From Candidatus Deferrimicrobiaceae bacterium (GTDB lineage: Bacteria; Desulfobacterota; Deferrimicrobia; Deferrimicrobiales; Deferrimicrobiaceae), in contig CAWBVY010000005.1 of NCBI GenBank assembly GCA_963792415.1, positions 57,889 through 121,888 of the forward strand: a stretch of DNA of 64,000 bases, written 5' to 3'. The notes beneath the pieces were generated by a model. It was not told where the DNA came from, did no database searches, and worked only from the letters and a program-made list of their open reading frames with translations. How positions within the stretch are numbered: position 1 is the stretch's first letter; each line of letters opens with the position of its first letter. Below, one piece after another: positions 1 through 64,000 of this stretch. The translations under genes were made by a program, and so were the position numbers.

Positions 1-481
1 ACGAGATGTCCATCGACGGGTTGAAATGGATGACCCCCGCCGTCTTCTCGAGGACGAGATCGAACTTTTCGGCCTTCACCACGATGTCGATCTTCGCCTC
101 GACCGACTTGAGCACTTCCCGGGTGAACTCGGCCTGCCGGGCCTGCATTTCCTTCTCCCCCTCCTGGGTCATCTGCCGCAGTTCGTTGATCTTCGCCTGG
201 AGGGCGTCCTCCTTCTCCTTGAGCTTCTCCTTGCCCAGCATCACCTTCTGCTTGTCGATCTCGTCCTTGATCTTGCGTGCCTCTTCCTGCTTCGCGTCGA
301 TCGCTTTTTTCAACTCCTCGTACCGGGCCTCCATCTTCTTCTTCGCCGCCTGTCCCGCCGCGGAGTCGTTGAGGACCTTGTTCATGTCGATGACGGCCAC
401 CCGCAACCCTTCGGCGAGAGAGGCCCCCGCGAAGACCGCCGTGACCAATGCCGCTACCAGGAGGATTCCCGCTTTCCGCAT
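1..481 (-). CDS. skp: OmpH/Skp periplasmic chaperone (3' end beyond window edge)
   Basis: Manual translation MRKAGILLVAALVTAVFAGASLAEGLRVAVIDMNKVLNDSAAGQAAKKKME...: signal peptide plus Lys/Glu-rich coiled coil. SD AAGGAG upstream; directly downstream of bamA. Not in the ORF track. Confidence 0.88.
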   Translation of the reverse strand, partial: MRKAGILLVAALVTAVFAGASLAEGLRVAVIDMNKVLNDSAAGQAAKKKMEARYEELKKAIDAKQEEARKIKDEIDKQKVMLGKEKLKEKEDALQAKINELRQMTQEGEKEMQARQAEFTREVLKSVEAKIDIVVKAEKFDLVLEKTAGVIHFNPSMDIS

Positions 482-513
482 CTCTAGTCTCCTTTTCCCA
501 TTCCGTAGTTCGA

Positions 514-2793
514 TCAGAACGCCGTCCCGATCGTGAATTCCATCACGCGCCTCGGCTGCCCTTCCGGGCGGTCGAGATTCCATCCCACCTCGAATCGCAG
601 CGGCCCCATCGGGGAGTACCAGCGTACGCCCACCCCGTAGGCCGCCCAGACTCCCTGGTCGTTGAAGGGCCATTCTCCCTGCGCCCAGGCGTTCCCGACG
701 TCGAAAAAGAACACCCCCTTGAAAGAGATCTCGCTGATGAGTGGAAACAGGTACTCGAAGTTCGCGATCAGTTCCTTGTTCCCCCCGATCAATTCCCCGG
801 TGACGGGGTCCGCCGGCGAGAGGGACCGGGACTCGAACCCCCGGATGCTGTAAGGCCCCCCCAGGAAAAACCGCTCGAACAGCGGGACCTCCTCGCCCCC
901 CATGGTCGGAACCACGTGTCCCCATAAGATGTTCCACGAAAAAGTGGTGGTGGCGGTCAGCGGGTAGAACCGCTTCGCGTTCAGGAAATATTTGACGAAC
1001 TGGCTGTCGCCCCCCAACGGGCCGCCCGCGTACTCCAGAGTAGCCGATTGGTAGCCTCCCCGCGAGGGGTCGATGGACCGGTCCGTGGTGTTCCGGGTCA
1101 CGATGAAGCCGATGCTGTGGGTTTTCTGGAGGCCCTTGTCGATCTCCTGCTGCACGTTGTATGAGGGAACGGTGCCGGACAGCGGAAGGATCTTGGTTTC
1201 ATCCATCCGGAGGAAGACGGACCCGTTGATGAACCTCGAAAAGTTGTATCCGAAGCCCACCCTTCCGCCTCGCGCCTCCTTCTCGAAATCGGTGTACTTC
1301 ACCTTCGTATTGTAGGCGCCGACCAGCAGGCTGAAGTCGGTGTCCAGGAAATTCGGATCGCGGAAGTCGAGGCTGAACGTGGTCCGACGCGCCCCGAACT
1401 GGGAGTTGAGGGACGCCTTCCAGCCCCTGCCGAAGAGGTTGTTCTCGGTCACATTGACCACGCCGAAGATCTTGTCGATCGAACTGTACCCGAGCCCCCC
1501 CGACAGGGTCCCGGTCGGCCCTTCCTGCACCTCTACCTTGACGTCCATCTCTTCGGGTACGGACGAAGGGGCGGTGCTGATCTTCACGTCCTTGAAGTAC
1601 GACGAGCGGGTCAGGTTCTCCTTGCTCGTTTTCAGTCCCGTGGCCGTGTAGGTCCGCCCATCGGCGACGTCGAGATTGCGGCGGACGACGCGGTCCAGCG
1701 TCTTCGTGTTTCCGGAGATCTCCACTTTTCCGAAGTGGAACTTCTTGCCCCGCTCGAACCGGTACGTCACATCGGCGACCGGGTACTCCTTGCTTTTTTC
1801 CACCCCCGGGGAAACGAGGGCCTGCGCGTACCCTTCGTCGTTCACGAGGGTGGTGAGGGCGAGCAGGTCGGACAGGAGCATCTCCCGGTTGAAGATTTCG
1901 CCCTGGGTGAGCATCACCGTCCTTCGAAGCACGTTCTCCGTGATGCCGGATTCCCCGGAGAAGCGGATCTCCCCGACACGGTACTGCCGCCCCTCGAAGA
2001 TCCGGATCGTGAGGACCAGCCCTTGTTTCCCCCGATCGACGACCGGCTCGGAGACCTTGGAGTCCATGAACCCGCTGTTCTGGTAGAGCGCCTCGATCTT
2101 CCGCACGTCGTTTTCGAGGACATCCTTCTTGAAGGCACCGGAGTCGGTGATGAAGGATAACCATCCCTTCTCCGAGGTGTCCATCACCTTGAGGATCGCC
2201 TTCGCGGTGTGGTACTGGTTCCCTGTGATGAGGATCCGTTCGATCTTCAGCTTCGGACCCTCGGCAACCCGGAAGGTCACCCGGCGGGCGCCATCGGTAT
2301 CCTCCGAGACGAACGACTCAACAGTAGCGTCGATAAACCCTTTGTTTTGGCATACTTCCTTTAATTTTCTCGTAGATTCCTTTATCTTATCCTCCTGATA
2401 AAGAGACCGCTCCTTGACGGTCAGGGCGGCGCGCAGGTCGGCGGTATCCACGTCCTTGTTCCCCTCGATCAGGACAGCGCCGACGATCGGCTTCTCGGCG
2501 ACGATCACGGTGAGGCGATACCCGCCCGGGACCTCCTCCGTGTCGAAAGTGACGTCGCGGAAATACCCCATCCTGTAGATCGCCTTGACGTCCTGCCGAA
2601 CCTTCTCCAGGTCCAGTTCCTCTCCGACCTGGGTACTCATCACCTTCCGGATCGCGTCCGGGGCAACGCGGGTGGCCCCCCGCACCTCGATCGCCTGCAC
2701 GCGGAACTCGGCGGATTCCACGCTCCCGGCGCCGATCAGGAGGAGGGCCGCGCACAGGAACACCCTGTGGAGGACCGGGATATTCCCCCTCAC
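514..2793 (-). CDS. bamA: Outer membrane protein assembly factor BamA
   Basis: POTRA repeats, IRGF motif, C-terminal Phe. GTG start overlaps the lolD stop (GTGA). Confidence 0.95.
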   Translation of the reverse strand: MRGNIPVLHRVFLCAALLLIGAGSVESAEFRVQAIEVRGATRVAPDAIRKVMSTQVGEELDLEKVRQDVKAIYRMGYFRDVTFDTEEVPGGYRLTVIVAEKPIVGAVLIEGNKDVDTADLRAALTVKERSLYQEDKIKESTRKLKEVCQNKGFIDATVESFVSEDTDGARRVTFRVAEGPKLKIERILITGNQYHTAKAILKVMDTSEKGWLSFITDSGAFKKDVLENDVRKIEALYQNSGFMDSKVSEPVVDRGKQGLVLTIRIFEGRQYRVGEIRFSGESGITENVLRRTVMLTQGEIFNREMLLSDLLALTTLVNDEGYAQALVSPGVEKSKEYPVADVTYRFERGKKFHFGKVEISGNTKTLDRVVRRNLDVADGRTYTATGLKTSKENLTRSSYFKDVKISTAPSSVPEEMDVKVEVQEGPTGTLSGGLGYSSIDKIFGVVNVTENNLFGRGWKASLNSQFGARRTTFSLDFRDPNFLDTDFSLLVGAYNTKVKYTDFEKEARGGRVGFGYNFSRFINGSVFLRMDETKILPLSGTVPSYNVQQEIDKGLQKTHSIGFIVTRNTTDRSIDPSRGGYQSATLEYAGGPLGGDSQFVKYFLNAKRFYPLTATTTFSWNILWGHVVPTMGGEEVPLFERFFLGGPYSIRGFESRSLSPADPVTGELIGGNKELIANFEYLFPLISEISFKGVFFFDVGNAWAQGEWPFNDQGVWAAYGVGVRWYSPMGPLRFEVGWNLDRPEGQPRRVMEFTIGTAF

Positions 2794-3470
2794 GGGGCGA
2801 TCCTCCCGTCGTCGATCCGGATCACGCGGTGAAGACGGGACGCGACCTGGTCGTTGTGCGTCACCATGAGCAGGGACAGGCCCCTCGACCGGTTGAGCGA
2901 CAGCAGAAGGTCGACCACGCCGGAGGCCGTCGCACGATCGAGGTTTCCGGTCGGCTCGTCGGCCAGCAGGACCGATGGCTCCATCACGAGGGCCCGGCAG
3001 ATCGCCGTGCGTTGCTGCTCGCCGCCGGAGATCTCCCCGGTGCGGTGCGCGAGACGTTCCGAAAGCCCTACCTCCTCGAGAAGCGCGACGGCCCGCCGGC
3101 GCGCTTCCGCGGGATCCATCCGCGCGATCAGGCACGGAAGCGTCACGTTCTCGAGGACGCTGAATTCCGGCAGGAGATTGTGGGACTGGAAGACGAACCC
3201 TACGGACCGGTTCCGGAAGGCGGCCATCTCGTCCGCGGGGAGATGCGTCACGTCCCTTCCACCGTACAGGACGTTTCCGGAGGTCGCACGGTCGAGTGTC
3301 CCGAGGATCTGGAGCAGCGTCGTCTTGCCGGCGCCGGAGATGCCGACCACCCCCGCCGTCTCGCCCCGCGCGAGGGAGAGGGAAACCCCCTTGAGCACCT
3401 CGATGTCGTACCCGTCGCGGCGGAACACCTTCCAGACCTCCTGGGCCTGCAGGGCGGGCGCTTCACTCAT
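2790..3470 (-). CDS. lolD: Lipoprotein-releasing ABC transporter ATP-binding protein
   Basis: Walker A GISGAGKT, ISGGEQQR signature, LADEPTGNLD. Confidence 0.92.
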   Translation of the reverse strand: MSEAPALQAQEVWKVFRRDGYDIEVLKGVSLSLARGETAGVVGISGAGKTTLLQILGTLDRATSGNVLYGGRDVTHLPADEMAAFRNRSVGFVFQSHNLLPEFSVLENVTLPCLIARMDPAEARRRAVALLEEVGLSERLAHRTGEISGGEQQRTAICRALVMEPSVLLADEPTGNLDRATASGVVDLLLSLNRSRGLSLLMVTHNDQVASRLHRVIRIDDGRIAP

Positions 3471-4698
3471 ACCGGATCGCCTCCGCGGGGTCCACGCGGG
3501 ATGCCTGGAATGCGGGATAAAGGGTCGCGAGGAAGCAGATCAGGATGGAGCTCGCCACCACGAGGAGGACGGTCCCCGGTTCGAGAGCGACGGGAAGGGT
3601 CGAGATGTAGTAGACGTCGCTCGGCAGGTGGATGAAGCGGTACCGCTGGAGCAGGATGCACAGCAGCGCGCCGAGCGCGGTCCCCAGGGACGTTCCGGCG
3701 ACCCCGATGATCAGCCCCTCGATGGCGAAGATCCTGCGGATCGAGCGTCGCGTCGCCCCCAGCGTCATCAGGACGGCGATGTCCTTCGTCTTCTCCATCA
3801 CGACCATGATGAGGGTCGAGATGATGTTGAAGGCCGCGACCATCACGATGAGGACGAGAATGACGAACATCACCACCTTTTCCAGCTTCAGGGCGGAGAA
3901 GAGGTTCCGGTTGCTCTGCATCCAGTCCTTCGCCCAGAACGGATACCCGAGGGTCGACCGGATCCGCTGGGCGACCGCGCCGGCGGCGTAGATGTCCCTC
4001 ACCTTGACCTCCACCCCCGTGGCGCGTCCCTCCATCCCCAGCAGGCGTCCTGCCTCCTCGAAGTCGACGTAGGCGAAGGTGGCGTCGTACTCGTACATCC
4101 CCGACTCGGAGACGCCGACGACGCGGAACCGGGCCGTCTTCGGAAACGCCCCGAGAGGGGTGATCGTTCCGCCGGGGACCAGGATTTCGATCACGTCCCC
4201 CGGACCGACGCCGAGGTTCCCGGCGAGCTCCTTCCCCAAAATGGAGCCGGGCAGCCCGTCCTTCGAGGACCGGTGGAGATCCTCGAGCCGGCCCCCCCGG
4301 AGGTCCCGCCGCAGGCGGGTGACGTCTCCGACCGTCGCCGTGTCGACGCCCCGCAGCACGCCGCCGACGGCCCCGCTCCCCGAGGCGATCATCATCGGGG
4401 TGAAGATGTACGGGGAGGCCGCGACCACGCCGTCGACCTTCCGAATCTTCTCCGTCACGGCAAACGGGTTCTCGATGCTTCCGTTCAGGCTGGTGACGTG
4501 GGCGTGCGCGGTGGCCCCGAGGATCCGCTCCTTCAGCTCCCGCTCGAACCCGCTCATCACCGCGAGGACGATGATCAGCGCCATCACTCCGACCGTAACC
4601 CCGCCGATCGAGATGAAGGTGATGATCGAGATGAACGTCTGCTTCCGCTTCGCCAGAAGGTACTTCCGGGCGATGTAGAACTCGACGGGAAGGCGCAA
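3463..4698 (-). CDS. lolE: Lipoprotein-releasing ABC transporter permease LolC/E
   Basis: FISIITFISIGG...VMSGF, VAAFNIISTL and DPAEAIRYE motifs. Confidence 0.9.
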   Translation of the reverse strand: MRLPVEFYIARKYLLAKRKQTFISIITFISIGGVTVGVMALIIVLAVMSGFERELKERILGATAHAHVTSLNGSIENPFAVTEKIRKVDGVVAASPYIFTPMMIASGSGAVGGVLRGVDTATVGDVTRLRRDLRGGRLEDLHRSSKDGLPGSILGKELAGNLGVGPGDVIEILVPGGTITPLGAFPKTARFRVVGVSESGMYEYDATFAYVDFEEAGRLLGMEGRATGVEVKVRDIYAAGAVAQRIRSTLGYPFWAKDWMQSNRNLFSALKLEKVVMFVILVLIVMVAAFNIISTLIMVVMEKTKDIAVLMTLGATRRSIRRIFAIEGLIIGVAGTSLGTALGALLCILLQRYRFIHLPSDVYYISTLPVALEPGTVLLVVASSILICFLATLYPAFQASRVDPAEAIRYE

Positions 4699-4704
4699 CA
4701 GCCC

Positions 4705-6192
4705 CTACCCTTCTTTCCGAAGCTGGGGGAACAGGATCACGTCGCGGATCGACGGGGAATCCGTGAGGAGCATCACGAGACGGTCGATCCCGATCCCTTC
4801 CCCGGCCGCGGGCGGCATCCCGTGCTCGAGCGCCCGCAGGTAATCCTCGTCCATGAAATGGGCCTCCTCGTCCCCCCGTTCGCGCTTGCGGAGCTGCTCG
4901 TCGAACCGCTCACGCTGGTCCACCGGGTCGTTCAGCTCCGAGAACGCGTTGGCGATCTCGCGGCCGCGGACGATCAGCTCGAACCGGTCGACGATCTCCG
5001 GTCGCGCGTCGTTGCGCCGCGAGAGCGGGGAGACGTCGATCGGGTATTCCGTCACGAAGGTCGGCCCGACGATCCTCTTCTCGGCCACCTCCTCGTAGAT
5101 CGCGACCAGCAGACTCCCGGGGGACGCCGTCTCCGCGTCCTTGACCCCGAGCTTCGCCGCCGTCTCCCGCAGGAACGCCTCGTCGGACAGGCGCTCTTCG
5201 GGAAAGCCGCCGTGGCGGGCCGCGGCCTGCGCCACCGTCAGGCGCTCCCAGGGCGGGGTGAAGTCGACCGTTTCCCCCTGGTAGGTGAACTTCGGCGTTC
5301 CGAACAGCTCCGTCGCCAGGGAGGAGAGCATCTCCTCCGTCAGCGCCATCATCTCGGTGTAGGTGGCGTACGCCTGGTAGAACTCGATCATCGTGAACTC
5401 GGGGTTGTGCTGGGTGTCGATCCCCTCGTTCCGGAAGTTCCGGTTGATCTCGAAGACGCGCTCGAACCCGCCGACCAGTAGGCGCTTCAGGTAGAGCTCC
5501 GGGGCGATCCGCAGATACAGGTCCATGTCGAGGGCGTTGTGGTGGGTCACGAACGGGCGCGCCGTCGCTCCCCCCGCCACCGTCTGCATCATCGGCGTCT
5601 CGACCTCGAGGAAGTCCCGCGTCGTCAGGAAGGCGCGAATGAAGGACACGATCCGCGCCCGCCGCCGGAAGATCTCCCGGACGTCCTCGTTGACGATCAG
5701 GTCCACGTATCGCTGCCGGTAGCGGGTCTCGATGTCGGAAAGCCCGTGCCACTTCTCCGGAAGGGGGCGGATCGCCTTCGCCAGGAGGCGGAACCTCGCC
5801 GCCTCGACGGTCAACTCGCCCGTGCGGGTGAGGAACAGGGGCCCGTCGACCCAGACGATGTCGCCAACGTCAACGGATTTCAGGAAGAGGTCGTACGCCT
5901 CCTCCCCGAGGTGATCCTTTTTCAGGTACGCCTGCAGCCGGCCCGACCGGTCGGACAGGACGAGAAACGCCGCCTTCCCGAAGCGCCGAAGACCCATCAC
6001 CCGCCCGGCGACGTCGACCCGGATCGGCCGCGCGGCCAATTCCTCCGGGGTCCGCCCCCCGGCGGCGTCGCGGGCGCCCGCGTTGGTCCACCCCGGGGCC
6101 TGGTCGTTCGGCCACGGATTCCGCCCGCCCGCTCTCAGCGCCCCGACCTTGAGAAAGCGCTCCTTCATCAGGTCGTTCCACGTCTCGTTCAC
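4705..6192 (-). CDS. lysS: Lysine--tRNA ligase (class II)
   Basis: RYRQRYVDL, YLRIAPELYLKRL, RNFRNEGI, GIGIDRL. GTG start overlaps the prfB stop. Confidence 0.97.
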   Translation of the reverse strand: MNETWNDLMKERFLKVGALRAGGRNPWPNDQAPGWTNAGARDAAGGRTPEELAARPIRVDVAGRVMGLRRFGKAAFLVLSDRSGRLQAYLKKDHLGEEAYDLFLKSVDVGDIVWVDGPLFLTRTGELTVEAARFRLLAKAIRPLPEKWHGLSDIETRYRQRYVDLIVNEDVREIFRRRARIVSFIRAFLTTRDFLEVETPMMQTVAGGATARPFVTHHNALDMDLYLRIAPELYLKRLLVGGFERVFEINRNFRNEGIDTQHNPEFTMIEFYQAYATYTEMMALTEEMLSSLATELFGTPKFTYQGETVDFTPPWERLTVAQAAARHGGFPEERLSDEAFLRETAAKLGVKDAETASPGSLLVAIYEEVAEKRIVGPTFVTEYPIDVSPLSRRNDARPEIVDRFELIVRGREIANAFSELNDPVDQRERFDEQLRKRERGDEEAHFMDEDYLRALEHGMPPAAGEGIGIDRLVMLLTDSPSIRDVILFPQLRKEG

Positions 6193-7314
6193 GCCGCGTC
6201 CCCCGTCTCCCCTTCCGCACCGCCGCCGAGAAGGTACTTCCGTATGAACCCCAGGATCTCCCCGTCGAGGACGGCGTCGACGTTCCCCGTCTCGTGGCCC
6301 GTGCGGTGGTCTTTCACCATCCGGTACGGCGCGAGGACATAGGACCGGATCTGGGAGCCCCAGGCGATCTCTTTTTTCGCCTTGTGCGCCTCGCTCACCT
6401 TCTCCGCCCGCTGCTGCATCTCGAGCTCGTAGAGCTTCGAACGGAGGATCTTCATCGCCAGCGCCCGGTTCTTCCCCTGCGACCTCTCCTGCTGGCAGAG
6501 CACCACGACGCCTGTGGGGATGTGGGTGAACCGGACCGCGGACTCGACCTTGTTCACGTGCTGCCCCCCGGCGCCGCCCGAGCGCAGCGTGTCGATTTTC
6601 AGGTCCGACTCGTTGATCCTGATATCGACGTTGTCGTCGATCTCGGGCGAAACGAACACGGAGGCGAACGACGTGTGGCGCCGCTTGTTCGCGTCGAACG
6701 GCGAGATCCGGACGAGCCGGTGGACGCCGGTTTCCGCCTTGAGATATCCGTACGGATGGTCGCCCGACAGGAGGAAGGTGGCGCTCTTGATCCCCGCCTC
6801 GTCGCCCTCCTGCCGCTCGACGAGCTCCATGGCGTATCCGTTCCGGTCGGCGAACCGGGAGTACATCCGCAGGAGCATCTCGGCCCAATCCTGGGACTCG
6901 GTCCCTCCGGCCCCGGCGTGGATCGTGACGATGGCGTTCAGCGCGTCGTTCTCCCCGGAGAGCATCCGCTCGAGCTCGATCGCGTCCAGCGCCTCGCCGA
7001 CGGCGACGATCTGCTGCTCGATCTCGGAGGTCAACCCCTCGCCGCCCGCCTCGCCTGCGAGGGCGAGATACGCCCGCAGGTCGTCCAGGGACGATTCAAG
7101 GGACGACCAGCGTCCGAGGAACGTCCCGATCGCCTTCCGCTCCCGAAGGACGGGCTCGGTCGCCTCAGGGGCGTCCCAGAAACCGTCGCGCGCGACCTCG
7201 GCCGTAAGCTCCTTGAGACGGGCCTGCTTTGCGTCTACCTCAAAGATAACCCCGGAGCGCCTGGAACCGCGCTTCAAGGGTCGACGATTTCTCTTCCATC
7301 GATCCGGATGCCAT
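6189..7314 (-). CDS. prfB: Peptide chain release factor 2 (programmed +1 frameshift)
   Basis: SPF and GGQ motifs. The upstream 24-codon ORF MASGSMEEKSSTLEARFQALRGYL ends at CTT TGA (7245-7240) and continues in the +1 frame as EVDAKQ. Confidence 0.96.
7240..7254 (-). promoter_or_regulatory. RF2 +1 frameshift site (CGG GGT TAT CTT TGA, then G)
   Basis: Internal SD-like G-run, TAT spacer, slippery CTT-T and in-frame UGA, as in known prfB sites. Confidence 0.92.
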
Positions 7315-8845
7315 GGGAACCTCGCAAGGGAAAAATAACCGCTAAGAGAGCGAGTATACTACAGGAAATCCCAAAGATTTCCCCGGTTTTTGCGTAGACG
7401 GTTTCCCCGGTCGCCGGCCGGACCGCGGCGACCAGAACCCCACGGCGGAAGAGGCCGAGGGAGGCTGCGATCCCCCCGTCCGCTTCGATGACCGCGCTGA
7501 TCCCCGAGTTGGCGGCGCGCACCATGGGGCGCCGGAACTCCACGCACCGCATCCGGGCCATGGCGAGGTGCTGGTGAGGAGCGACCGTGTCGCCGAACCA
7601 GGCGTCGTTCGTAACGTTCACGAACCACGTGGCGCCTTCGATGACCCCTTCCCGGAGCAACGCCGGAAACAGCGCCTCGTAGCACACGGAGGCGGCCACC
7701 GGCCTGCCCTGGACCCGGAACAGCGCAGGAGAGGTCCCGCTCGAGAAGTCCCCTTCCCCCGCCGTCAGCTTGCTCAGGAAGAAGAGGATCGACCGGAACG
7801 GAATGTACTCGCCGAACGGGACCAGGTGCCGCTTGTCGTACCGCCCGAGAACGACGCCGCGCGCGTCCATGTGGAAGACGCTGTTATAGAATTTCCCGCC
7901 CCCCGCGGGATCGTACCAGGGTGCCCCGAAGAGGATCGGGATCCCCCCGCTCACCGCGATGGCCTCGACCCGCCGGGAGAGCCCCGCTTCCCACCCGTAG
8001 AAGAACGGGGCCGCGGTCTCCGGCCAGACGACCACCTGCGCGCCCGCGTCCCTCGCCGTCCGCGTCAACTCCCCGTAGATCCCGAGCGTGGACAGCTGGT
8101 TTTCCGGGTCCCACTTCAGGGACTGGTCGATCCCGCCCTGGGCGATTGCCACCTTCACTTCGGGAACCCGGGCCGCGGTGCCCTCCGGGGTCAGCGAACC
8201 GGACCGACCGTACAGAACCAGGAACAGGACCACGGCGATCCCGGGAATCAGAGGGATCGCCGCCTTCGCGGGGAACCGATCGCACAGACGCCTCCCCGCG
8301 AGATAGACCGAGACGCTTGACAGGGCGAGAAGGAACGAGAGCCCGTGAACTCCCGCCAGGTCCGCCGCCTGGCGCAGCGCCGCGCTCCCGGCGAGGGTGT
8401 ACCCGAGGAGCATCCAGGGGAATCCGGAGAAAAGGTGGCTTCGGGCCATCTCGACGGCGGTCCAGACGAAGGGAAACAGCCAGAGGCCGCGCTCGCCGAA
8501 CCGGCTCTCCAGGTGGCGCGCGGCGGCGGCGGCGACCGAAAAATACGCGCCGACATAGGCGGAAACGAGGAGTGCCGCCAGGGCTCCGAGCGCCCAGCCG
8601 AGCTTCCCCTGCACCGCGACGGTATAGGCGATCCAGTAATAGAGGGGGACGCTGCCGGCCGTTCCCGCGATCCATCCGCGAAAGGCGGCCTGCCGGGCCG
8701 AGCCTGTCGACACCGCGAGCATGAGGAACGGGGCGAGACAGACGAACGGCAGTCCGGGAACATCGTACCCCGGGGTCCCGAGGGCGTAGGATAGGACGAA
8801 CAGCGTGCCGGTCAGGAGGAGCGCCGCCGGTCCGGGGCGGCTCAA
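7274..8845 (-). CDS. lnt: Apolipoprotein N-acyltransferase
   Basis: GFPW, VVWPETA, YDKRHLVPFGEY, VCYE, NVTNDAWF, RAANSGIS. TTG start overlaps the ybeY stop. Confidence 0.95.
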   Translation of the reverse strand: MSRPGPAALLLTGTLFVLSYALGTPGYDVPGLPFVCLAPFLMLAVSTGSARQAAFRGWIAGTAGSVPLYYWIAYTVAVQGKLGWALGALAALLVSAYVGAYFSVAAAAARHLESRFGERGLWLFPFVWTAVEMARSHLFSGFPWMLLGYTLAGSAALRQAADLAGVHGLSFLLALSSVSVYLAGRRLCDRFPAKAAIPLIPGIAVVLFLVLYGRSGSLTPEGTAARVPEVKVAIAQGGIDQSLKWDPENQLSTLGIYGELTRTARDAGAQVVVWPETAAPFFYGWEAGLSRRVEAIAVSGGIPILFGAPWYDPAGGGKFYNSVFHMDARGVVLGRYDKRHLVPFGEYIPFRSILFFLSKLTAGEGDFSSGTSPALFRVQGRPVAASVCYEALFPALLREGVIEGATWFVNVTNDAWFGDTVAPHQHLAMARMRCVEFRRPMVRAANSGISAVIEADGGIAASLGLFRRGVLVAAVRPATGETVYAKTGEIFGISCSILALLAVIFPLRGSHGIRIDGREIVDP

Positions 8846-9306
8846 CGGACCCGCCCCCGCCCTTCCCCGTCGAGGACACGCCGGTACAGAGCCAGCTCCT
8901 TCCGGCGCATCCGCCGCGCCGCCGCGCCGCCCTTCTCGTGGTCGTACCCCGCGAGGTGGAGGATCCCGTGAAGGACGAAAAAGAAAACGCGCGCCTCCGG
9001 AGTCTCCTTCCATCCCCCGGTCTCCGAAAGGCAGGTGGGCGCGGAAACGACGATGTCCCCCGCCACCCTGGCGCCGCGCGCCGGGCCGCCGTCCGTCTCC
9101 GGGAAGGAGAGGACGTTCGTGGGGCGGTCCCTGCCGAGATATTCCCGGTTCCAGCGCGCGATCGCGGCGTCCCCGACCACCCGGACCCGCACGTCGGCCC
9201 CGTTCGCCGAAAGGAGGGCGAGCGCCGCCCGTGCGTACGCCTTCAGCCGGCGCCCCGCGAACGGCGCCGGCCGAAGGTCCTGGCGCACGCTCACGCGGTA
9301 CGTCAA
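8842..9306 (-). CDS. ybeY: rRNA maturation endoribonuclease YbeY
   Basis: PTNVLSF, GDIVVS and the HGILHLAGYDH zinc motif. Confidence 0.93.
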   Translation of the reverse strand: MTYRVSVRQDLRPAPFAGRRLKAYARAALALLSANGADVRVRVVGDAAIARWNREYLGRDRPTNVLSFPETDGGPARGARVAGDIVVSAPTCLSETGGWKETPEARVFFFVLHGILHLAGYDHEKGGAAARRMRRKELALYRRVLDGEGRGRVR

Positions 9307-10764
9307 CGGACCGATCCCGTGGGATAGTCGACGCGGGCGTGGGCGATGGCGGCGAGGACCTGGCTGATGGCGCGACCGACGGCGTGCAGGTCCCGCAGCG
9401 TAAGCTCGCACTCGTTCAGCTGACCGTCGAGGTAGACCCGGTTGACGATCCGGGTGACGGTCTCGTCCACCTCCTGCGGCGTGGGGCGGTCAAGGCTCCT
9501 CACCGTCGCCTCGGTCGCGTCGGCCAGCATGATGATCGCCGCCTCGCGGGTCTTCGGCTTCGGCCCCGGGTACCGGAACATCTCCTCCGACGCCTTCCGG
9601 TCCTCGATCATCGGCCGCGCCTTGTCGAGGAAGTAGTAGAGCAGGCTCGTCCCGTGGTGCTGCTCGATGATCTCCGTGATCCGCTCCCCCAGCCGGAACT
9701 CCCCCGCCATGCGGACCCCTTCCTTCACGTGTGACAGGATCACCGCGCGGGAGAGCCCGGGAGACATCGCGTCGTGAACGTTCTCCGCGCCGGCCTGGTT
9801 CTCGGAAAAATATTGGGCCTTCCCGAGCTTTCCTATGTCGTGATAGAGCGCGGCGACGCGGCAAAGCACCGGGTTGGCGCCGATCGCGTGCGCGCCGGCC
9901 TCCCCCAGCGTCCCGACCACCACGCTGTGGTGAAATGTCCCGGGCGCCTCCATCATCAGGCGGGAGAGGAGCGGGTGACCGATGCCGGAAAGTTCCATCA
10001 GGCGGATGTCGCTCGCGTATCCGAACGTCGACTCCGCCACCGGCATGACCGCGAGGGCGAGCGGGCCGGACAGAAGGCCGTTGACGGCGCCGAAGACCCC
10101 CGCCCACAACACTTCCCCGCCGCCGTGGAACGAGAACTCCAGGGCCGCGGCCGCGAGGGCGCACACGGGCGCGGCATGGACGCCGGCCATCAGCATGCTG
10201 TACCTGTCCGGAACCCTGCGGGCGCGCGCGGCGCCGGCGGTGCCGGAAAGGAGGAGGAACAGCAGCGCGGGCCAGCTCCCCGCGGCGGCGGCGGCAGAGA
10301 GTACCGACGCGGCGACCGTGAAGAGGATCGACGTCTCGGAGTTGATGAGGACCCGGACCACCATCGCGAAGGCGGGGAGCGGTATCAGATAGGCATACAC
10401 CCGGGTCGGGACGCCCCGCCCGAGCGACGGGATCTCGGCGATCAGGTCGATCACCGCCTTCGCCGCGAAGAACAGCAGGAGAGCGAGGGAACAGAGGAAG
10501 AGGAAGTCGCGCGCCGCCAGCCGGACTTTCCGCACCTCGCGGCCGGCGAACCCGAACCATTCCGAGAGAAAAAGGGCGACGGCCAGCGTGAGCGCGACCG
10601 CGCCGACGAAGGGGAAGGTTCCCCCCCATGGCCCCGCCCCCCCGGGGAAGAGCTCCCGCCCCCATAGGTAGAAGAGGACCGCGAAAACGGCGCCCGACAC
10701 GAGGCTCAGCGCGATGAGCCGCCAGTAGCGGCCCCGCGGCGACGCCCCGTTTTCCGGCGGGCGC

Positions 10765-11756
<992 letters not shown>

Positions 11757-11757
<1 letters not shown>

Positions 11758-12644
11758 CAGAAGAAGTCCACCCACGCCGTGAAGGCCCGGAACGCCTCCA
11801 GGGAGAGAAGCCCCCGGTGGATCCACACGGCCACCGCGAGCACCGCCGCACCCCACAACGCCATCCGGATCGCGTCGAACCGGCGCCGGACTGCGATCTC
11901 GTCGCGCAGCCGCTTGACGGGATCGACACGGTCGCCGGCCTCCGCCACGGAGACCTCGATCAGCCCGCGCTGGAGGAGGGCGGCCAGGCCCTTGATCCCC
12001 TCGAATCCCGTGAGGCACGCTTTCCGGCAGACCCGGTCGGGGTCGTTTGAGAAGTCGAGGGCCTTCCAGAGAACCCTCTCCACCTCGGAGAAGGCGTACG
12101 GGTCTACGCGCTCCCCCTTCTTCCGCGCCACGGTAAAATCGCCTGGGGGAAATATCCCGCGATAACGAGGGTATTCGTCAAGATATTGCATCCCCTCCAT
12201 CAGGAGCACATCCGGGCGAATCGGTTCCCCTCCCCACGCGGAGGGACGCACGGCGAATCCCTCGAACCGGTACTCCCCCTCGCGGAAAGTGAGAACGTCG
12301 AAGAGGCACTCCTTGACCTGCAGGACGAGGTACCGGGCAAGGACCTCCTTCGATACCTTCCCCTTCTCGACCAGGATTTCGCCGACCTTCTTCCCGCCCG
12401 CTCCCTGGGAAGGGAGGACCCTCCTGAGATCCGAGTCCGTCAGGATCCCCGCGTCCCGGAGCATCGTGCCGAGGAGGGATTTTGGTTCCCGGCGGTCCGG
12501 CTGGACGTCGACGATCCTTCCCTCCGAGAAGAGAAAAACCGTCACGCGATCGTTCCCGGAGATCGCGAGGGATCCGCTCTTCCCCTGAGAGGAGACGAGC
12601 TGGAAGATATCCGGGATGCTGAAGTCGGCGATCTTCCCCTGCAC
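11757..12644 (-). CDS. DUF4388-domain protein with C-terminal TM helix
   Basis: QGKIADFSIPDIFQLVSSQGKSGSL...F.EGRIV...EGEYRF pattern. Confidence 0.78.
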
Positions 12645-12646
12645 CG

Positions 12647-14566
12647 CTACAGCCTTTCCCCGGAGACGTTGTGACGCAACTGGAGGTTCTCGAACGAGCG
12701 CCATCCCCAGGCGGCCCCGAAGAGCCAGAGAACCGCGACCGTCGCCAGTGCCGCCCTTGAGATATCGGTCTGCATGTCGCCGATCAGGCCGCCTGCCAGC
12801 TTTCCGGCGCCCCACGACACGGTGAACAGGCCGGCGGCCAGGGAGAGGAGGAAACCGTACAGCATGGTCCGGAACTCCTTCCCCGCCCAGAGGGCCCCGG
12901 CCCCCGGAAACAGGACGGAGCAGGCACGGACGTACCGCCGGTGCAGGGAAATGCTCAACCCCCGCAATTCGCGCTCCCCCCCGCCCCTGATCCCCTTGCC
13001 GATCTGCGCGCGGCACGCGTTGCAGATGTCGACGGTTTCGCGGCTCCTGACGACCAGCGTGCCGGCGCCGCACGAACGGCAGACGCTGCTCACCCAGATT
13101 TTCCGGGAGAGAAGTTTCCACAGCGCCGTCCAGGCCAACCCGGCCGCCAGGAGCGCCATGACCCATCCCCCGGGAACGGGGCGGAAGAACAGGTTGTGAA
13201 ACGCGCTCCTCCGGGCCTCCAGAAACCACTCGTCCCGCACGGTGAACAGACTCCTCCATATGTCTTCGACCCGCAGCGGCGCGGCGACCAGTTCCCCGTG
13301 GGTCATCTCCTCGGCGCGGTAGTCGAAGGGGACAAGGCCGCGGATTCCGGCCCAGGCGGCCGGCTGGATCCGGGAGGCCTGCGCCAGCCGGAACTCCTGC
13401 AGGTACACCTGGTAGGCGTTCCATTGGGCCCTGCCGCCTGCCGGGCTGAGTGAAGCCGCGGTTTCGAAATCGGCGAGCCCTTCCTCCGTCTTTCCGAGGC
13501 GGACCCGGACGATCCCGCGGTTGTTGTACGCGTCGGCGGATTCCCCTCCCTCTGCGATCAGTTCGGTCCAGAGCGCCTCCGCCGCCCGCAGGTTCCCCCC
13601 CTCCATCTCGGACCGGGCGCGGGCGAACTGCGCCATCCGCTCCCATTCCGCCCCGCTCAGCACCCCTCCCCCGGCATTCCCGGAGATCGGACTGCCCCGG
13701 TAGGAGTACCCCTCTCCCCCCATCCATCCCCCCTGCCGCGCCGTTCCCGCCATCGGGTGAATCGCCTGGAGGAAGCCGCCGGAAACGAAGACGGCGGCCA
13801 GCAGCAGGATCGCCGTCCCCCCGATCACGAGCTCGCCGCGGCGCAGGTACGGGATCGAGAGGACGACCCAGAGGACCGCCGCCGCCGCGATCCCGGCCCG
13901 GCACGCGACCGGAGCCGCAAAAACCGAGAGGACGATCCCGGAGGCGAAGATCTCCGGCCGGGGGAAGCCCTTGAGGAGGCGGGCAACGTCCAAGGTAAGC
14001 GCGGGGAGCGCCCGCAACAGGAGATTGAGCGACGCCCAGATCGCGAACCAGCACGCCGAGGCCGAGGCGAAGAGAACGAACCACACGGCGTGCCCGAGCA
14101 GCCCGGGACCGTACTGGCGAAGCGCTCCCAACAGCCCTTCGACGTCAAAGAGGAACTCCTCGAGCCGGAACCGCGCCACGTCCTCCCAGGCAAGCCAGGT
14201 CCAGAGAGGGACGGAGAGCGGCGCAACGCGCGTGACCGCCCTCATCGACTCGTACGACCCGCGTTTCCACCCCTCCCGGACCGCACGGTCGAAGATCCGG
14301 TCCGGAACGGCGTTCATGGACAGGATCGCGTTGTCGAACATCGCGCGCCGAAGCGCGCGGACCTCCAGTTCCAGCGCCTCCCCCTTGCCGGGGCCTGCCG
14401 CCTGGACGACGCGGATCGCCTGTCGGCGAACCGGTTCCGGATATCCGGGAAACAGGCCCCCCGCGGCCAGGCGGGAGGGGTCAAGAGGAATCAGGATCAG
14501 GAGGAAGAGCGCGAATCGCGCCCACGACCTCCGGGATCGGTTGGAAACCCGTCGGGTCATAACCAT
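12647..14566 (-). CDS. Membrane protein with TPR repeats and a CxxC...CxxC motif
   Basis: Several TM segments, AYNNRGIVRVRLG TPR, CRSC...CNAC. Confidence 0.75.
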   Translation of the reverse strand: MVMTRRVSNRSRRSWARFALFLLILIPLDPSRLAAGGLFPGYPEPVRRQAIRVVQAAGPGKGEALELEVRALRRAMFDNAILSMNAVPDRIFDRAVREGWKRGSYESMRAVTRVAPLSVPLWTWLAWEDVARFRLEEFLFDVEGLLGALRQYGPGLLGHAVWFVLFASASACWFAIWASLNLLLRALPALTLDVARLLKGFPRPEIFASGIVLSVFAAPVACRAGIAAAAVLWVVLSIPYLRRGELVIGGTAILLLAAVFVSGGFLQAIHPMAGTARQGGWMGGEGYSYRGSPISGNAGGGVLSGAEWERMAQFARARSEMEGGNLRAAEALWTELIAEGGESADAYNNRGIVRVRLGKTEEGLADFETAASLSPAGGRAQWNAYQVYLQEFRLAQASRIQPAAWAGIRGLVPFDYRAEEMTHGELVAAPLRVEDIWRSLFTVRDEWFLEARRSAFHNLFFRPVPGGWVMALLAAGLAWTALWKLLSRKIWVSSVCRSCGAGTLVVRSRETVDICNACRAQIGKGIRGGGERELRGLSISLHRRYVRACSVLFPGAGALWAGKEFRTMLYGFLLSLAAGLFTVSWGAGKLAGGLIGDMQTDISRAALATVAVLWLFGAAWGWRSFENLQLRHNVSGERL

Positions 14567-14599
14567 TTATGCTAACATCCTTCTGGAGAAAAAACTCTC

Positions 14600-15373
14600 G
14601 TGGACGAATTCCGGAAATTGGTGGAGATCATGGCCCGCCTTCGCGCGAAGGGAGGGTGCGAGTGGGACCGTGCCCAGACCCACGAAACGCTTCGCCAATA
14701 TCTCGTGGAAGAGACGCACGAAGTGATCGATGCGATCCGCGGCGGGAGCCCGGATTCCCTGTGCGAGGAACTCGGGGACCTTCTCCTGCAGATCCTGTTC
14801 CACGCGCAGATCGCCTCCGAAAACGCGCAGTTCGATATCAACGACGTGATCGCCTCCATCTCGGAGAAGATGATTCGCCGGCACCCTCACGTCTTCGGGG
14901 ACGCCACCGCCGACACGCCCGACGCTGTATCGCGGCAGTGGGATCATATCAAGAAAACGATCGAGAACCGTTCCCATGAATCGATTCTCGGGGGGATCCC
15001 GAAAGAGTTCCCCTCCCTTCTCCGTGCGGCGAAGATGTCGAAAAAGGCGGCAAAGGCGGGGTTCGACTGGGAACGGACGGAGCAGGTGGTGGGAAAGGTC
15101 GAAGAGGAGCTGTCGGAACTGAAAGAGGCGATGGCGGAGGGGGATCCGGCCCACACGGAGCACGAACTCGGCGATCTCCTCTTCTCCCTGGTGAATCTTG
15201 CCCGGTTTCTCGGCCTGAACGCCGAGGTGGCGATGCTGTCCGTCAATGAGCGCTTCGAGCGCCGGTTTCGGGAGATGGAAAAAATCGCAGCGGAAACGGG
15301 AGGTTCTATCGAGGATGCCGATATGGACACCTTGGATCGCCTCTGGGAGATGGCGAAGAAGTCGACTACCTGA
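14600..15373 (+). CDS. mazG: Nucleoside triphosphate pyrophosphohydrolase MazG
   Basis: GCEWD..QT, EELGDLL, KMIRRHPHVF, GFDW, ELGDLLF. Confidence 0.95.
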   Translation: MDEFRKLVEIMARLRAKGGCEWDRAQTHETLRQYLVEETHEVIDAIRGGSPDSLCEELGDLLLQILFHAQIASENAQFDINDVIASISEKMIRRHPHVFGDATADTPDAVSRQWDHIKKTIENRSHESILGGIPKEFPSLLRAAKMSKKAAKAGFDWERTEQVVGKVEEELSELKEAMAEGDPAHTEHELGDLLFSLVNLARFLGLNAEVAMLSVNERFERRFREMEKIAAETGGSIEDADMDTLDRLWEMAKKSTT

Positions 15374-15384
15374 ACGTACCGGCG

Positions 15385-15430
15385 TTTTCCACATCCTTTG
15401 TGGATTGTCTGTGGATTCTCCTGTGGAAAT
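15385..15430. promoter_or_regulatory. Cluster of four DnaA-box-like 9-mers
   Basis: TTTTCCACA (15385), TGTGGATTG (15399), TGTGGATTC (15410), TGTGGAAAT (15422) compared with consensus TTWTNCACA. Confidence 0.55.
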
Positions 15431-15575
15431 TCCCCTTCGCCCGTGTCCGGAAGGGACCTCTGTCAGATTGCCTTAATTTTGGGCATCCCGGATTCGTACC
15501 CGATGCGCCGGCGCACCGGGACTTACCATCCTGCTGCGTCGCCTCGGAGGGCGGGACTCCGTTCGAGGGAGGGCG

Positions 15576-15756
15576 CCCCACTCCCGTACGATGTACCCTC
15601 CCTGGGGTACCCCCACTGTAATAAGAACGGGGGGCACCCCACTCCCGGATATATTGCACTCCCTGGGGTACCCCACCGTAGGAAGAACGGGGGCACCCCA
15701 CTCCCGTACGAAATGCGCTCCCTGGGGTACCCCCACTGTAATAAGAACGGGGGGCA
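15576..15756 (+). repeat. Three tandem copies of a 59-61 bp repeat with a GGGGTACCCC palindrome
   Basis: Units 15576-15636, 15637-15695, 15696-15756; consensus CCCCACTCCCG-N11-CTCCCTGGGGTACCCC(C)ACYGTARKAAGAACGGGGG(G)CA. Confidence 0.95.
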
Positions 15757-15763
15757 TATTTCT

Positions 15764-15792
15764 TTGACTTAATCGCTCCGATGGTGTTAAAT
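15764..15792 (+). promoter_or_regulatory. Putative sigma70 promoter of rpsT
   Basis: TTGACT-17 bp-TTAAAT upstream of SD AAGGAGG and a TTG start. Confidence 0.55.
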
Positions 15793-15836
15793 ACCTGATT
15801 ACTGAAATCACCGAACGGATCGCAAGGAGGCACAGG

Positions 15837-16106
15837 TTGGCAAGGATCAAGTCCGGGATCAAGCGTCACAAGCAGAGCCTGAAAGCAAGGGCCCGCAACC
15901 GCCACGTCCGCTCCACCGTGAAGACCGCCGTCAAGGAAGTCCGGTCCGAGATCGCCGGGGGAACCGGGGAGAAGAGCGCCGAACTGCTGCGAAAAGCCAC
16001 TTCCGTCCTCGAGCGCGCCGGATCGAAGGGCGTCCTTCACAAGAAGACAGCGTCCCGCAAAGTCTCGCGATTGGCGAAGGCCGTCCACAAGGCGACGAAG
16101 AAGTAA
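15837..16106 (+). CDS. rpsT: 30S ribosomal protein S20
   Basis: ARIKSGIKRHKQS...RNR...KGVLHKKTASRKVSRL. Confidence 0.96.
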   Translation: MARIKSGIKRHKQSLKARARNRHVRSTVKTAVKEVRSEIAGGTGEKSAELLRKATSVLERAGSKGVLHKKTASRKVSRLAKAVHKATKK

Positions 16107-16190
16107 CCTAGCGCCCCGTTTCATAAATACGGCAACGAATTCAAAGAGCGATCCCTCCGGCGGCGACTCCGCCGCAGGACCTTCCCGTTG

Positions 16191-16251
16191 TGTCCCCCGT
16201 TTTTCCTACTGCGGGGGTACCCCAGGGAGCGTATTTCGTATGGGAGTGGGG
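16191..16251 (-). repeat. Inverted single copy of the ~60-bp repeat
   Basis: Reverse complement CCCCACTCCCATACGAAATACGCTCCCTGGGGTACCCCCGCAGTAGGAAAAACGGGGGACA matches the units at 15576-15756. Confidence 0.93.
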
Positions 16252-16269
16252 CGTACGCCTTCCGTACAC

Positions 16270-17190
16270 TTAGCGCAGCAGCGAAAGCAACCGGATCTCG
16301 TACACCTGCGCGGGGGAGAGCCTGCTCTCCCCTTTCATCTCCCGGTCGATCCGTGACAGGGCCCGAAAGATCTCCGCGGCCCGTCGCGGCGTGACCCCTC
16401 CCGCTCTCCCCTTCCCCTGGATCCTGCTTCGAAGGAACCACGCCACCGCCCCGTTCAGTTTGTGATAATCGTCGGGTTCCGCCGCCGCCGCGAAGCGACG
16501 CAACAGGGAGAGGCACCCCTTCGCGTCCTTCCGAACGAGCGTCTCCGCCAGCCGGAACGGATCGACGTCCCCCCGGGCGACACACACCGCCCGGATGTCT
16601 TCCTCGACCACTTCCCCGCGGCCGGCGGCAAACGCCAGAACCTTGCCGATCTCCGCGTCGAGGGCATCGAAGGAGACCCCCACCCACCGCGCGAGAAAGA
16701 GCGCCGATTCCCGCGTGAGCTTCGCACCCCCTTCGGCGGCGAAGGCAACCGCATGACGCGCCAGCGCCTCGACCGCCTTCTCTTCCCGTGGGGCGTCCGA
16801 AAGGAGGTTCCGGGCGCCCGAGAACCCGCGCGCCTGCCGGAAATCGGTCCCGTGGAGGATCAGCATCGCGGAAGGCTCCGGGGATTCCAGATACGCCTTG
16901 ATCTCCTCCCGGTGCGCCTTCTTCATCTCCGCGATGTCGGGGAGCGTGAAGATCCGCATGCGGGAGAAGAAAGACGGAGAGCGCCACGCAGCGGTGGGGG
17001 ATTCACGGGCGAGATCCTCGAGCGTCCACCGGAACGACTCGATCGGGACCCCCTCGCCACGCAGCTTCCTCTCCCAGGCCCTCGCGAGGAGCCCTGCGAG
17101 ACCGGCCCCGTCTCCGTAAAGGAGGTATGCGGGGGCGGGATCCCCGGAGAGCCACTCCCTGAAGATCGGGGGAGGATCGGCCGGGTTCAA
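16270..17190 (-). CDS. holA: DNA polymerase III delta subunit
   Basis: PAYLLYGD N-terminus, ~306 aa, conserved leuS-lptE-holA-rpsT synteny. Confidence 0.8.
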   Translation of the reverse strand: MNPADPPPIFREWLSGDPAPAYLLYGDGAGLAGLLARAWERKLRGEGVPIESFRWTLEDLARESPTAAWRSPSFFSRMRIFTLPDIAEMKKAHREEIKAYLESPEPSAMLILHGTDFRQARGFSGARNLLSDAPREEKAVEALARHAVAFAAEGGAKLTRESALFLARWVGVSFDALDAEIGKVLAFAAGRGEVVEEDIRAVCVARGDVDPFRLAETLVRKDAKGCLSLLRRFAAAAEPDDYHKLNGAVAWFLRSRIQGKGRAGGVTPRRAAEIFRALSRIDREMKGESRLSPAQVYEIRLLSLLR

Positions 17191-17696
17191 AGGAGCACGC
17201 GGAGGGTCTGGGACAGGCGGACGGCCATCCGCCGGACGACCTCCTCGAAGGCGGCGCGCCGGTTGGCCTCGATGTACTGCGCGTCCGTTCCCGAAAAGTA
17301 GGAAGCGGTCTCGGTCAGGCCGGACTCCTTCCAGAGGACTCCTCCCCGGAGGACCTCGATCACCCGGATGTCCACCACCAGGGTAAGGCGGTTCTCGAGC
17401 GAGAACCGGTCCGCGCCTTGGGAGAAGATGTCCGAACGGATCTCCCGCACCGTACCCTGGACCAGGTAGTCCGCGCCGATGTTTCCGAAATTCCCCCGGA
17501 AGCCGCTTCGGCGAAGCTCCTCGCGAAAGCGCGCGGCGATTACGGCGCCGGCGTCGGGCGTCGTGGAACGGTTCGCGAAGGGGGAGACGTCCATCCGCAC
17601 CGAAGGATCCGTGAATCGCGTCGACCCGGACTCGAGGCGGTATCCGCACCCCGCGACCGCGGAGAGGAGCGCCAGCACGATGAGGATCCGTTTCAT
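17187..17696 (-). CDS. lptE: LPS assembly lipoprotein LptE
   Basis: Lipobox VAGC-GY, PFANRS; lies between leuS and holA. Confidence 0.85.
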   Translation of the reverse strand: MKRILIVLALLSAVAGCGYRLESGSTRFTDPSVRMDVSPFANRSTTPDAGAVIAARFREELRRSGFRGNFGNIGADYLVQGTVREIRSDIFSQGADRFSLENRLTLVVDIRVIEVLRGGVLWKESGLTETASYFSGTDAQYIEANRRAAFEEVVRRMAVRLSQTLRVLL

Positions 17697-20273
17697 TCAG
17701 GAAACGACGATGCTGAAAAGTTTGCCGGGAACGTAGACGGTCTTCCGGATTTCCCTGCCCGCCGTGTACTCCCGGACCTTCGGGTCGGCCATCACCCGCT
17801 CGCGGACCTCGTCCTCCCCGGCCCCGGCGCCGACGGTCAGCTTCGACCGCACCTTCCCGTTGACCTGGACGACGACCTCGATCTCCTCCTCCCGCGCGAC
17901 GTCGGCGTCGGCTGCGGGCCAGGGCCGGGAGCAGAGGAGGCCCTTCCCTCCGATCCGCTCCCAGAGCTCCTCGCCCATATGCGGCGCGAAGGGAGAGAGC
18001 ATGTGAAGCAGGATCTCGACCGCCTCGCGAAGCGCGGCGACCGACGCTGGGCGTTCCCAGGCGGCCCCGGGAACGAGGTAGAGGAAATTCACCATCTCCA
18101 TGACGGCGGAGATCGCCGTGTTGAAGTGGGACCGGTCCTCGATGTCGGCGGTGACCTTGATCAGCGTCCGGTGGGTCACCTGGCGGATGGCGCGGACCTC
18201 CCCGGAATCGTCCCACGCGGCCGGGGCGTCCGCGATCGCCTTCGCGCGGGGCGCGATCAGCCGATGGATGCGGTTGAGGAACCGGAACGCCCCCTCCACC
18301 CCCTGCTCGTTCCAGTCGAGGTCTTTTTCCGGCGGGGCCGCGAAGAGGATGAAGAGCCGGGCCGTGTCGGCACCGTAGCGCTCGATCAGCGACGAGGGCT
18401 CGACGACGTTCCTCTTCGACTTCGACATTTTCATCGACCGCCCGACGTCGACCGCCTCGCCGCACTGGCGGCACGCCCCTTTCTCGTCGACCTCCTCCGG
18501 GTACCTCCAGCCGTGCTTGGGGCACTCGGCGGTCTGCATGCAGACCATCCCCTGGGAAAGGAGACGCTCGAACGGCTCGTTTCCCGGGGCCAGCCCCTTG
18601 TCGCGAAGATACTTGTGGAAGAAGCGGGCGTAGATGAGGTGCATGCAGGCGTGCTCCACCCCCCCCACGTACTGGTCCACGGGCGCGAACCGGCGCACCT
18701 TTTCCGGGTCGAGCGGCGCGCGGTCGTTCTTCGGGTCGATGTACCGCAGGAAGTACCAGGAGGACTCGACGAAGGTGTCGAACGTGTCCGTCTCCCGCCG
18801 GCCGGGTTTTCCGCAGGAGGGGCACGGCACGCGAAGCCAATGCTCCGCGCCGGCCAGCGGGTTCCCGCGCTCCCGCGTGTACGGGAGGTCCTCCGGAAGC
18901 ACCACCGGAAGGTCCTTCTCCGGAACGGGGACGATTCCGCACGCCTCGCAATGGATCACCGGGATCGGACAACCCCAGTACCGCTGCCGGCTGACGCCCC
19001 AGTCGCGAAGACGGTACTGGATCGTCCCGCGGCCCAGCCCCTTCCCCTCAAGGTGAAGGGTGATCGCCCTCTTCCCCTCTTCGCTCGGGATCCCGTCGAA
19101 CGCACCGGAGCCGACCAGTCGCCCCGGCCCCTCGTGCGCCGCGATCATCGTCGCAGGATCGAGCGCCTCCCCCTCGGGCTGCACGACGACCGTCACCGGC
19201 AGGCCGTACTTGCGGGCGAACTCGAAGTCGCGCTGGTCGTGGGCCGGCACCGCCATCACCGCGCCGGTGCCGTAGTCGTACAGGACGAAGTTGGCGGCGT
19301 AGACCGGGATCCGGCTCCCCGTGGCGGGGTTCACGCAATACCCCCCGGTGAACACCCCCTCCTTCACGAGGTCCTCGCTCGTCCGGGCGACCCGGTCCTG
19401 GCCCGCCACCCGGTCTACGAACTCCCGCACCTCGAGCTCCCTGCCGGCCCGTTTCGCGAACTCCATCACCATCGGATGCTCGGGGGCCATGCTCATGAAC
19501 GTGGCGCCGAAGAGCGTGTCGGGCCGCGTCGTGAACACCGTGACGTCCCCCCCCGCCCCGTCGACGGGAAAGCGGATCTCCGCCCCCTCGCTGCGGCCGA
19601 TCCAGTTGCGCTGCATCTCGAGAATGTTCGCCGGCCACCGGCCCTCCAGCTCCGCGTGTCCGGAGAGCAGCTCCTCGGCGTATTTCGTGATGCCGAGGAA
19701 CCACTGGTCGAGCTCCTTCTGGGCCACCGGCGTCTGATCGTGGATGAAGCACGTCCCGTCGCCGTTCACCTGCTCGTTGGCGAGCACGGTCTGGCACTCT
19801 CCGCACCAGTTGAGCGTGGCGCGTTTCCGGTACGCGAGGCCGTCCCGGAGCATCCAGAGGAAGAAGAGCTGCTCCCATTTGTAATATTCCGGGGAACAGG
19901 TCGCGAACTCGCGCTCCCAGTCGTAGGAGATCCCCATCTCCTTCAACTGGTCCCGCATGAAGGCGATGTTCTCCCACGTCCATTTCGCCGGGTGCGTCCC
20001 GTGCCGGTGCGCGGCGTTTTCGGCGGGCAGCCCGAAGGCGTCCCAGCCGATCGGGTGAAGGACCTGGAACCCCTGCATCCGCTTGAAGCGCGCGAGGAGG
20101 TCGCCGATCGTGTACACCCGCACGTGCCCCATGTGGATCCGGCCGGAAGGGTACGGGAACATCTCGAGGCAGTAATATTTCGGCGCGGACAGCTCGTCCG
20201 GGCACCGGGACACGCCGGCCTCGTCCCATCTCCGCTGCCACTTCCGCTCGATCTCCCGCGGGTTGTACTTCAC
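17697..20273 (-). CDS. leuS: Leucine--tRNA ligase
   Basis: [33 protein letters not shown]. Confidence 0.98.
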
Positions 20274-20692
20274 GCCGATCCCTCCGCCATTGTCTTCTTC
20301 CGCACGATTCCCGAGATCCTGTCGAGAATCCCGTTGATGAAGGCCCCGGACTCCTCGGAGCCGAACCGCTTGCCGAGCTCGACCCCCTCGTTGATCGCCA
20401 CCGCGACCGGGATGTCGCTCCCCGGGGAGAGCTCGTACGCCCCGAGGCGCAGGATATTCCGGTCCACGAGCGTCATTCTTTCGACCCGCCAGTGCTCCGC
20501 CGCCTCCCCGATAAGGGCATCGATCTCCTCGATGCGGCCCCAGACACCGCGCACCGCCTCCTCGTAGTAGCGCGGGTCGGAGGGAGGATCGGAGGACAGC
20601 GCGAAAAGGGGGATGGCCTCGTCCGGGCCAACCCCGAGCGCGTCCATCATGAAGAGGGTCTGGAAAACCTTCTCCCGGGATTCCCTGCGCAC
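20270..20692 (-). CDS. nusB: Transcription antitermination factor NusB
   Basis: RRESRE, DRNILRL, VAINE, FINGILD. Confidence 0.93.
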
Positions 20693-20723
20693 GAAAGCTT
20701 CGCTTTCCCCGGGATCGTCCCGA

Positions 20724-21185
20724 TCACATCTTGCGGAGCAGGCTGACCATCTCGAGGGCGGACTGGGCCGCCTCGGCCCCCTTGTTCCCCGCCTTCGTGC
20801 CGGCGCGTTCGATGGCCTGCTCGACGGTGTCCGTCGTGAGCACGCCGAACGAAACGGGGATTCCCGTCTCCAGCATCACGTGGGCGACCCCCTTGGTGAC
20901 CTCTGCGCTCAGGTAGTCGAAGTGCGGGGTTCCTCCCCGGATCAGCGCACCGAGCGCGATGACCGCGTCGACCTTCTGTCCGGCCGCCCGCCGGACCCCC
21001 AGCGGAATTTCGAAGGAGCCCGGGACCCGGACGACGGTGATCCCCTTCTCCTCCACGCCGTGCCGCCGGAGAGCGTCCAGCGCACCTTCGAGCAGCCTGT
21101 CGGTGATGAAGCTGTTGAACCTCGAGACCACGATCGACACCTTGACTCCCTGCCCCTGCAGATCCCCTTCGATCACCCGCACCAT
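20724..21185 (-). CDS. ribH: 6,7-dimethyl-8-ribityllumazine synthase
   Basis: [26 protein letters not shown]. Confidence 0.96.
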
Positions 21186-21194
21186 CGTCCCCTC

Positions 21195-22400
21195 CTACTC
21201 CATGTTCAGGATGTGGCCCATCTTCTTCTTCTTGGTTCGAAGGTACCGGACGTTCGCCTCGTTCGGCGCGATCTCGATCGGCACCCGCTCGATCATCTGC
21301 AGGCCGTAGCCCGACAGGCCGATGATCTTTTTCGGGTTGTTCGTGAGGAGCCGGATCTTGCGGACCCCGAGGTCCACCAGGATCTGCGCCCCCACGCCGT
21401 AATCCCGCAGGTCGGGCTTGAACCCGAGCCGCTCGTTCGCCTCGACGGTGTCGAACCCCTTGTCCTGCAGGTTGTAGGCGCGGATCTTGTTCTCGAGCCC
21501 GATCCCCCGCCCTTCCTGGCGCATGTAGAGAAGGATCCCCGTCCCCTCCGCCTCGATTCGCCGGAGGGTGCTGCGCAGCTGCTCGCCGCAATCGCACCGC
21601 ATCGAACCGAAGACGTCGCCGGTCAGGCACTCGGAATGGACGCGCACGAGGATCGGTTCCTCGGACCGGATCTCCCCCTTGACGAAGGCGATGTGGGTGT
21701 CGCCGTTCAGCGCGTTGGCGTAGGTGTAGGCGGTGAACTCGCCGCCGATCTTCAGCGGCATCCGGGCTTCCCCGATGCGCTCCACCAGCCGCTCGCCGTG
21801 CATCCGGTACTCGATCAGGTCCTTGATGGAGACGATCCGGAGATTGTGCTCCGCGGAGAACCGCTCGAGATCGGGCATCCGCGCCATCGTCCCGTCGTCG
21901 TTCATGATCTCGCAGATCACCCCGGCGGGAACGCACCCGGCGAGACGCGCGAGGTCGACCGACCCTTCCGTCTGACCCGTCCGGACCAGGACTCCGCCCT
22001 TCCGGGCAATGATGGGGAAGACGTGACCCGGGCGGACCACGTCTTCCGGCCTGGCGGTTTCCGCGATGGCGGTCCGGATCGTCGTGGCCCGGTCGTGCGC
22101 CGAGATGCCGGTGCTCACGCCGCGGCGCGCCTCGATCGAGACGGTGAAGGCGGTGCCGAACGCCGAGGAGTTGTCGTGCACCATCGGGGGAAGCTGCAGC
22201 GCCTGCGCCTTCTCCTCGGTGATGCTGAGGCAGATGAGCCCGCGCCCGTGACGGGCCATGAAGTTGATCGCCTCGGGGGTGACGAACTCCGCCGCGAGGG
22301 TCAGGTCGCCTTCGTTCTCACGGTCCTCGTCGTCCACGAGGACGACCATCCTGCCGGCGCGGATGTCGCCGAGGGCCTCCTCGATCTTCGAAAACGGCAT
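21195..22400 (-). CDS. ribBA: Bifunctional DHBP synthase / GTP cyclohydrolase II
   Basis: [35 protein letters not shown]. Confidence 0.97.
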
Positions 22401-22416
22401 CCCGTCCCCGCCCTTC

Positions 22417-23052
22417 CTACGAATATCCGTGATCTTTCAGAAAATCGAGCGTGACGCCGCCCCCCCCGCCTTCCAGGCTCTTGAGGACGTATTTCCCGAC
22501 GATGTCGGTTTCGAGGTTGACCCGCTCCCCTGCCCGCACGACTCCAAGCGTCGTCCGCTCGAGGGTGGTCGGGATGATGGCCAGTTCGAATCCGTCCCGG
22601 CGGGCGGCGCTGACCGTGAGACTGACTCCGTCGACGGTGACCGCCCCCTTGTAAACCATGAACTTCATTATAGAAGGATCCGCCTGGATATGGAATACCC
22701 GGGCTTCCCCCAGCGGGCGGATTTCCCGGATCACGCCGGTCCCGTCCACGTGGCCGTAGACGATATGGCCTCCCAGCCGCCCCGACAGGGTGAGCGCCCG
22801 TTCCAGGTTGACCTTCGACCCGGGGCCCATACCGCCGAGCGTCGTCTTCGAGAGCGTCTCCTTCGAGACGTCCGCGGTGAAGGTCCCGGCCCCCTTCCGC
22901 GTCACCGTCAGGCAGACCCCCGAGACGGAGACGGAGTCCCCCTCGCGGATCGTCTCCATCGACAAATTCGTCGCCACCGTGATCGCCGTGCCCGCGCGCA
23001 GCGGAGACAGGGAGGCGACCGTCCCGACGTCTTCTACGATTCCGGTGAACAT
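22417..23052 (-). CDS. ribE: Riboflavin synthase (alpha chain)
   Basis: [29 protein letters not shown]. Confidence 0.95.
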
Positions 23053-24149
23053 CGCCGCTCCTCCGCTGTGATTTCGAGGTCCGTGCCGATCCGGCGGACC
23101 GAGGTGAACGCGAGGCGTCTCCCTTCGGTCGGCGACCGGCTCGCCCATCCCGACACGGCGCGGACCCCTTCGCCCAGGAGCAGGGGCGCGACGAAGACGA
23201 CGTACCGGTCGATCGCGCTTTCGGACGCGAGCCAGCCTGCGGTCCGGGCGCCCCCCTCGACCAGGAGGGAGGTCACGCCTTCCGCCCCGAGGGCGGCCAG
23301 GAAATCGCGCGCGCGAACGGTTCCGCCGCGGGCGGGGAGCCGGAGCACCACGGCCCCTGCGTCCCGGACAACCCGCAGGTCGCGCTCCGGAACGCCTTTC
23401 GGGCAGGCGACGATCACCTGCCCGCCAGGCTCGCGAAAGACCGTCCCGCGGGCAAGTTCCGCGGGGCGCGACGTGAGGATCACCCTCCGGGGGTCGTGCC
23501 CCCCGGGAACGCGGGCGGTAAGGAGCGGATCGTCCCGACGCGCCGTTTTCCCCCCCACGAGCACGGCGTCGGCCTCCGACCGCATCCGGTGCACGCGCCG
23601 ACGCGCCGGCTCGCCGGTGATCCACCGGGAATCCCCGCCGGCGGCCGCGATCTGCCCGTCGAGGGAGACGGCCAGCTTCAGCGTGACGAACGGCTTCCCC
23701 GAAACGACCCAGCGGCAGAAACCGCGGTTGAGTTCCCGCGCCTCGGCCTCCATCGGCCCGCGGTGCACGACGAGGCCCGCGTCGCGCAGCCGCCCTGCGC
23801 CGCGGCCGGAAACGGCCGGGTTGGGGTCGTCCATCGCGTACGCCACCCGCGCGATCCCCGACGCCAGGATCGCCGCGGTGCACGGCCCCGTGCGGCCGCG
23901 GTGGTCGCACGGCTCGAGCGTCACGTACAGGTCCGCTCCCCGCGCCGTGCTCCCCGCCACCCGCAGCGCCTCGATCTCGGCGTGGGGAAGTCCCGCGGCG
24001 CGGTGATACCCTTCCCCCACGACGCGTCCTCCCCGCACGACCACCGCGCCGACCGCCGGGTTGGGCGCGGTGCGGCCGGCCCCTTTCCGGGCGAGTCGCA
24101 GCGCCCTCCGCATGAACCCGATGCCGGGGAACTCCGGACGGGTCGTCAT
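23034..24149 (-). CDS. ribD: Riboflavin biosynthesis deaminase/reductase RibD
   Basis: PNPAVG, HAE, TLEPC...PC, SLDG, VEGG. Confidence 0.95.
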
Positions 24150-24622
24150 GACTTCGTCGTTCGGCCTGGTGGCTCGGAGATGAGGGTCTTGATCTCCTCG
24201 ACGAACTGGCTCACGTCCTTGAACTGCCGGTACACCGAGGCGAATCGGACGTACGCCACGTCGTCCACCTGGAGCAGCTTCGACATCACCCGTTCGCCGA
24301 TCCGGATCGTGGAGATCTCCTTCTCGGCGCCGGACTGGAATTCCTGTTCGAGGGATTCCACGAGGTGTTCGATGGTGTCTGCGCTTACGGGCCGCTTTTC
24401 GCACGCCTTTCGGATGCCGGAGAGGATCTTCTGGCGGTCGTACGGCTCGCGCCGGCCGTCCCGCTTCACGACGAGGGGAAGCTCCTCCTCGATCCGCTCG
24501 TAGGTGGTGAACCGCCGCGCGCAGGAGAGGCACTCCCTCCTGCGCCGTATGACGTCGCCGTCCTTGCCCGCCCGGGAATCGACCACCTTGTTGTCCACGT
24601 GGCCGCACCGGGGGCATTTCAT
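24146..24622 (-). CDS. nrdR: Transcriptional repressor NrdR
   Basis: [31 protein letters not shown]. Confidence 0.97.
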
Positions 24623-25098
24623 GGGGAGGGATCCGCGAGCTTCAGGAGCTCCATGCCGACCTCGTCGAGCATCTCCCGCGTCAGGGTGTCGCTGTACCCC
24701 TCGAGATAGATGATCCGGCGGACGCCGGCGTTGATCAGCATCTTCGCGCAGATGATGCAGGGAAGGTTCGTGCAGTACAGGTGGGCGCCCTGGATCGAGA
24801 CGCCGTGGTACGCGGCCTGGATGATCGCGTTCTGCTCTGCGTGCAGGCCCCGGCACAGCTCGTGGCGCTCCCCCGAGGGGACCTTGAGCCGCTCGCGGAG
24901 GCACCCGACGACCTCGCAGTGCGTGACCCCGGAGGGGACCCCGTTGTACCCCGTCGCCAGGAGCCGGCGGTCCTTCACCAGGACCGCGCCGACCGCACGC
25001 CGCAGGCACGACGAGCGCCGGGCGGCGAGCTTCGCCATGTCCATGAAATAGGTGTCCCAGTCGGGACGGGTCCGCGCCGCCGCCGGCAACGCGCTCAC
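24619..25098 (-). CDS. dCMP deaminase (ComEB family)
   Basis: [25 protein letters not shown]. Confidence 0.9.
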
Positions 25099-26849
25099 CC
25101 CTTCGCGTACGCCCCGAGACGCGAGGCGTAGAGAGGGAAGGCGTCACAAAGCGCGCGCACCTCCGTCTCCACCCGCCGCTGCACGGAGGCGTCCGAGGGA
25201 GCGGCGAGAACGTCGGCGATCAGGTTGCCGATCCGTTCCATCTCCTTTTCCTTCATCCCGCGGGTGGTGACCGCGGGCGTCCCGATGCGGATCCCGCTGG
25301 TGACGAACGGGCTCCGCGTCTCGAAGGGGACCGTGTTCTTGTTGACCGTGATCCCCACGTGCTCCAGCGCCCCTTCCCCCTCTTTCCCCGTCAGCGGGGT
25401 GTCCTTCAGGTTGACCAGCATCAGGTGGTTGTCCGTCCCGCCGGAGACGAGCCGGTATCCGCGGGCGAGGAGGGTCTTCGCCATCGCCGCCGCGTTGCGG
25501 ACGATCTGCGCCTGGTACTCCCTGAAGGCGGGGGTCGTCGCCTCCTTCAGCGCCACGGCCTTCGCGGCGATCACGTGCATCAGCGGGCCGCCCTGGCTCC
25601 CCGGGAAGATGGCCGAATCGAGCTTCTTCGCGAACTCCTGCCGGCACAGGATCAGCCCGGAGCGGGGTCCGCGCAGCGTCTTGTGGGTCGTGGTCGTGAC
25701 GAATTCGCAATACGGAACCGGGCTGGGGTGCAGCCCGACGGCGACCATCCCCGCGATGTGCGCGATGTCGGCCATCACCATGCAGCCCGCCTCGTCGGCG
25801 ATCCTGCGGAACGCCGGGAAGTCGATCGTCCGGGGGTAGGCGGAGGCGCCCACGACGATCAGCTTCGGCCGGTGCTTCAGGGCGAGGTCGCGGACCTGGT
25901 CGAAGTCGATCGTCTCGGTGTCTTCCCGCACGCCGTACGGAACCACGTTGTAGAGCTTCCCCGAGAAGTTCACGGGGCTTCCGTGCGTGAGGTGGCCGCC
26001 GTGGGAGAGGTTCATCCCCAGCATCGTGTCGCCCGGGCTCATCACGGTGAAGTAGACGGCCATGTTCGCCTGGGAGCCGGCGTGGGGCTGCACGTTGGCG
26101 TGCTCGGCGCCGAAGATCTTCTTCGCCCGCTCGATCGCCAGCGACTCGGCCTGGTCCACGAACTCGCACCCGCCGTAGTAGCGCTTCCCGGGGTACCCCT
26201 CGGCGTACTTGTTCGTCAGCACGGACCCGGTGGCCTCGAGGACCGCCTCGCTCACGAAGTTCTCGGAGGCGATCAGCTCGAGCGTGTGCGCCTGCCGTTC
26301 GGTCTCCCTGCGGATGATGTCGTGGATCTCGGGATCGGTCTCTTTCAGGAAGGACATGGGCGCCTCTCCGTATGAGGCCGGCGGGGGGCCGGCCGGGATG
26401 GTCTTCTCGATGCCGCGGATCTTCTCGAGCCGCGCGGTGTGCCTTCCCGCCTCGAACGGTTCCGACAGGAAGATGCGCAGCCGCCGCGCCCCGTCGTCCG
26501 GGGACATGGTGCGCGCGCCGAAGACGGCCACGTTCGCGTCGTTGTGCAGACGGGAGAACCGCGCCGCCGTGTCGTCGTAGAGGACCGCGGCGCGGACCCC
26601 GGGGAACCTGTTGGCCGCGATCGACATTCCGATGCCGGTCCCGCAGACGAGCACGCCGACATCCGCGGCCCCGGTGGAGACCCGCCCGGCAACCGCCGCG
26701 GCGTAGTCCGGATAGTCCACCGATTCCCCGGAGACGGTCCCGAGGTCCTCCGCGGAAATCCCGAGGTCCGCCATCGCTTCCCGCAGGCGGCGCTTCATCT
26801 CGACGCCCGCATGATCGGAGGCGATGACGGCGCGGCGTGGGAGCGGCAT
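25095..26849 (-). CDS. glyA: RpiB-GlyA in-frame fusion (serine hydroxymethyltransferase part 25095-26357)
   Basis: N-terminal RpiB motifs SDHAG, DYPD, CGTGIG, RLHND; C-terminal SHMT motifs [28 protein letters not shown]; no stop between them. Confidence 0.9.
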
Positions 26850-26856
26850 CCCGGGG

Positions 26857-28095
26857 CTACGCCTCGAAACGGCCGAACAGAAGGACCGAGTTCGTTCCCC
26901 CGAAGCCGAACGAGTTGGACATGGCGTACCGGATCGCCTGGCGGCGCGACGCGTTGGGAACGTAGTCGAGGTCGCACTCGGGGTCCGGCGTCGTGTAGTT
27001 CATCGTGGGCGGGATCACCCCCTCCCGCAGCGCGAGGGCGCAGAACATCCCTTCGATCGCCCCCGATGCCCCGAGGAGATGCCCCGTCATCGACTTGGAC
27101 GAACTGACGGCGATCGACTTCGCCCGGTCGCCGAAGACGGTCTTGATCGCCATCGTCTCGTACAGATCGTTATAGGGCGTAGAGGTGCCGTGCGCGTTGA
27201 TGTAGTCGATCGCGGAGGCGGGAACCCCGGCGTCCGCCAGGGCCGCCGTCATGGCGCGCACCGCCCCTTCCCCGCCGGGAGCCGGCGCCGTGACGTGGTG
27301 GGCGTCGGCCGATGCGCCGTACCCTACCAGCTCCGCGTAGATCTTCGCCCCACGGTTCCGGGCGCGCTCCAGTTCCTCGAGGATCAGGATCGTCGACCCT
27401 TCTCCCATGACGAAGCCGTCACGGTCCTTGTCGAAGGGGCGAGAAGCGGCGCCGGGATCGTCGTTCCGGTTGGAGAGGGCCTTCATGGAGCAGAACCCGC
27501 CCAGCCCGAGCGGTGTGATCGTCGCCTCGGCGCCGCCCGCGATCACCACGTCGCACACCCCGCTGCGGATCGCGTGCATCCCCTCGCCGGTCGCGTGGCT
27601 GGAGGCCGCGCACGCCGTCGACATGGCGATGTTCGGACCCTTGGCCCCGTACCGCATCGCGATGTGGCCGGGGGCGAGGTTGGAGATGAGCATCGTGATG
27701 AAGAAGGGGCTGATCTTCCTCGGCCCGCCCTCGATGTACCCCTCGTGGTACCGCTCGAGGGTGGAAAGCCCGCCCAGCCCGCTTCCCATGTAGACGCCCA
27801 CCTTCGGCGCCAGCGCGCCGTCGATCACCAGACCCGCGTCCTCCATGGCCATGTGCGCCGACGCCATGGCGTAGTGGATGAACGGGTCCATCCGCTTGAT
27901 CTCTTTCCTGTCGATGAACTGCTCCGGGTCGAACCCCTTCACCTCTGCCGCGATGGTCGTGGAAAAATCCTTCGCGTCGAACCGCGTGATCGGCCCGACC
28001 CCCGACGTGCCGGCGAGAAGCGCGTCCCACGTGCTCCGGACACCCACGCCAAGGGGGGTCACCGCCCCCAGACCCGTGACAACCACTCTGCGCAT
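26857..28095 (-). CDS. fabF: Beta-ketoacyl-ACP synthase II
   Basis: [31 protein letters not shown]. Confidence 0.96.
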
Positions 28096-28141
28096 GTCGT
28101 TCCTTCCGCCCGCGCCCCCTGCGATCGGGGGCCCGCCCGGG

Positions 28142-28375
28142 CTATTTCTTGTGCGTCGTGATGTACTTGACCACGTCGTTGACGGTCTTGATCTTCTCGG
28201 CTTCCTCGTCGGGGATCTCGATCCCGAACTCCTCCTCCATCTTCATCACCAGCTCGACGACGTCGAGGGAGTCGGCCCCCAGGTCGTCGATCAGCGACGC
28301 CGTGTTGGTGACCTCGTTCACGTCACGCTCCAGTTGCTCCGCCACGATCTCGCGAACACGCTGTTCTACCGCCAT
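28142..28375 (-). CDS. acpP: Acyl carrier protein
   Basis: [18 protein letters not shown]. Confidence 0.97.
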
Positions 28376-28419
28376 TTTATTCCCTCCCTTTCCTTTGATC
28401 TGCGCTCGTCGAATCTGCG

Positions 28420-29163
28420 CTATGTGTACATCCCGCCGTTGATGCCAACCACCTGCCCGGTGATGTAGGACGACGCGTCGGAGGCCAGGAAAAGGGCCAG
28501 CTCCGCCACCTCCCGGGGCTCCGCGAACCGGCCGAGCGGAATCTGGGCCAGGAACGCCTTCTGCACCGCTTCGGGAAGCGCCGCCGTCATCGCGGTCTGT
28601 ATGAACCCCGGGGCGATCGCGTTGACCGTGATGTTCCGGGACGCCAATTCCCGGGCGATGGCCTTCGTGAAGCCGATGATCCCCGCCTTCGCCGCCGCGT
28701 AATTCGACTGGCCGGCGTTCCCCATCATGCCGACCACCGAACTGATGTTGACGACCTTCCCGCTGCGCTGCTTCATCATGTGCCGGGTGACCGTCTTCGT
28801 CAGGAGGTAGGTCCCCTTGAGGTTGACGCGGAGGACCGCGTCGAACTCCTCCTCCGTCATCCGCAGGAGGAGGTTGTCCCGGGTGATCCCGGCGTTGTTC
28901 ACGAGGACGTCGATCCGGCCGTGCGTTGCCAGGATGTTCTTCACCCCGGCGTCCACCTGCCCCGCGTCGGAGACGTCGAACATCTCCACGGATCCCTTGC
29001 CGCCGCCCGCCTCGAGCACCGCCAGCGTTTCGCGCGCGCCGGCGTCGCTTCCGACGTCGTTCACGACGACGGTCGCCCCCTCGGCGCAGAACAGCTCGGC
29101 GATCGACCGGCCGATCCCCCGCGCGGAGCCTGTGACCAGCGCCACCTTCCCGGAAAGCCGCAT
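28420..29163 (-). CDS. fabG: 3-oxoacyl-ACP reductase
   Basis: [21 protein letters not shown]. Confidence 0.95.
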
Positions 29164-29229
29164 CCCCATCCCTCCCATCTTACCCCGTATTCTTACCTTT
29201 TCCCGGTACCCCGGTTCCAGCGAAAAACG

Positions 29230-30162
29230 TCAGCGGGACAACCCCCGCGCCCCGTCGAGGTCCGCCGGACCGCAGAAGACCGCCGTCGGCGCGTCCTTTT
29301 CGATCCGGCGGAGGAGCCCCGTGAGGACCTTTCCCGGCCCCACCTCCAGGAACGCGTCGGCCCCCGCGGCACGCATCGCCGTGACCGATTCCTCCCAGCG
29401 GACCGGAGCGGTGATCTGGCGGACCAGCATGTCGGCGACGACGTCGCCCGCCCCGTACGGAGCCGCCGTCACGTTCGCCACCACCGGGAACGCGAACGGC
29501 CCCTGCGGGATCGCCCGCAGCTCCGGCGCGAGCCGGTCCGCCGCGGGACGCATCAAGGCGCAATGGAACGGGGCGCTCACGGGGAGCGGGAGGGCCCGCT
29601 TCGCCCCGGCCGCCTTCGCCGCCTCGCACGCCGCCGCGACCGCCTTCGCCTCCCCCGAGATCACGATCTGGCCGCCGCCGTTGAAGTTCGCCGGCGATAC
29701 GACGCCGTGCGCCGCGCCCACCCGGCACGCCTCCCCTGCCTGCTCCGGGGAAAGACCGAGGATCGCCGCCATCGCGCCCTCCCCCACCGGGACGGCTTCC
29801 TGCATGTATTTTCCGCGCGACCGCAGGACCCGGACCGCCTCCGCGAAGGGGAGCGCCCCGGCCGCGACCAGCGCCGAGTATTCCCCGAGGGAGTGGCCCG
29901 CCGCGCAGGCGGGACGCACCCCGGTTTCCTCCGCGAGGACCCGGAAGGCGGCCACGCTCACGGTGAAGATCGCCGGCTGCGTATTCTCCGTCCTCCGGAG
30001 TTCTTCCTCGGATCCCAGAAAACAGAGGGCCGCCATGTCCCGCGACAGCGCTTCGGACGCCTCCTCGAAGGTCCGCCGGGCGACCGGGTACGCGTCGTGA
30101 AGATCCTTTCCCATCCCCGGGAACTGCGACGCCTGCCCCGGAAAGAGGAGCCCGACCCCCAT
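29230..30162 (-). CDS. fabD: Malonyl-CoA:ACP transacylase
   Basis: FPGQ, GHSLGEYSA, SAPFH, EVGPG. Confidence 0.96.
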   Translation of the reverse strand: MGVGLLFPGQASQFPGMGKDLHDAYPVARRTFEEASEALSRDMAALCFLGSEEELRRTENTQPAIFTVSVAAFRVLAEETGVRPACAAGHSLGEYSALVAAGALPFAEAVRVLRSRGKYMQEAVPVGEGAMAAILGLSPEQAGEACRVGAAHGVVSPANFNGGGQIVISGEAKAVAAACEAAKAAGAKRALPLPVSAPFHCALMRPAADRLAPELRAIPQGPFAFPVVANVTAAPYGAGDVVADMLVRQITAPVRWEESVTAMRAAGADAFLEVGPGKVLTGLLRRIEKDAPTAVFCGPADLDGARGLSR

Positions 30163-30171
30163 GGTCCCCCC

Positions 30172-31149
30172 CTACATCCGCATCAGGGCGGAGGCCCAGG
30201 TGAGCCCCCCCCCGAAGGCGACGACGAGCACGAGGTCCCCGGCGGCGAACCGTGCCTGCGCCTTCGCTTCCGCGAGCGCGATCGGGATGGAGGCGGCGGA
30301 GGTGTTCCCGTACTGCTCGAGGTCGATGAAGACCCGCTCTTCGGGGATCCCGAGACGCTTCCCGACGACCTGGATGATGCGCAGGTTCGCCTGGTGCGGG
30401 ATGAAGAGCTTCACGTCGTCGATGGTGACCCCGTTCCGGTCCAGCGCCTCGCGGGAAACCTCGACCATCCGGAGAACGGCGTGTTTGAACGTCTCGTTCC
30501 CCGCCATCCGGATGAAGCCAAGCCGCTGTTCCACCATCTCGGGGGAGTACGGATGCAGCGTTCCGCCCCCCGGCAATTGGATCAGATTCCAGAGGTTGCC
30601 GTCGGAGTGCAGGTGGCAGCTGAGGACCCCCTCCCCTTCCGGGCATTCGGAGAGGACGACCGCCCCCGCGCCGTCGCCGAAAAGGATGCAGGTGGACCGG
30701 TCGGTGTAGTCGACCACCGAGGAAAGGATCTCGGAGCCGACCACGAGGGCCTTCTTCCCCCGGCCCGCCCGGATCAGCGCATCGGTCACCGACAGGGCGT
30801 AGACGAACCCCGAACAGGCGGCGGAGAGGTCCATGCCGTAGGCCCGCGTCGCCCCGATCTTCGCCTGGACAAAGCACGCGGTCGCCGGGAACGGCATGTC
30901 GGGCGTCAGCGTCCCGACGATCACGATGTCGAGCTCCGCCGGGTCGACGCCCGCGTCATCGAGCGCTTTCCGGGCCGCCTCGACGCAGAGGTCGGAATTC
31001 GGCGTCCCCGGCTCCGCGATGTGGCGGCCCCGGATCCCGGTGCGCTCCGTGATCCACGCGTCGTTCGTGTCGACGATCTTTTCGAGGTCGAGATTGGTCA
31101 ACACTTTCGGCGGGGCGTACATCCCCACCCCGATGATTTTCGATGCCAA
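30172..31149 (-). CDS. fabH: Beta-ketoacyl-ACP synthase III
   Basis: AACSGF, FGDGAGA, PHQAN, GNTSAAS; TTG start with strong SD. Confidence 0.96.
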   Translation of the reverse strand: MASKIIGVGMYAPPKVLTNLDLEKIVDTNDAWITERTGIRGRHIAEPGTPNSDLCVEAARKALDDAGVDPAELDIVIVGTLTPDMPFPATACFVQAKIGATRAYGMDLSAACSGFVYALSVTDALIRAGRGKKALVVGSEILSSVVDYTDRSTCILFGDGAGAVVLSECPEGEGVLSCHLHSDGNLWNLIQLPGGGTLHPYSPEMVEQRLGFIRMAGNETFKHAVLRMVEVSREALDRNGVTIDDVKLFIPHQANLRIIQVVGKRLGIPEERVFIDLEQYGNTSAASIPIALAEAKAQARFAAGDLVLVVAFGGGLTWASALMRM

Positions 31150-31172
31150 TGCTTCCCCCCCCTTTGATCGTC

Positions 31173-32195
31173 TTACGGAATCGCCGGCGTGCCTGCCGCC
31201 GCGTGCCCCCGCGCCGCGATGGACCGGGCGATCTCGACGTCCACCGCGCAGCGCGCCAGGGAGCCGGCGGCCCGGATCCCGTTCTTGATCGCCCGCATGC
31301 TGGACGACCCGTGGCAGATGAAGATACCGCCCCGCACCCCCAGGAGCGGGGCGCCGCCGTACTCCTCGTAGTCGAGCCGGTCCTTGACCCCCCGGAGCGC
31401 GCGCTCCGCGAGCAGGGCGCCCACCTTCGCCATGCGGGACTTGCCGATCTCCTCTTTCAGGAACTGGCCGAGGGCCGTCGCCATCCCCTCCATCGTCTTG
31501 ATCGCGACGTTCCCGACGAACCCGTCGCAGACGAAGACATCGGCCTTCCCGGCGAAGAAGTCCCGCCCCTCGACGTTCCCGACGAAATTCAGTCCCGTGC
31601 GGCGGAACAGCTCGCACGTGTCCCGCGTGAGGTCCGTCCCCTTCGAATCCTCCGCGCCGATGCTGACGACCCCGACGCGCGGTCGGGGGATCCCCAGGAT
31701 CATCCGGGAGTACACCTCGCCCATGTACCCGAACTGCAGAAGGTGGGCAGGCCTGGACTCGACGTTCGCGCCGGCGTCGACGAGGACCACCGGACCGTGG
31801 GGGGTGGGGATGGTCGCCGCGATCGCGGGGCGGTCCACGCCGTGAATCTTCTTCAGGATCAGGAACCCGCCCGCCATCACCGCGCCGGAGTTTCCCGCGC
31901 TGACGAAGGAGGACGCCTTCCCGTCGGCGACAAGGCGAAGCCCGACGCGGATCGAGGAATTCCGTTTCTTCCGGAGGGCGATGGCGGGGATGTCGCACAT
32001 CTCCACGACTTCGGAGGCGTGCAGCACTTCGATGTCGGCGCCGGAAACGTCGATCTCGCTCAATTCCGAGCGGATCCGCTCCTCCTGGCCGACCAGGATC
32101 AGGGAGAGGTCGTTGGAACGGGCCGACTCGACCGCTCCGCGCACGATCTCGCGCGGGGCGTGATCCCCCCCCATCGCATCGACGGCGATTTTCAT
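31173..32195 (-). CDS. plsX: Phosphate acyltransferase PlsX
   Basis: MKIAVDAMGGDHAP, SAGNSGA, DGFVGN, YGGAPLLG. Confidence 0.96.
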   Translation of the reverse strand: MKIAVDAMGGDHAPREIVRGAVESARSNDLSLILVGQEERIRSELSEIDVSGADIEVLHASEVVEMCDIPAIALRKKRNSSIRVGLRLVADGKASSFVSAGNSGAVMAGGFLILKKIHGVDRPAIAATIPTPHGPVVLVDAGANVESRPAHLLQFGYMGEVYSRMILGIPRPRVGVVSIGAEDSKGTDLTRDTCELFRRTGLNFVGNVEGRDFFAGKADVFVCDGFVGNVAIKTMEGMATALGQFLKEEIGKSRMAKVGALLAERALRGVKDRLDYEEYGGAPLLGVRGGIFICHGSSSMRAIKNGIRAAGSLARCAVDVEIARSIAARGHAAAGTPAIP

Positions 32196-32211
32196 CGGAT
32201 GGAAGAGGGTG

Positions 32212-32394
32212 TCAGTCTTCGGATTTTGCGATGACTTCCCGACCCTTGTAGGTCCCGCACGTCGGGCAGACGGCATGGGGGCGCTTGGTCGCCTTGCACT
32301 GCGGGCAGATGCTGACCGCCGGCTGGGTCAGCTTCTTGTGCGTGCGCCGCTTGTCCCGGCGGCACTTCGATCCGCGTCGTTTCGGATTCGGCAT
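32212..32394 (-). CDS. rpmF: 50S ribosomal protein L32
   Basis: PNPKRR...CPQC...HAVCPTCGTYKGR. Confidence 0.95.
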   Translation of the reverse strand: MPNPKRRGSKCRRDKRRTHKKLTQPAVSICPQCKATKRPHAVCPTCGTYKGREVIAKSED

Positions 32395-32397
32395 GGC

Positions 32398-32940
32398 TTA
32401 CTCCTTTTTCCCTTTCAGGTTCTTGAGAATTTCGAACGGGCCCGCAGCGTGCCCCGCGACGCAGGAGCACTCCTCCAGGTTCCGGTTCTTCCCGCACACG
32501 GGGCAGACCCCGCGGCACGCCTCGGAACAGACGATCTTCAACGGGAGCTCGAGGCCCACCTGCTCCCACAGGATGTCGTTCGTCTCGACCCCCGTGCCGT
32601 CATAATACCCGACATCGAGGTCTTCCTCGTGAAGTTCGACCGATCCGGCGGCGGCCCGATCCCTGCTCTTCGGCGTCAGGATCGTCTGGAACGCCTTCCC
32701 GAGCCGGAGCGTCACCGGTTCGGAACAACGGTCGCAAAAGCCTTCCCCCTGCGCTTCGAACGACCCCTCGATCCAGACGTCGCCGCTCTCGACCGTCAGG
32801 AGAAGGTCCGCGTCGACCAGCCGCAGCTCCCGCAACGGGGCGGGGTCCATCCCTTCGAGAACGCGGGGGATCGACGCCTTTCCCCGGGAAGCGAACACGT
32901 CCAGTCCGCCCCCGGGAATCTCGGACACCCGGATGTACAA
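32398..32940 (-). CDS. yceD: DUF177/YceD family protein
   Basis: CDRC, C.EACRGVCPVCGKNRN..C.C; upstream of rpmF. Confidence 0.88.
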   Translation of the reverse strand: MYIRVSEIPGGGLDVFASRGKASIPRVLEGMDPAPLRELRLVDADLLLTVESGDVWIEGSFEAQGEGFCDRCSEPVTLRLGKAFQTILTPKSRDRAAAGSVELHEEDLDVGYYDGTGVETNDILWEQVGLELPLKIVCSEACRGVCPVCGKNRNLEECSCVAGHAAGPFEILKNLKGKKE

Positions 32941-32970
32941 GCGCGAATTCCCTCGTAAAGTAAAAGAGAT

Positions 32971-32999
32971 ACTATAGGCATCGCCCCCCCCGCTGTCAA
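32971..32999 (-). promoter_or_regulatory. Sigma70 promoter of the yceD-rpmF-plsX-fab operon
   Basis: TTGACA (32999-32994), 17 bp, TATAGT (32976-32971). Confidence 0.75.
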
Positions 33000-33035
33000 T
33001 CGTCAAATACCCGTCATCCGTTGTATCATAGGGTC

Positions 33036-33839
33036 ATGAAGCGGAATCCCGCCGTCTCCGGACAGTTCTACCCCGGGACCCCCTCCGGCCTTTCCCGGGC
33101 GCTCCTCGGGCTCACCCGGGAGGTCGAGGCGCCGGAGCCGGCGATCGGGGTCGTATCCCCTCACGCGGGATACGTCTATTCGGGAGCGGTGGCGGGGGAA
33201 GTCTTCTCCTCCGTCCGGGTGCCCGGCACGGCCGTGATCTTCTGCCCCAACCACACCGGGATCGGGGAGGATGCCGCCATCATGTCGCGCGGCGCCTGGC
33301 GGATGCCGTGGGGGGACGTCCCCGTCGACGAGGAGCTCGCCGCCCGCCTCGAAACCGCCTGTCCCCTCCTGCGGGAAGACGCGTCTGCCCATTCCCGGGA
33401 ACACGCGATCGAGGTCCAGCTTCCGTTTCTTCACCGGTTCCGGCCGGACGTGCGCATCGTCCCCGTCGCCCTCGGACGGCTCTCGCTCGAGGAGTGCCGG
33501 AACCTCGGGGAGAGCGTGGCGGACGCGATCGCGGGAGGCCCCGAGCGTCCGCTGCTGGTCGCCAGCTCCGACATGTCGCACTATGTTCCCGACGCCGTCG
33601 CGCGAAAGAAGGACAAGATGGCGATCGACCGGATGCTGGCCCTGGACCCCGAGGGACTCTACGCGACCGTCCGCGCCGAGCGGATCTCGATGTGCGGGGT
33701 GATCCCGGCCACGGTCGTCCTCTTCGCCGCCCGCCGCCTTGGCGCGACGTCGGCCCGTCTGATAAGATACGCCACCTCCGGCGACGTCAGCCGGGATTTC
33801 GAACAGGTGGTCGGGTACGCGGGACTCGCCTTCCGCTGA
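33036..33839 (+). CDS. AmmeMemoRadiSam system protein B (MEMO1 family)
   Basis: PAVSGQFYP, PHAGYVYSG, PNH, EHAIEVQLPF, SSDMSHY, MCG, VGYAG. Confidence 0.92.
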   Translation: MKRNPAVSGQFYPGTPSGLSRALLGLTREVEAPEPAIGVVSPHAGYVYSGAVAGEVFSSVRVPGTAVIFCPNHTGIGEDAAIMSRGAWRMPWGDVPVDEELAARLETACPLLREDASAHSREHAIEVQLPFLHRFRPDVRIVPVALGRLSLEECRNLGESVADAIAGGPERPLLVASSDMSHYVPDAVARKKDKMAIDRMLALDPEGLYATVRAERISMCGVIPATVVLFAARRLGATSARLIRYATSGDVSRDFEQVVGYAGLAFR

Positions 33840-33895
33840 GTCCCCCCTTTTTCGTCCCGTCCGCCGGATCCGATCGCCCGAATCGAGGACCTTCC

Positions 33896-35290
33896 ATGCC
33901 GAACGTCGTTACGCGCTTCGCACCCAGCCCCACCGGGTATCTCCACATCGGCGGCGCCCGCACCGCCCTCTTCAATCGCCTCTACGCCCGCCGCAACGGC
34001 GGCAGGTTCATCCTGCGGATCGAGGACACCGACCAGGAGCGGTCCACCCCCGAGGCGGTCCAGGCGATCCTCGACGGGATGACGTGGCTCGGCATCACCT
34101 GGGACGAGGGACCGCACTTCCAGATGGAGCGGATGGACCTGTACCGGAAGGAGGCGGAGCGTTTGCTGCGGGAAGGGAAGGCGTACCGGTGCGTCTGCAC
34201 GAAAGAGGAGCTCGACGCGCGGCGCGAGGAGATGACCGCGCGCAAGGAGAAGCCCCGGTACGACGGCCGGTGCCGCGATCTCGCCCCCGGGGCGACGGGG
34301 GGGAAGCCTTCCGTCCTCCGGTTCAAGGCGCCGCGCACGGGACAGACGACGGTCCACGACCTGCTGCGCGGCGACGTGACCTACGAGAACGCGGAGCTGG
34401 ACGACCTGGTGCTCCTGCGCACCGACGGGTCGCCGACGTACAACTTCGTCGTCGTGATCGACGACGCCTCGATGGGGATCACCCACGTCCTGCGGGGGGA
34501 CGACCACCTGAACAACACGCCGAAGCAGCTCCTCCTTTACGAAGCGCTCGGCTACCCTCTCCCGCGGTTCGGCCACTTTCCCCTGATCCACGGGATGGAA
34601 GGCGGGAAACTGTCGAAGCGGCAGGACGACGTCTCCGTGACGGCGTACCGGGAGAAGGGGTATCTCCCCGAGGCGATGGTCAACTATCTCGTTCGTCTCG
34701 GCTGGGGGCACGGCGACCAGGAGATCTTCTCCATGGTGGAGATGCAGGACCTCTTCTCCCTGGAGCACGTCGGCAAATCCCCGTCGAAATTCAACCTCGA
34801 CAAGCTCCTCCACCTCAACGCCCACTACATCAAGATGGCGGAACCTTCGCTGCTCGCGACCCTCCTCGTCCCCTTCCTGGCGAAACGCGGAATCGACGCG
34901 AATCCTTCCCCGTGGCTCACCGCCGCCGTGCGGACCTTGCAGGAGCGGTCCCGAACCCTCGAGGAGATGGCCGAATCCGCGGAATACTACTTCCGCCCGA
35001 AGCCTGCCGATCCGAAGGCGGCGGCGAAGTTCCTCACCCCGGAGGTCGCCCCGGTGCTCCTCGAGATCGCCGAGGCGTTTTCCGCCCTCGACGACTTCAA
35101 GGCCGACATGGAGGATGCGCTGAAGGAAGTGGTGGAACGCAGGGGGGGGAACCTCAAGATCCACCAGCCGATCCGCGTCGCCCTCACCGGGGGGACCGCG
35201 TCCCCTGGGCTGTTCGAGGTGATGCGGATTCTCGGGCGGGACGAGGTGGCGCGCCGCCTGCGGGGCGCCGCGGAGCGGATTGGCGCTTGA
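33896..35290 (+). CDS. gltX: Glutamate--tRNA ligase
   Basis: TRFAPSPTGYLHIGG, RIEDTD, RGDDH, KLSKR. Confidence 0.97.
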   Translation: MPNVVTRFAPSPTGYLHIGGARTALFNRLYARRNGGRFILRIEDTDQERSTPEAVQAILDGMTWLGITWDEGPHFQMERMDLYRKEAERLLREGKAYRCVCTKEELDARREEMTARKEKPRYDGRCRDLAPGATGGKPSVLRFKAPRTGQTTVHDLLRGDVTYENAELDDLVLLRTDGSPTYNFVVVIDDASMGITHVLRGDDHLNNTPKQLLLYEALGYPLPRFGHFPLIHGMEGGKLSKRQDDVSVTAYREKGYLPEAMVNYLVRLGWGHGDQEIFSMVEMQDLFSLEHVGKSPSKFNLDKLLHLNAHYIKMAEPSLLATLLVPFLAKRGIDANPSPWLTAAVRTLQERSRTLEEMAESAEYYFRPKPADPKAAAKFLTPEVAPVLLEIAEAFSALDDFKADMEDALKEVVERRGGNLKIHQPIRVALTGGTASPGLFEVMRILGRDEVARRLRGAAERIGA

Positions 35291-35327
35291 CGCAACGGCT
35301 CACGATCGGGTACCGTGTTCTTTCCGT

Positions 35328-35401
35328 TGGGGAGTGGTGAAATGGTATCACACGTGGCTCTGACCCACGGTTTCCAGGTTCGAGCCCTGGCTCCCCAGCC
35401 A
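35328..35401 (+). tRNA. tRNA-Gln (anticodon CTG)
   Basis: Acceptor TGGGGAG/CTCCCCA, anticodon arm CGTGG-CT CTG AC-CCACG, GGTTCGAG T-loop, encoded CCA. Confidence 0.95.
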
Positions 35402-35404
35402 ACC

Positions 35405-35480
35405 GGTCCCATCGTCTAGTGGCCCAGGACGTCGCCCTCTCACGGCGAAAACGGGGGTTCGAACCCCCCTGGGACCGCCA
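35405..35480 (+). tRNA. tRNA-Glu (anticodon CTC)
   Basis: Acceptor GGTCCCA/TGGGACC, anticodon arm TCGCC-CT CTC AC-GGCGA, GGTTCGAA T-loop, encoded CCA. Confidence 0.95.
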
Positions 35481-35490
35481 CAAAGAAAAC

Positions 35491-35522
35491 AAGGGGTTAC
35501 GGTGAAAACCGCAACCCCTTTC
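35491..35522 (+). terminator. Hairpin terminator after the tRNA pair
   Basis: AAGGGGTTACGGT-GAAA-ACCGCAACCCCTT followed by a pyrimidine tract. Confidence 0.7.
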
Positions 35523-35756
35523 TCCTTCTTCTTTTCCTTACTTTTCCCGTACTTATATTGGAAGGCTATCCCTGCCCTTTCGATCGCATCGCTACAATTC
35601 CGTCCTGCGCCATCCTTTTCCGTCCTTTTCCGGGGATGTTCGCTGTCCGGTGGGTGTGCGGTGGGCGTGAACGTGCGCCGTTGGAGTAGGAGGGTTATTC
35701 CGTTTCGTGAAGCCCGAAGATGTACCGCCCGAGCAGTTGGCGCCACTTGCGGCTGT

Positions 35757-36011
35757 TCACTTCTCCTTCTTCGGCCTCCACTCCCGTGCTAACTTCTGCG
35801 CCTCGACAATCTGGGCGGGTGCCATCATGGAGGCAACACGCTCTCTATTAGATATTGCTGCCTGCCTATAATCTACTTCGGATGTGGGATCTGATGAAGG
35901 ATCGCTCGAGGCTGAAAGGGTTAACCACATATGGTCTAGGACAAAGTCCTGCGGGACGCCGTGACCATTGGTGTACCTACGGCCGAGGTTGAACTGGGCT
36001 TAAGGATCACC
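35757..36011 (-). pseudogene. Remnant of a Sel1-repeat protein gene
   Basis: Manual translation GDP*AQFNLGRRYTNGHGVPQDFVLDHMWL...MAPAQIVEAQKLAREWRPKKEK*: in-frame TAA, no start; paralogous to 40110-40770. Confidence 0.8.
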
Positions 36012-36085
36012 CAACCTTGCCAGTGATCGGAATACTCTAAACGTAGCCCGAAGCCTGACTGAGGCCTGAAGTCCGATGCCTGATT

Positions 36086-36709
36086 TCACGATATTGGGTG
36101 GAGCACGATATCAAGGAAGAGCTTCTGCAGTTCGATGATACCTGTCCTGAGGTTACCTCGGGTCTGCCACCAATGATCCGGGTCGAATTTCGAGTAACGG
36201 CTGGAATGGACGATCAGGGTGACAGGTTGTCCTTTCAGGGCTCGCCGAAGGACCCGGCCAACGCGTCTGGAGTGATCACAGGTGGTGACCAAGACAACTG
36301 AGCGAAATCGACGCTGTTCGAGCCAACCAGGAAGAACCTGGCCTTCTTCCTCAGTACCGGCAACCGCCCGCGGGATCCGCACGACATGTGTGACTCCCAA
36401 AGCGTCCAGCTCTCCAATGGACAGGGCAGCTTGGTCGTGGTAAGGCACTCCGCGTCTGATGAATTCGCGATCCACTTCGTCCGGGGGATCGTTGAACACT
36501 GCCACTATGGGAGCGACACCGCGATGAAATAGATCGGCGGCTTCCAGAACGCCCGCCTCACGAGCGTCGATTGAGACGACAATGACATCCGCGGAAGCGA
36601 CCGGATTGGCCACGACCAGGAGGCGTCCGGCCGCAGCCAGGATGGGCGCCCTGAACGCGAGCGCCAGCAGAAGAACGAGGCACACGCCTGCTGCGACAGG
36701 CCTTCGCAT
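36086..36709 (-). CDS. YdcF/DUF218-like membrane-anchored protein
   Basis: N-terminal TM, ADVIVV, VLVTT.DHSRR, WW...E..K C-terminus. Confidence 0.7.
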   Translation of the reverse strand: MRRPVAAGVCLVLLLALAFRAPILAAAGRLLVVANPVASADVIVVSIDAREAGVLEAADLFHRGVAPIVAVFNDPPDEVDREFIRRGVPYHDQAALSIGELDALGVTHVVRIPRAVAGTEEEGQVLPGWLEQRRFRSVVLVTTCDHSRRVGRVLRRALKGQPVTLIVHSSRYSKFDPDHWWQTRGNLRTGIIELQKLFLDIVLHPIS

Positions 36710-36747
36710 ATGCCACCTCACGGGTATGTTCGGGGTGTTTTGACGAA

Positions 36748-37008
36748 TCAGGGGGAATCTTCGGGCTTCTTCCCCCTGCATCCGTCGCGGTATCCGCGGG
36801 CATAGGCCACGACGGGGGAATCGCCGCCAATCCTGTCCGCGATTTCGTGAAGGTGATCATGGTCGCGGTAGGATGCCCACGTATTGTCCTGAAAACGGAA
36901 CCTGATCCCCTGACGATACCCCCGCCAGTATTCCGCCTGCCTCGGTTCGGAGTTCGCGATCATCCGATCTATCGGGCAGAGCAGAGTTTCATATTCCGAT
37001 GGGTCCAA
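36748..37008 (-). CDS. Small hypothetical protein
   Basis: Strong SD (AAGGAGGGAG) before TTG; two YxRGYRxG motifs. Confidence 0.55.
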   Translation of the reverse strand: MDPSEYETLLCPIDRMIANSEPRQAEYWRGYRQGIRFRFQDNTWASYRDHDHLHEIADRIGGDSPVVAYARGYRDGCRGKKPEDSP

Positions 37009-37074
37009 TCTCCCTCCCTTGTCCCCGCGAAAACCGGGTCCGCAGGAGGTTATCGGAAGATGCGGGTGGAATCT

Positions 37075-37735
37075 TCAGGGGGTTCCCCTACGCGACTCGT
37101 CATCAGCGGATCCCGTTTCCTGCCGCCAGATGTCCTGCAACTCCCGGATCGCGGTCTCCGGATCCGGCCGCCGGGTGACCGCGCGCACGACGCAGAAGTT
37201 CCGGGCGCCGTTGCGGAGAACCTCCGCGAGGTTCCCGAGGTCGATCCCGCCAAGGGCGACGGCCGGTACCGGTACCGAACGAATGATCGCCCCCATCCGC
37301 TCGGGGCCGAGGACCGGGTCGGGGATCGCCTTCGTCGGGGTGGCGAACACGGGTCCGACCCCGATGTAGTCGGGCGACTGGTGCGACGCCAGGAGCGCCT
37401 CCCGCTCGTTGTGGGTCGATAGTCCGAAACGCTTTCCCGGGCACGGGCCACAGGCGCCGCGCCTCTTCGATCGGCAGGTCGCGCTGTCCGAGGTGCACCC
37501 CGTCGGCGTCGACATCGCGGGCAATCGTCACGTCGTCGTTGACGATGAACAGGGTGTCGCTGCCGAGGGTGACCTTGCGCACGCGCCGGGCGGTTTCGAG
37601 AACGGCATCCCGAGGCGCCTCCTTCATCCGGAGCTGGAGATACCGGACGCCGCAGCGGACCGCCGCTTCTGCGCACGCCTCGTATCCGACCATCGGGTCG
37701 GTCATGACGAGATACAGCCCGAACGCGTCATCCAT
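37075..37735 (-). CDS. thiE: Thiamine-phosphate synthase (one frameshift near 37433)
   Basis: LQLRMK, IVNDD, DGVHLGQ in one frame; GLSTH, GPVFATPTK, ALGGI in another; an extra base in an A-run explains the shift. Confidence 0.9.
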
Positions 37736-38864
37736 GCCCGTCTCCCCCCACGTCCCGGAACGTGCTGTCCCAGTTCTTGAATACCGGCTCCAGCCCCCGG
37801 CTCCGCAGCATCGAGCAGAATTCCGGCACGCCCCGCGTGTCGCTGACTTCGAACTGGCCTTCGGTTGCCGGCTCCGCCTCTCCGTAGCCGCCGACACTTG
37901 TGCGGCTTCCCGCGCTCATCTTCGAGATCCCGAGCCCGGCCATCCCGTCCCGGAATTCCGGCCGCTCGCGCGTCGAGAGCAGGAGAGGGACATCCGGGAG
38001 AACGATCCGGACCGCGAACACCAGCCGCGCCAGCCACGCCTCGTCCACGGGGAACGTCGCCGAGAAATTCCCCGACTGGGGCCGCAGGCGGGGGAACGAA
38101 AGCGTGATCCCCGACTTCCAGTGGTTCCGCTGGAGATGGGCCGCGTGGCGCACGAGGCAGAGTGCGTCGAAAATCGGGTCCGACAGTCCGAGGAGAACGC
38201 CCAGGCCGACGGTACGCATCCCCGCTTCCATGGCGCGGGCGGGAGCATCGAGCCGCTCCAGGAAATCCTTCTTCGGGCCCCACCGGTGGAGCCGGTCGTA
38301 CTGCCGAGGATCGTACGTCTCCTGGTACAACGTCACGCCGGAACAGCCCGCTTCGGCCAGGAGGGCGTACTCGCGGGTCGTCATCGGAAAGGCCTCGACA
38401 CCTACGGCGTGGAACCGCCGCGCCGCCAGCGACACGCATTCGAGAAGGTAGTCGAATCCGGCGTGGGAGGTGCGCTCCCCGGTGAGCAGGAGGACCTCCT
38501 CGAACCCCATCTCCTTCAGCTCCGCCAGCTCCTCCTCCACTTCCGGTGGCTCGAGGCGCCGCCTGGGCTGGACCCGGTCGGAGGCGAAGCCGCAGTACGC
38601 GCAGCCGTTCGTGCAGAAGTTGGCCAGGTAGAGCGGCGCGTACATGGAGATGGTTCGGCCGAAGTGGCGTTGCGTCAGGGCGCGGGCGCGCTGCGCCATG
38701 GCCTCCACGAAGGGGTGCGCCGCCGGGGAAAGGAGCGCGGCGAGCTCCCGCGGGCCGGGCGCATCGCACCCGAGCGCCCGTTCGACGTCCGCTGGCGTCG
38801 CCTCCTTTCCGTCGATCCACGGCGAAGGATCGAGCCACGCGGGTAGCCGCAGTTCCGAAGTCAC
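37728..38864 (-). CDS. thiH: 2-iminoacetate synthase ThiH (radical SAM)
   Basis: [40 protein letters not shown]. Confidence 0.94.
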
Positions 38865-39694
38865 GAACCCTCCACGGACAGGAACGTGGTCAGGGGGCTT
38901 GTCGCCAGCGCCGTGCCGCCGCCTTGCGGCATGAGGCCGGCCCGGTATGCGTCCCGGCCCGCCCCCACGGCCCGCGCGAACGCCGCGGCCATGGCGACCG
39001 GGTCGCCGGACGCCGCCACGGCGCTGTTCACGAGGACCGCGTCGCACCCCATCTCGAGCGCGGCGGCGGCCTCCGAAGGGGAACGGAGGCCCGCGTCGAC
39101 GATCACGGGGATCCGGGCGTCGCGAAGGATGAGCCGCAGCATCTCGGCCGTGGCCAGCCCGCGCCCGCTTCCGATCGCGGAACCGAGCGGCATCAGCGAC
39201 GCGCACCCGACGTCCTCCAGCCGCTTGGCGAGGACCGGGTCGGCCGGCATGTACGGCATCACCACGAACCCTTCCGCGGCGAGGACCTTCGCGGCCTCGA
39301 ACGTCTCGATCGGGTCGGGCATCAGATGGTGCGGGTTGGGGTGGATCTCGACCTTCACGAAGGGGCTCCCGCAGAGCTCCCGCGCCAGGCGCGCGGCGCG
39401 GATCGCCTCAGTGGCGTTCCTCGCCCCGGAGGTGTTCGGCATCAGGGTGATCCCCGTAAGCTCTCCCAGCGGACCGAGCATGTCGTCCTCCCGGGGATTG
39501 CGGCCGACGCGGCGAAGCGCGACCGTGACGATCTGCGTGCCCGATGCCCGGACGGCCCCCACCATGGTTTCCGCATCCTGGAACTTGCCGGTCCCCATCA
39601 GGAGCCGCGAGGAGAACCGGTGTCCCCCGACGATCCATTCATCCAGTCCCTTGCCTTGAGGCTCCAACTCTTCCCCTCCGGATTGCAGATTCAT
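38861..39694 (-). CDS. thiG: Thiazole synthase ThiG
   Basis: [28 protein letters not shown]. Confidence 0.96.
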
Positions 39695-39713
39695 GCCTCC
39701 CCCCTCCCGGCGA

Positions 39714-39914
39714 TCACCCGCCGCCGACGAGCCGGAACAGCTCCACGCGATCGCCCTCCCGCAGCCCGCGCGCGCCCCATGAGGAAGCGGGGATCACTTC
39801 ATCGTTCAGGACGACGACCACCGGCCGGCTACCGACGCCCATCTCCTCGAGCAGCGCCGTCACGGATCCGAGCGGCTTCGCCTCGTACGCCTCGCCGTTG
39901 ACGATCAGGTTCAT
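39714..39914 (-). CDS. thiS: Sulfur carrier protein ThiS
   Basis: MNLIVNGE...GDRVEL..VGGG C-terminus. Confidence 0.93.
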
Positions 39915-39930
39915 GCCCACCCCTCCGATC

Positions 39931-39965
39931 AAAAAAAAACGCGCCTAGCTTTTCACCAGGCGCGC
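39931..39965 (-). terminator. Riboswitch-linked intrinsic terminator
   Basis: GCGCGCCTGG-TGAAAAG-CTAGGCGCG followed by 9 T, between the aptamer and thiS. Confidence 0.85.
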
Positions 39966-39974
39966 ATCTCGTTG

Positions 39975-40056
39975 TCTTCCTTCGCCGGCATTATCCGGAT
40001 CAGGTTCAACGGGTATGTTCTCAGCCCGCCCCTGTCGGAACGAGCACCCCGGCTAG
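39975..40056 (-). ncRNA. TPP riboswitch
   Basis: GGGGTGC...GCTGAGA..ATACCC.TTGAACCTGATCCGGATAATGCCGGCGAAGGAA consensus upstream of thiSGHE. Confidence 0.95.
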
Positions 40057-40063
40057 TTACTAT

Positions 40064-40091
40064 ATGGTACTAGGCCGGCCGTGCACGTCAA
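40064..40091 (-). promoter_or_regulatory. Putative sigma70 promoter of the thi operon
   Basis: TTGACG-16 bp-TACCAT just 5' of the aptamer. Confidence 0.5.
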
Positions 40092-40109
40092 TACCCCTCT
40101 TCCGTTCCT

Positions 40110-40770
40110 TCAGTGCTCCGTCTTCGGTTTCCACTCCTGCGCTAAGTGTTGCGCCTCGGCGATCTGGGCGGGTGTCATCTTGGAGGCGGCAACATCTCTG
40201 AATTTTTCGGTCTTCTTCCGTTTCGATTTCTCCGATGCAGGGTATCGGGTATCGCATGGTTGCGAGATGAAACCACATATGCGCGAGGACATAGTCCTTC
40301 GGGACGCCCTGGCCTGTGAAGTACATAATTCCGAGTCTGGTCTGGGCCTCGACGAATCCTTGCTCTGCCGCCTCGCGATACCACTTCACCGCCTCGACGT
40401 AGTTCTGCGGCACGCCCCGGCGCTCGTCGTACATGAGGCCCAGGTGGAACTGGGCCTCGGCATTTCCCTGCTCTGCCGCCTTGCGATACCACTTCAGCGC
40501 CTTGGCATTTCCCTGCTCTGCCGCCTTGAGGTTCCATTTCAACGCCTCGGCGTAGTCTTGTGGCACGCCTTGGCCCTTTTCGTACAAGAGGCCCAGGTTG
40601 AGCTGGGCCTCCGGCAATCCCCCCTCCGCCAATGGCTTGATGAGGCGATAAGCGGTCTCGTAGTCGCCACTAAGGTAAGCATTCGTGGCGTCCTCGAACG
40701 GTTCCGCGATCGCCGGACCCGCCATGAGGAAGGAGAGGATCAGGATCAAGGGGGCGGAAGGTCTTCGCAT
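40110..40770 (-). CDS. Secreted Sel1-repeat protein (frameshift near 40250)
   Basis: Signal peptide, AQ.NLG.LY..GQGVPQDY.EA.KW..AAEQG repeats; C-terminus MTPAQIAEAQ.LA.EWKP in a second frame. Confidence 0.85.
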
Positions 40771-40841
40771 TTTCCACCTCGTTGACGAGGATTGGATTCC
40801 CCCAAGCGTATGAGCCCCAGAAAGGAGGCGTTTTTAGCGAA

Positions 40842-41456
40842 TCAGGGGACGATCACCACGTCCCCCCGCCGGAGCAGGATGTTCGATTCGAGGTTCTTTC
40901 CCGCGATCACGTCGTCGTAGTCGAACGGGATGATGACGGTCTTCCCCCCTTCCCGGCGAAAGATCTTGATCCGGGACACCTTGGCGAACTGGTCGGGCCC
41001 CCCCGCGATCGCCAGCGCCTGAAGGACGTCGATGTTCGAGGTCATGAGCGACCGGCCGGGCGTCTTGACATGACCAAGCACGTAGATCTGGAGGCTGTTC
41101 ACCTGCCGGACCTCCACGGTGATGACGGCGTCCTTGACGTAGAGGGACAGCTTCCTCTCGATCTCCTTCTGGAGCTGGGCCACCGTCTTCCCCGCGGCCA
41201 CGACCTCCCCGACCATGGGATAGGCGACTTTCCCGTCCGGCAGGACGGTCACCAGGCGGGCCAGGTCCTTGTCCTTCCACACTTCGATGCTGAGCTGGTC
41301 CCCGGGTCCGATCCGGTAGTCCGGTTCGGCGGTCGCCTGGAGCGCGGCCTCCGCTTCGGGTCCCGGTATGGCCGCCTCCTTCTCCGCCGCCCGAAGCGGG
41401 AACGGTGCCAGCACCAGCAGGAACAACGCGACGAGCAGCCTCTTCACCACCCTCAT
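40842..41456 (-). CDS. Polysaccharide export protein (short OPX/Wza family)
   Basis: DYRIGPGDQLSIEVW, V.PDGK..YP.VG (PES), SLBB, L..GDVVIVP; ~204 aa; no lipobox Cys. Confidence 0.88.
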   Translation of the reverse strand: MRVVKRLLVALFLLVLAPFPLRAAEKEAAIPGPEAEAALQATAEPDYRIGPGDQLSIEVWKDKDLARLVTVLPDGKVAYPMVGEVVAAGKTVAQLQKEIERKLSLYVKDAVITVEVRQVNSLQIYVLGHVKTPGRSLMTSNIDVLQALAIAGGPDQFAKVSRIKIFRREGGKTVIIPFDYDDVIAGKNLESNILLRRGDVVIVP

Positions 41457-41711
41457 CCTTCTCTCCCTCTTCCCCTGCAACCGCGGGGATTCGTAATTAT
41501 ATCGAAGCGTGTGAACCGATGCTCCGAATGCGTCCGATCGCCGGGTGCATCGGGGTGCCGGCCCCGGGCTCCCGTAGTGGAATAAGAAAAACATGCATAT
41601 TTTTTCCACTATTGGAAAAACATTACCACGTCTGTCCATCCATCCGGTGCCTGCCGATATCCGTTCTGAATGAAAACGGTTGGTTACGGGCACTGCGTGG
41701 TGGCTTTGTTT

Positions 41712-41727
41712 CGGCACTTTTTTTGCA
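41712..41727 (+). promoter_or_regulatory. Sigma54 (-24/-12) promoter of the sugar transferase
   Basis: CGGCAC-TTTTT-TTGCA with exact GG-N10-GC spacing, ~65 bp upstream of the ATG. Confidence 0.7.
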
Positions 41728-41793
41728 GGAATTTTTCTCTGTTCCATTTAATCTTTTTTTCGCCGACGACACCGCATCAGAATTCAGGAATCC

Positions 41794-43063
41794 ATGGTTG
41801 CCAAAGAATCGATGAAACGGTATCTAAAACATATAAACCCGCTGACCCGGCTTCGGGACGCTGAAATCTTCAATCGCGTCCATTCCTCCAGAGAGTTCGC
41901 CTCGATCCTCCACCGGGAGCGCGACCGTGCCGACCGGACCGGGCAGGAATTCTCCATGGCCGTCTTCGCGGTCGGCAACGGCGGGAAGAAAACCGCCGCC
42001 GCGCGGAACCTCGTGCCCATCCTGACGCACCGGATCCGCTCCACCGACGCCATCGGATGGCTCGCGGACGGCCGCATCGGGTCGGTCCTCCCGCACACCC
42101 GGCCCGAATGCGCCTGGAAGTTCGTCGCCAACGTCCGCAAGGCGTACAACGGCAGCGCCTCCCCCGGAGTGCGTGGTGTACACCTATCCGTCCTCGTGGC
42201 TTCCGGGCGACGACGGGAACCCACCCCGGGATCCTCGCTCCCTCAGGAAAACACCCTCGCCGGGGGAGACCGGCGATTCCGGGATGATGTTCTCCCGCGT
42301 TGATGCCACGGACTGCGCAAGGCCGATCGAGGATCTGGAGCCGCATGTCCTGTTCCGGATCCCCCTGTGGAAGCGCGCGATCGACATCGTGGGATCGCTT
42401 GTCGCCATCCTCCTTCTGTCGCCGCTGCTCCTGCTGGTCACCCTGCTCATCAAGATCGTCTCGCCCGGCCCGGCCCTGTTCCGGCAAAAAAGGGTCGGCT
42501 ACCTCGGCAGGGTGTTCACCATGTGGAAGTTCCGCACGATGCACGTGAACACCGACACGACCCTTCACCAGAACTACCTTCGGGAGCTGATCCGCAACGA
42601 AAAAGAGATGACCAAGCTCGACCACATCAGGGACCCCCGGATCATCCCCTTCGGCGGTATTCTCCGCGCGACCGGCATCGACGAGCTCCCCCAGTTGATC
42701 AACGTCCTTCTCGGCGACATGAGCCTCGTGGGGCCACGCCCCTGCCTGCCCTACGAAGCGTATGAATACCACTCCTGGCAGATGAGGCGCTTCGACGCCG
42801 TCCCGGGCCTGACCGGCCTGTGGCAGGTGAGCGGGAAGAACCGGACCACCTTCAAGGAAATGATGCGGCTGGACATCGGCTACGCGAGGAAACGGGCGTT
42901 CCTGCTCGACGTGATGATCGTCCTGAAGACCATCCCCGCGATCGTCGTCCAGGTGGCCGACCGGCCTTCCAACGCCCACGCGCGGGCGAAGGAGCTGTCC
43001 GCCGTCACGCGGCTGGGCGCAGTGCTCTTCGCGATCCTCGTGGTGAACTCGCCCCACAAGTAG
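41794..43063 (+). CDS. Priming sugar transferase (Bac_transf) with N-terminal GGDEF-like domain (frameshift near 42163)
   Basis: KRAIDI, SPGP.LFRQ.RVG, KFRTM, DPRI, DELPQL.NVL.GDMSLVGPRP, PGLTGLWQV; the upstream part joins through a C-run. Confidence 0.88.
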
Positions 43064-43225
43064 AATCCTTCTCCCCTTCCTGAACCTGCGCTGTCCTGCA
43101 ATTCCCCGGATCCCGGTTGCCTAGCGCACCGACTCCACCGAAAGCCGCCGCTGCCGGATCCGGTTCCCGAGGTCAGGAGCGGCAGAGAATGCATGGAATG
43201 ATCGGGTGAATCGGGGCCAGGGATA

Positions 43226-43627
43226 TCAGGGGATGGAGAAAGAAACCGCGGGGGAAAAATCGGATTTCATGCCCTCCACCGTGACCGTCCGCAGGGAAAC
43301 GTAGTAGGTCACCCCCTTCGATAGATGGAGGAGAGACGATTTGCAAGATTGTACGTGGTATCCAGGGGCGATGCGGTCGCAACGGGGTTGTCGGCCGGTC
43401 CGAAAGAAGGATCCTGCTTGATGTAGATCTCGAACCCCTGCAGGTCCCTGGAGGGAACCAACGGGGTGTTGTCCGTGAAATATTGCGGAGCCGCCCAATA
43501 CACACTCTTTCGACGGCGGTGGGCGGAGAGGGGCGAGAAATGGAAGACGATCCGCCTCCTCCGCATGCGACAAAGAAGCGACCCCCAGGAGCACCATTGT
43601 CGCAAGGACCTGTTTGTGCCGCCGCAT
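43226..43627 (-). CDS. Putative lipoprotein with FN3-like segment (multiple frameshifts)
   Basis: Stitched across frames: signal + ACGGGGSSS, WAAPQYFTDNTPL...LQGFEIY, TYYVSLRTVTVEGMKSDFS. Confidence 0.55.
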   Translation of the reverse strand: MRRHKQVLATMVLLGVASLSHAEEADRLPFLAPLRPPPSKECVLGGSAIFHGQHPVGSLQGPAGVRDLHQAGSFFRTGRQPRCDRIAPGYHVQSCKSSLLHLSKGVTYYVSLRTVTVEGMKSDFSPAVSFSIP

Positions 43628-43672
43628 GGTTCTTCGCCCTCCCTCTCTTCCAGAAAATGTCCCCTTCGATAT

Positions 43673-43850
43673 TCAAAGGGGTATTTTCTCCTTGAGCAAC
43701 TGGAGAAGATACTGTCCGTACCCGTTGCTTTTCATCGGGGCAGCGAGGGTTTCGAGCCGGGCCGCGTCGATGTACCCATGTGGAATGCGACATCCTCCAC
43801 ACACGCGATCTTCAGCCCCCGCCGCTTCTCGATGTTTTCCACGAACGTCC
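43673..43850 (-). pseudogene. rfbA: 3' remnant of glucose-1-phosphate thymidylyltransferase
   Basis: Manual translation TFVENIEKRRGLKIACVEDVAFHMG/YIDAARLETLAAPMKSNGYGQYLLQLL (one frameshift) matches the RmlA C-terminus; the rest of the gene is absent. Confidence 0.8.
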
Positions 43851-43870
43851 CTGAGATATTATAAGTTATG

Positions 43871-44755
43871 TCACACCCGGGAATCTTTTCGGGCAACAAC
43901 GAACAGATTGTCGAGGTTGAAGAACCCCCCGCTCATGATGGAAACAACGCGCGGAAGTCTCGAACCATGCGTTCTTTAACTACGCGTTATCCGCTTTTAC
44001 TTCCTGAAATGCTTTGCACCGGATGCAGGTGGATGAACTCGACATGCGAAAACCCGTTCCGCTCCAAGAGCCTGCGTATACTACCCGTCGAGTAATGATG
44101 AAGATGATCGCGGGCCTGTAGGTACGCAATGCCGTGCCGCATACCCAGCATCCGCTGGAGTAATACGCGCCCTGAAGAGCTGGAGGTATACGTTCGGCGT
44201 GTAAATAAAACAGATTCCCCCTACCCGTAACAGGGCGTGACATCTCTGGAGTAGCGGCTCGGGCTGCAGGAAATGCTCCATCACATCCCACATCGTGATG
44301 ATGTCAAACGACCCTGGCGGGAATTCCGCCTCCTCAGGCCGGCCGCATCGAACGTTTACAAGGCCGAGCGACTCGCGAGCGTACCGGACTGCCGCCGGTG
44401 AGATTTCATAACCATAGGACTCCCACGGATCGTAGGCCGTCATCGCCTTGAGAAAATACCCGAGTCCGCACCCGACATCCAGGAGTCGTCCTGCACGTCC
44501 GACCAGGAATCTCCGGAAGAAGTCTTCGTGCATTCTGGCGCGAGCCTTGTTCCAATAGAAATGACCATCCTTTACGACTTCCTCTCCCCAAAACTCGTCG
44601 TGGTGAGGATTCGCAGCATAGGACGAGAAGACATGGCCGCAGTCACGGCATCGAAGGATGTCAATGCCGAATTCCCGGAAAACCGGTCTGTGTCGGTTGC
44701 TCCCGCAGAGCAGGCACGTGCGTGACTCTGCGCCCACGCAAGTGGCTTCCTTCAT
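43871..44755 (-). CDS. Class I SAM methyltransferase with N-terminal Zn ribbon (frameshifts in 3' half)
   Basis: CLLC...CRDC, LLDVGCGLG, FDIITMWDVMEH; DHLHHYS...LLERNGF continues in another frame. Confidence 0.8.
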
Positions 44756-44798
44756 GTCCTTCTCCCTTGCGCCCTCGAAATGCCTACCACGATCCGGG

Positions 44799-47176
44799 TC
44801 AAGTAGACCGCGGATCGCTAATCGGCGTAAGGTGGCGCAGGAACTGTTCGTAGGAGACGCCGCCGCCCAACGACACCCCGCAGCGAGCGACAGGTATTGC
44901 GGGGTTACCCCGGACGAGGGTTTCCGGCGGGACGGAGCGAAAGACGACGCTTCCGGCGCTCACGACAGCCCCCCGCCCGATGGTTACGTTGGGAAGGATG
45001 ATCACGCCGGGCCCGATATACGCGTTGTCCTCGATTCGAACCGTGGGCTGGTGGATCTCCCTGGCCGGCTTCGTAAGGTCACGCAAATGACCGATGATGG
45101 TGGTGCGCATCCCGATAGTAACGTTGTTCCCTATCGAGACCAGTCTCGGATACGCATTCTCGATCATCGCAAAAACGCCAATGGACACATTCTCACCGAT
45201 CGAGACCCCGCGCATGCGGTGAAGCCAGACCCGTGTCGTCATGTAACCTGGAGCATAGAAGGCAAGCAACTGGAGGAGACGGTTTTTCATACCGCCCAGT
45301 GCCGTATCCCGAATAGGCTTCATGCTTTTTCCTTTCTTGACCATAACAGGCGAATCGGGGAGTGCCGTCCTCTCTGCTTGGATGAGCCCAGCCAGTGTTT
45401 GAATCGTCGGCGATCTCAGAAAGCTATCGACGGGAAGCGTCTTCTTGAACCTCTCTTCGATTTCGAGCACCATTGACGCGGTCGCAAGCGAATCTCCCCC
45501 CAGACTGTAAAAGTTGTCGTTGATGCCCACCTGATCGACGTGGAGCAGATTTTTCCAGATGTCTGCAAGTTCTTGCTCGATGGAATCCTCGGGAGCGACA
45601 TATTTTACCGTGAGGTATGCTGCCAGCTTCTCAGCAAGGCCGATGCGTTGCAGCTTCCCGGTTGGACCTTTCGGGATCTCCTCCACAAAGACAATCCTGC
45701 CCGGAACTTTGAAGTCCGTAAGGCGAAGGGAGGCGAATTCGCGGATTTCCGCCTCGGTCACGTCGGCGTTCTTCCGCAACACGAGAGCCGCTGCGATGTC
45801 CTCGCCCAGCGTCGGGTGGGGCACAGCGAATGCGATGGCTTGCGCAACGGCCGGGTGCTGGATAAGGATTTCATCCACTTCCTTTGGAGCGATCTTCTCT
45901 CCTCCGCGGTTGATAAGCTCCTTGATCCGGCCCGTAAGGAACAGATATCCATCGCCATCGAATTTTCCCTGGTCTCCCGTCCGAAACCAGCCGTTGCAAT
46001 AGGCGTTATCGTTCGCTTCCGAATTGTTCTCGTAGCCGTTCGTGACGTTGTCTCCATGGATGACGACCTCTCCGACCTGCCCGACAGGAAGGAGATTCCC
46101 GATATCATCCATGATGGCCACATCCGGCCCCGCGGCGGTCCCGACCGAACCCGCCTTGCGAAGCAACGGAGGCAGTTGATTGCTGGTCATCTGGTGGGCG
46201 GCTTCCGTCATTCCATAGGAATCGATCACAGGTGCATCGAAGACCTTCTCCAACTCGACCATGACCGCTTCCGGTAACGAAGCGGAACAGGAACGGATGA
46301 ATCGCAGAGGACGCCGATCGATGATTTCCCGGTATGACGAGGCGCGGGCGAGAATCGCCTGCTGCATGGTAGGGACAGCGGTGTACCAGGTCGGTCGCAA
46401 CGTATCCAACCACTCGAAGAATCTTGTCGGGTCGAATCCGGGTGTGCAGACCACGCTCGCACCGGCGGCCAGTGAGGACAGAACGCACCGATGAGCCCGT
46501 GAATGTGGAACAAAGGCATCACGTTAAGGCACCGGTCGTTCTCCTGCAGGTTCAGGGTTGCGGAGATGTTGCACGCAGATGTGCAGATATTGGCATGTGT
46601 CAGAGGAACGATTTTCGGTCGAGACGTGGTCCCCGAAGTATGCAGCACCAACGCCGTATCGTCCGGCAGGGCGAAGCTATCTACATCCGGAGTCCCCCGC
46701 GTTCCGCTTTTCAGTTCGAACAGACCCGCCACGGATTCGAGGGTCTGCATCAGTTCGATAATGGGGATATCGTGCTTCTGCGCCACCTCCCTGGCAGGTG
46801 AATCCGACTCCGATCCTACGATTAACGCCTTTGCCTGCAGGTCGGAGATAGAAAAGTCGAACTCATTGACCCTGTAGACGGGATTCAGCGGCGCACACGT
46901 CGCCGTGGCCGCGACCGCGACGAATGCAACCGCCATTTCCGGGCCATCGGGCAACACGATCGCAATGCGGTCGTTCCGATTCAGACCGAAGGAGCGGAGC
47001 GCCGCCACCGTCTTCTCGACCTGACAAAAAAGCCGGGCATACGTCAGAGATACTCGTCCAGGAGCCATGATGGCTATCGCCTCGGGGGTCTGGTTTGCAC
47101 GGGACCTCAGAAGCTCATAGACGCTCCTTGCATCCGGGCTATTGTATGCCCTTCCACTGCTTGGGGAATTGATCAT
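44799..47176 (-). CDS. Adenylation + carrier protein + LbH acyltransferase fusion (frameshift near 46484)
   Basis: HTSGTTSRPK, PLFHIHGL, FIRSCSASL, YGMTE, WFRTGD, GEKI, PKGPTGK; NFYSLGGDSL; hexapeptide repeats ending GNPA. Confidence 0.85.
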
Positions 47177-47312
47177 CTTTTAACTCCAGTTAACTCCAGT
47201 CGTCATGAATCCGATCCGGTGAGAAAGCCCCTGGATCTTTTTAGGTATGGATGGTCTTCGACAGGTCGAAGAATGTTTTCCGAGGGAGCGGTCAGGCGGA
47301 TGAACGGGAGTG

Positions 47313-48062
47313 TTATCTCGACTCGACTGACCTCTCATCCGCAGGGTTTATGCCAAGCGCGCACGCGACGGATACGGGCTTGCTCTCCTTTACCTCCAAG
47401 CGTACGTACACGAATCCGGCGAGCTCAAGATTCGAGGCAAGTTCCTTCCCGATCTCGGTTGCAGTTGCATCCGTGGCCCCTCGGGATCTTGGCTGGAGCG
47501 TGACAGCGATCAGGCCACCGGGTTTCAACAACTTTCTCAAATCCTTCAGACAGTCGACCGGATTCGACCAGAAATGAATCGAATTAATAGTGAAAATCTT
47601 GTCGAACGGCTCCTCGAAACTCGGCAAGTTGGTCACGGATGCCAGCCCCAACGCCACCTTGCCGTCGCGTATCCCCTTGGCGTTTCGCTTTGCCGCTTGT
47701 CGCAGCATGATCTCCGAATGGTCGAACCCTGCGACAAACCCACGAGAGGCAATCCGGCTGACCTGTTCGATCGCAAGGCCCGGACCAAAACCGATCTCCA
47801 GCACACGATCTTGCGGTCGAATGTCTAGCAAGGAAACGACCCAGCGTATCCTTTCCCTGTTCGACGGAGTGTGGGCCATGACCTTGCCGGAAACACATCC
47901 CCAAAACCCCATGGGACGACCAAACTGCGCACGCAGGAATTTCCGGATGGATTGACGCAAACGACTCGGCCTTTCACCGCTCCCCGGCTGTACCTGAAGA
48001 CCTGGATACTTCAAAGATGTTTCCACCTCTTCCGCCTTCGGCTCGTTAATTTTGACGACCAT
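47313..48062 (-). CDS. Class I SAM methyltransferase
   Basis: QFGRP.G..G, VLEIGFGPG, FDKIFTINSIHFW, LKPGG. Confidence 0.85.
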   Translation of the reverse strand: MVVKINEPKAEEVETSLKYPGLQVQPGSGERPSRLRQSIRKFLRAQFGRPMGFWGCVSGKVMAHTPSNRERIRWVVSLLDIRPQDRVLEIGFGPGLAIEQVSRIASRGFVAGFDHSEIMLRQAAKRNAKGIRDGKVALGLASVTNLPSFEEPFDKIFTINSIHFWSNPVDCLKDLRKLLKPGGLIAVTLQPRSRGATDATATEIGKELASNLELAGFVYVRLEVKESKPVSVACALGINPADERSVESR

Positions 48063-49370
48063 CAGCCCTGCCCCGTCGGATGCAAGGAGTCCGACGTCCA
48101 ATACTTGTAAAGTTCACCCGCCGTTGTAAACCAGATATCCGGGCAGCTCTTGATGAAGTGCAGGTATCGATCATAGATCTCGAGAAATTCCGGCCGCTCG
48201 CTCAGATCCTTTTCTGGGTGGGTGACGATCGAGATGATCCCGCCGACGTGAAGCAGCTTTTTCGTCCTGGCGATCTGCGCTTCCAGAATGGCTTCCGGCC
48301 GCCGCGAGCGTGGAACTCCGCGTAATTGATTGTATACGGCGATGTCGGTGGGAACCGTAACCGGGATTTCAAGGATATTCGTCTTTTCCCCATTTACCCA
48401 CAGGTAATATCGGGACAATCCCCCGGGAAAACGAGGTGTCGTAGCGCAAGGCGGGGCAGGTTCTCTCCAGAAGACTGTAAAGATAGTTGCTTTTCAGAAG
48501 TTTTGGTGCCCGCATCCCGGTCGGATAATTCTCCGGTTCGGACAAGAAACGATTCCTTCAGCTGTTTCACGGATCGGTCGGTGAACGGCTTGAAGGCAAG
48601 CCTGTGATCGTGTTTGTGCCCGTGCCAACCGACCTCGTTGCCCAGATTCAAGAGAGGAAATCCACAGCTGCCTTGTTCCTTCTTCAGGAATTTGGTCGGT
48701 ATGAACCAGGTCGATCGGATCTGATGATCCTGCTCAAGGCGAAACAAAGGGTCACGCTCTCTGCGCTGCAAGGAATCCGATCGGTATCCACATCGTGGAG
48801 GGGTATAAACACGGACCGTTTTCCCGAGGGCCACTGAAACGGTCGGGGTTTCGGTACTGGGGGGGTATTCCCCTGCAACGTATGCAAGAGCAGAATGACA
48901 AACTCGAAACTTGTTAGTGGCAGTTTTGCGTAATCTTGTTCGGCATTTCTGCCACTTGGCGAGAAGATCGACTCGACCAGGTTAGAAACAGGACGACGAA
49001 TTGCTGTAGGGACCATATCGATGTTAAAACCAGGTATATAGGTGTAGATCGGTCTTTTCGAGTCGATGAACTGGAAGGCCCGGGTTGCCGGTATGTCAAA
49101 ATTGACAATCAGTTCCCCGTCTCGACGAACGATCAAGGGCAAACCTTCACCGACGGTCTCCAGAATCACGGAATCACTCGCCCGATGATCGAATGCGAAG
49201 ACCCGCGTTGAAAGCGGGAATTGCTCCATGCCTTGGCGGGTTAACCCGGCGATCGTCTCAGCGAGGTCTTTCGGCCTGATGAACGGTCGGAAAACGCCTT
49301 CAGCGACTACCCTTGCCGAGTTAAAACGAATACCAGGGGGCAAACGTATCGGCCAACCCAAGTCCTTCAT
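48062..49370 (-). CDS. Polysaccharide deacetylase-like protein (frameshifted)
   Basis: WPSGK...HDVD, RSTWF, EVGWHGHKHD, EIPVT, VTHPE distributed across three frames. Confidence 0.65.
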
Positions 49371-49457
49371 GGATCAATCGCCATGGTCGCCGGTCTCTCG
49401 CTCCGGCGATTCTCTTCCGTTTCGTGCCTACCGCTGAACAACGCTCGTGGTATTTCC

Positions 49458-50489
49458 TCACGAATCAGCATCGGACCCGTTGCGCGCCATCGTTGATTCT
49501 TCGACGGAAACGTGGCGAAGCCAGCTTTCACGCCAGTATGGGTAGATCTCGCGTGGACAGAAATGTCGGTGCATGCTGAGATCTCCCGAGCAGACCACGC
49601 CGTCCAATGTGACGCAATCTGTCTTGAGCTCTATCATCCGACCGGTTTTGTCGTCGATGAATCGTTTCACACGTTGCCTGACTTTAAAGGTTCCTCCGCA
49701 GAAAGGAAGCATCTCCCTGTCGAACCACAGCCCTCTCTCGCGGCCTTCGGGAGTAAGGGTTGCGGCAATCTCCTCTTCTCGATTTCACCTGGACCCAGTC
49801 TCCGGGTTGCAGACCAAGGTACTCGTCCGAGGCGGCCCGGTCCGTGTACCCGGCAAACGGAACCGTAGGAAAAAGACCATATCTTGCGGAGCGGTTCCTC
49901 GATGAATGCGCGGGCGGTTACGCGGAGAAATCGTCCAAGTTGAACATTACCGCAAGTGAACTCCCGCACATATACGCGGGGATCCCAAACACTGAGACGG
50001 GTGGATGCCTTGAATAGCTCGGTAGCCTGGCATCGATAAACCTCCACCGGTATACCGTCCTGCTCCAGAGTCTTCTTGGCATGACGGGAGGCCCGCTCGG
50101 CGAGCAGCGTTGGATCGGTCCGTCTCAACCGTGAGGAGAAACGGGGGTTCCCTCGGAGAAATCCGACGCAGCCACGATTCCTTCCAAAAAAGGCGGCATT
50201 CTGCCTGACAACCGTCGTGCCCGGACCCATCGCAACGAAGATCTTTCAAGAGCACCGTGTTACGTATTCTCCGACTTCCGTATGTCTTGATGGTGTCGCA
50301 AATTTTTTCCGCCCGCTTGTCAACAACAAAGCGGTGTCCGCAATAACGTAGCATCATGGTCATGAAGGGGAGCCCTTCCAGGGCGCCCTCCTCGTCGAGG
50401 GTTGCTAGAATCTCTGTTGCACTTTTCACCTCGATTACATCCCCACGCCGCAGACCCCTTGTAGTCTTTAATCCCATTCTTGATATCAA
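49458..50489 (-). CDS. Hypothetical protein with an internally duplicated Cys-containing domain (frameshifted)
   Basis: Two copies of GD...VKS..EI.ATL...G...GL.F...M..[YF]CG..F.V...C.G...C......W.ESWLR. Confidence 0.7.
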
Positions 50490-50589
50490 AAAATCACCTC
50501 AGTATGAGATTTTTCTCTTTAAATAACCGAATAAAAATACTCTTTAGTTATAAAAACATAACTTATAATTATTTAATTCATCGTAAATT

Positions 50590-51252
50590 TTATAAAAATA
50601 ATATACATTTCTTGCTATAAAAGGCCTCCGCGAAATTTGTTTTTGAAACACACTCCATCCCTCGGATGCGCAATGTAGAATAAAGGAGATCTTCCGTCAA
50701 CCAGTGCTTTTTGGTTTGTGTCTTGAAGAACTTAAGAATAGCGTTAATTTTGTTTTTACAGATAAAAGGATGCAAGGGCACGAAGAAATTCGGCGACCCG
50801 AAATCCCCGTCGTATTTGGGGATTTCGTACTCCAAAATGAGATGATTGCGGAAGGTGTTCCATGTCAGTTCTGAAATCGTTCGTGATCCTGATGAAGATC
50901 CATCCGGTAATGAGTAAATATAAGATCTGGGGAGAATCCTTCTTTTAATATCTCAAAATATTTTTTTATTTCTCCACCATCATATGGGAAAAAACCGTTT
51001 TTGAATTTATTTATCTCTATTGTTTTTTTATTAGCACGTATTTTAAAAATACATTGGCGCTTACTCTCGCTTCCTTTTCTCTCTTTGAATCCGAACTGAA
51101 AACTACCCAATATACTTCTGACTTTTTTATATTTTTGCAGCACGCTCAGCAATGTACCACCGCAACCGATTTCGATGTCATCGCAATGGGCGCCAAGGCA
51201 TAATATTTTTATGCTTTGATTATATTTCTTATTTAATTCCAGACGCCAACAT
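50590..51252 (-). CDS. PIG-L/LmbE family deacetylase (frameshifted)
   Basis: LCLGAHCDDIEIGCGG, FTH...DLHQDH, EYEIPKYDGD, AEAFY. Confidence 0.82.
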
Positions 51253-51309
51253 AGCCTTATCCTTTTCCAGACGTCATAACGTTCTCTACTCCAGGTTATT
51301 CCTGTATTA

Positions 51310-52089
51310 TTATTTTTTTTCCATATCTCCCATAGAGCATTTCCCTTGGAATACATATCATCAAGAAGCTGTTTGTCCTTGAAGGTGTCCATGGCGACCC
51401 AGAATCCGTTGTATTTATATGAAATAAGTTGTCTTTCTCGTATCAATCTCCTGAATGGTTCTTCGACCAGTTCCTCACCTCTTTCGATGTAATTGAAGAT
51501 GTCCTTTTTAAAGATGAAAAATCCACCATTGATCCAAATGTTCGGCTTTGGACAGGTGCTGGATTTCGTCCACCATCATGTCCTCGTTTACCGAGACGAC
51601 GTGGAAACTTTGGGTTGGCTGGACAGAAACAAAACAACCCACCTTGTTATGTCGATGAAAATCTTCCAGCATCTTTTCCAAGGGGACATCCGAGAGACCG
51701 TCGGAATAATTCGCTAAAAAGACCTCCTCTCCTTCAAGGTGCTTTTCGACGGCTTTCAAACGTTGCCCGATGTTCGAATGCAACCCAGTATCCACGAAAG
51801 TGATCCGCCAATCTTCGATATCGCTTCCAAGAAGTTGGAGGTTTTTCCCTCCCCCTGACAACACGAAATCATTCGAAGTGCACTCGTTATATTCGAGAAA
51901 ATATTTCTTGACGATGTCGCCACGGTAACCGAGGCAGAGGATGAAGTCCTTATGACCGTAACTCGCGTAATATTTCATCACATGCCACAATAGTGGCCGA
52001 TATCCGATCTCCACCATCGGCTTGGGAATCCGATCCGAATATTCCCTTAACCTCAGTCCCAGGCCACCGCAAAAGAGTACCACTTTCAT
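51310..52089 (-). CDS. rfbF: Glucose-1-phosphate cytidylyltransferase (frameshifted)
   Basis: MKVVLFCGGLG.RL...PKPMVEIG, LCLGY, VDTG, NYSDG, GFW.AMDTFKD. 3' end approximate. Confidence 0.88.
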
Positions 52090-52137
52090 CTCACCCTCCG
52101 TTTCTTGCCGAATTCACTCTACTGATCCCCCGGAGTG

Positions 52138-53505
52138 TCAACGACCATCCCAGGTGGGTCCACGATCGATCGGCCAACTTAATGCTATGGCTTGCAGATG
52201 GTCCTCAAGCCAGGTTTCACCCAGAAAGTGCTTGTACTGATCGGCACGAAGTTTATCGGCGATGCGCCCTTCCGGCAGTTTCACGTCATTGTAGGTAAGC
52301 ACGGAATCTTTTAGGACATCACGTGTCAGCCGGCAACCTTCGACGAGCCCCTCCGGCAGGTAGCGGTTTGCGCACATTTCATCAACGTTCACCGCCTCCC
52401 CGTAGGTCATGTACATCCCGTACCCATCGAGCACTTCGCCCGCCTTGAGATCGCGCTTTGCGACCGCGCAAACTTCGACTACCGGACCACCGAGTGGCGG
52501 CGCAACATCATCCCCGAAGATCACCACCCGCGCGATGGCATATGGCACCTCGAAGTGCACGAGGTGGTACGGCACCCAGAACGGATACAGCGGCCCCTCA
52601 CCCATTTTGTACAGGTTGAGATAGTGCCGCTGTTTCGGATCGGTGTGCTCCGCAAGGCAGTACACCTTTACACCGGCGGGCCCGACCGTGTAGTCCACGA
52701 TGCCACCAAAGGACCGAAGTTCCTCGACGTCATAGAGTTTCGGGAGGTCCATGATGTTTCCATCGTAGACCCTCCCTCTCGACATTCCCCGTGACATCAC
52801 CTTGAATCCGGTGGCGTTCGCAACGATCGACTGTTCAAAACTGATCTTCGATCCGTCGGCGAAAGACGTTACCATCGCGGCGTTCTGTCCCCACTTCTCC
52901 GCCCACCCTTTCTGTGTGGTGGGGTTTCGATAAGGATCCTGCAGCCCCTTGACGTTCCCCATCACGCGCGGGATAAGACCAAGTCCCTTCACCCAGCGGA
53001 ACAGGTTCATCTGGGCGCCAGGTTCGTCGCCCTCGCACGCCGAGAGAATGACGCCATGCTTCCGCGCATGTACCTGAAGGATAGGACCGAGGGTTGCGTC
53101 CACTTCCGCGTTCATCAGCACGACCGACTTGCCGAATTGAAAGGCTTCGAGGATCACCTGCGCACCGAACTCCACCGAACCCGTCACGTCCACAACGACG
53201 TCCACTTCCGGGGAACGGCAGATCATAAACGCGTCTTCGGCGACAACGGGTTTTCCACGGCGGATCGCCTCGTCGAGTGCGGACTGCGTCCCGGCGGATA
53301 CCACATCCTTGCAGCCAGAGTATTCATAAACGTGGAAGGCACGCTCCGGGCGACGGTTGTAGACCACTGACATCCGCATGCCCGGCACGCTGTTCACAAT
53401 CTGGTTGGTAAGCCCCTGCCCCATGAAGCCGGCACCGATCATCCCCACCCGAATCGGCTTTCCTTGCTCTTCTCTGGCCCGTAGGGCCTTGTCCACGATA
53501 ATCAT
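52138..53505 (-). CDS. NAD(P)-dependent oxidoreductase with C-terminal SAF domain
   Basis: IGAGFMG, MNAEVD.T.GP, GDEPG, SFADGSK, AVAKRDLKAGEVLDG.G. Confidence 0.85.
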   Translation of the reverse strand: MIIVDKALRAREEQGKPIRVGMIGAGFMGQGLTNQIVNSVPGMRMSVVYNRRPERAFHVYEYSGCKDVVSAGTQSALDEAIRRGKPVVAEDAFMICRSPEVDVVVDVTGSVEFGAQVILEAFQFGKSVVLMNAEVDATLGPILQVHARKHGVILSACEGDEPGAQMNLFRWVKGLGLIPRVMGNVKGLQDPYRNPTTQKGWAEKWGQNAAMVTSFADGSKISFEQSIVANATGFKVMSRGMSRGRVYDGNIMDLPKLYDVEELRSFGGIVDYTVGPAGVKVYCLAEHTDPKQRHYLNLYKMGEGPLYPFWVPYHLVHFEVPYAIARVVIFGDDVAPPLGGPVVEVCAVAKRDLKAGEVLDGYGMYMTYGEAVNVDEMCANRYLPEGLVEGCRLTRDVLKDSVLTYNDVKLPEGRIADKLRADQYKHFLGETWLEDHLQAIALSWPIDRGPTWDGR

Positions 53506-54069
53506 ATTGTTCCTCATCTTCCTCTTCAGCTCCCCCTCAACCTCCTGAAGAAACTTCCAACTCGCATCCTTCTCCGATATTTCTTCCACGGGCAAAGGCC
53601 AATTGAGCCGTAGCCTGGGTCATCGTATCGAAGGCCACCTTCCACGCCGGGCGTGTAGAACTCGCCGACCTGGTAACTGGTCTTCTGTTCCGTCCTCGAG
53701 CACCTGATATCCGTGAGCAAACCGTTCCGGAACGTAAAGTCCCCTGTGATTATCCGCGGAAAGTTCCACCTCTATATGCTCGAGGTACGTGGGGCTCTCC
53801 GGGCGCAGGTCCACGATGATATCTATGATTGCGCCCCGCGTGCAGCGAACTAGTTTCGTTTCAGGGTTGGGAGGGAACTGAAAATGCATTCCACGAAGCG
53901 TACTCTTCGTTCTGTTAAAAGCGACATTTGCCTGGGCGATGACCGTCTTGAGGCCATGCTCCGCGAATTCCTTTTGGCAGAAAGCACGCGCGAAAAAACC
54001 ACGGTTGTCTTCTCGACGTTCGATGTCAAGCACGAAGGCCCCTTTGAGCTTCGTTTCGCTGAAAATCAT
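53502..54069 (-). CDS. rfbC: RmlC-like NDP-4-keto-sugar 3,5-epimerase (frameshifted)
   Basis: DNRGFFAR, TLRGMHFQ, KLVRCTRG, DLRP.SPT, FAHG, G.RYDDP, ISEKD. 3' end approximate. Confidence 0.85.
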
Positions 54070-54148
54070 CTCTTCCCTCCTGGGGCTAAATTCAGATTTG
54101 TTTTTCTTCCGTGCGTACGATTTCTTTCTCTGTATCCTTTTGGACTCC

Positions 54149-55183
54149 TTAGGCCTTTTGGTTCACCCATCGGAGGGTTTCGTCCAGACGCCCGTGGGAA
54201 AGCAGTTGTTTTATGTGTTCGATTCGTTTATACCGTGGCCCCTCGAAATCTTCCTGGCGAATCCCGTGCTTCTTGTACGACTGGTAGATCTCTTCCGCAC
54301 CGGACGAGGCGTCCCACTTGTGCTTGTAGTCCGGAAAGGTAGAATGAAACTTCCCGAAATCGACCCGATAGCATCTCTTGTCGGGGCCCGCATCCTTGGC
54401 AAACTCGATCCGGCATCCCGGGACGGTCTTCTCGACGATTTTCGCCAGATCGAGAATCCGGTAGTTTTCCGAATTGCTTCCGATGTTGAACGCCTGATTG
54501 TGAACCGTCTCCCGTGGCGCCTGCAGGATTGTTATGAAGGCTCGGGCGATGTCTTCGACATGGACCAAAGGACGCCAGGGCGTGCCATCGCTCTTGAGGT
54601 ATACAAGCCCGGAAGCAAAGGCCCATGCGACAAGGTTGTTTATGACGAGATCAAATCGCATCACGGGGAGAAACGCCGTAAGCCGTTGCATTCCGAAGGA
54701 ATGTCGGGCTGAAGGTGTCGTCGGCCAAGGCAGCGACATCCCTTTCCACCAGAACCTTGGTCGTCCCGTACGGGGTAACGGGATTGAAGGATGCCTCCTC
54801 GTTCAAGATATTGTCCCCCGACGCCCCGTACGTGCTGCAGGAGGAGGAAAAAGGAATCGCTTTACCCCCGCCTCCTTGGCGAGTCTGCGCAGTCCTTACG
54901 GACGCCTCATGGTTGATATCGAAGGTCAGCCGGGGATTGAGATCGCTTAACGGGTCGTTGGAGAGTGCGGCAAGATGGATGACAGCATCGAACCCTTCAA
55001 GATCGGCGAGTTCGGCGTCACGGATGTCTTTCCTTGTGAACGGAAATTTCGGAAAAGCCGGACCGTAGGAGCACTCCGCGTATAGATCGCTATCGAAACC
55101 CGAACCTCATGGCCTTCCTTCATCAGCAAGGGTACAAGCACGGAACCGATATACCCGTTCGATCCGGTTACCAGGACGTGCAC
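54149..55183 (-). CDS. NAD-dependent epimerase/dehydratase (multiple frameshifts)
   Basis: VLVTGSNGYIG, HLAALSNDP, SSCSTYG, NPVTPY, RFDLV.NNL, SDGTPWRPLVH. Confidence 0.85.
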
Positions 55184-55222
55184 GTTGTCTCCTTTCCCTG
55201 CGATAATTAATAACGATTAATT

Positions 55223-56737
55223 TTATTTTCCTTCTGAAGAAGGCTTTCTTGACTCTTTGATAAGATCAAGGAAAATGGATTTCTGTCCCATAACGTACAA
55301 TAACATCCAAAGATACGATACAAGGAGAACACCGCCTCCAATCAGCAGCCTCAACAAAGTAGAACTAGTATAACCGGATAATTGTAGAACTCCGACCGAG
55401 AGAGCCGCAGCCACGATTCCGGAAAAAAACGGCCGGCCAATTGCCTGAAGAATATCGCGGGAAGAAATGGATGTGCCGTGTTTTGCCCACGCGATCATCG
55501 GGATAACCAATAGGGTCATCCCTACGGAAAACCCGGTTGCCACACCGGCAGGGCCATATCTCAGTCCAGCGATATAACCTGCAATTACCACGGGTGCGAT
55601 GACCAATGCCATTTTCAGGCTTCGATTCACATTCCCTTTGGCCATGAGTAACGGTCCAAAGGGATTTATCAGCGCGAAAGCCAGTCCTGTAGGAGCTAAT
55701 AAACGAAAAACCAAGGATGCATCTATCCACTTCGGGCCAAGAAGAATAATAATTAATTCCTCAGAAAATAACAAGCATCCGATAACAAATGGAATAGTTA
55801 AGGCTAATACAAGAGAATATCCTCTTAAAAAATAACTCTTGAATCGATTTGGATCGTCCTGAAGACGTGAGAGTGTAGGGAACGCCACAGAGTCATTAGC
55901 CGAATTTAATGAATTCAATGGCAAGTTAAAGAGCTGATAGGACCTCCCGTATATGCCAAGCGCTCCTGCCCCCCAATAGCGGCCCAGGAGGACCTTATCT
56001 ACATTGTATGCTGCATACATAACTATGCTATTCAGAGTTACTGTGCCACCGAAATGCAGCGTGGACCGGACCCCGACATTACGGCGAGGCATACCGGGAA
56101 TCCATGGCAAGGCAAGCCAAACACAAATTGCATTCGTTGCTGGTAGTGCGACCTGCATGCCTACCAGCGCCCAATATCCAAATCCTCCGACAGCCAGACC
56201 TATTCCAACGATAATACTGACCAATAAGGAAAGGAGATCGATGACAACCAGCAAAAAATATTTAAAATTCCTTTTTAATATCGCCTGATGCTGGGTCGCG
56301 AACGCATTGAAGATAAAACCGGAACCCAATGCCACTGTTATCCAGAACAGCCTTGGCTCTTTATAAAAAGAAACGAGAACCGGCGCGATCGCAATCGATA
56401 GGCAGCCAAGTACAGTTCCGACAGCGACGTTAACCCAAAACAACGTGGAAACCTGCTCATCCGTGATGTTCGAACGCTGGACAGTAACCATGGACAGGCC
56501 TGCATCTTTGAACAAACCGATAATGCCCGTCACCGCGGTAACCATGCCGACTAATCCGAACTCTTCCGGCAAAAGGAGCCTGGCCAATATCATCAAGGAA
56601 CCTGTACGAAGTGTGAAAGTAACAGGTTGTGCAAAAACCGATATGAAACCACCTCGAATAGTCTTGGCCTTTAAATCCGTTAAAACAATTTCTGCTTCTA
56701 TTATTTTACTAGAACTTGTATCGGTTTCTTTACTCAT
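55223..56737 (-). CDS. wzx: Wzx flippase (WzxC/PST family)
   Basis: LARLL.PEEFGLVGM, D.GL...VQ, G.GYWALV, N.DK.LLGR..G...LG.Y; many TM segments; intact. Confidence 0.88.
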   Translation of the reverse strand: MSKETDTSSSKIIEAEIVLTDLKAKTIRGGFISVFAQPVTFTLRTGSLMILARLLLPEEFGLVGMVTAVTGIIGLFKDAGLSMVTVQRSNITDEQVSTLFWVNVAVGTVLGCLSIAIAPVLVSFYKEPRLFWITVALGSGFIFNAFATQHQAILKRNFKYFLLVVIDLLSLLVSIIVGIGLAVGGFGYWALVGMQVALPATNAICVWLALPWIPGMPRRNVGVRSTLHFGGTVTLNSIVMYAAYNVDKVLLGRYWGAGALGIYGRSYQLFNLPLNSLNSANDSVAFPTLSRLQDDPNRFKSYFLRGYSLVLALTIPFVIGCLLFSEELIIILLGPKWIDASLVFRLLAPTGLAFALINPFGPLLMAKGNVNRSLKMALVIAPVVIAGYIAGLRYGPAGVATGFSVGMTLLVIPMIAWAKHGTSISSRDILQAIGRPFFSGIVAAALSVGVLQLSGYTSSTLLRLLIGGGVLLVSYLWMLLYVMGQKSIFLDLIKESRKPSSEGK

Positions 56738-56788
56738 AAATATTAATATATTACAAAAAATATCCCGGAATATAACTGAACATGATTT

Positions 56789-57925
56789 TCATGTTAATGT
56801 ACTATCTTCTAGCACCACAGACGCCATATCACTTAATTTCTTTTTTCTTTCAAATAACTCGGCCAACCCTTTCAGGTTTGCCATCTTTAATACCTCTTCC
56901 CACCTATACGCCCAATCGTGTCTCAATAAAGATTCGGTTGTATTTTTTTCCCTTATTTTTTCCTGTCGGAAAGGTTGTTTATCTAAATCGCCAATAATTT
57001 GCTCTATTTTATCTGAGTCATATGGTAAATGAATGACAGAGTCAGGCCAATAAAATATTTTTCTGAATTCTTCATTATTCGGATGTTCCCCTATCATAAT
57101 AGACCCAGAGGCAAGTCCTTCAAAATATCTAGTTCCGATCTCACTTTGACTGTTTATTTCAGAAGGAGAATCTATTTTTCCTGGATTTACTAAAAAATAT
57201 CTACTCCTCTTTGCAATATTGGAAAATAATAACCGGTGTTGTCTTCTGTTTAAAACCTTATCCCCAATTATAGAATCATAAATATAAAATATATTATTTT
57301 CTTTAACCATTTTCAATATACTACGATGTGTTTTTTCTGATCTACGCCCAACACTATAAACATCTATCAAACGTTTATTTTTTCCCGGATACGGACAATA
57401 CAGAATCGAATCGATGCCAGGAGGCAAATAAGAACATTTTTCTCCAATCACTTCGTTAACCGCATCAACGCTTTGACTACAGTTTATTATGACTTGATCA
57501 AATTTAGATAAAATGCTCAAATAGCACCTGTATTTATAAATTTCGGATATCCAAATTTCGTTCAACCAGCAAATCGAAGTTTTACAGTGATCTTTCCACC
57601 CTTCAATACTTTCGACATGTAACAAATCTTTTGGAAACTGGCAAACAGCAAAAAACAGGTCATAATTATTATTAATATTAGTTTTTGGAATACCAGGATT
57701 CATTGAAACAGCATATTTATGCGCCAGTTTCTGAGCAATTCGTGTCCCTTTACTAAACCATTTATTAGGTAATGGTGAAATTAAATCTACTGCATCCATT
57801 TCTTGAATTAAATCTTCGAATTCATACAAAGAACATCTATAATGAAATTTTTCTAATATATTTCGCTGAGAAAACATAAGAATACGCGCAGGAATCAATT
57901 TATTTCTATCAGTTACGCTTGGCAA
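56789..57925 (-). CDS. Putative glycosyltransferase (CgeB / Glyco_trans_1_2-like)
   Basis: C-terminal RYFEGLASG...HDWAYRW pattern; TTG start; AT-rich; intact. Confidence 0.7.
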   Translation of the reverse strand: MPSVTDRNKLIPARILMFSQRNILEKFHYRCSLYEFEDLIQEMDAVDLISPLPNKWFSKGTRIAQKLAHKYAVSMNPGIPKTNINNNYDLFFAVCQFPKDLLHVESIEGWKDHCKTSICWLNEIWISEIYKYRCYLSILSKFDQVIINCSQSVDAVNEVIGEKCSYLPPGIDSILYCPYPGKNKRLIDVYSVGRRSEKTHRSILKMVKENNIFYIYDSIIGDKVLNRRQHRLLFSNIAKRSRYFLVNPGKIDSPSEINSQSEIGTRYFEGLASGSIMIGEHPNNEEFRKIFYWPDSVIHLPYDSDKIEQIIGDLDKQPFRQEKIREKNTTESLLRHDWAYRWEEVLKMANLKGLAELFERKKKLSDMASVVLEDSTLT

Positions 57926-58038
57926 TTAATGTTCCCGGACTTTCCAGCATATTATTTTTATTCCCAACTGTATTCAAACTGCATCAACGGGGAAAAATCA
58001 TATCTCTTTACTTGTTGTCTGATGGAAAATCGAATCCA

Positions 58039-59088
58039 TTATCCGAGCAGTAAGGATGATTTCTCTGTACGGAATGGGTTCCGGTCCATCTCCCGGATTG
58101 CATTATAAAATTCTTTCACGAGTTGTCTTCGGCCGTAATCCACGTGGAAATCGTTTCTCATGAATCGGCCGACATTTCTTCGTGCGTTTCCAAGATATTG
58201 TTTGGCAAGGATTCGTGGAGCGATGAAGTGATTCAGGTAGCTCTTTCGGTGTATCGGATTTTCTGAGCTGTATGAGGATCCGTTGATTATGATCGAGGAC
58301 CAAGTGAATTCTCCGGACCGTAGAGCCTGAATTGGAATATTTTCGGGCTGATCTGGGAAGAGAACGTGAAATAGGCCGATCGTGTTCCGGTCTGTCGAAT
58401 GCATGACCACACGCAATTCATCGATGATGTCCTCCTGCCCGATGCTTCCGCAGAAAGGGACTCGTTTATCCGACCGCGATGACTTTCGGGGACGAATCCG
58501 GCCAATATTCGGCGATCTTGCATACCCCATGACTGATGACGTTGTGCAGCAGTTTGCCCGGCAGCGCCCTTACCCAGTGGTTCCTGTCCCCGAGGAGCGC
58601 CTGACCATACTGGTCCTGGAGACCATAGGGAAAGTAGCTTTCCATGTGGATGGGCGGCCTCCAAGAAAACCGGCCTTCACCAGTTCCCGCATTTCCATGG
58701 ATTCGTGGCTGAACTGGTTATTGTGGCCGACCGTTATCCTCCGGTTCCTGCTCCGCGCCAGTTCGATGACGCTTTCCGCCTCCTGCGCGGTGACGGTAAA
58801 GGGTTTTTCCATGAATACGTGCGGCACCGGATTCAAGAGACATGACACCGAAGGGAAAATGACTTTGCGGTGGAGTGGTGATGTGCACCACGTCCGGCCG
58901 CACCGCCTCCAGCATCGCTCCGACATCGGTGAAATGCCGGCTCACGCCGTACCGTTCCGCAAGCTGCCTGGCCATCAGCTCTTCCCGGTCGCAGACACGC
59001 CGACGATCGAGCAACCGGGGAGCCTCGCCACGAGACTTGCATGCTCATCCGCGATCTTTCCGCACCCGATGATGGCAGCCTTGATCAT
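58039..59088 (-). CDS. Gfo/Idh/MocA oxidoreductase (multiple frameshifts)
   Basis: MIKAAIIGCGKIA, PDVVHITTPPQSH, HVFMEKPF, TVGHN across frames. Confidence 0.8.
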
Positions 59089-60148
59089 GGTTCTACCTCC
59101 CGCCGTCCTGCAATAATCGAAGAAACGCTGCGATGCCTCACTGAAGGGAACGATGGGTTTCCATCCCAGCCGCGTCTTGATTTTCTCATTGGAATACCGG
59201 TTCCCCTTCCAGTCGCGTTGACCAGCGCGTCCGATTGAACACGTCGGGAAGCTGTCCGTCCGACCAGACGGAATATTTCTCCCAGAGAACGCTGAAGAGG
59301 CGGCTGACGATTTTCGGAACGTAGAACGATCGGAAACTGGCCACGTTCTTCTTGTACATCCGCAGGAATTGCCTGCTTGTGGGCAGGTCATCGTCGACCA
59401 CATTGAACACCTCTCCATCAACACCGTACCGTCAGGCCCGCAAGGACGATGGCTTCCGCACAATTGTCCATGTAGGTCAGCGGAATCCGGTTGGATCCGC
59501 CCAAATGCAGGAATGGGCCGAACGTATCGATTCCGATCCTCCCGTGAATTCCCTTGATGCCGGGACCGTATACGACGCCGGGCCGGACGATTACATAGGG
59601 AAGCCCCCTCTTCTCTCCGTATTCCATAACGAGTTCGTCCTGTTTGATTTTCGCGTAAGGAATAGGCCTCCCCTTTCCGGGTCGGTTGATCTTCCATCGG
59701 GCAGGTTTCGTCCAGCAGGGCACCGGCTTTCATCCGGGTGTTGTCGTAGATGGAGAAGGAACTGACGTTAACGAATCGAAGAAGCCGCGTCGGTCGAAGG
59801 GCCGCCTCCAGCAGATTCCTGGTCGTCACGACCGAGTTCAGGTAGGCCTCGGGCATGGACTTCAGTCCTTTGCCGGCGGCCAGATGATATATGATCGGCA
59901 CCCCTTCTACCGCCTTTTCGCAGTCCTCGGTCGATAACAGGTTGCCCGGGACGATCTGGATGTTTCCTCCGGAACCCTTCTTCATTTCAAGTGAGTGGCC
60001 GGATGGCACTGGAGGGCCTTACAAAGCAGCGGATATTCTTGAAACCGTGTTCGAGTAAACGGGCTACGACCTGTGTTCCGATGAATCCGCCCGCTCCCGT
60101 GACAAGCAGTGGCTCCTCGAGAGAAACTGGCAGTCGTCTGGTTCCCAT
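59085..60148 (-). CDS. NAD-dependent epimerase/dehydratase (multiple frameshifts)
   Basis: LVTGAGGFIG, YHLAA, VSSFSIY, Y...K, VRPGVVYGPG, FNVVDD. Confidence 0.82.
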
Positions 60149-60181
60149 AGAACCTCCCGTAAATTTTCGTTCTGCATCCGT

Positions 60182-61088
60182 CTACTCGACGACGTACTTT
60201 TCCGGGATCACGTTGATGCCCGCGCGCCAGTCAGGACCCGCCCGAGGTGATCACATATTTTCACCAGGTATCTCATGAACAGATGTTGACCGATAAGGGC
60301 CAGAACCGGAAGCAGAATCAGATAGATCTGGTATGGCGATCAGGGAGATCATGACGCTTTTCCACCCCATATTCGGGTGCCGGAGGGACATCTTGCCCCG
60401 CAAGAGCGCCCTTCTCAAAGAAAACTTCGCCGCCACCGGGTAGAGGGAATATGCTCGTATCCCGACCGCCTCGTTGCACCACACGAACCGGTAGCCCTTC
60501 GCAGATCTTCCTTCGGAAGAAATCCTGATCTTCCCCGCCGCTGCCGAATCTGGGATCAAACGGCTGGGGGTCGCCTGCAAGCACGCTTCTTCGGATCAAG
60601 ACATTTCCCGTCCGTCCGTTTCGCCACCCGATGACCATGCCGGTCGCGTGGGTCGGCCGTTCGTAGAAGTCACCTTTGACGACCCACTGCGGCGGATTCT
60701 CGTCGAATATAGGTTTCACTGGCCCCAGTACCCCGTCGGCCTGATATCCTTGCTGCGCCAGGTAAAGCGTCCGCAGCCAGTCCCGCCGCGGGGATTGATC
60801 GTCATCGAAAAACGCCATGTAGTCACCGACGGAATTTCTGACGGCCCTGTTCCGGGCAAGGGAGATGTTCTGCTCGGGCTCGATCTCGTAGGAAACGGCT
60901 ATTCTCGAGCGGCGGGCAAACGCCTCAACTACATCCCTTGCGGACCCCTTGTCGTCGTTGTCGACAACGACGACCGAGTGCCCGAACATCCCCGAGGTCT
61001 CCTGCGCCTCCAGGTCCGAAAGGAGGTCGGAAAGTAAATTCGGTCGCCGAAAGGTACAGATGCAGACGCAGATGTGGTCCGTACTCAT
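60182..61088 (-). CDS. GT2 glycosyltransferase (ExoM-like; frameshifted)
   Basis: ICVCICTFRRP, VVDND, ARN, FFDDD, TGNVL, FDPRF..GGED..FF. Confidence 0.85.
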
Positions 61089-61150
61089 TTTAGCCTGCCA
61101 CAATCGCGAATCAGAAGGGGAGGAGAACGCCAGTAGGCCGTATGCCGGAA

Positions 61151-62149
61151 TCAGTCCTTCCATATCTTCCTTGCGAACTCCATGGCGATGATTCTTTCCA
61201 CAGGAACTACTGGCTTTTCGAGACTGAACCTTTGCATGTGTCGTGAAAGATTCCCGTTGATCATGCCGGCAGTGCCAAATGTCATGTCCACCATCCCGGT
61301 CGAATGAACTTCCTTGAAAAACCGCTCCCCGACATTCCGGTCCGTATGGGGAAAAGCAAACGCCCCATAGAGCAGGTCAAACGTCTCCCGGACAGATCGA
61401 GTGCTCTCCACGGTCTGGCGCACCTGCTCTTCTACTGCGATGTCCGCAAACAGGGGATGGTCTATGCCGTGCGACCCAATCGTAAACCCTTGCCGGATCA
61501 GGTGGCGGATCTGGGATGAATCAAGGTATGGTTTGTGCGTCGAGAGATAACCATCCAGATCCACCTCCATGCTAACTGCCAATTCATCCAACACGTCTCT
61601 CTTGTCGTATGGGACCGACAGGATTGCGGATGAGATGTCCTTGCCGCCGATGCCTCTCGTGGTCAACTTTGCCCTCATTGCCTGCACTGCCCCCTCGGAC
61701 ACTCCACCTTTCGCTTTCTCCACAAGAATACTCGCCTTCTGATGAAATATCAGAGCCCGGTTATCGGTGGAAGCGCTGTTCAGGAAAAATGTCGCGGGGA
61801 TTCCTTTCCGCATGAGAATGGGAGCAACGACATCGTGCATTTCCCGGAAGCCGTCATCGAAGGTCAGGTGGAAAGACCGTCTGGGAAACCCGGTATTTCC
61901 GAGTACTGCGCCCAGCACATCAGTCAGGCTCACCGGGTCGAATTGTTTCAGAAGATGTTCCAGGTCGTTCGTGAATTCCCGGGTACCCTTGTACGGGTAA
62001 AGATTCTGTACGTGGATTGCCTTCTGATCGCTGATGATGTGGTAATACGGGATGATGAGGGGAATCGGGTTTATTTTTTCATGGAATTCCAACGGTATAC
62101 GTACGCAAACTCTCGAGGCAATTTCCTTCTTGAATTTCATATCCTGCAT
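61151..62149 (-). CDS. Polysaccharide deacetylase (CE4/NodB)
   Basis: PYYH, LTFDDG, PATFF, IGSH..DHP, FAFP. May extend to ~61085 through a frameshift. Confidence 0.85.
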   Translation of the reverse strand: MQDMKFKKEIASRVCVRIPLEFHEKINPIPLIIPYYHIISDQKAIHVQNLYPYKGTREFTNDLEHLLKQFDPVSLTDVLGAVLGNTGFPRRSFHLTFDDGFREMHDVVAPILMRKGIPATFFLNSASTDNRALIFHQKASILVEKAKGGVSEGAVQAMRAKLTTRGIGGKDISSAILSVPYDKRDVLDELAVSMEVDLDGYLSTHKPYLDSSQIRHLIRQGFTIGSHGIDHPLFADIAVEEQVRQTVESTRSVRETFDLLYGAFAFPHTDRNVGERFFKEVHSTGMVDMTFGTAGMINGNLSRHMQRFSLEKPVVPVERIIAMEFARKIWKD

Positions 62150-62397
62150 TTCTTGGAAAATAAGTATCTGACCTGGAGGTAGCTCGCATCCGCTACACCT
62201 CCCAGGATCGCGGTGATGGATTCCAATGCGGTAGTATATGGTCTATTTGCGATTAAAGAACAGTATATCGCGACCAAGGATGAACTGGTTTCGCTTTCTT
62301 CCTGTAAAAGGCGTGAAAATGCGAAGGGCCCGTTTGACGCGCGAAACGAACTGGACGTCCGTTCAAGCGAAGAAGATCTTGACATCAGAACTCGATA

Positions 62398-64000
62398 CTA
62401 TTGGACTCCCAGGATAGTAGGAGGAAATGGAGTACGGCGCGGGGGTGGGGCGCCCGAGACAGTGCAAATCGCCCGATCGTATCTCCGCTTCGCCGGAATA
62501 TTGTTCGTGTATCCACTTACATCTGGGCCAATCGGAGGCCATGGCGCTTCGACACACCACCAGTATGGTTTGGTCGTGTAGTACCATGAGTTCGACAACC
62601 CGTGATCCGAACCGCCTTGCCAATGCGCCACGCCATCAGTTATGTAATCGTAATTGCCGTGTATCACGGCGGTCGAATAGGACAGATTGTCTCGCCATGA
62701 CCCCCCCGCGGAACTGAATCCAAAGCGGTAGATCAAAGGCCACATGGACGGATCGCCAGATTGATTCCACAACACCGTCCCTTCAGTCCATGACGCCTGT
62801 CCTATGACGTTTCCCACAAGATTATAGTGTCGGTTGTAATATTCGATTTCGATGGAAACCCACAACCACGGGTTCGGGTTCAAGGGTGTCGTGGTGTTTT
62901 TTCCCCTGACATAATTCCGGAACAGCGTGTTGTGACTGGAAGATCCTTGCGTGTAGTCCGCCCACCAGCTCGTCACGGAGTTCCCTTCCCACAAATTCAT
63001 GTGGGGATGCGAACCGTGGTTGCTGATCGCGTCTTCGCCGAGAAATGCGGTGTCGATCACGTCGCCGCTCCCTTGGACCGATTCCCCGTTGTCATCCGTA
63101 TAGTTGAAGAGAACCGCATTTCCGCTACCGCCGCCCTCGAAGACGATGCTGTGCCGCGTGTCTCGGACGATGTTGTTCTCCACTTTGTGCGCACTGTTCC
63201 AGTTGTAAAACTCTATCCCGTAATTCCTTCCCGAATCGCGTGAAACGCCGTGATGATGGTAGCTGTCTCGGTACTCGTTCCCGTAAGAGTAATCCGTCCA
63301 TATATGAGGCGATCCGGAACTATCTTGTCCGACATTGTATGTTTCGACATTTCTCACCCAGCAGTTCCGGGTGAATGAAAATTGGATTAGTTTGATATTC
63401 GTTCCATTCCCATTCAGTTTGAGACTCTCCAGTCCGGCCATGCTGACGCCGAATGTCTGTTTTCTTACCTTGGGATTTACGGGGTTGGGGGATACATAGT
63501 AGATTGGTGGATAGATTGCGAGCGTGTTGCCGTACTTCCCAGTTATCTTGGAATACTGCTGCTTCACATGTTGATCACCGCTAGGGGCTTCCTCCCCAAG
63601 CCAATCGTACCCCCTGTAGTCTATAACGCTGGAGTCGGTATCCTGGTATATGGATATAACATCCCCCACCTGATAATCGACGGGAGAGGAGGCGTTGCTC
63701 AACGTTATGCTGATCGAATCTTTTTCATACCCGGAGGTTATGGATGTGCCGTTTGGCCTTGCGGGGTTCCAACTGGTATCCTTCGTGCCCCCGATAAAGC
63801 GCACCTGGCTTCCGTTCATGTTGAGGGTAGTTGTTCCCGGCGAGGAATTCGGGAGCCATGGTGGACCTGCGCCCGCTCCCCGAAGCACCACGTTGCTTTT
63901 CATGTTTATGTTTCCGTCGACCCGATATGTTCCAGCGGGGATATAAACGGCGGTCCTGGCAGCGGCCGCTGATATACACGCATTGATCTGGGACGTGTTG
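62398..64000 (-). CDS. Pectate-lyase-like right-handed beta-helix protein (5' end beyond window edge)
   Basis: INACI...VYIPAGTY......MKSNVVLRGAG, Asn-rich parallel beta-helix repeats, Pro-rich tail; frame open to the window edge. Confidence 0.7.
   Translation of the reverse strand, partial: NTSQINACISAAAARTAVYIPAGTYRVDGNINMKSNVVLRGAGAGPPWLPNSSPGTTTLNMNGSQVRFIGGTKDTSWNPARPNGTSITSGYEKDSISITLSNASSPVDYQVGDVISIYQDTDSSVIDYRGYDWLGEEAPSGDQHVKQQYSKITGKYGNTLAIYPPIYYVSPNPVNPKVRKQTFGVSMAGLESLKLNGNGTNIKLIQFSFTRNCWVRNVETYNVGQDSSGSPHIWTDYSYGNEYRDSYHHHGVSRDSGRNYGIEFYNWNSAHKVENNIVRDTRHSIVFEGGGSGNAVLFNYTDDNGESVQGSGDVIDTAFLGEDAISNHGSHPHMNLWEGNSVTSWWADYTQGSSSHNTLFRNYVRGKNTTTPLNPNPWLWVSIEIEYYNRHYNLVGNVIGQASWTEGTVLWNQSGDPSMWPLIYRFGFSSAGGSWRDNLSYSTAVIHGNYDYITDGVAHWQGGSDHGLSNSWYYTTKPYWWCVEAPWPPIGPDVSGYTNNIPAKRRYDRAICTVSGAPPPRRTPFPPTILGVQ

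Follow-up and report, generated by a model that had tools for sequence, protein, structure and literature searches.

Oxalate is met in bacteria as a substrate for degradation or as a secreted acid. The closest described enzymes which activate it, namely the oxalate-CoA ligases AAE3 (5IE0), LsOCS (6QJZ), Pcs60 (8AFF) and M. extorquens OXS (KM 9 µM), are stand-alone proteins of about 510 amino acids which mostly serve oxalate breakdown; LsOCS supplies a BAHD acyltransferase through oxalyl-CoA. In the fumonisin system Fum10p/Fum14p, a ligase broadly assigned to the subfamily of these enzymes charges a carrier with a polycarboxylic acid, which is then transferred to an acceptor. Among acyltransferases with a left-handed beta-helix (LbH), LpxA and LpxD take acyl-ACP and not acyl-CoA, and adenylation-carrier-LbH proteins exist in the form of Pls/PosA, so that the premise in the initial annotation of the DNA analysed here, according to which LbH enzymes normally use acyl-CoA, is overstated. 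The acetyl-CoA-dependent LbH acetyltransferases of the MAT/GAT/NeuO type contain a conserved Trp opposite the His (PMC3046976). For the C-terminal domain of Pls/PosA, a predicted model contains three LbH helices which pack like sugar acyltransferases (PMC10522769). In one review, bacterial oxalate biosynthesis is termed a knowledge gap (PMC11045627).

The 64,000-nucleotide stretch studied by us (referred to as the window) contains a gene in which an adenylation (A) domain of the oxalate-CoA-ligase type, a carrier and an LbH domain are fused. With roughly an even chance of being right, we propose this gene to encode a soluble NRPS-like oxalyl-transferase which would activate oxalate, load it onto its own carrier and transfer it, by means of the LbH domain, to a glycan precursor.

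Architecture of the fusion gene

The fusion gene (Table 1) is distributed over two reading frames which have base 46484 in common. The N-terminal frame comprises 231 amino acids and ends with FHIHGLIGA, the C-terminal frame comprises 561 amino acids and starts with VLSSLAAGASVVC. Pfam detects AMP-binding in both frames and, all above their cut-offs, AMP-binding_C (202-277), PP-binding (304-368) and Hexapep (482-515) in the C-terminal frame alone. Frameshift-aware alignment with the intact relative P0004, which is 85% and 88% identical to the two frames, covers residues 1-792 and reveals one 1-nt deletion at 46482-46484 as the sole gap, without any stop. This confirms the missing base near 46484 and the ORF of about 790 amino acids postulated in the initial annotation, whose quoted motifs are all found in the translations of the window. 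The carrier-LbH junction, as claimed there, lies within an unbroken frame since PP-binding and Hexapep share the C-terminal one.

The homolog search yielded 377 proteins among 3769 candidates. Because 82 of the best 120 of these 377 are intact adenylation-carrier-LbH proteins of 772 to 823 amino acids, the fusion of the three domains in one protein is neither due to chance nor to an indel artefact, the latter being ruled out also by the uninterrupted C-terminal frame and the frameshift-aware alignment. The frameshift at 46484 is probably a read error; it may instead represent a recent mutation. With a single chain that comprises an adenylation domain, a carrier harbouring the conserved Ser and, at its end, a catalytic domain, the protein has the make-up of an NRPS-like A-T-X enzyme. 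A profile search at the level of 50% clusters was dominated by giant NRPSs, with single-stretch matches accounting for 7 of 150 among the matches listed. In the plasmid collection, no full-length fusion (0 of 29 records reached 80% query coverage) and, at E 1e-10, no relative of the LbH domain was found. Scans for promoters and terminators gave results at chance level.

Table 1. Features of the fusion gene and its surroundings (window positions).
Feature	Positions	Strand	Basis or remark
A-carrier-LbH fusion gene	47176 to 44799	minus	single split by one missing base at 46484
N-terminal 231 aa of adenylation domain (P-loop LHTSGTTSRPK, pocket motif FHIHG)	46484..47176	minus	Pfam; 85% identity to P0004
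One-base frameshift	46482..46484	minus	two frames and frameshift-aware alignment
Remainder of oxalate-CoA-ligase-type adenylation domain (RSCS, YGMTEAAHQ, hinge, catalytic Lys)	45615..46484	minus	
Carrier (PP-binding) domain	45381..45575	minus	Pfam PF00550, E 6.6e-14; attachment Ser codon 45489-45491
LbH acyltransferase domain (N-terminal helices, catalytic His, family-specific C-terminal extension)	44799..45314	minus	His codon 45087-45089
Class I SAM methyltransferase MT1, intact	47313..48026	minus	ortholog in 7/7 related fused loci
Class I SAM methyltransferase MT2, frameshifted	43877..44755	minus	ortholog in 5/7 related fused loci
CE4/NodB-type deacetylase, about 445 aa, three frameshifts	48062..49370	minus	ortholog in 6/7 related loci
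Surrounding polysaccharide locus	50590..64000	minus	profile matches
PIG-L deacetylase, RfbF-like nucleotidyltransferase, DRL/SAF oxidoreductase, RmlC-like epimerase, NAD epimerases	within 50590..64000	minus	
Wzx flippase	55223-56737	minus	
Glycosyltransferases, second deacetylase, pectate-lyase-like protein	within 50590..64000	minus	
Locus-bounding Wza-type export protein and initiating sugar transferase	40842..43063	minus (export protein), plus (sugar transferase)	

Genomic context and acceptor

The fusion gene belongs to a deacetylase-methyltransferase-fusion-methyltransferase cassette which is conserved over several phyla. Both flanking methyltransferases noted in the initial annotation are recognised by Pfam, and the link to a deacetylase holds as well: the CE4-type gene upstream encodes a protein with polysaccharide-deacetylase fold, relatives of which carry the motifs HDVD, HGxxHDH and THPE (for orthologs of all three genes see Table 1). 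An association of the homologs with polysaccharide loci, likewise presumed from the outset, proved to be frequent in the gene-neighbourhood survey since polysaccharide genes are present, in addition to the window, in five of the seven related fused loci. Within the sequence covered, the remaining two contain no clear polysaccharide genes (L007, with an exosortase and the deacetylase only, and L015, a cut-off locus). An amino-sugar aminotransferase was not found among the scanned ORFs of the window and of the seven fused loci.

We consider it rather unlikely that, with oxalate and carrier chemistry being the same, a lipid or small molecule serves as acceptor, in which case the deacetylase and the methyltransferases would be producing small metabolites or lipid-linked tags, the cassette only travelling along with exopolysaccharide loci. 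The polysaccharide genes of the window and of the five related loci speak against this, as do the polysaccharide-deacetylase fold of the partner hydrolase and the top Foldseek matches of the LbH domain, which are maltose/galactoside O-acetyltransferases. On the other hand, the fold matches are tied at Z-scores of 13-14 whether the enzymes concerned act on sugars, amino acids or antibiotics, and the best NCBIfam match of the domain is a heptaprenylglyceryl-phosphate O-acetyltransferase (80.5 bits compared to a cut-off of 300). Moreover, the cassette itself is constant while the sugar genes around it vary between loci, which would suit such an acceptor.

Because frameshift-aware alignment reveals indels in seven of eleven locus genes tested, the copy in the window could be decaying, the more so as most core genes between 1 and 40 kb match their own full-length models. 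Yet, that a functional family is represented here by pseudogenes in early decay, the fusion gene and its locus alike, appears improbable. The lesions are single-base indels, no stop occurs over 792 codons and the catalytic residues are all retained. In addition, the core gene thiE is frameshifted as well, and the cassette of the related locus L008 is broken in a similar manner, although at other places than in the window.

The adenylation domain and the case for oxalate

The best sequence matches of the A domain in the PDB are AAE3 (439 bits), LsOCS (427 bits) and Pcs60 (381 bits), compared to 263 bits for the best non-oxalate entry, and the same three enzymes lead its fold matches. At the pocket positions tabulated for AAE3 in PMC8905533, the fused family reads I/H/(S,C,A)/S/(G,S)/M/H/K, the equivalents of S289, H319, H216, M314 and K500 (AAE3 numbering) being kept in all 82 fused proteins; those of S289, H319 and K500 are found in the window copy as well. 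PDB matches, fold matches and pocket residues thus agree with the assignment to the AAE3/Pcs60 oxalate-CoA-ligase type made in the initial annotation. A generic fatty-acyl-CoA ligase, with which the domain might have grouped, is rejected because all NCBIfam ligase models remain below cut-off and the lead of the oxalate ligases exceeds 100 bits. The model TIGR01733 reaches 68.5 bits on the N-terminal piece (cut-off 317.4) and is outside the best 25 for the C-terminal piece; the Asp typical of NRPSs is absent from the pocket. In a quick tree calculated without AAE3 and Pcs60 and containing long outgroup branches, the fused A domains form a branch of their own (support 97).

The identical pocket set is present in 117 stand-alone ligases, a narrow set whose members are 71-100% identical to one query; an A-carrier relative of 37% identity has a different pocket. 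One stand-alone protein, P0301, agrees with the two primers published for the cloning of M. extorquens OXS and probably represents the cluster of this oxalyl-CoA synthetase; it shares 59% identity with the fused A domain. The gene of another stand-alone relative adjoins that of an oxalate/formate antiporter, the antiporter match being above cut-off. Most fused proteins have lost two basic residues in the subdomain on the CoA side; at one of these positions the window protein retains an Arg. From pocket and relatives we strongly infer that the A domain forms oxalyl-AMP.

A further pointer to oxalate comes from the neighbouring genes: in four of the seven related loci, belonging to three independent lineages, a C-C lyase of the isocitrate lyase family adjoins the fusion gene, which is the case in none of 68 control loci. 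No homolog of this lyase is encoded within the 64-kb window, nor was any found in the other three related loci within the sequence covered. The lyase has the ICL/PEP-mutase fold with a CGH motif in the gating loop and not the PEP-mutase motif; by this motif, and by a score of about 85 compared to a cut-off of 320, a PEP mutase and hence a phosphonate pathway are ruled out. Its best profile matches are methylisocitrate lyase models, which remain below cut-off, and fungal oxaloacetate hydrolase (OAH) ranks only tenth among its sequence matches. None of four Streptomyces relatives has an oxalate-type ligase nearby. All five lyase sequences possess a Ser in one alignment column, where it is aligned with Ser257 of petal death protein and with the Pro of methylisocitrate lyases. 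This column presumably corresponds to the marker position of oxaloacetate hydrolases (Ser281 of the A. niger enzyme). The marker Ser is described in PMC3256194.

Activation of an acid other than oxalate (glyoxylate, pyruvate, malonate or sulfoacetate), supplied by the lyase acting on a different substrate, would be in line with deviations from AAE3 at three of the eight pocket positions, where Val is replaced by Ile, Cys in most cases by Ser, and Ala by Gly or Ser. The automatic label sulfoacetate--CoA ligase borne by some stand-alone relatives points in the same direction. In addition, a tricarboxylic acid is the substrate of fungal Fum10p, which likewise belongs to this subfamily, and enzymes of the lyase family cleave several 2-hydroxy and 2-oxo acids. 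LsOCS, too, accepts glyoxylate, albeit 61-fold more weakly (PMC8905533). We nevertheless regard a different acid as quite improbable, given that stand-alone ligases show these three exchanges too, among them the probable M. extorquens OXS cluster and the ligase encoded in the oxalate-antiporter operon, and that a Ser of the lyase stands in the place of the Pro of methylisocitrate lyases.

Carrier and LbH domain

The attachment Ser of the carrier is present in all 82 fused proteins, in agreement with the self-contained carrier proposed initially. The single LbH of the fused protein comprises about 170 residues; it is recognised by Pfam (PF00132, above cut-off) and its model has a pLDDT of 93.5. 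The catalytic His of this domain, situated in the loop which projects from the helix, is conserved in the 82 fused proteins as well as in 23 of 23 LbH domains; it is matched by the His of 3ECT. The Trp of the CoA-dependent type occurs in only 2 of 23 LbH domains aligned. A Tyr takes its place in the window protein and is invariant in the 82 rows, the basic residues following GNPA are replaced in most members, and the LbH domain of the fused family has a conserved C-terminal extension.

Members of the same LbH subfamily terminate proteins of the types KS-AT-KR-ACP, KS-AT-ACP-C-A-PCP, C-A-PCP and C-PCP. Because it ends PKS and NRPS assembly lines in this way, the subfamily looks like a carrier-offloading domain. 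Stand-alone copies exist in four loci (L011-L014), in three of which adenylation or carrier genes are near.

Docking of the carrier alone on the LbH domain, assumed to be a trimer, produced a score of 0.46 compared to 0.13 for the best control, with a contact agreement of at least 90% and a partner pLDDT of at least 81; in the calibration, the mark was reached by 116 of 157 solved and 2 of 215 mismatched pairs, only 18 of the solved pairs, yet both mismatches, falling at or below 0.60. A comparable solved complex is that of LpxD with ACP, and its entry 4IHF is among the fold matches of the LbH domain. The sequence features hint at CoA independence of the fused enzyme, for which the docking provides weak additional support.

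That the protein is an ordinary oxalyl-CoA synthetase fused to a CoA-dependent LbH transferase, with a secondary or vestigial carrier, is most improbable. Admittedly, the A domain is 56-60% identical to CoA ligases and keeps the equivalent of the adenine-pocket Phe, one of the two basic residues on the CoA side persists in the window copy, and the LbH subfamily also occurs stand-alone. Yet, the carrier Ser does not vary among the 82 fused proteins, every fused architecture seen places the LbH behind a carrier, three of the four stand-alone copies are found near adenylation or carrier genes, and neither the Trp of the CoA type nor the basic residues behind GNPA are present in most members.

Proposed mechanism and implications

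In the oxalyl-transferase reading which we prefer, built on sequence, domain architecture, conservation and neighbouring genes, the ICL/PEP-mutase-family lyase adjacent to the gene in some hosts would cleave oxaloacetate to yield oxalate. Following adenylation, the oxalyl group would be passed to the protein's own phosphopantetheine and not to CoA, as suggested by the invariant Ser and the architecture. The carrier would then bring it to the His-containing site of the LbH trimer for transfer, in the cytoplasm, to a precursor or a repeat unit of the glycan. Judged from the genomic context, the acceptor might be a hydroxyl group or else an amine exposed by the deacetylase conserved in the cassette. 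More speculatively, one of the methyltransferases could place a methyl group on the free carboxylate of the oxalyl unit, as a cap, or on the sugar.

As a tentative generalisation, to which we attach distinctly less confidence, soil and sediment bacteria of several phyla might put oxalyl or methyl-oxalyl groups on exopolysaccharide by means of a dedicated cassette consisting of a lyase, a CoA-free A-carrier-LbH protein, a deacetylase and methyltransferases, with the LbH subfamily being a general chain-release domain which hands PKS and NRPS products to glycans. Neither the architecture nor an oxalyl-carrier nor an oxalylated polysaccharide turned up in the literature searched, which is weak evidence of novelty because glycan structures frequently appear in subscription journals, most of which lie outside that search. 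Held on a carrier and used as a building block, probably for a surface glycan, oxalate would represent a new substituent, and an oxalyl group on a glycan could bind metals or calcium in soils. If correct, the proposal would assign a function to bacterial genes resembling oxaloacetate hydrolase. Located at the usual place of a thioesterase, the LbH subfamily would be a candidate release domain for genome miners, leading from PKS and NRPS lines to glycans.

Comparison with known systems

The oxalate-CoA ligases AAE3, LsOCS, Pcs60 and OXS are the nearest relatives of the A domain and share its specificity residues; in contrast to these stand-alone enzymes, the window protein has a carrier and an LbH domain fused to it and is encoded in a biosynthetic locus. 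Regarding the LbH domain, MAT, GAT, WcaF and YvoF-like enzymes possess the nearest fold (3ECT: Z 14.1, rmsd 3.0, 138 aligned residues), with the His in the same loop. These enzymes, however, use acetyl-CoA and place a Trp opposite the His, whereas the domain in the window differs by its Tyr, by the exchanged residues behind GNPA and by its C-terminal extension.

Carrier-dependent LbH enzymes (LpxA/LpxD) and the A-T-LbH logic (Pls/PosA) are already known. LpxA and LpxD, as is proposed here, move an acyl group from a carrier to a sugar, but they have a long beta-helix, depend on a free fatty-acid ACP and lack a fused ligase; the LbH domain reaches 37.6 bits against them (cut-off 226) and fold Z-scores of 8.6-10.9. 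The Pls/PosA homopoly(amino acid) synthetases (TIGR02353) have the adenylation-carrier-LbH logic in common with the window protein and appear among the look-alikes of its carrier-LbH part (score 0.82, a lead only). Yet, they activate amino acids, are membrane-bound, contain three LbH units per chain and polymerise, whereas the window protein has one soluble LbH and a carboxylic-acid pocket; membership is ruled out by 42.8 bits for TIGR02353 compared to a cut-off of 423.1. Fum10p/Fum14p differ in being fungal, in consisting of two proteins and in using a condensation domain and a polyketide acceptor. Finally, three uncharacterised PKS transcripts of Karenia brevis encode an LbH at or near the C-terminus (PMC5725682) and, like the window protein, end in carrier-LbH, but they are eukaryotic and lack an A domain of the oxalate type.

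Architecture of the fused protein

The fusion gene of the window extends over two frames which have base 46484 in common, an N-terminal one of 231 residues closing with FHIHGLIGA and a C-terminal one of 561 residues beginning with VLSSLAAGASVVC. Pfam assigns the domain order AMP-binding, AMP-binding_C, PP-binding and Hexapep, the latter three all lying within the C-terminal frame. The initial annotation had postulated a single A-carrier-LbH ORF upon repair of one missing base. This is confirmed by the alignment of the relative P0004 (identity 85% with the N-terminal and 88% with the C-terminal half of the window protein) with the window DNA, which spans 792 of 792 residues and reveals one single-base deletion and zero stops. 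With the carrier-LbH part as query, 377 relatives emerged from 3769 candidates measuring 308-982 aa; each of the 120 relatives listed of these 377 possesses both carrier and Hexapep domains, and 82 of the 120 are intact proteins of 772-823 aa. Given these intact homologues and the single 1-base gap towards P0004, the architecture is, as judged from sequence, real and conserved.

Features of the window and of related loci (L005 to L015)
Feature	Position	Strand	Remark
A-carrier-LbH fusion gene	window 47176 to 44799	minus	two frames
Frameshifted gene	window 49461-50498	minus	Pfam, NCBIfam: no match; 56%-identical counterpart in exosortase locus L013 (309-1664)
TPP riboswitch	window 39960-40061	minus	upstream of thiS and thiH genes (36900-39944)
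RpiB + serine hydroxymethyltransferase	window 25098-26999	minus	single stop-free frame; either real fusion or lost stop
Core genes	window 1-36000		bamA, lolD, lolC/E, lysS, prfB, lnt, leuS, nusB, ribH, ribBA, fabF/G/D, plsX, gltX
tRNA-Gln and tRNA-Glu	window 35328-35480
Lyase	L005 4882-5736 and 8502-9341		either side of fusion gene
Lyase	L007 654-1541
Lyase	L009 3856-4752
Lyase	L015 5053-5979

Gene neighbourhood and acceptor

One GTDB scan matched 246 stretches, of which 90 were confirmed and 80 kept, returning 75 loci. An LbH at least 50% identical occurs in 11 of these, as seven fused and four stand-alone genes. The fused loci, from Terrimicrobiaceae, Rokubacteria, two deltaproteobacteria, two Nitrospira and Terriglobia, mostly retain the gene order of the window. 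The proximity of a deacetylase and two methyltransferases, noted initially, is borne out: methyltransferase MT1 is present in 7/7 fused loci, the 445-aa deacetylase (CE4 fold, metal and catalytic motifs present) in 6/7 and methyltransferase MT2 in 5/7, one contig stopping 146 bases past the fusion gene. No aminotransferase was found among the scanned ORFs of the fused loci or the window.

The proposed polysaccharide link holds for five of the seven loci, which contain glycosyltransferases, flippase, Wzy-type or NDP-sugar enzymes; the remaining two, L007 with an exosortase and the incomplete L015, show no clear polysaccharide genes in the DNA available. We moderately favour a glycan as acceptor. 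The LbH model (pLDDT 93.5) most closely resembles maltose/galactoside O-acetyltransferases, and since many families are tied at Z 13-14 the fold leaves the acceptor unnamed; a lipid or small molecule in place of the glycan is rather unlikely.

Within the polysaccharide locus of the window, GC content falls to 43% (50001-52000) and 38% (56001-58000) compared to 62% overall, which suggests a mosaic origin. Indels affect 7 of 11 tested locus genes, some possibly as alignment artefacts, and the core gene thiE is likewise shifted, while in the left half of the window the majority of core genes fit full-length models. Read error is the likelier cause than decay, and it is unlikely that the window copy of the fusion gene is dead.

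Activated acid

The best solved relatives of the A domain by sequence are AAE3, LsOCS and Pcs60 (439, 427 and 381 bits), and their entries again rank first in structure comparison of an AlphaFold model (pLDDT 76.6). The best non-oxalate solved entry reaches 263 bits, which argues against a grouping with generic acyl-CoA ligases. Throughout the 82 full-length homologues the pocket comprises Ile (82), His (82), Ser/Cys/Ala (48/32/2), Ser (82), Gly/Ser (69/13), Met (82), His (82) and Lys (82); its three deviations from AAE3 recur in 117 bacterial stand-alone ligases, a narrow comparison set. The pocket is discriminating, as a 37%-identical A-carrier protein has a different one. An 873-aa A-carrier protein with different pocket and C-terminal domain is encoded on a Gemmobacter plasmid (L003 7992-10613). 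One of the 117 stand-alone ligases is encoded alongside an oxalate/formate antiporter and also a PanE-type reductase; another, P0301, shares 59% identity with the fused A domain and matches both primers with which the characterised OXS of M. extorquens was cloned (PMC7154664). A quick tree of 40 rows, with long outgroups and AAE3 and Pcs60 left out, separates 19 fused from 15 stand-alone A domains (support 97) and unites both in one clade (94). Oxalate is quite probably the acid activated. That it is another acid is improbable, a reading kept alive by the automatic label sulfoacetate ligase on some stand-alone relatives.

An ICL/PEP-mutase-family lyase accompanies the fusion gene in 4/7 fused loci, representing three independent lineages since the copies from the two Nitrospira share 97% identity, and in 0/68 control loci (about 1 Mb); the 64-kb window lacks a homologue. 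It carries a CGH gating loop, and its PEP-mutase score lies far under cut-off. One Ser aligns with a Pro of methylisocitrate lyase and with Ser257 of petal death protein, in what we take to be the Ser281 marker column. Passages of PMC3256194 describe Ser281 as a marker of oxalate-forming hydrolases; fungal OAH ranks only tenth among the sequence matches of the lyase. None of four actinomycete relatives has a fusion-type ligase in its vicinity. Relatives 44-45% identical reside on actinomycete plasmids without the cassette. Bacterial oxalate synthesis is termed a knowledge gap in part of PMC11045627.

Proposed carrier loading and transfer

Neither the carrier Ser nor the LbH His varies across the 82 full-length homologues, and 23/23 more distant LbH domains keep the His as well. 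A conserved extension replaces the basic residues which usually follow GNPA in LbH and take part in CoA binding. Positions 456 and 494, in the small subdomain of the A domain, presumably flank the CoA-holding motifs of chlorobenzoate ligase (mapped by motif). Lys/Arg occupies 456 in 116/117 stand-alone ligases versus Thr in 81/83 fused rows (one mis-trimmed), and 494 in 112/117, the fused rows having Gln (65) or Arg (15). The CoA-holding motifs of chlorobenzoate ligase are outlined in PMC10455477. Acetyl-CoA-using LbH members harbour a Trp opposite the His (PMC3046976, in part), a position taken by Tyr in the window protein and by Trp in 2/23 LbH domains. Docking of the carrier to the LbH trimer (0.46 versus 0.13 for the best control) weakly supports their interaction, a score which may reflect the solved LpxD-ACP complex. 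Loading onto the protein's own carrier, in cis, is very probable; a CoA-dependent fusion is highly improbable. The window copy does retain Arg494.

The likeliest mechanism, to which we give about even chances, would begin with the A domain adenylating oxalate, for which the lyase is the source in some hosts, and loading it onto the protein's own carrier. The LbH would hand the oxalyl group to a precursor of the glycan, where an amine exposed by the deacetylase may be the site of attachment, and methyl tailoring would accompany this.

The same LbH on other assembly lines

An LbH 52-66% identical to that of the window ends one KS-AT-KR-ACP and one KS-AT-ACP-C-A-PCP protein. An LbH in this identity range is also terminal in three C-A-PCP proteins, in C-PCP proteins and in an A-carrier protein that contains a luciferase-like insert (PKS, PKS-NRPS and NRPS proteins: P0273-P0278, P0187, P0200, P0260, P0174, P0232). 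Adenylation or carrier genes lie near 3/4 stand-alone copies, two of these three in exosortase-type loci. Both arrangements point to a subfamily which unloads carriers at the position normally held by a thioesterase, making the terminal LbH of such proteins a candidate release domain.

Exosortase locus L013 (5055-10471) combines an amino-acid-type A domain, a carrier, FkbH, a stand-alone LbH of the subfamily and a FabH-like ORF called by eye (family search without match); it is possibly a split version of the A-carrier-LbH logic for another acyl group. L009 contains, besides the fusion, a second, stand-alone LbH of this subfamily (14211-14699; 46% identical to the window's domain).

Comparison with known systems

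No paper describing an A-carrier-LbH fusion, a carrier-bound oxalyl group or oxalylation of a glycan came up in the literature searched, which omits most subscription journals. Precedent exists for every part of the fused protein. LpxA/D are carrier-dependent LbH enzymes, and Fum10p/Fum14p offer precedent for a part. Oxalate-CoA ligases are characterised (also in part of bioRxiv 10.1101/2022.08.30.505785), Pls/PosA display A-T-LbH logic in a predicted model (section of PMC10522769), and carrier-LbH ends are noted for dinoflagellate PKSs (excerpt of PMC5725682). The fused protein belongs neither to the stand-alone oxalate ligases nor to Pls/PosA nor to the classic acetyl-CoA LbH enzymes; by analogy, its working mode would be a mix of all three.
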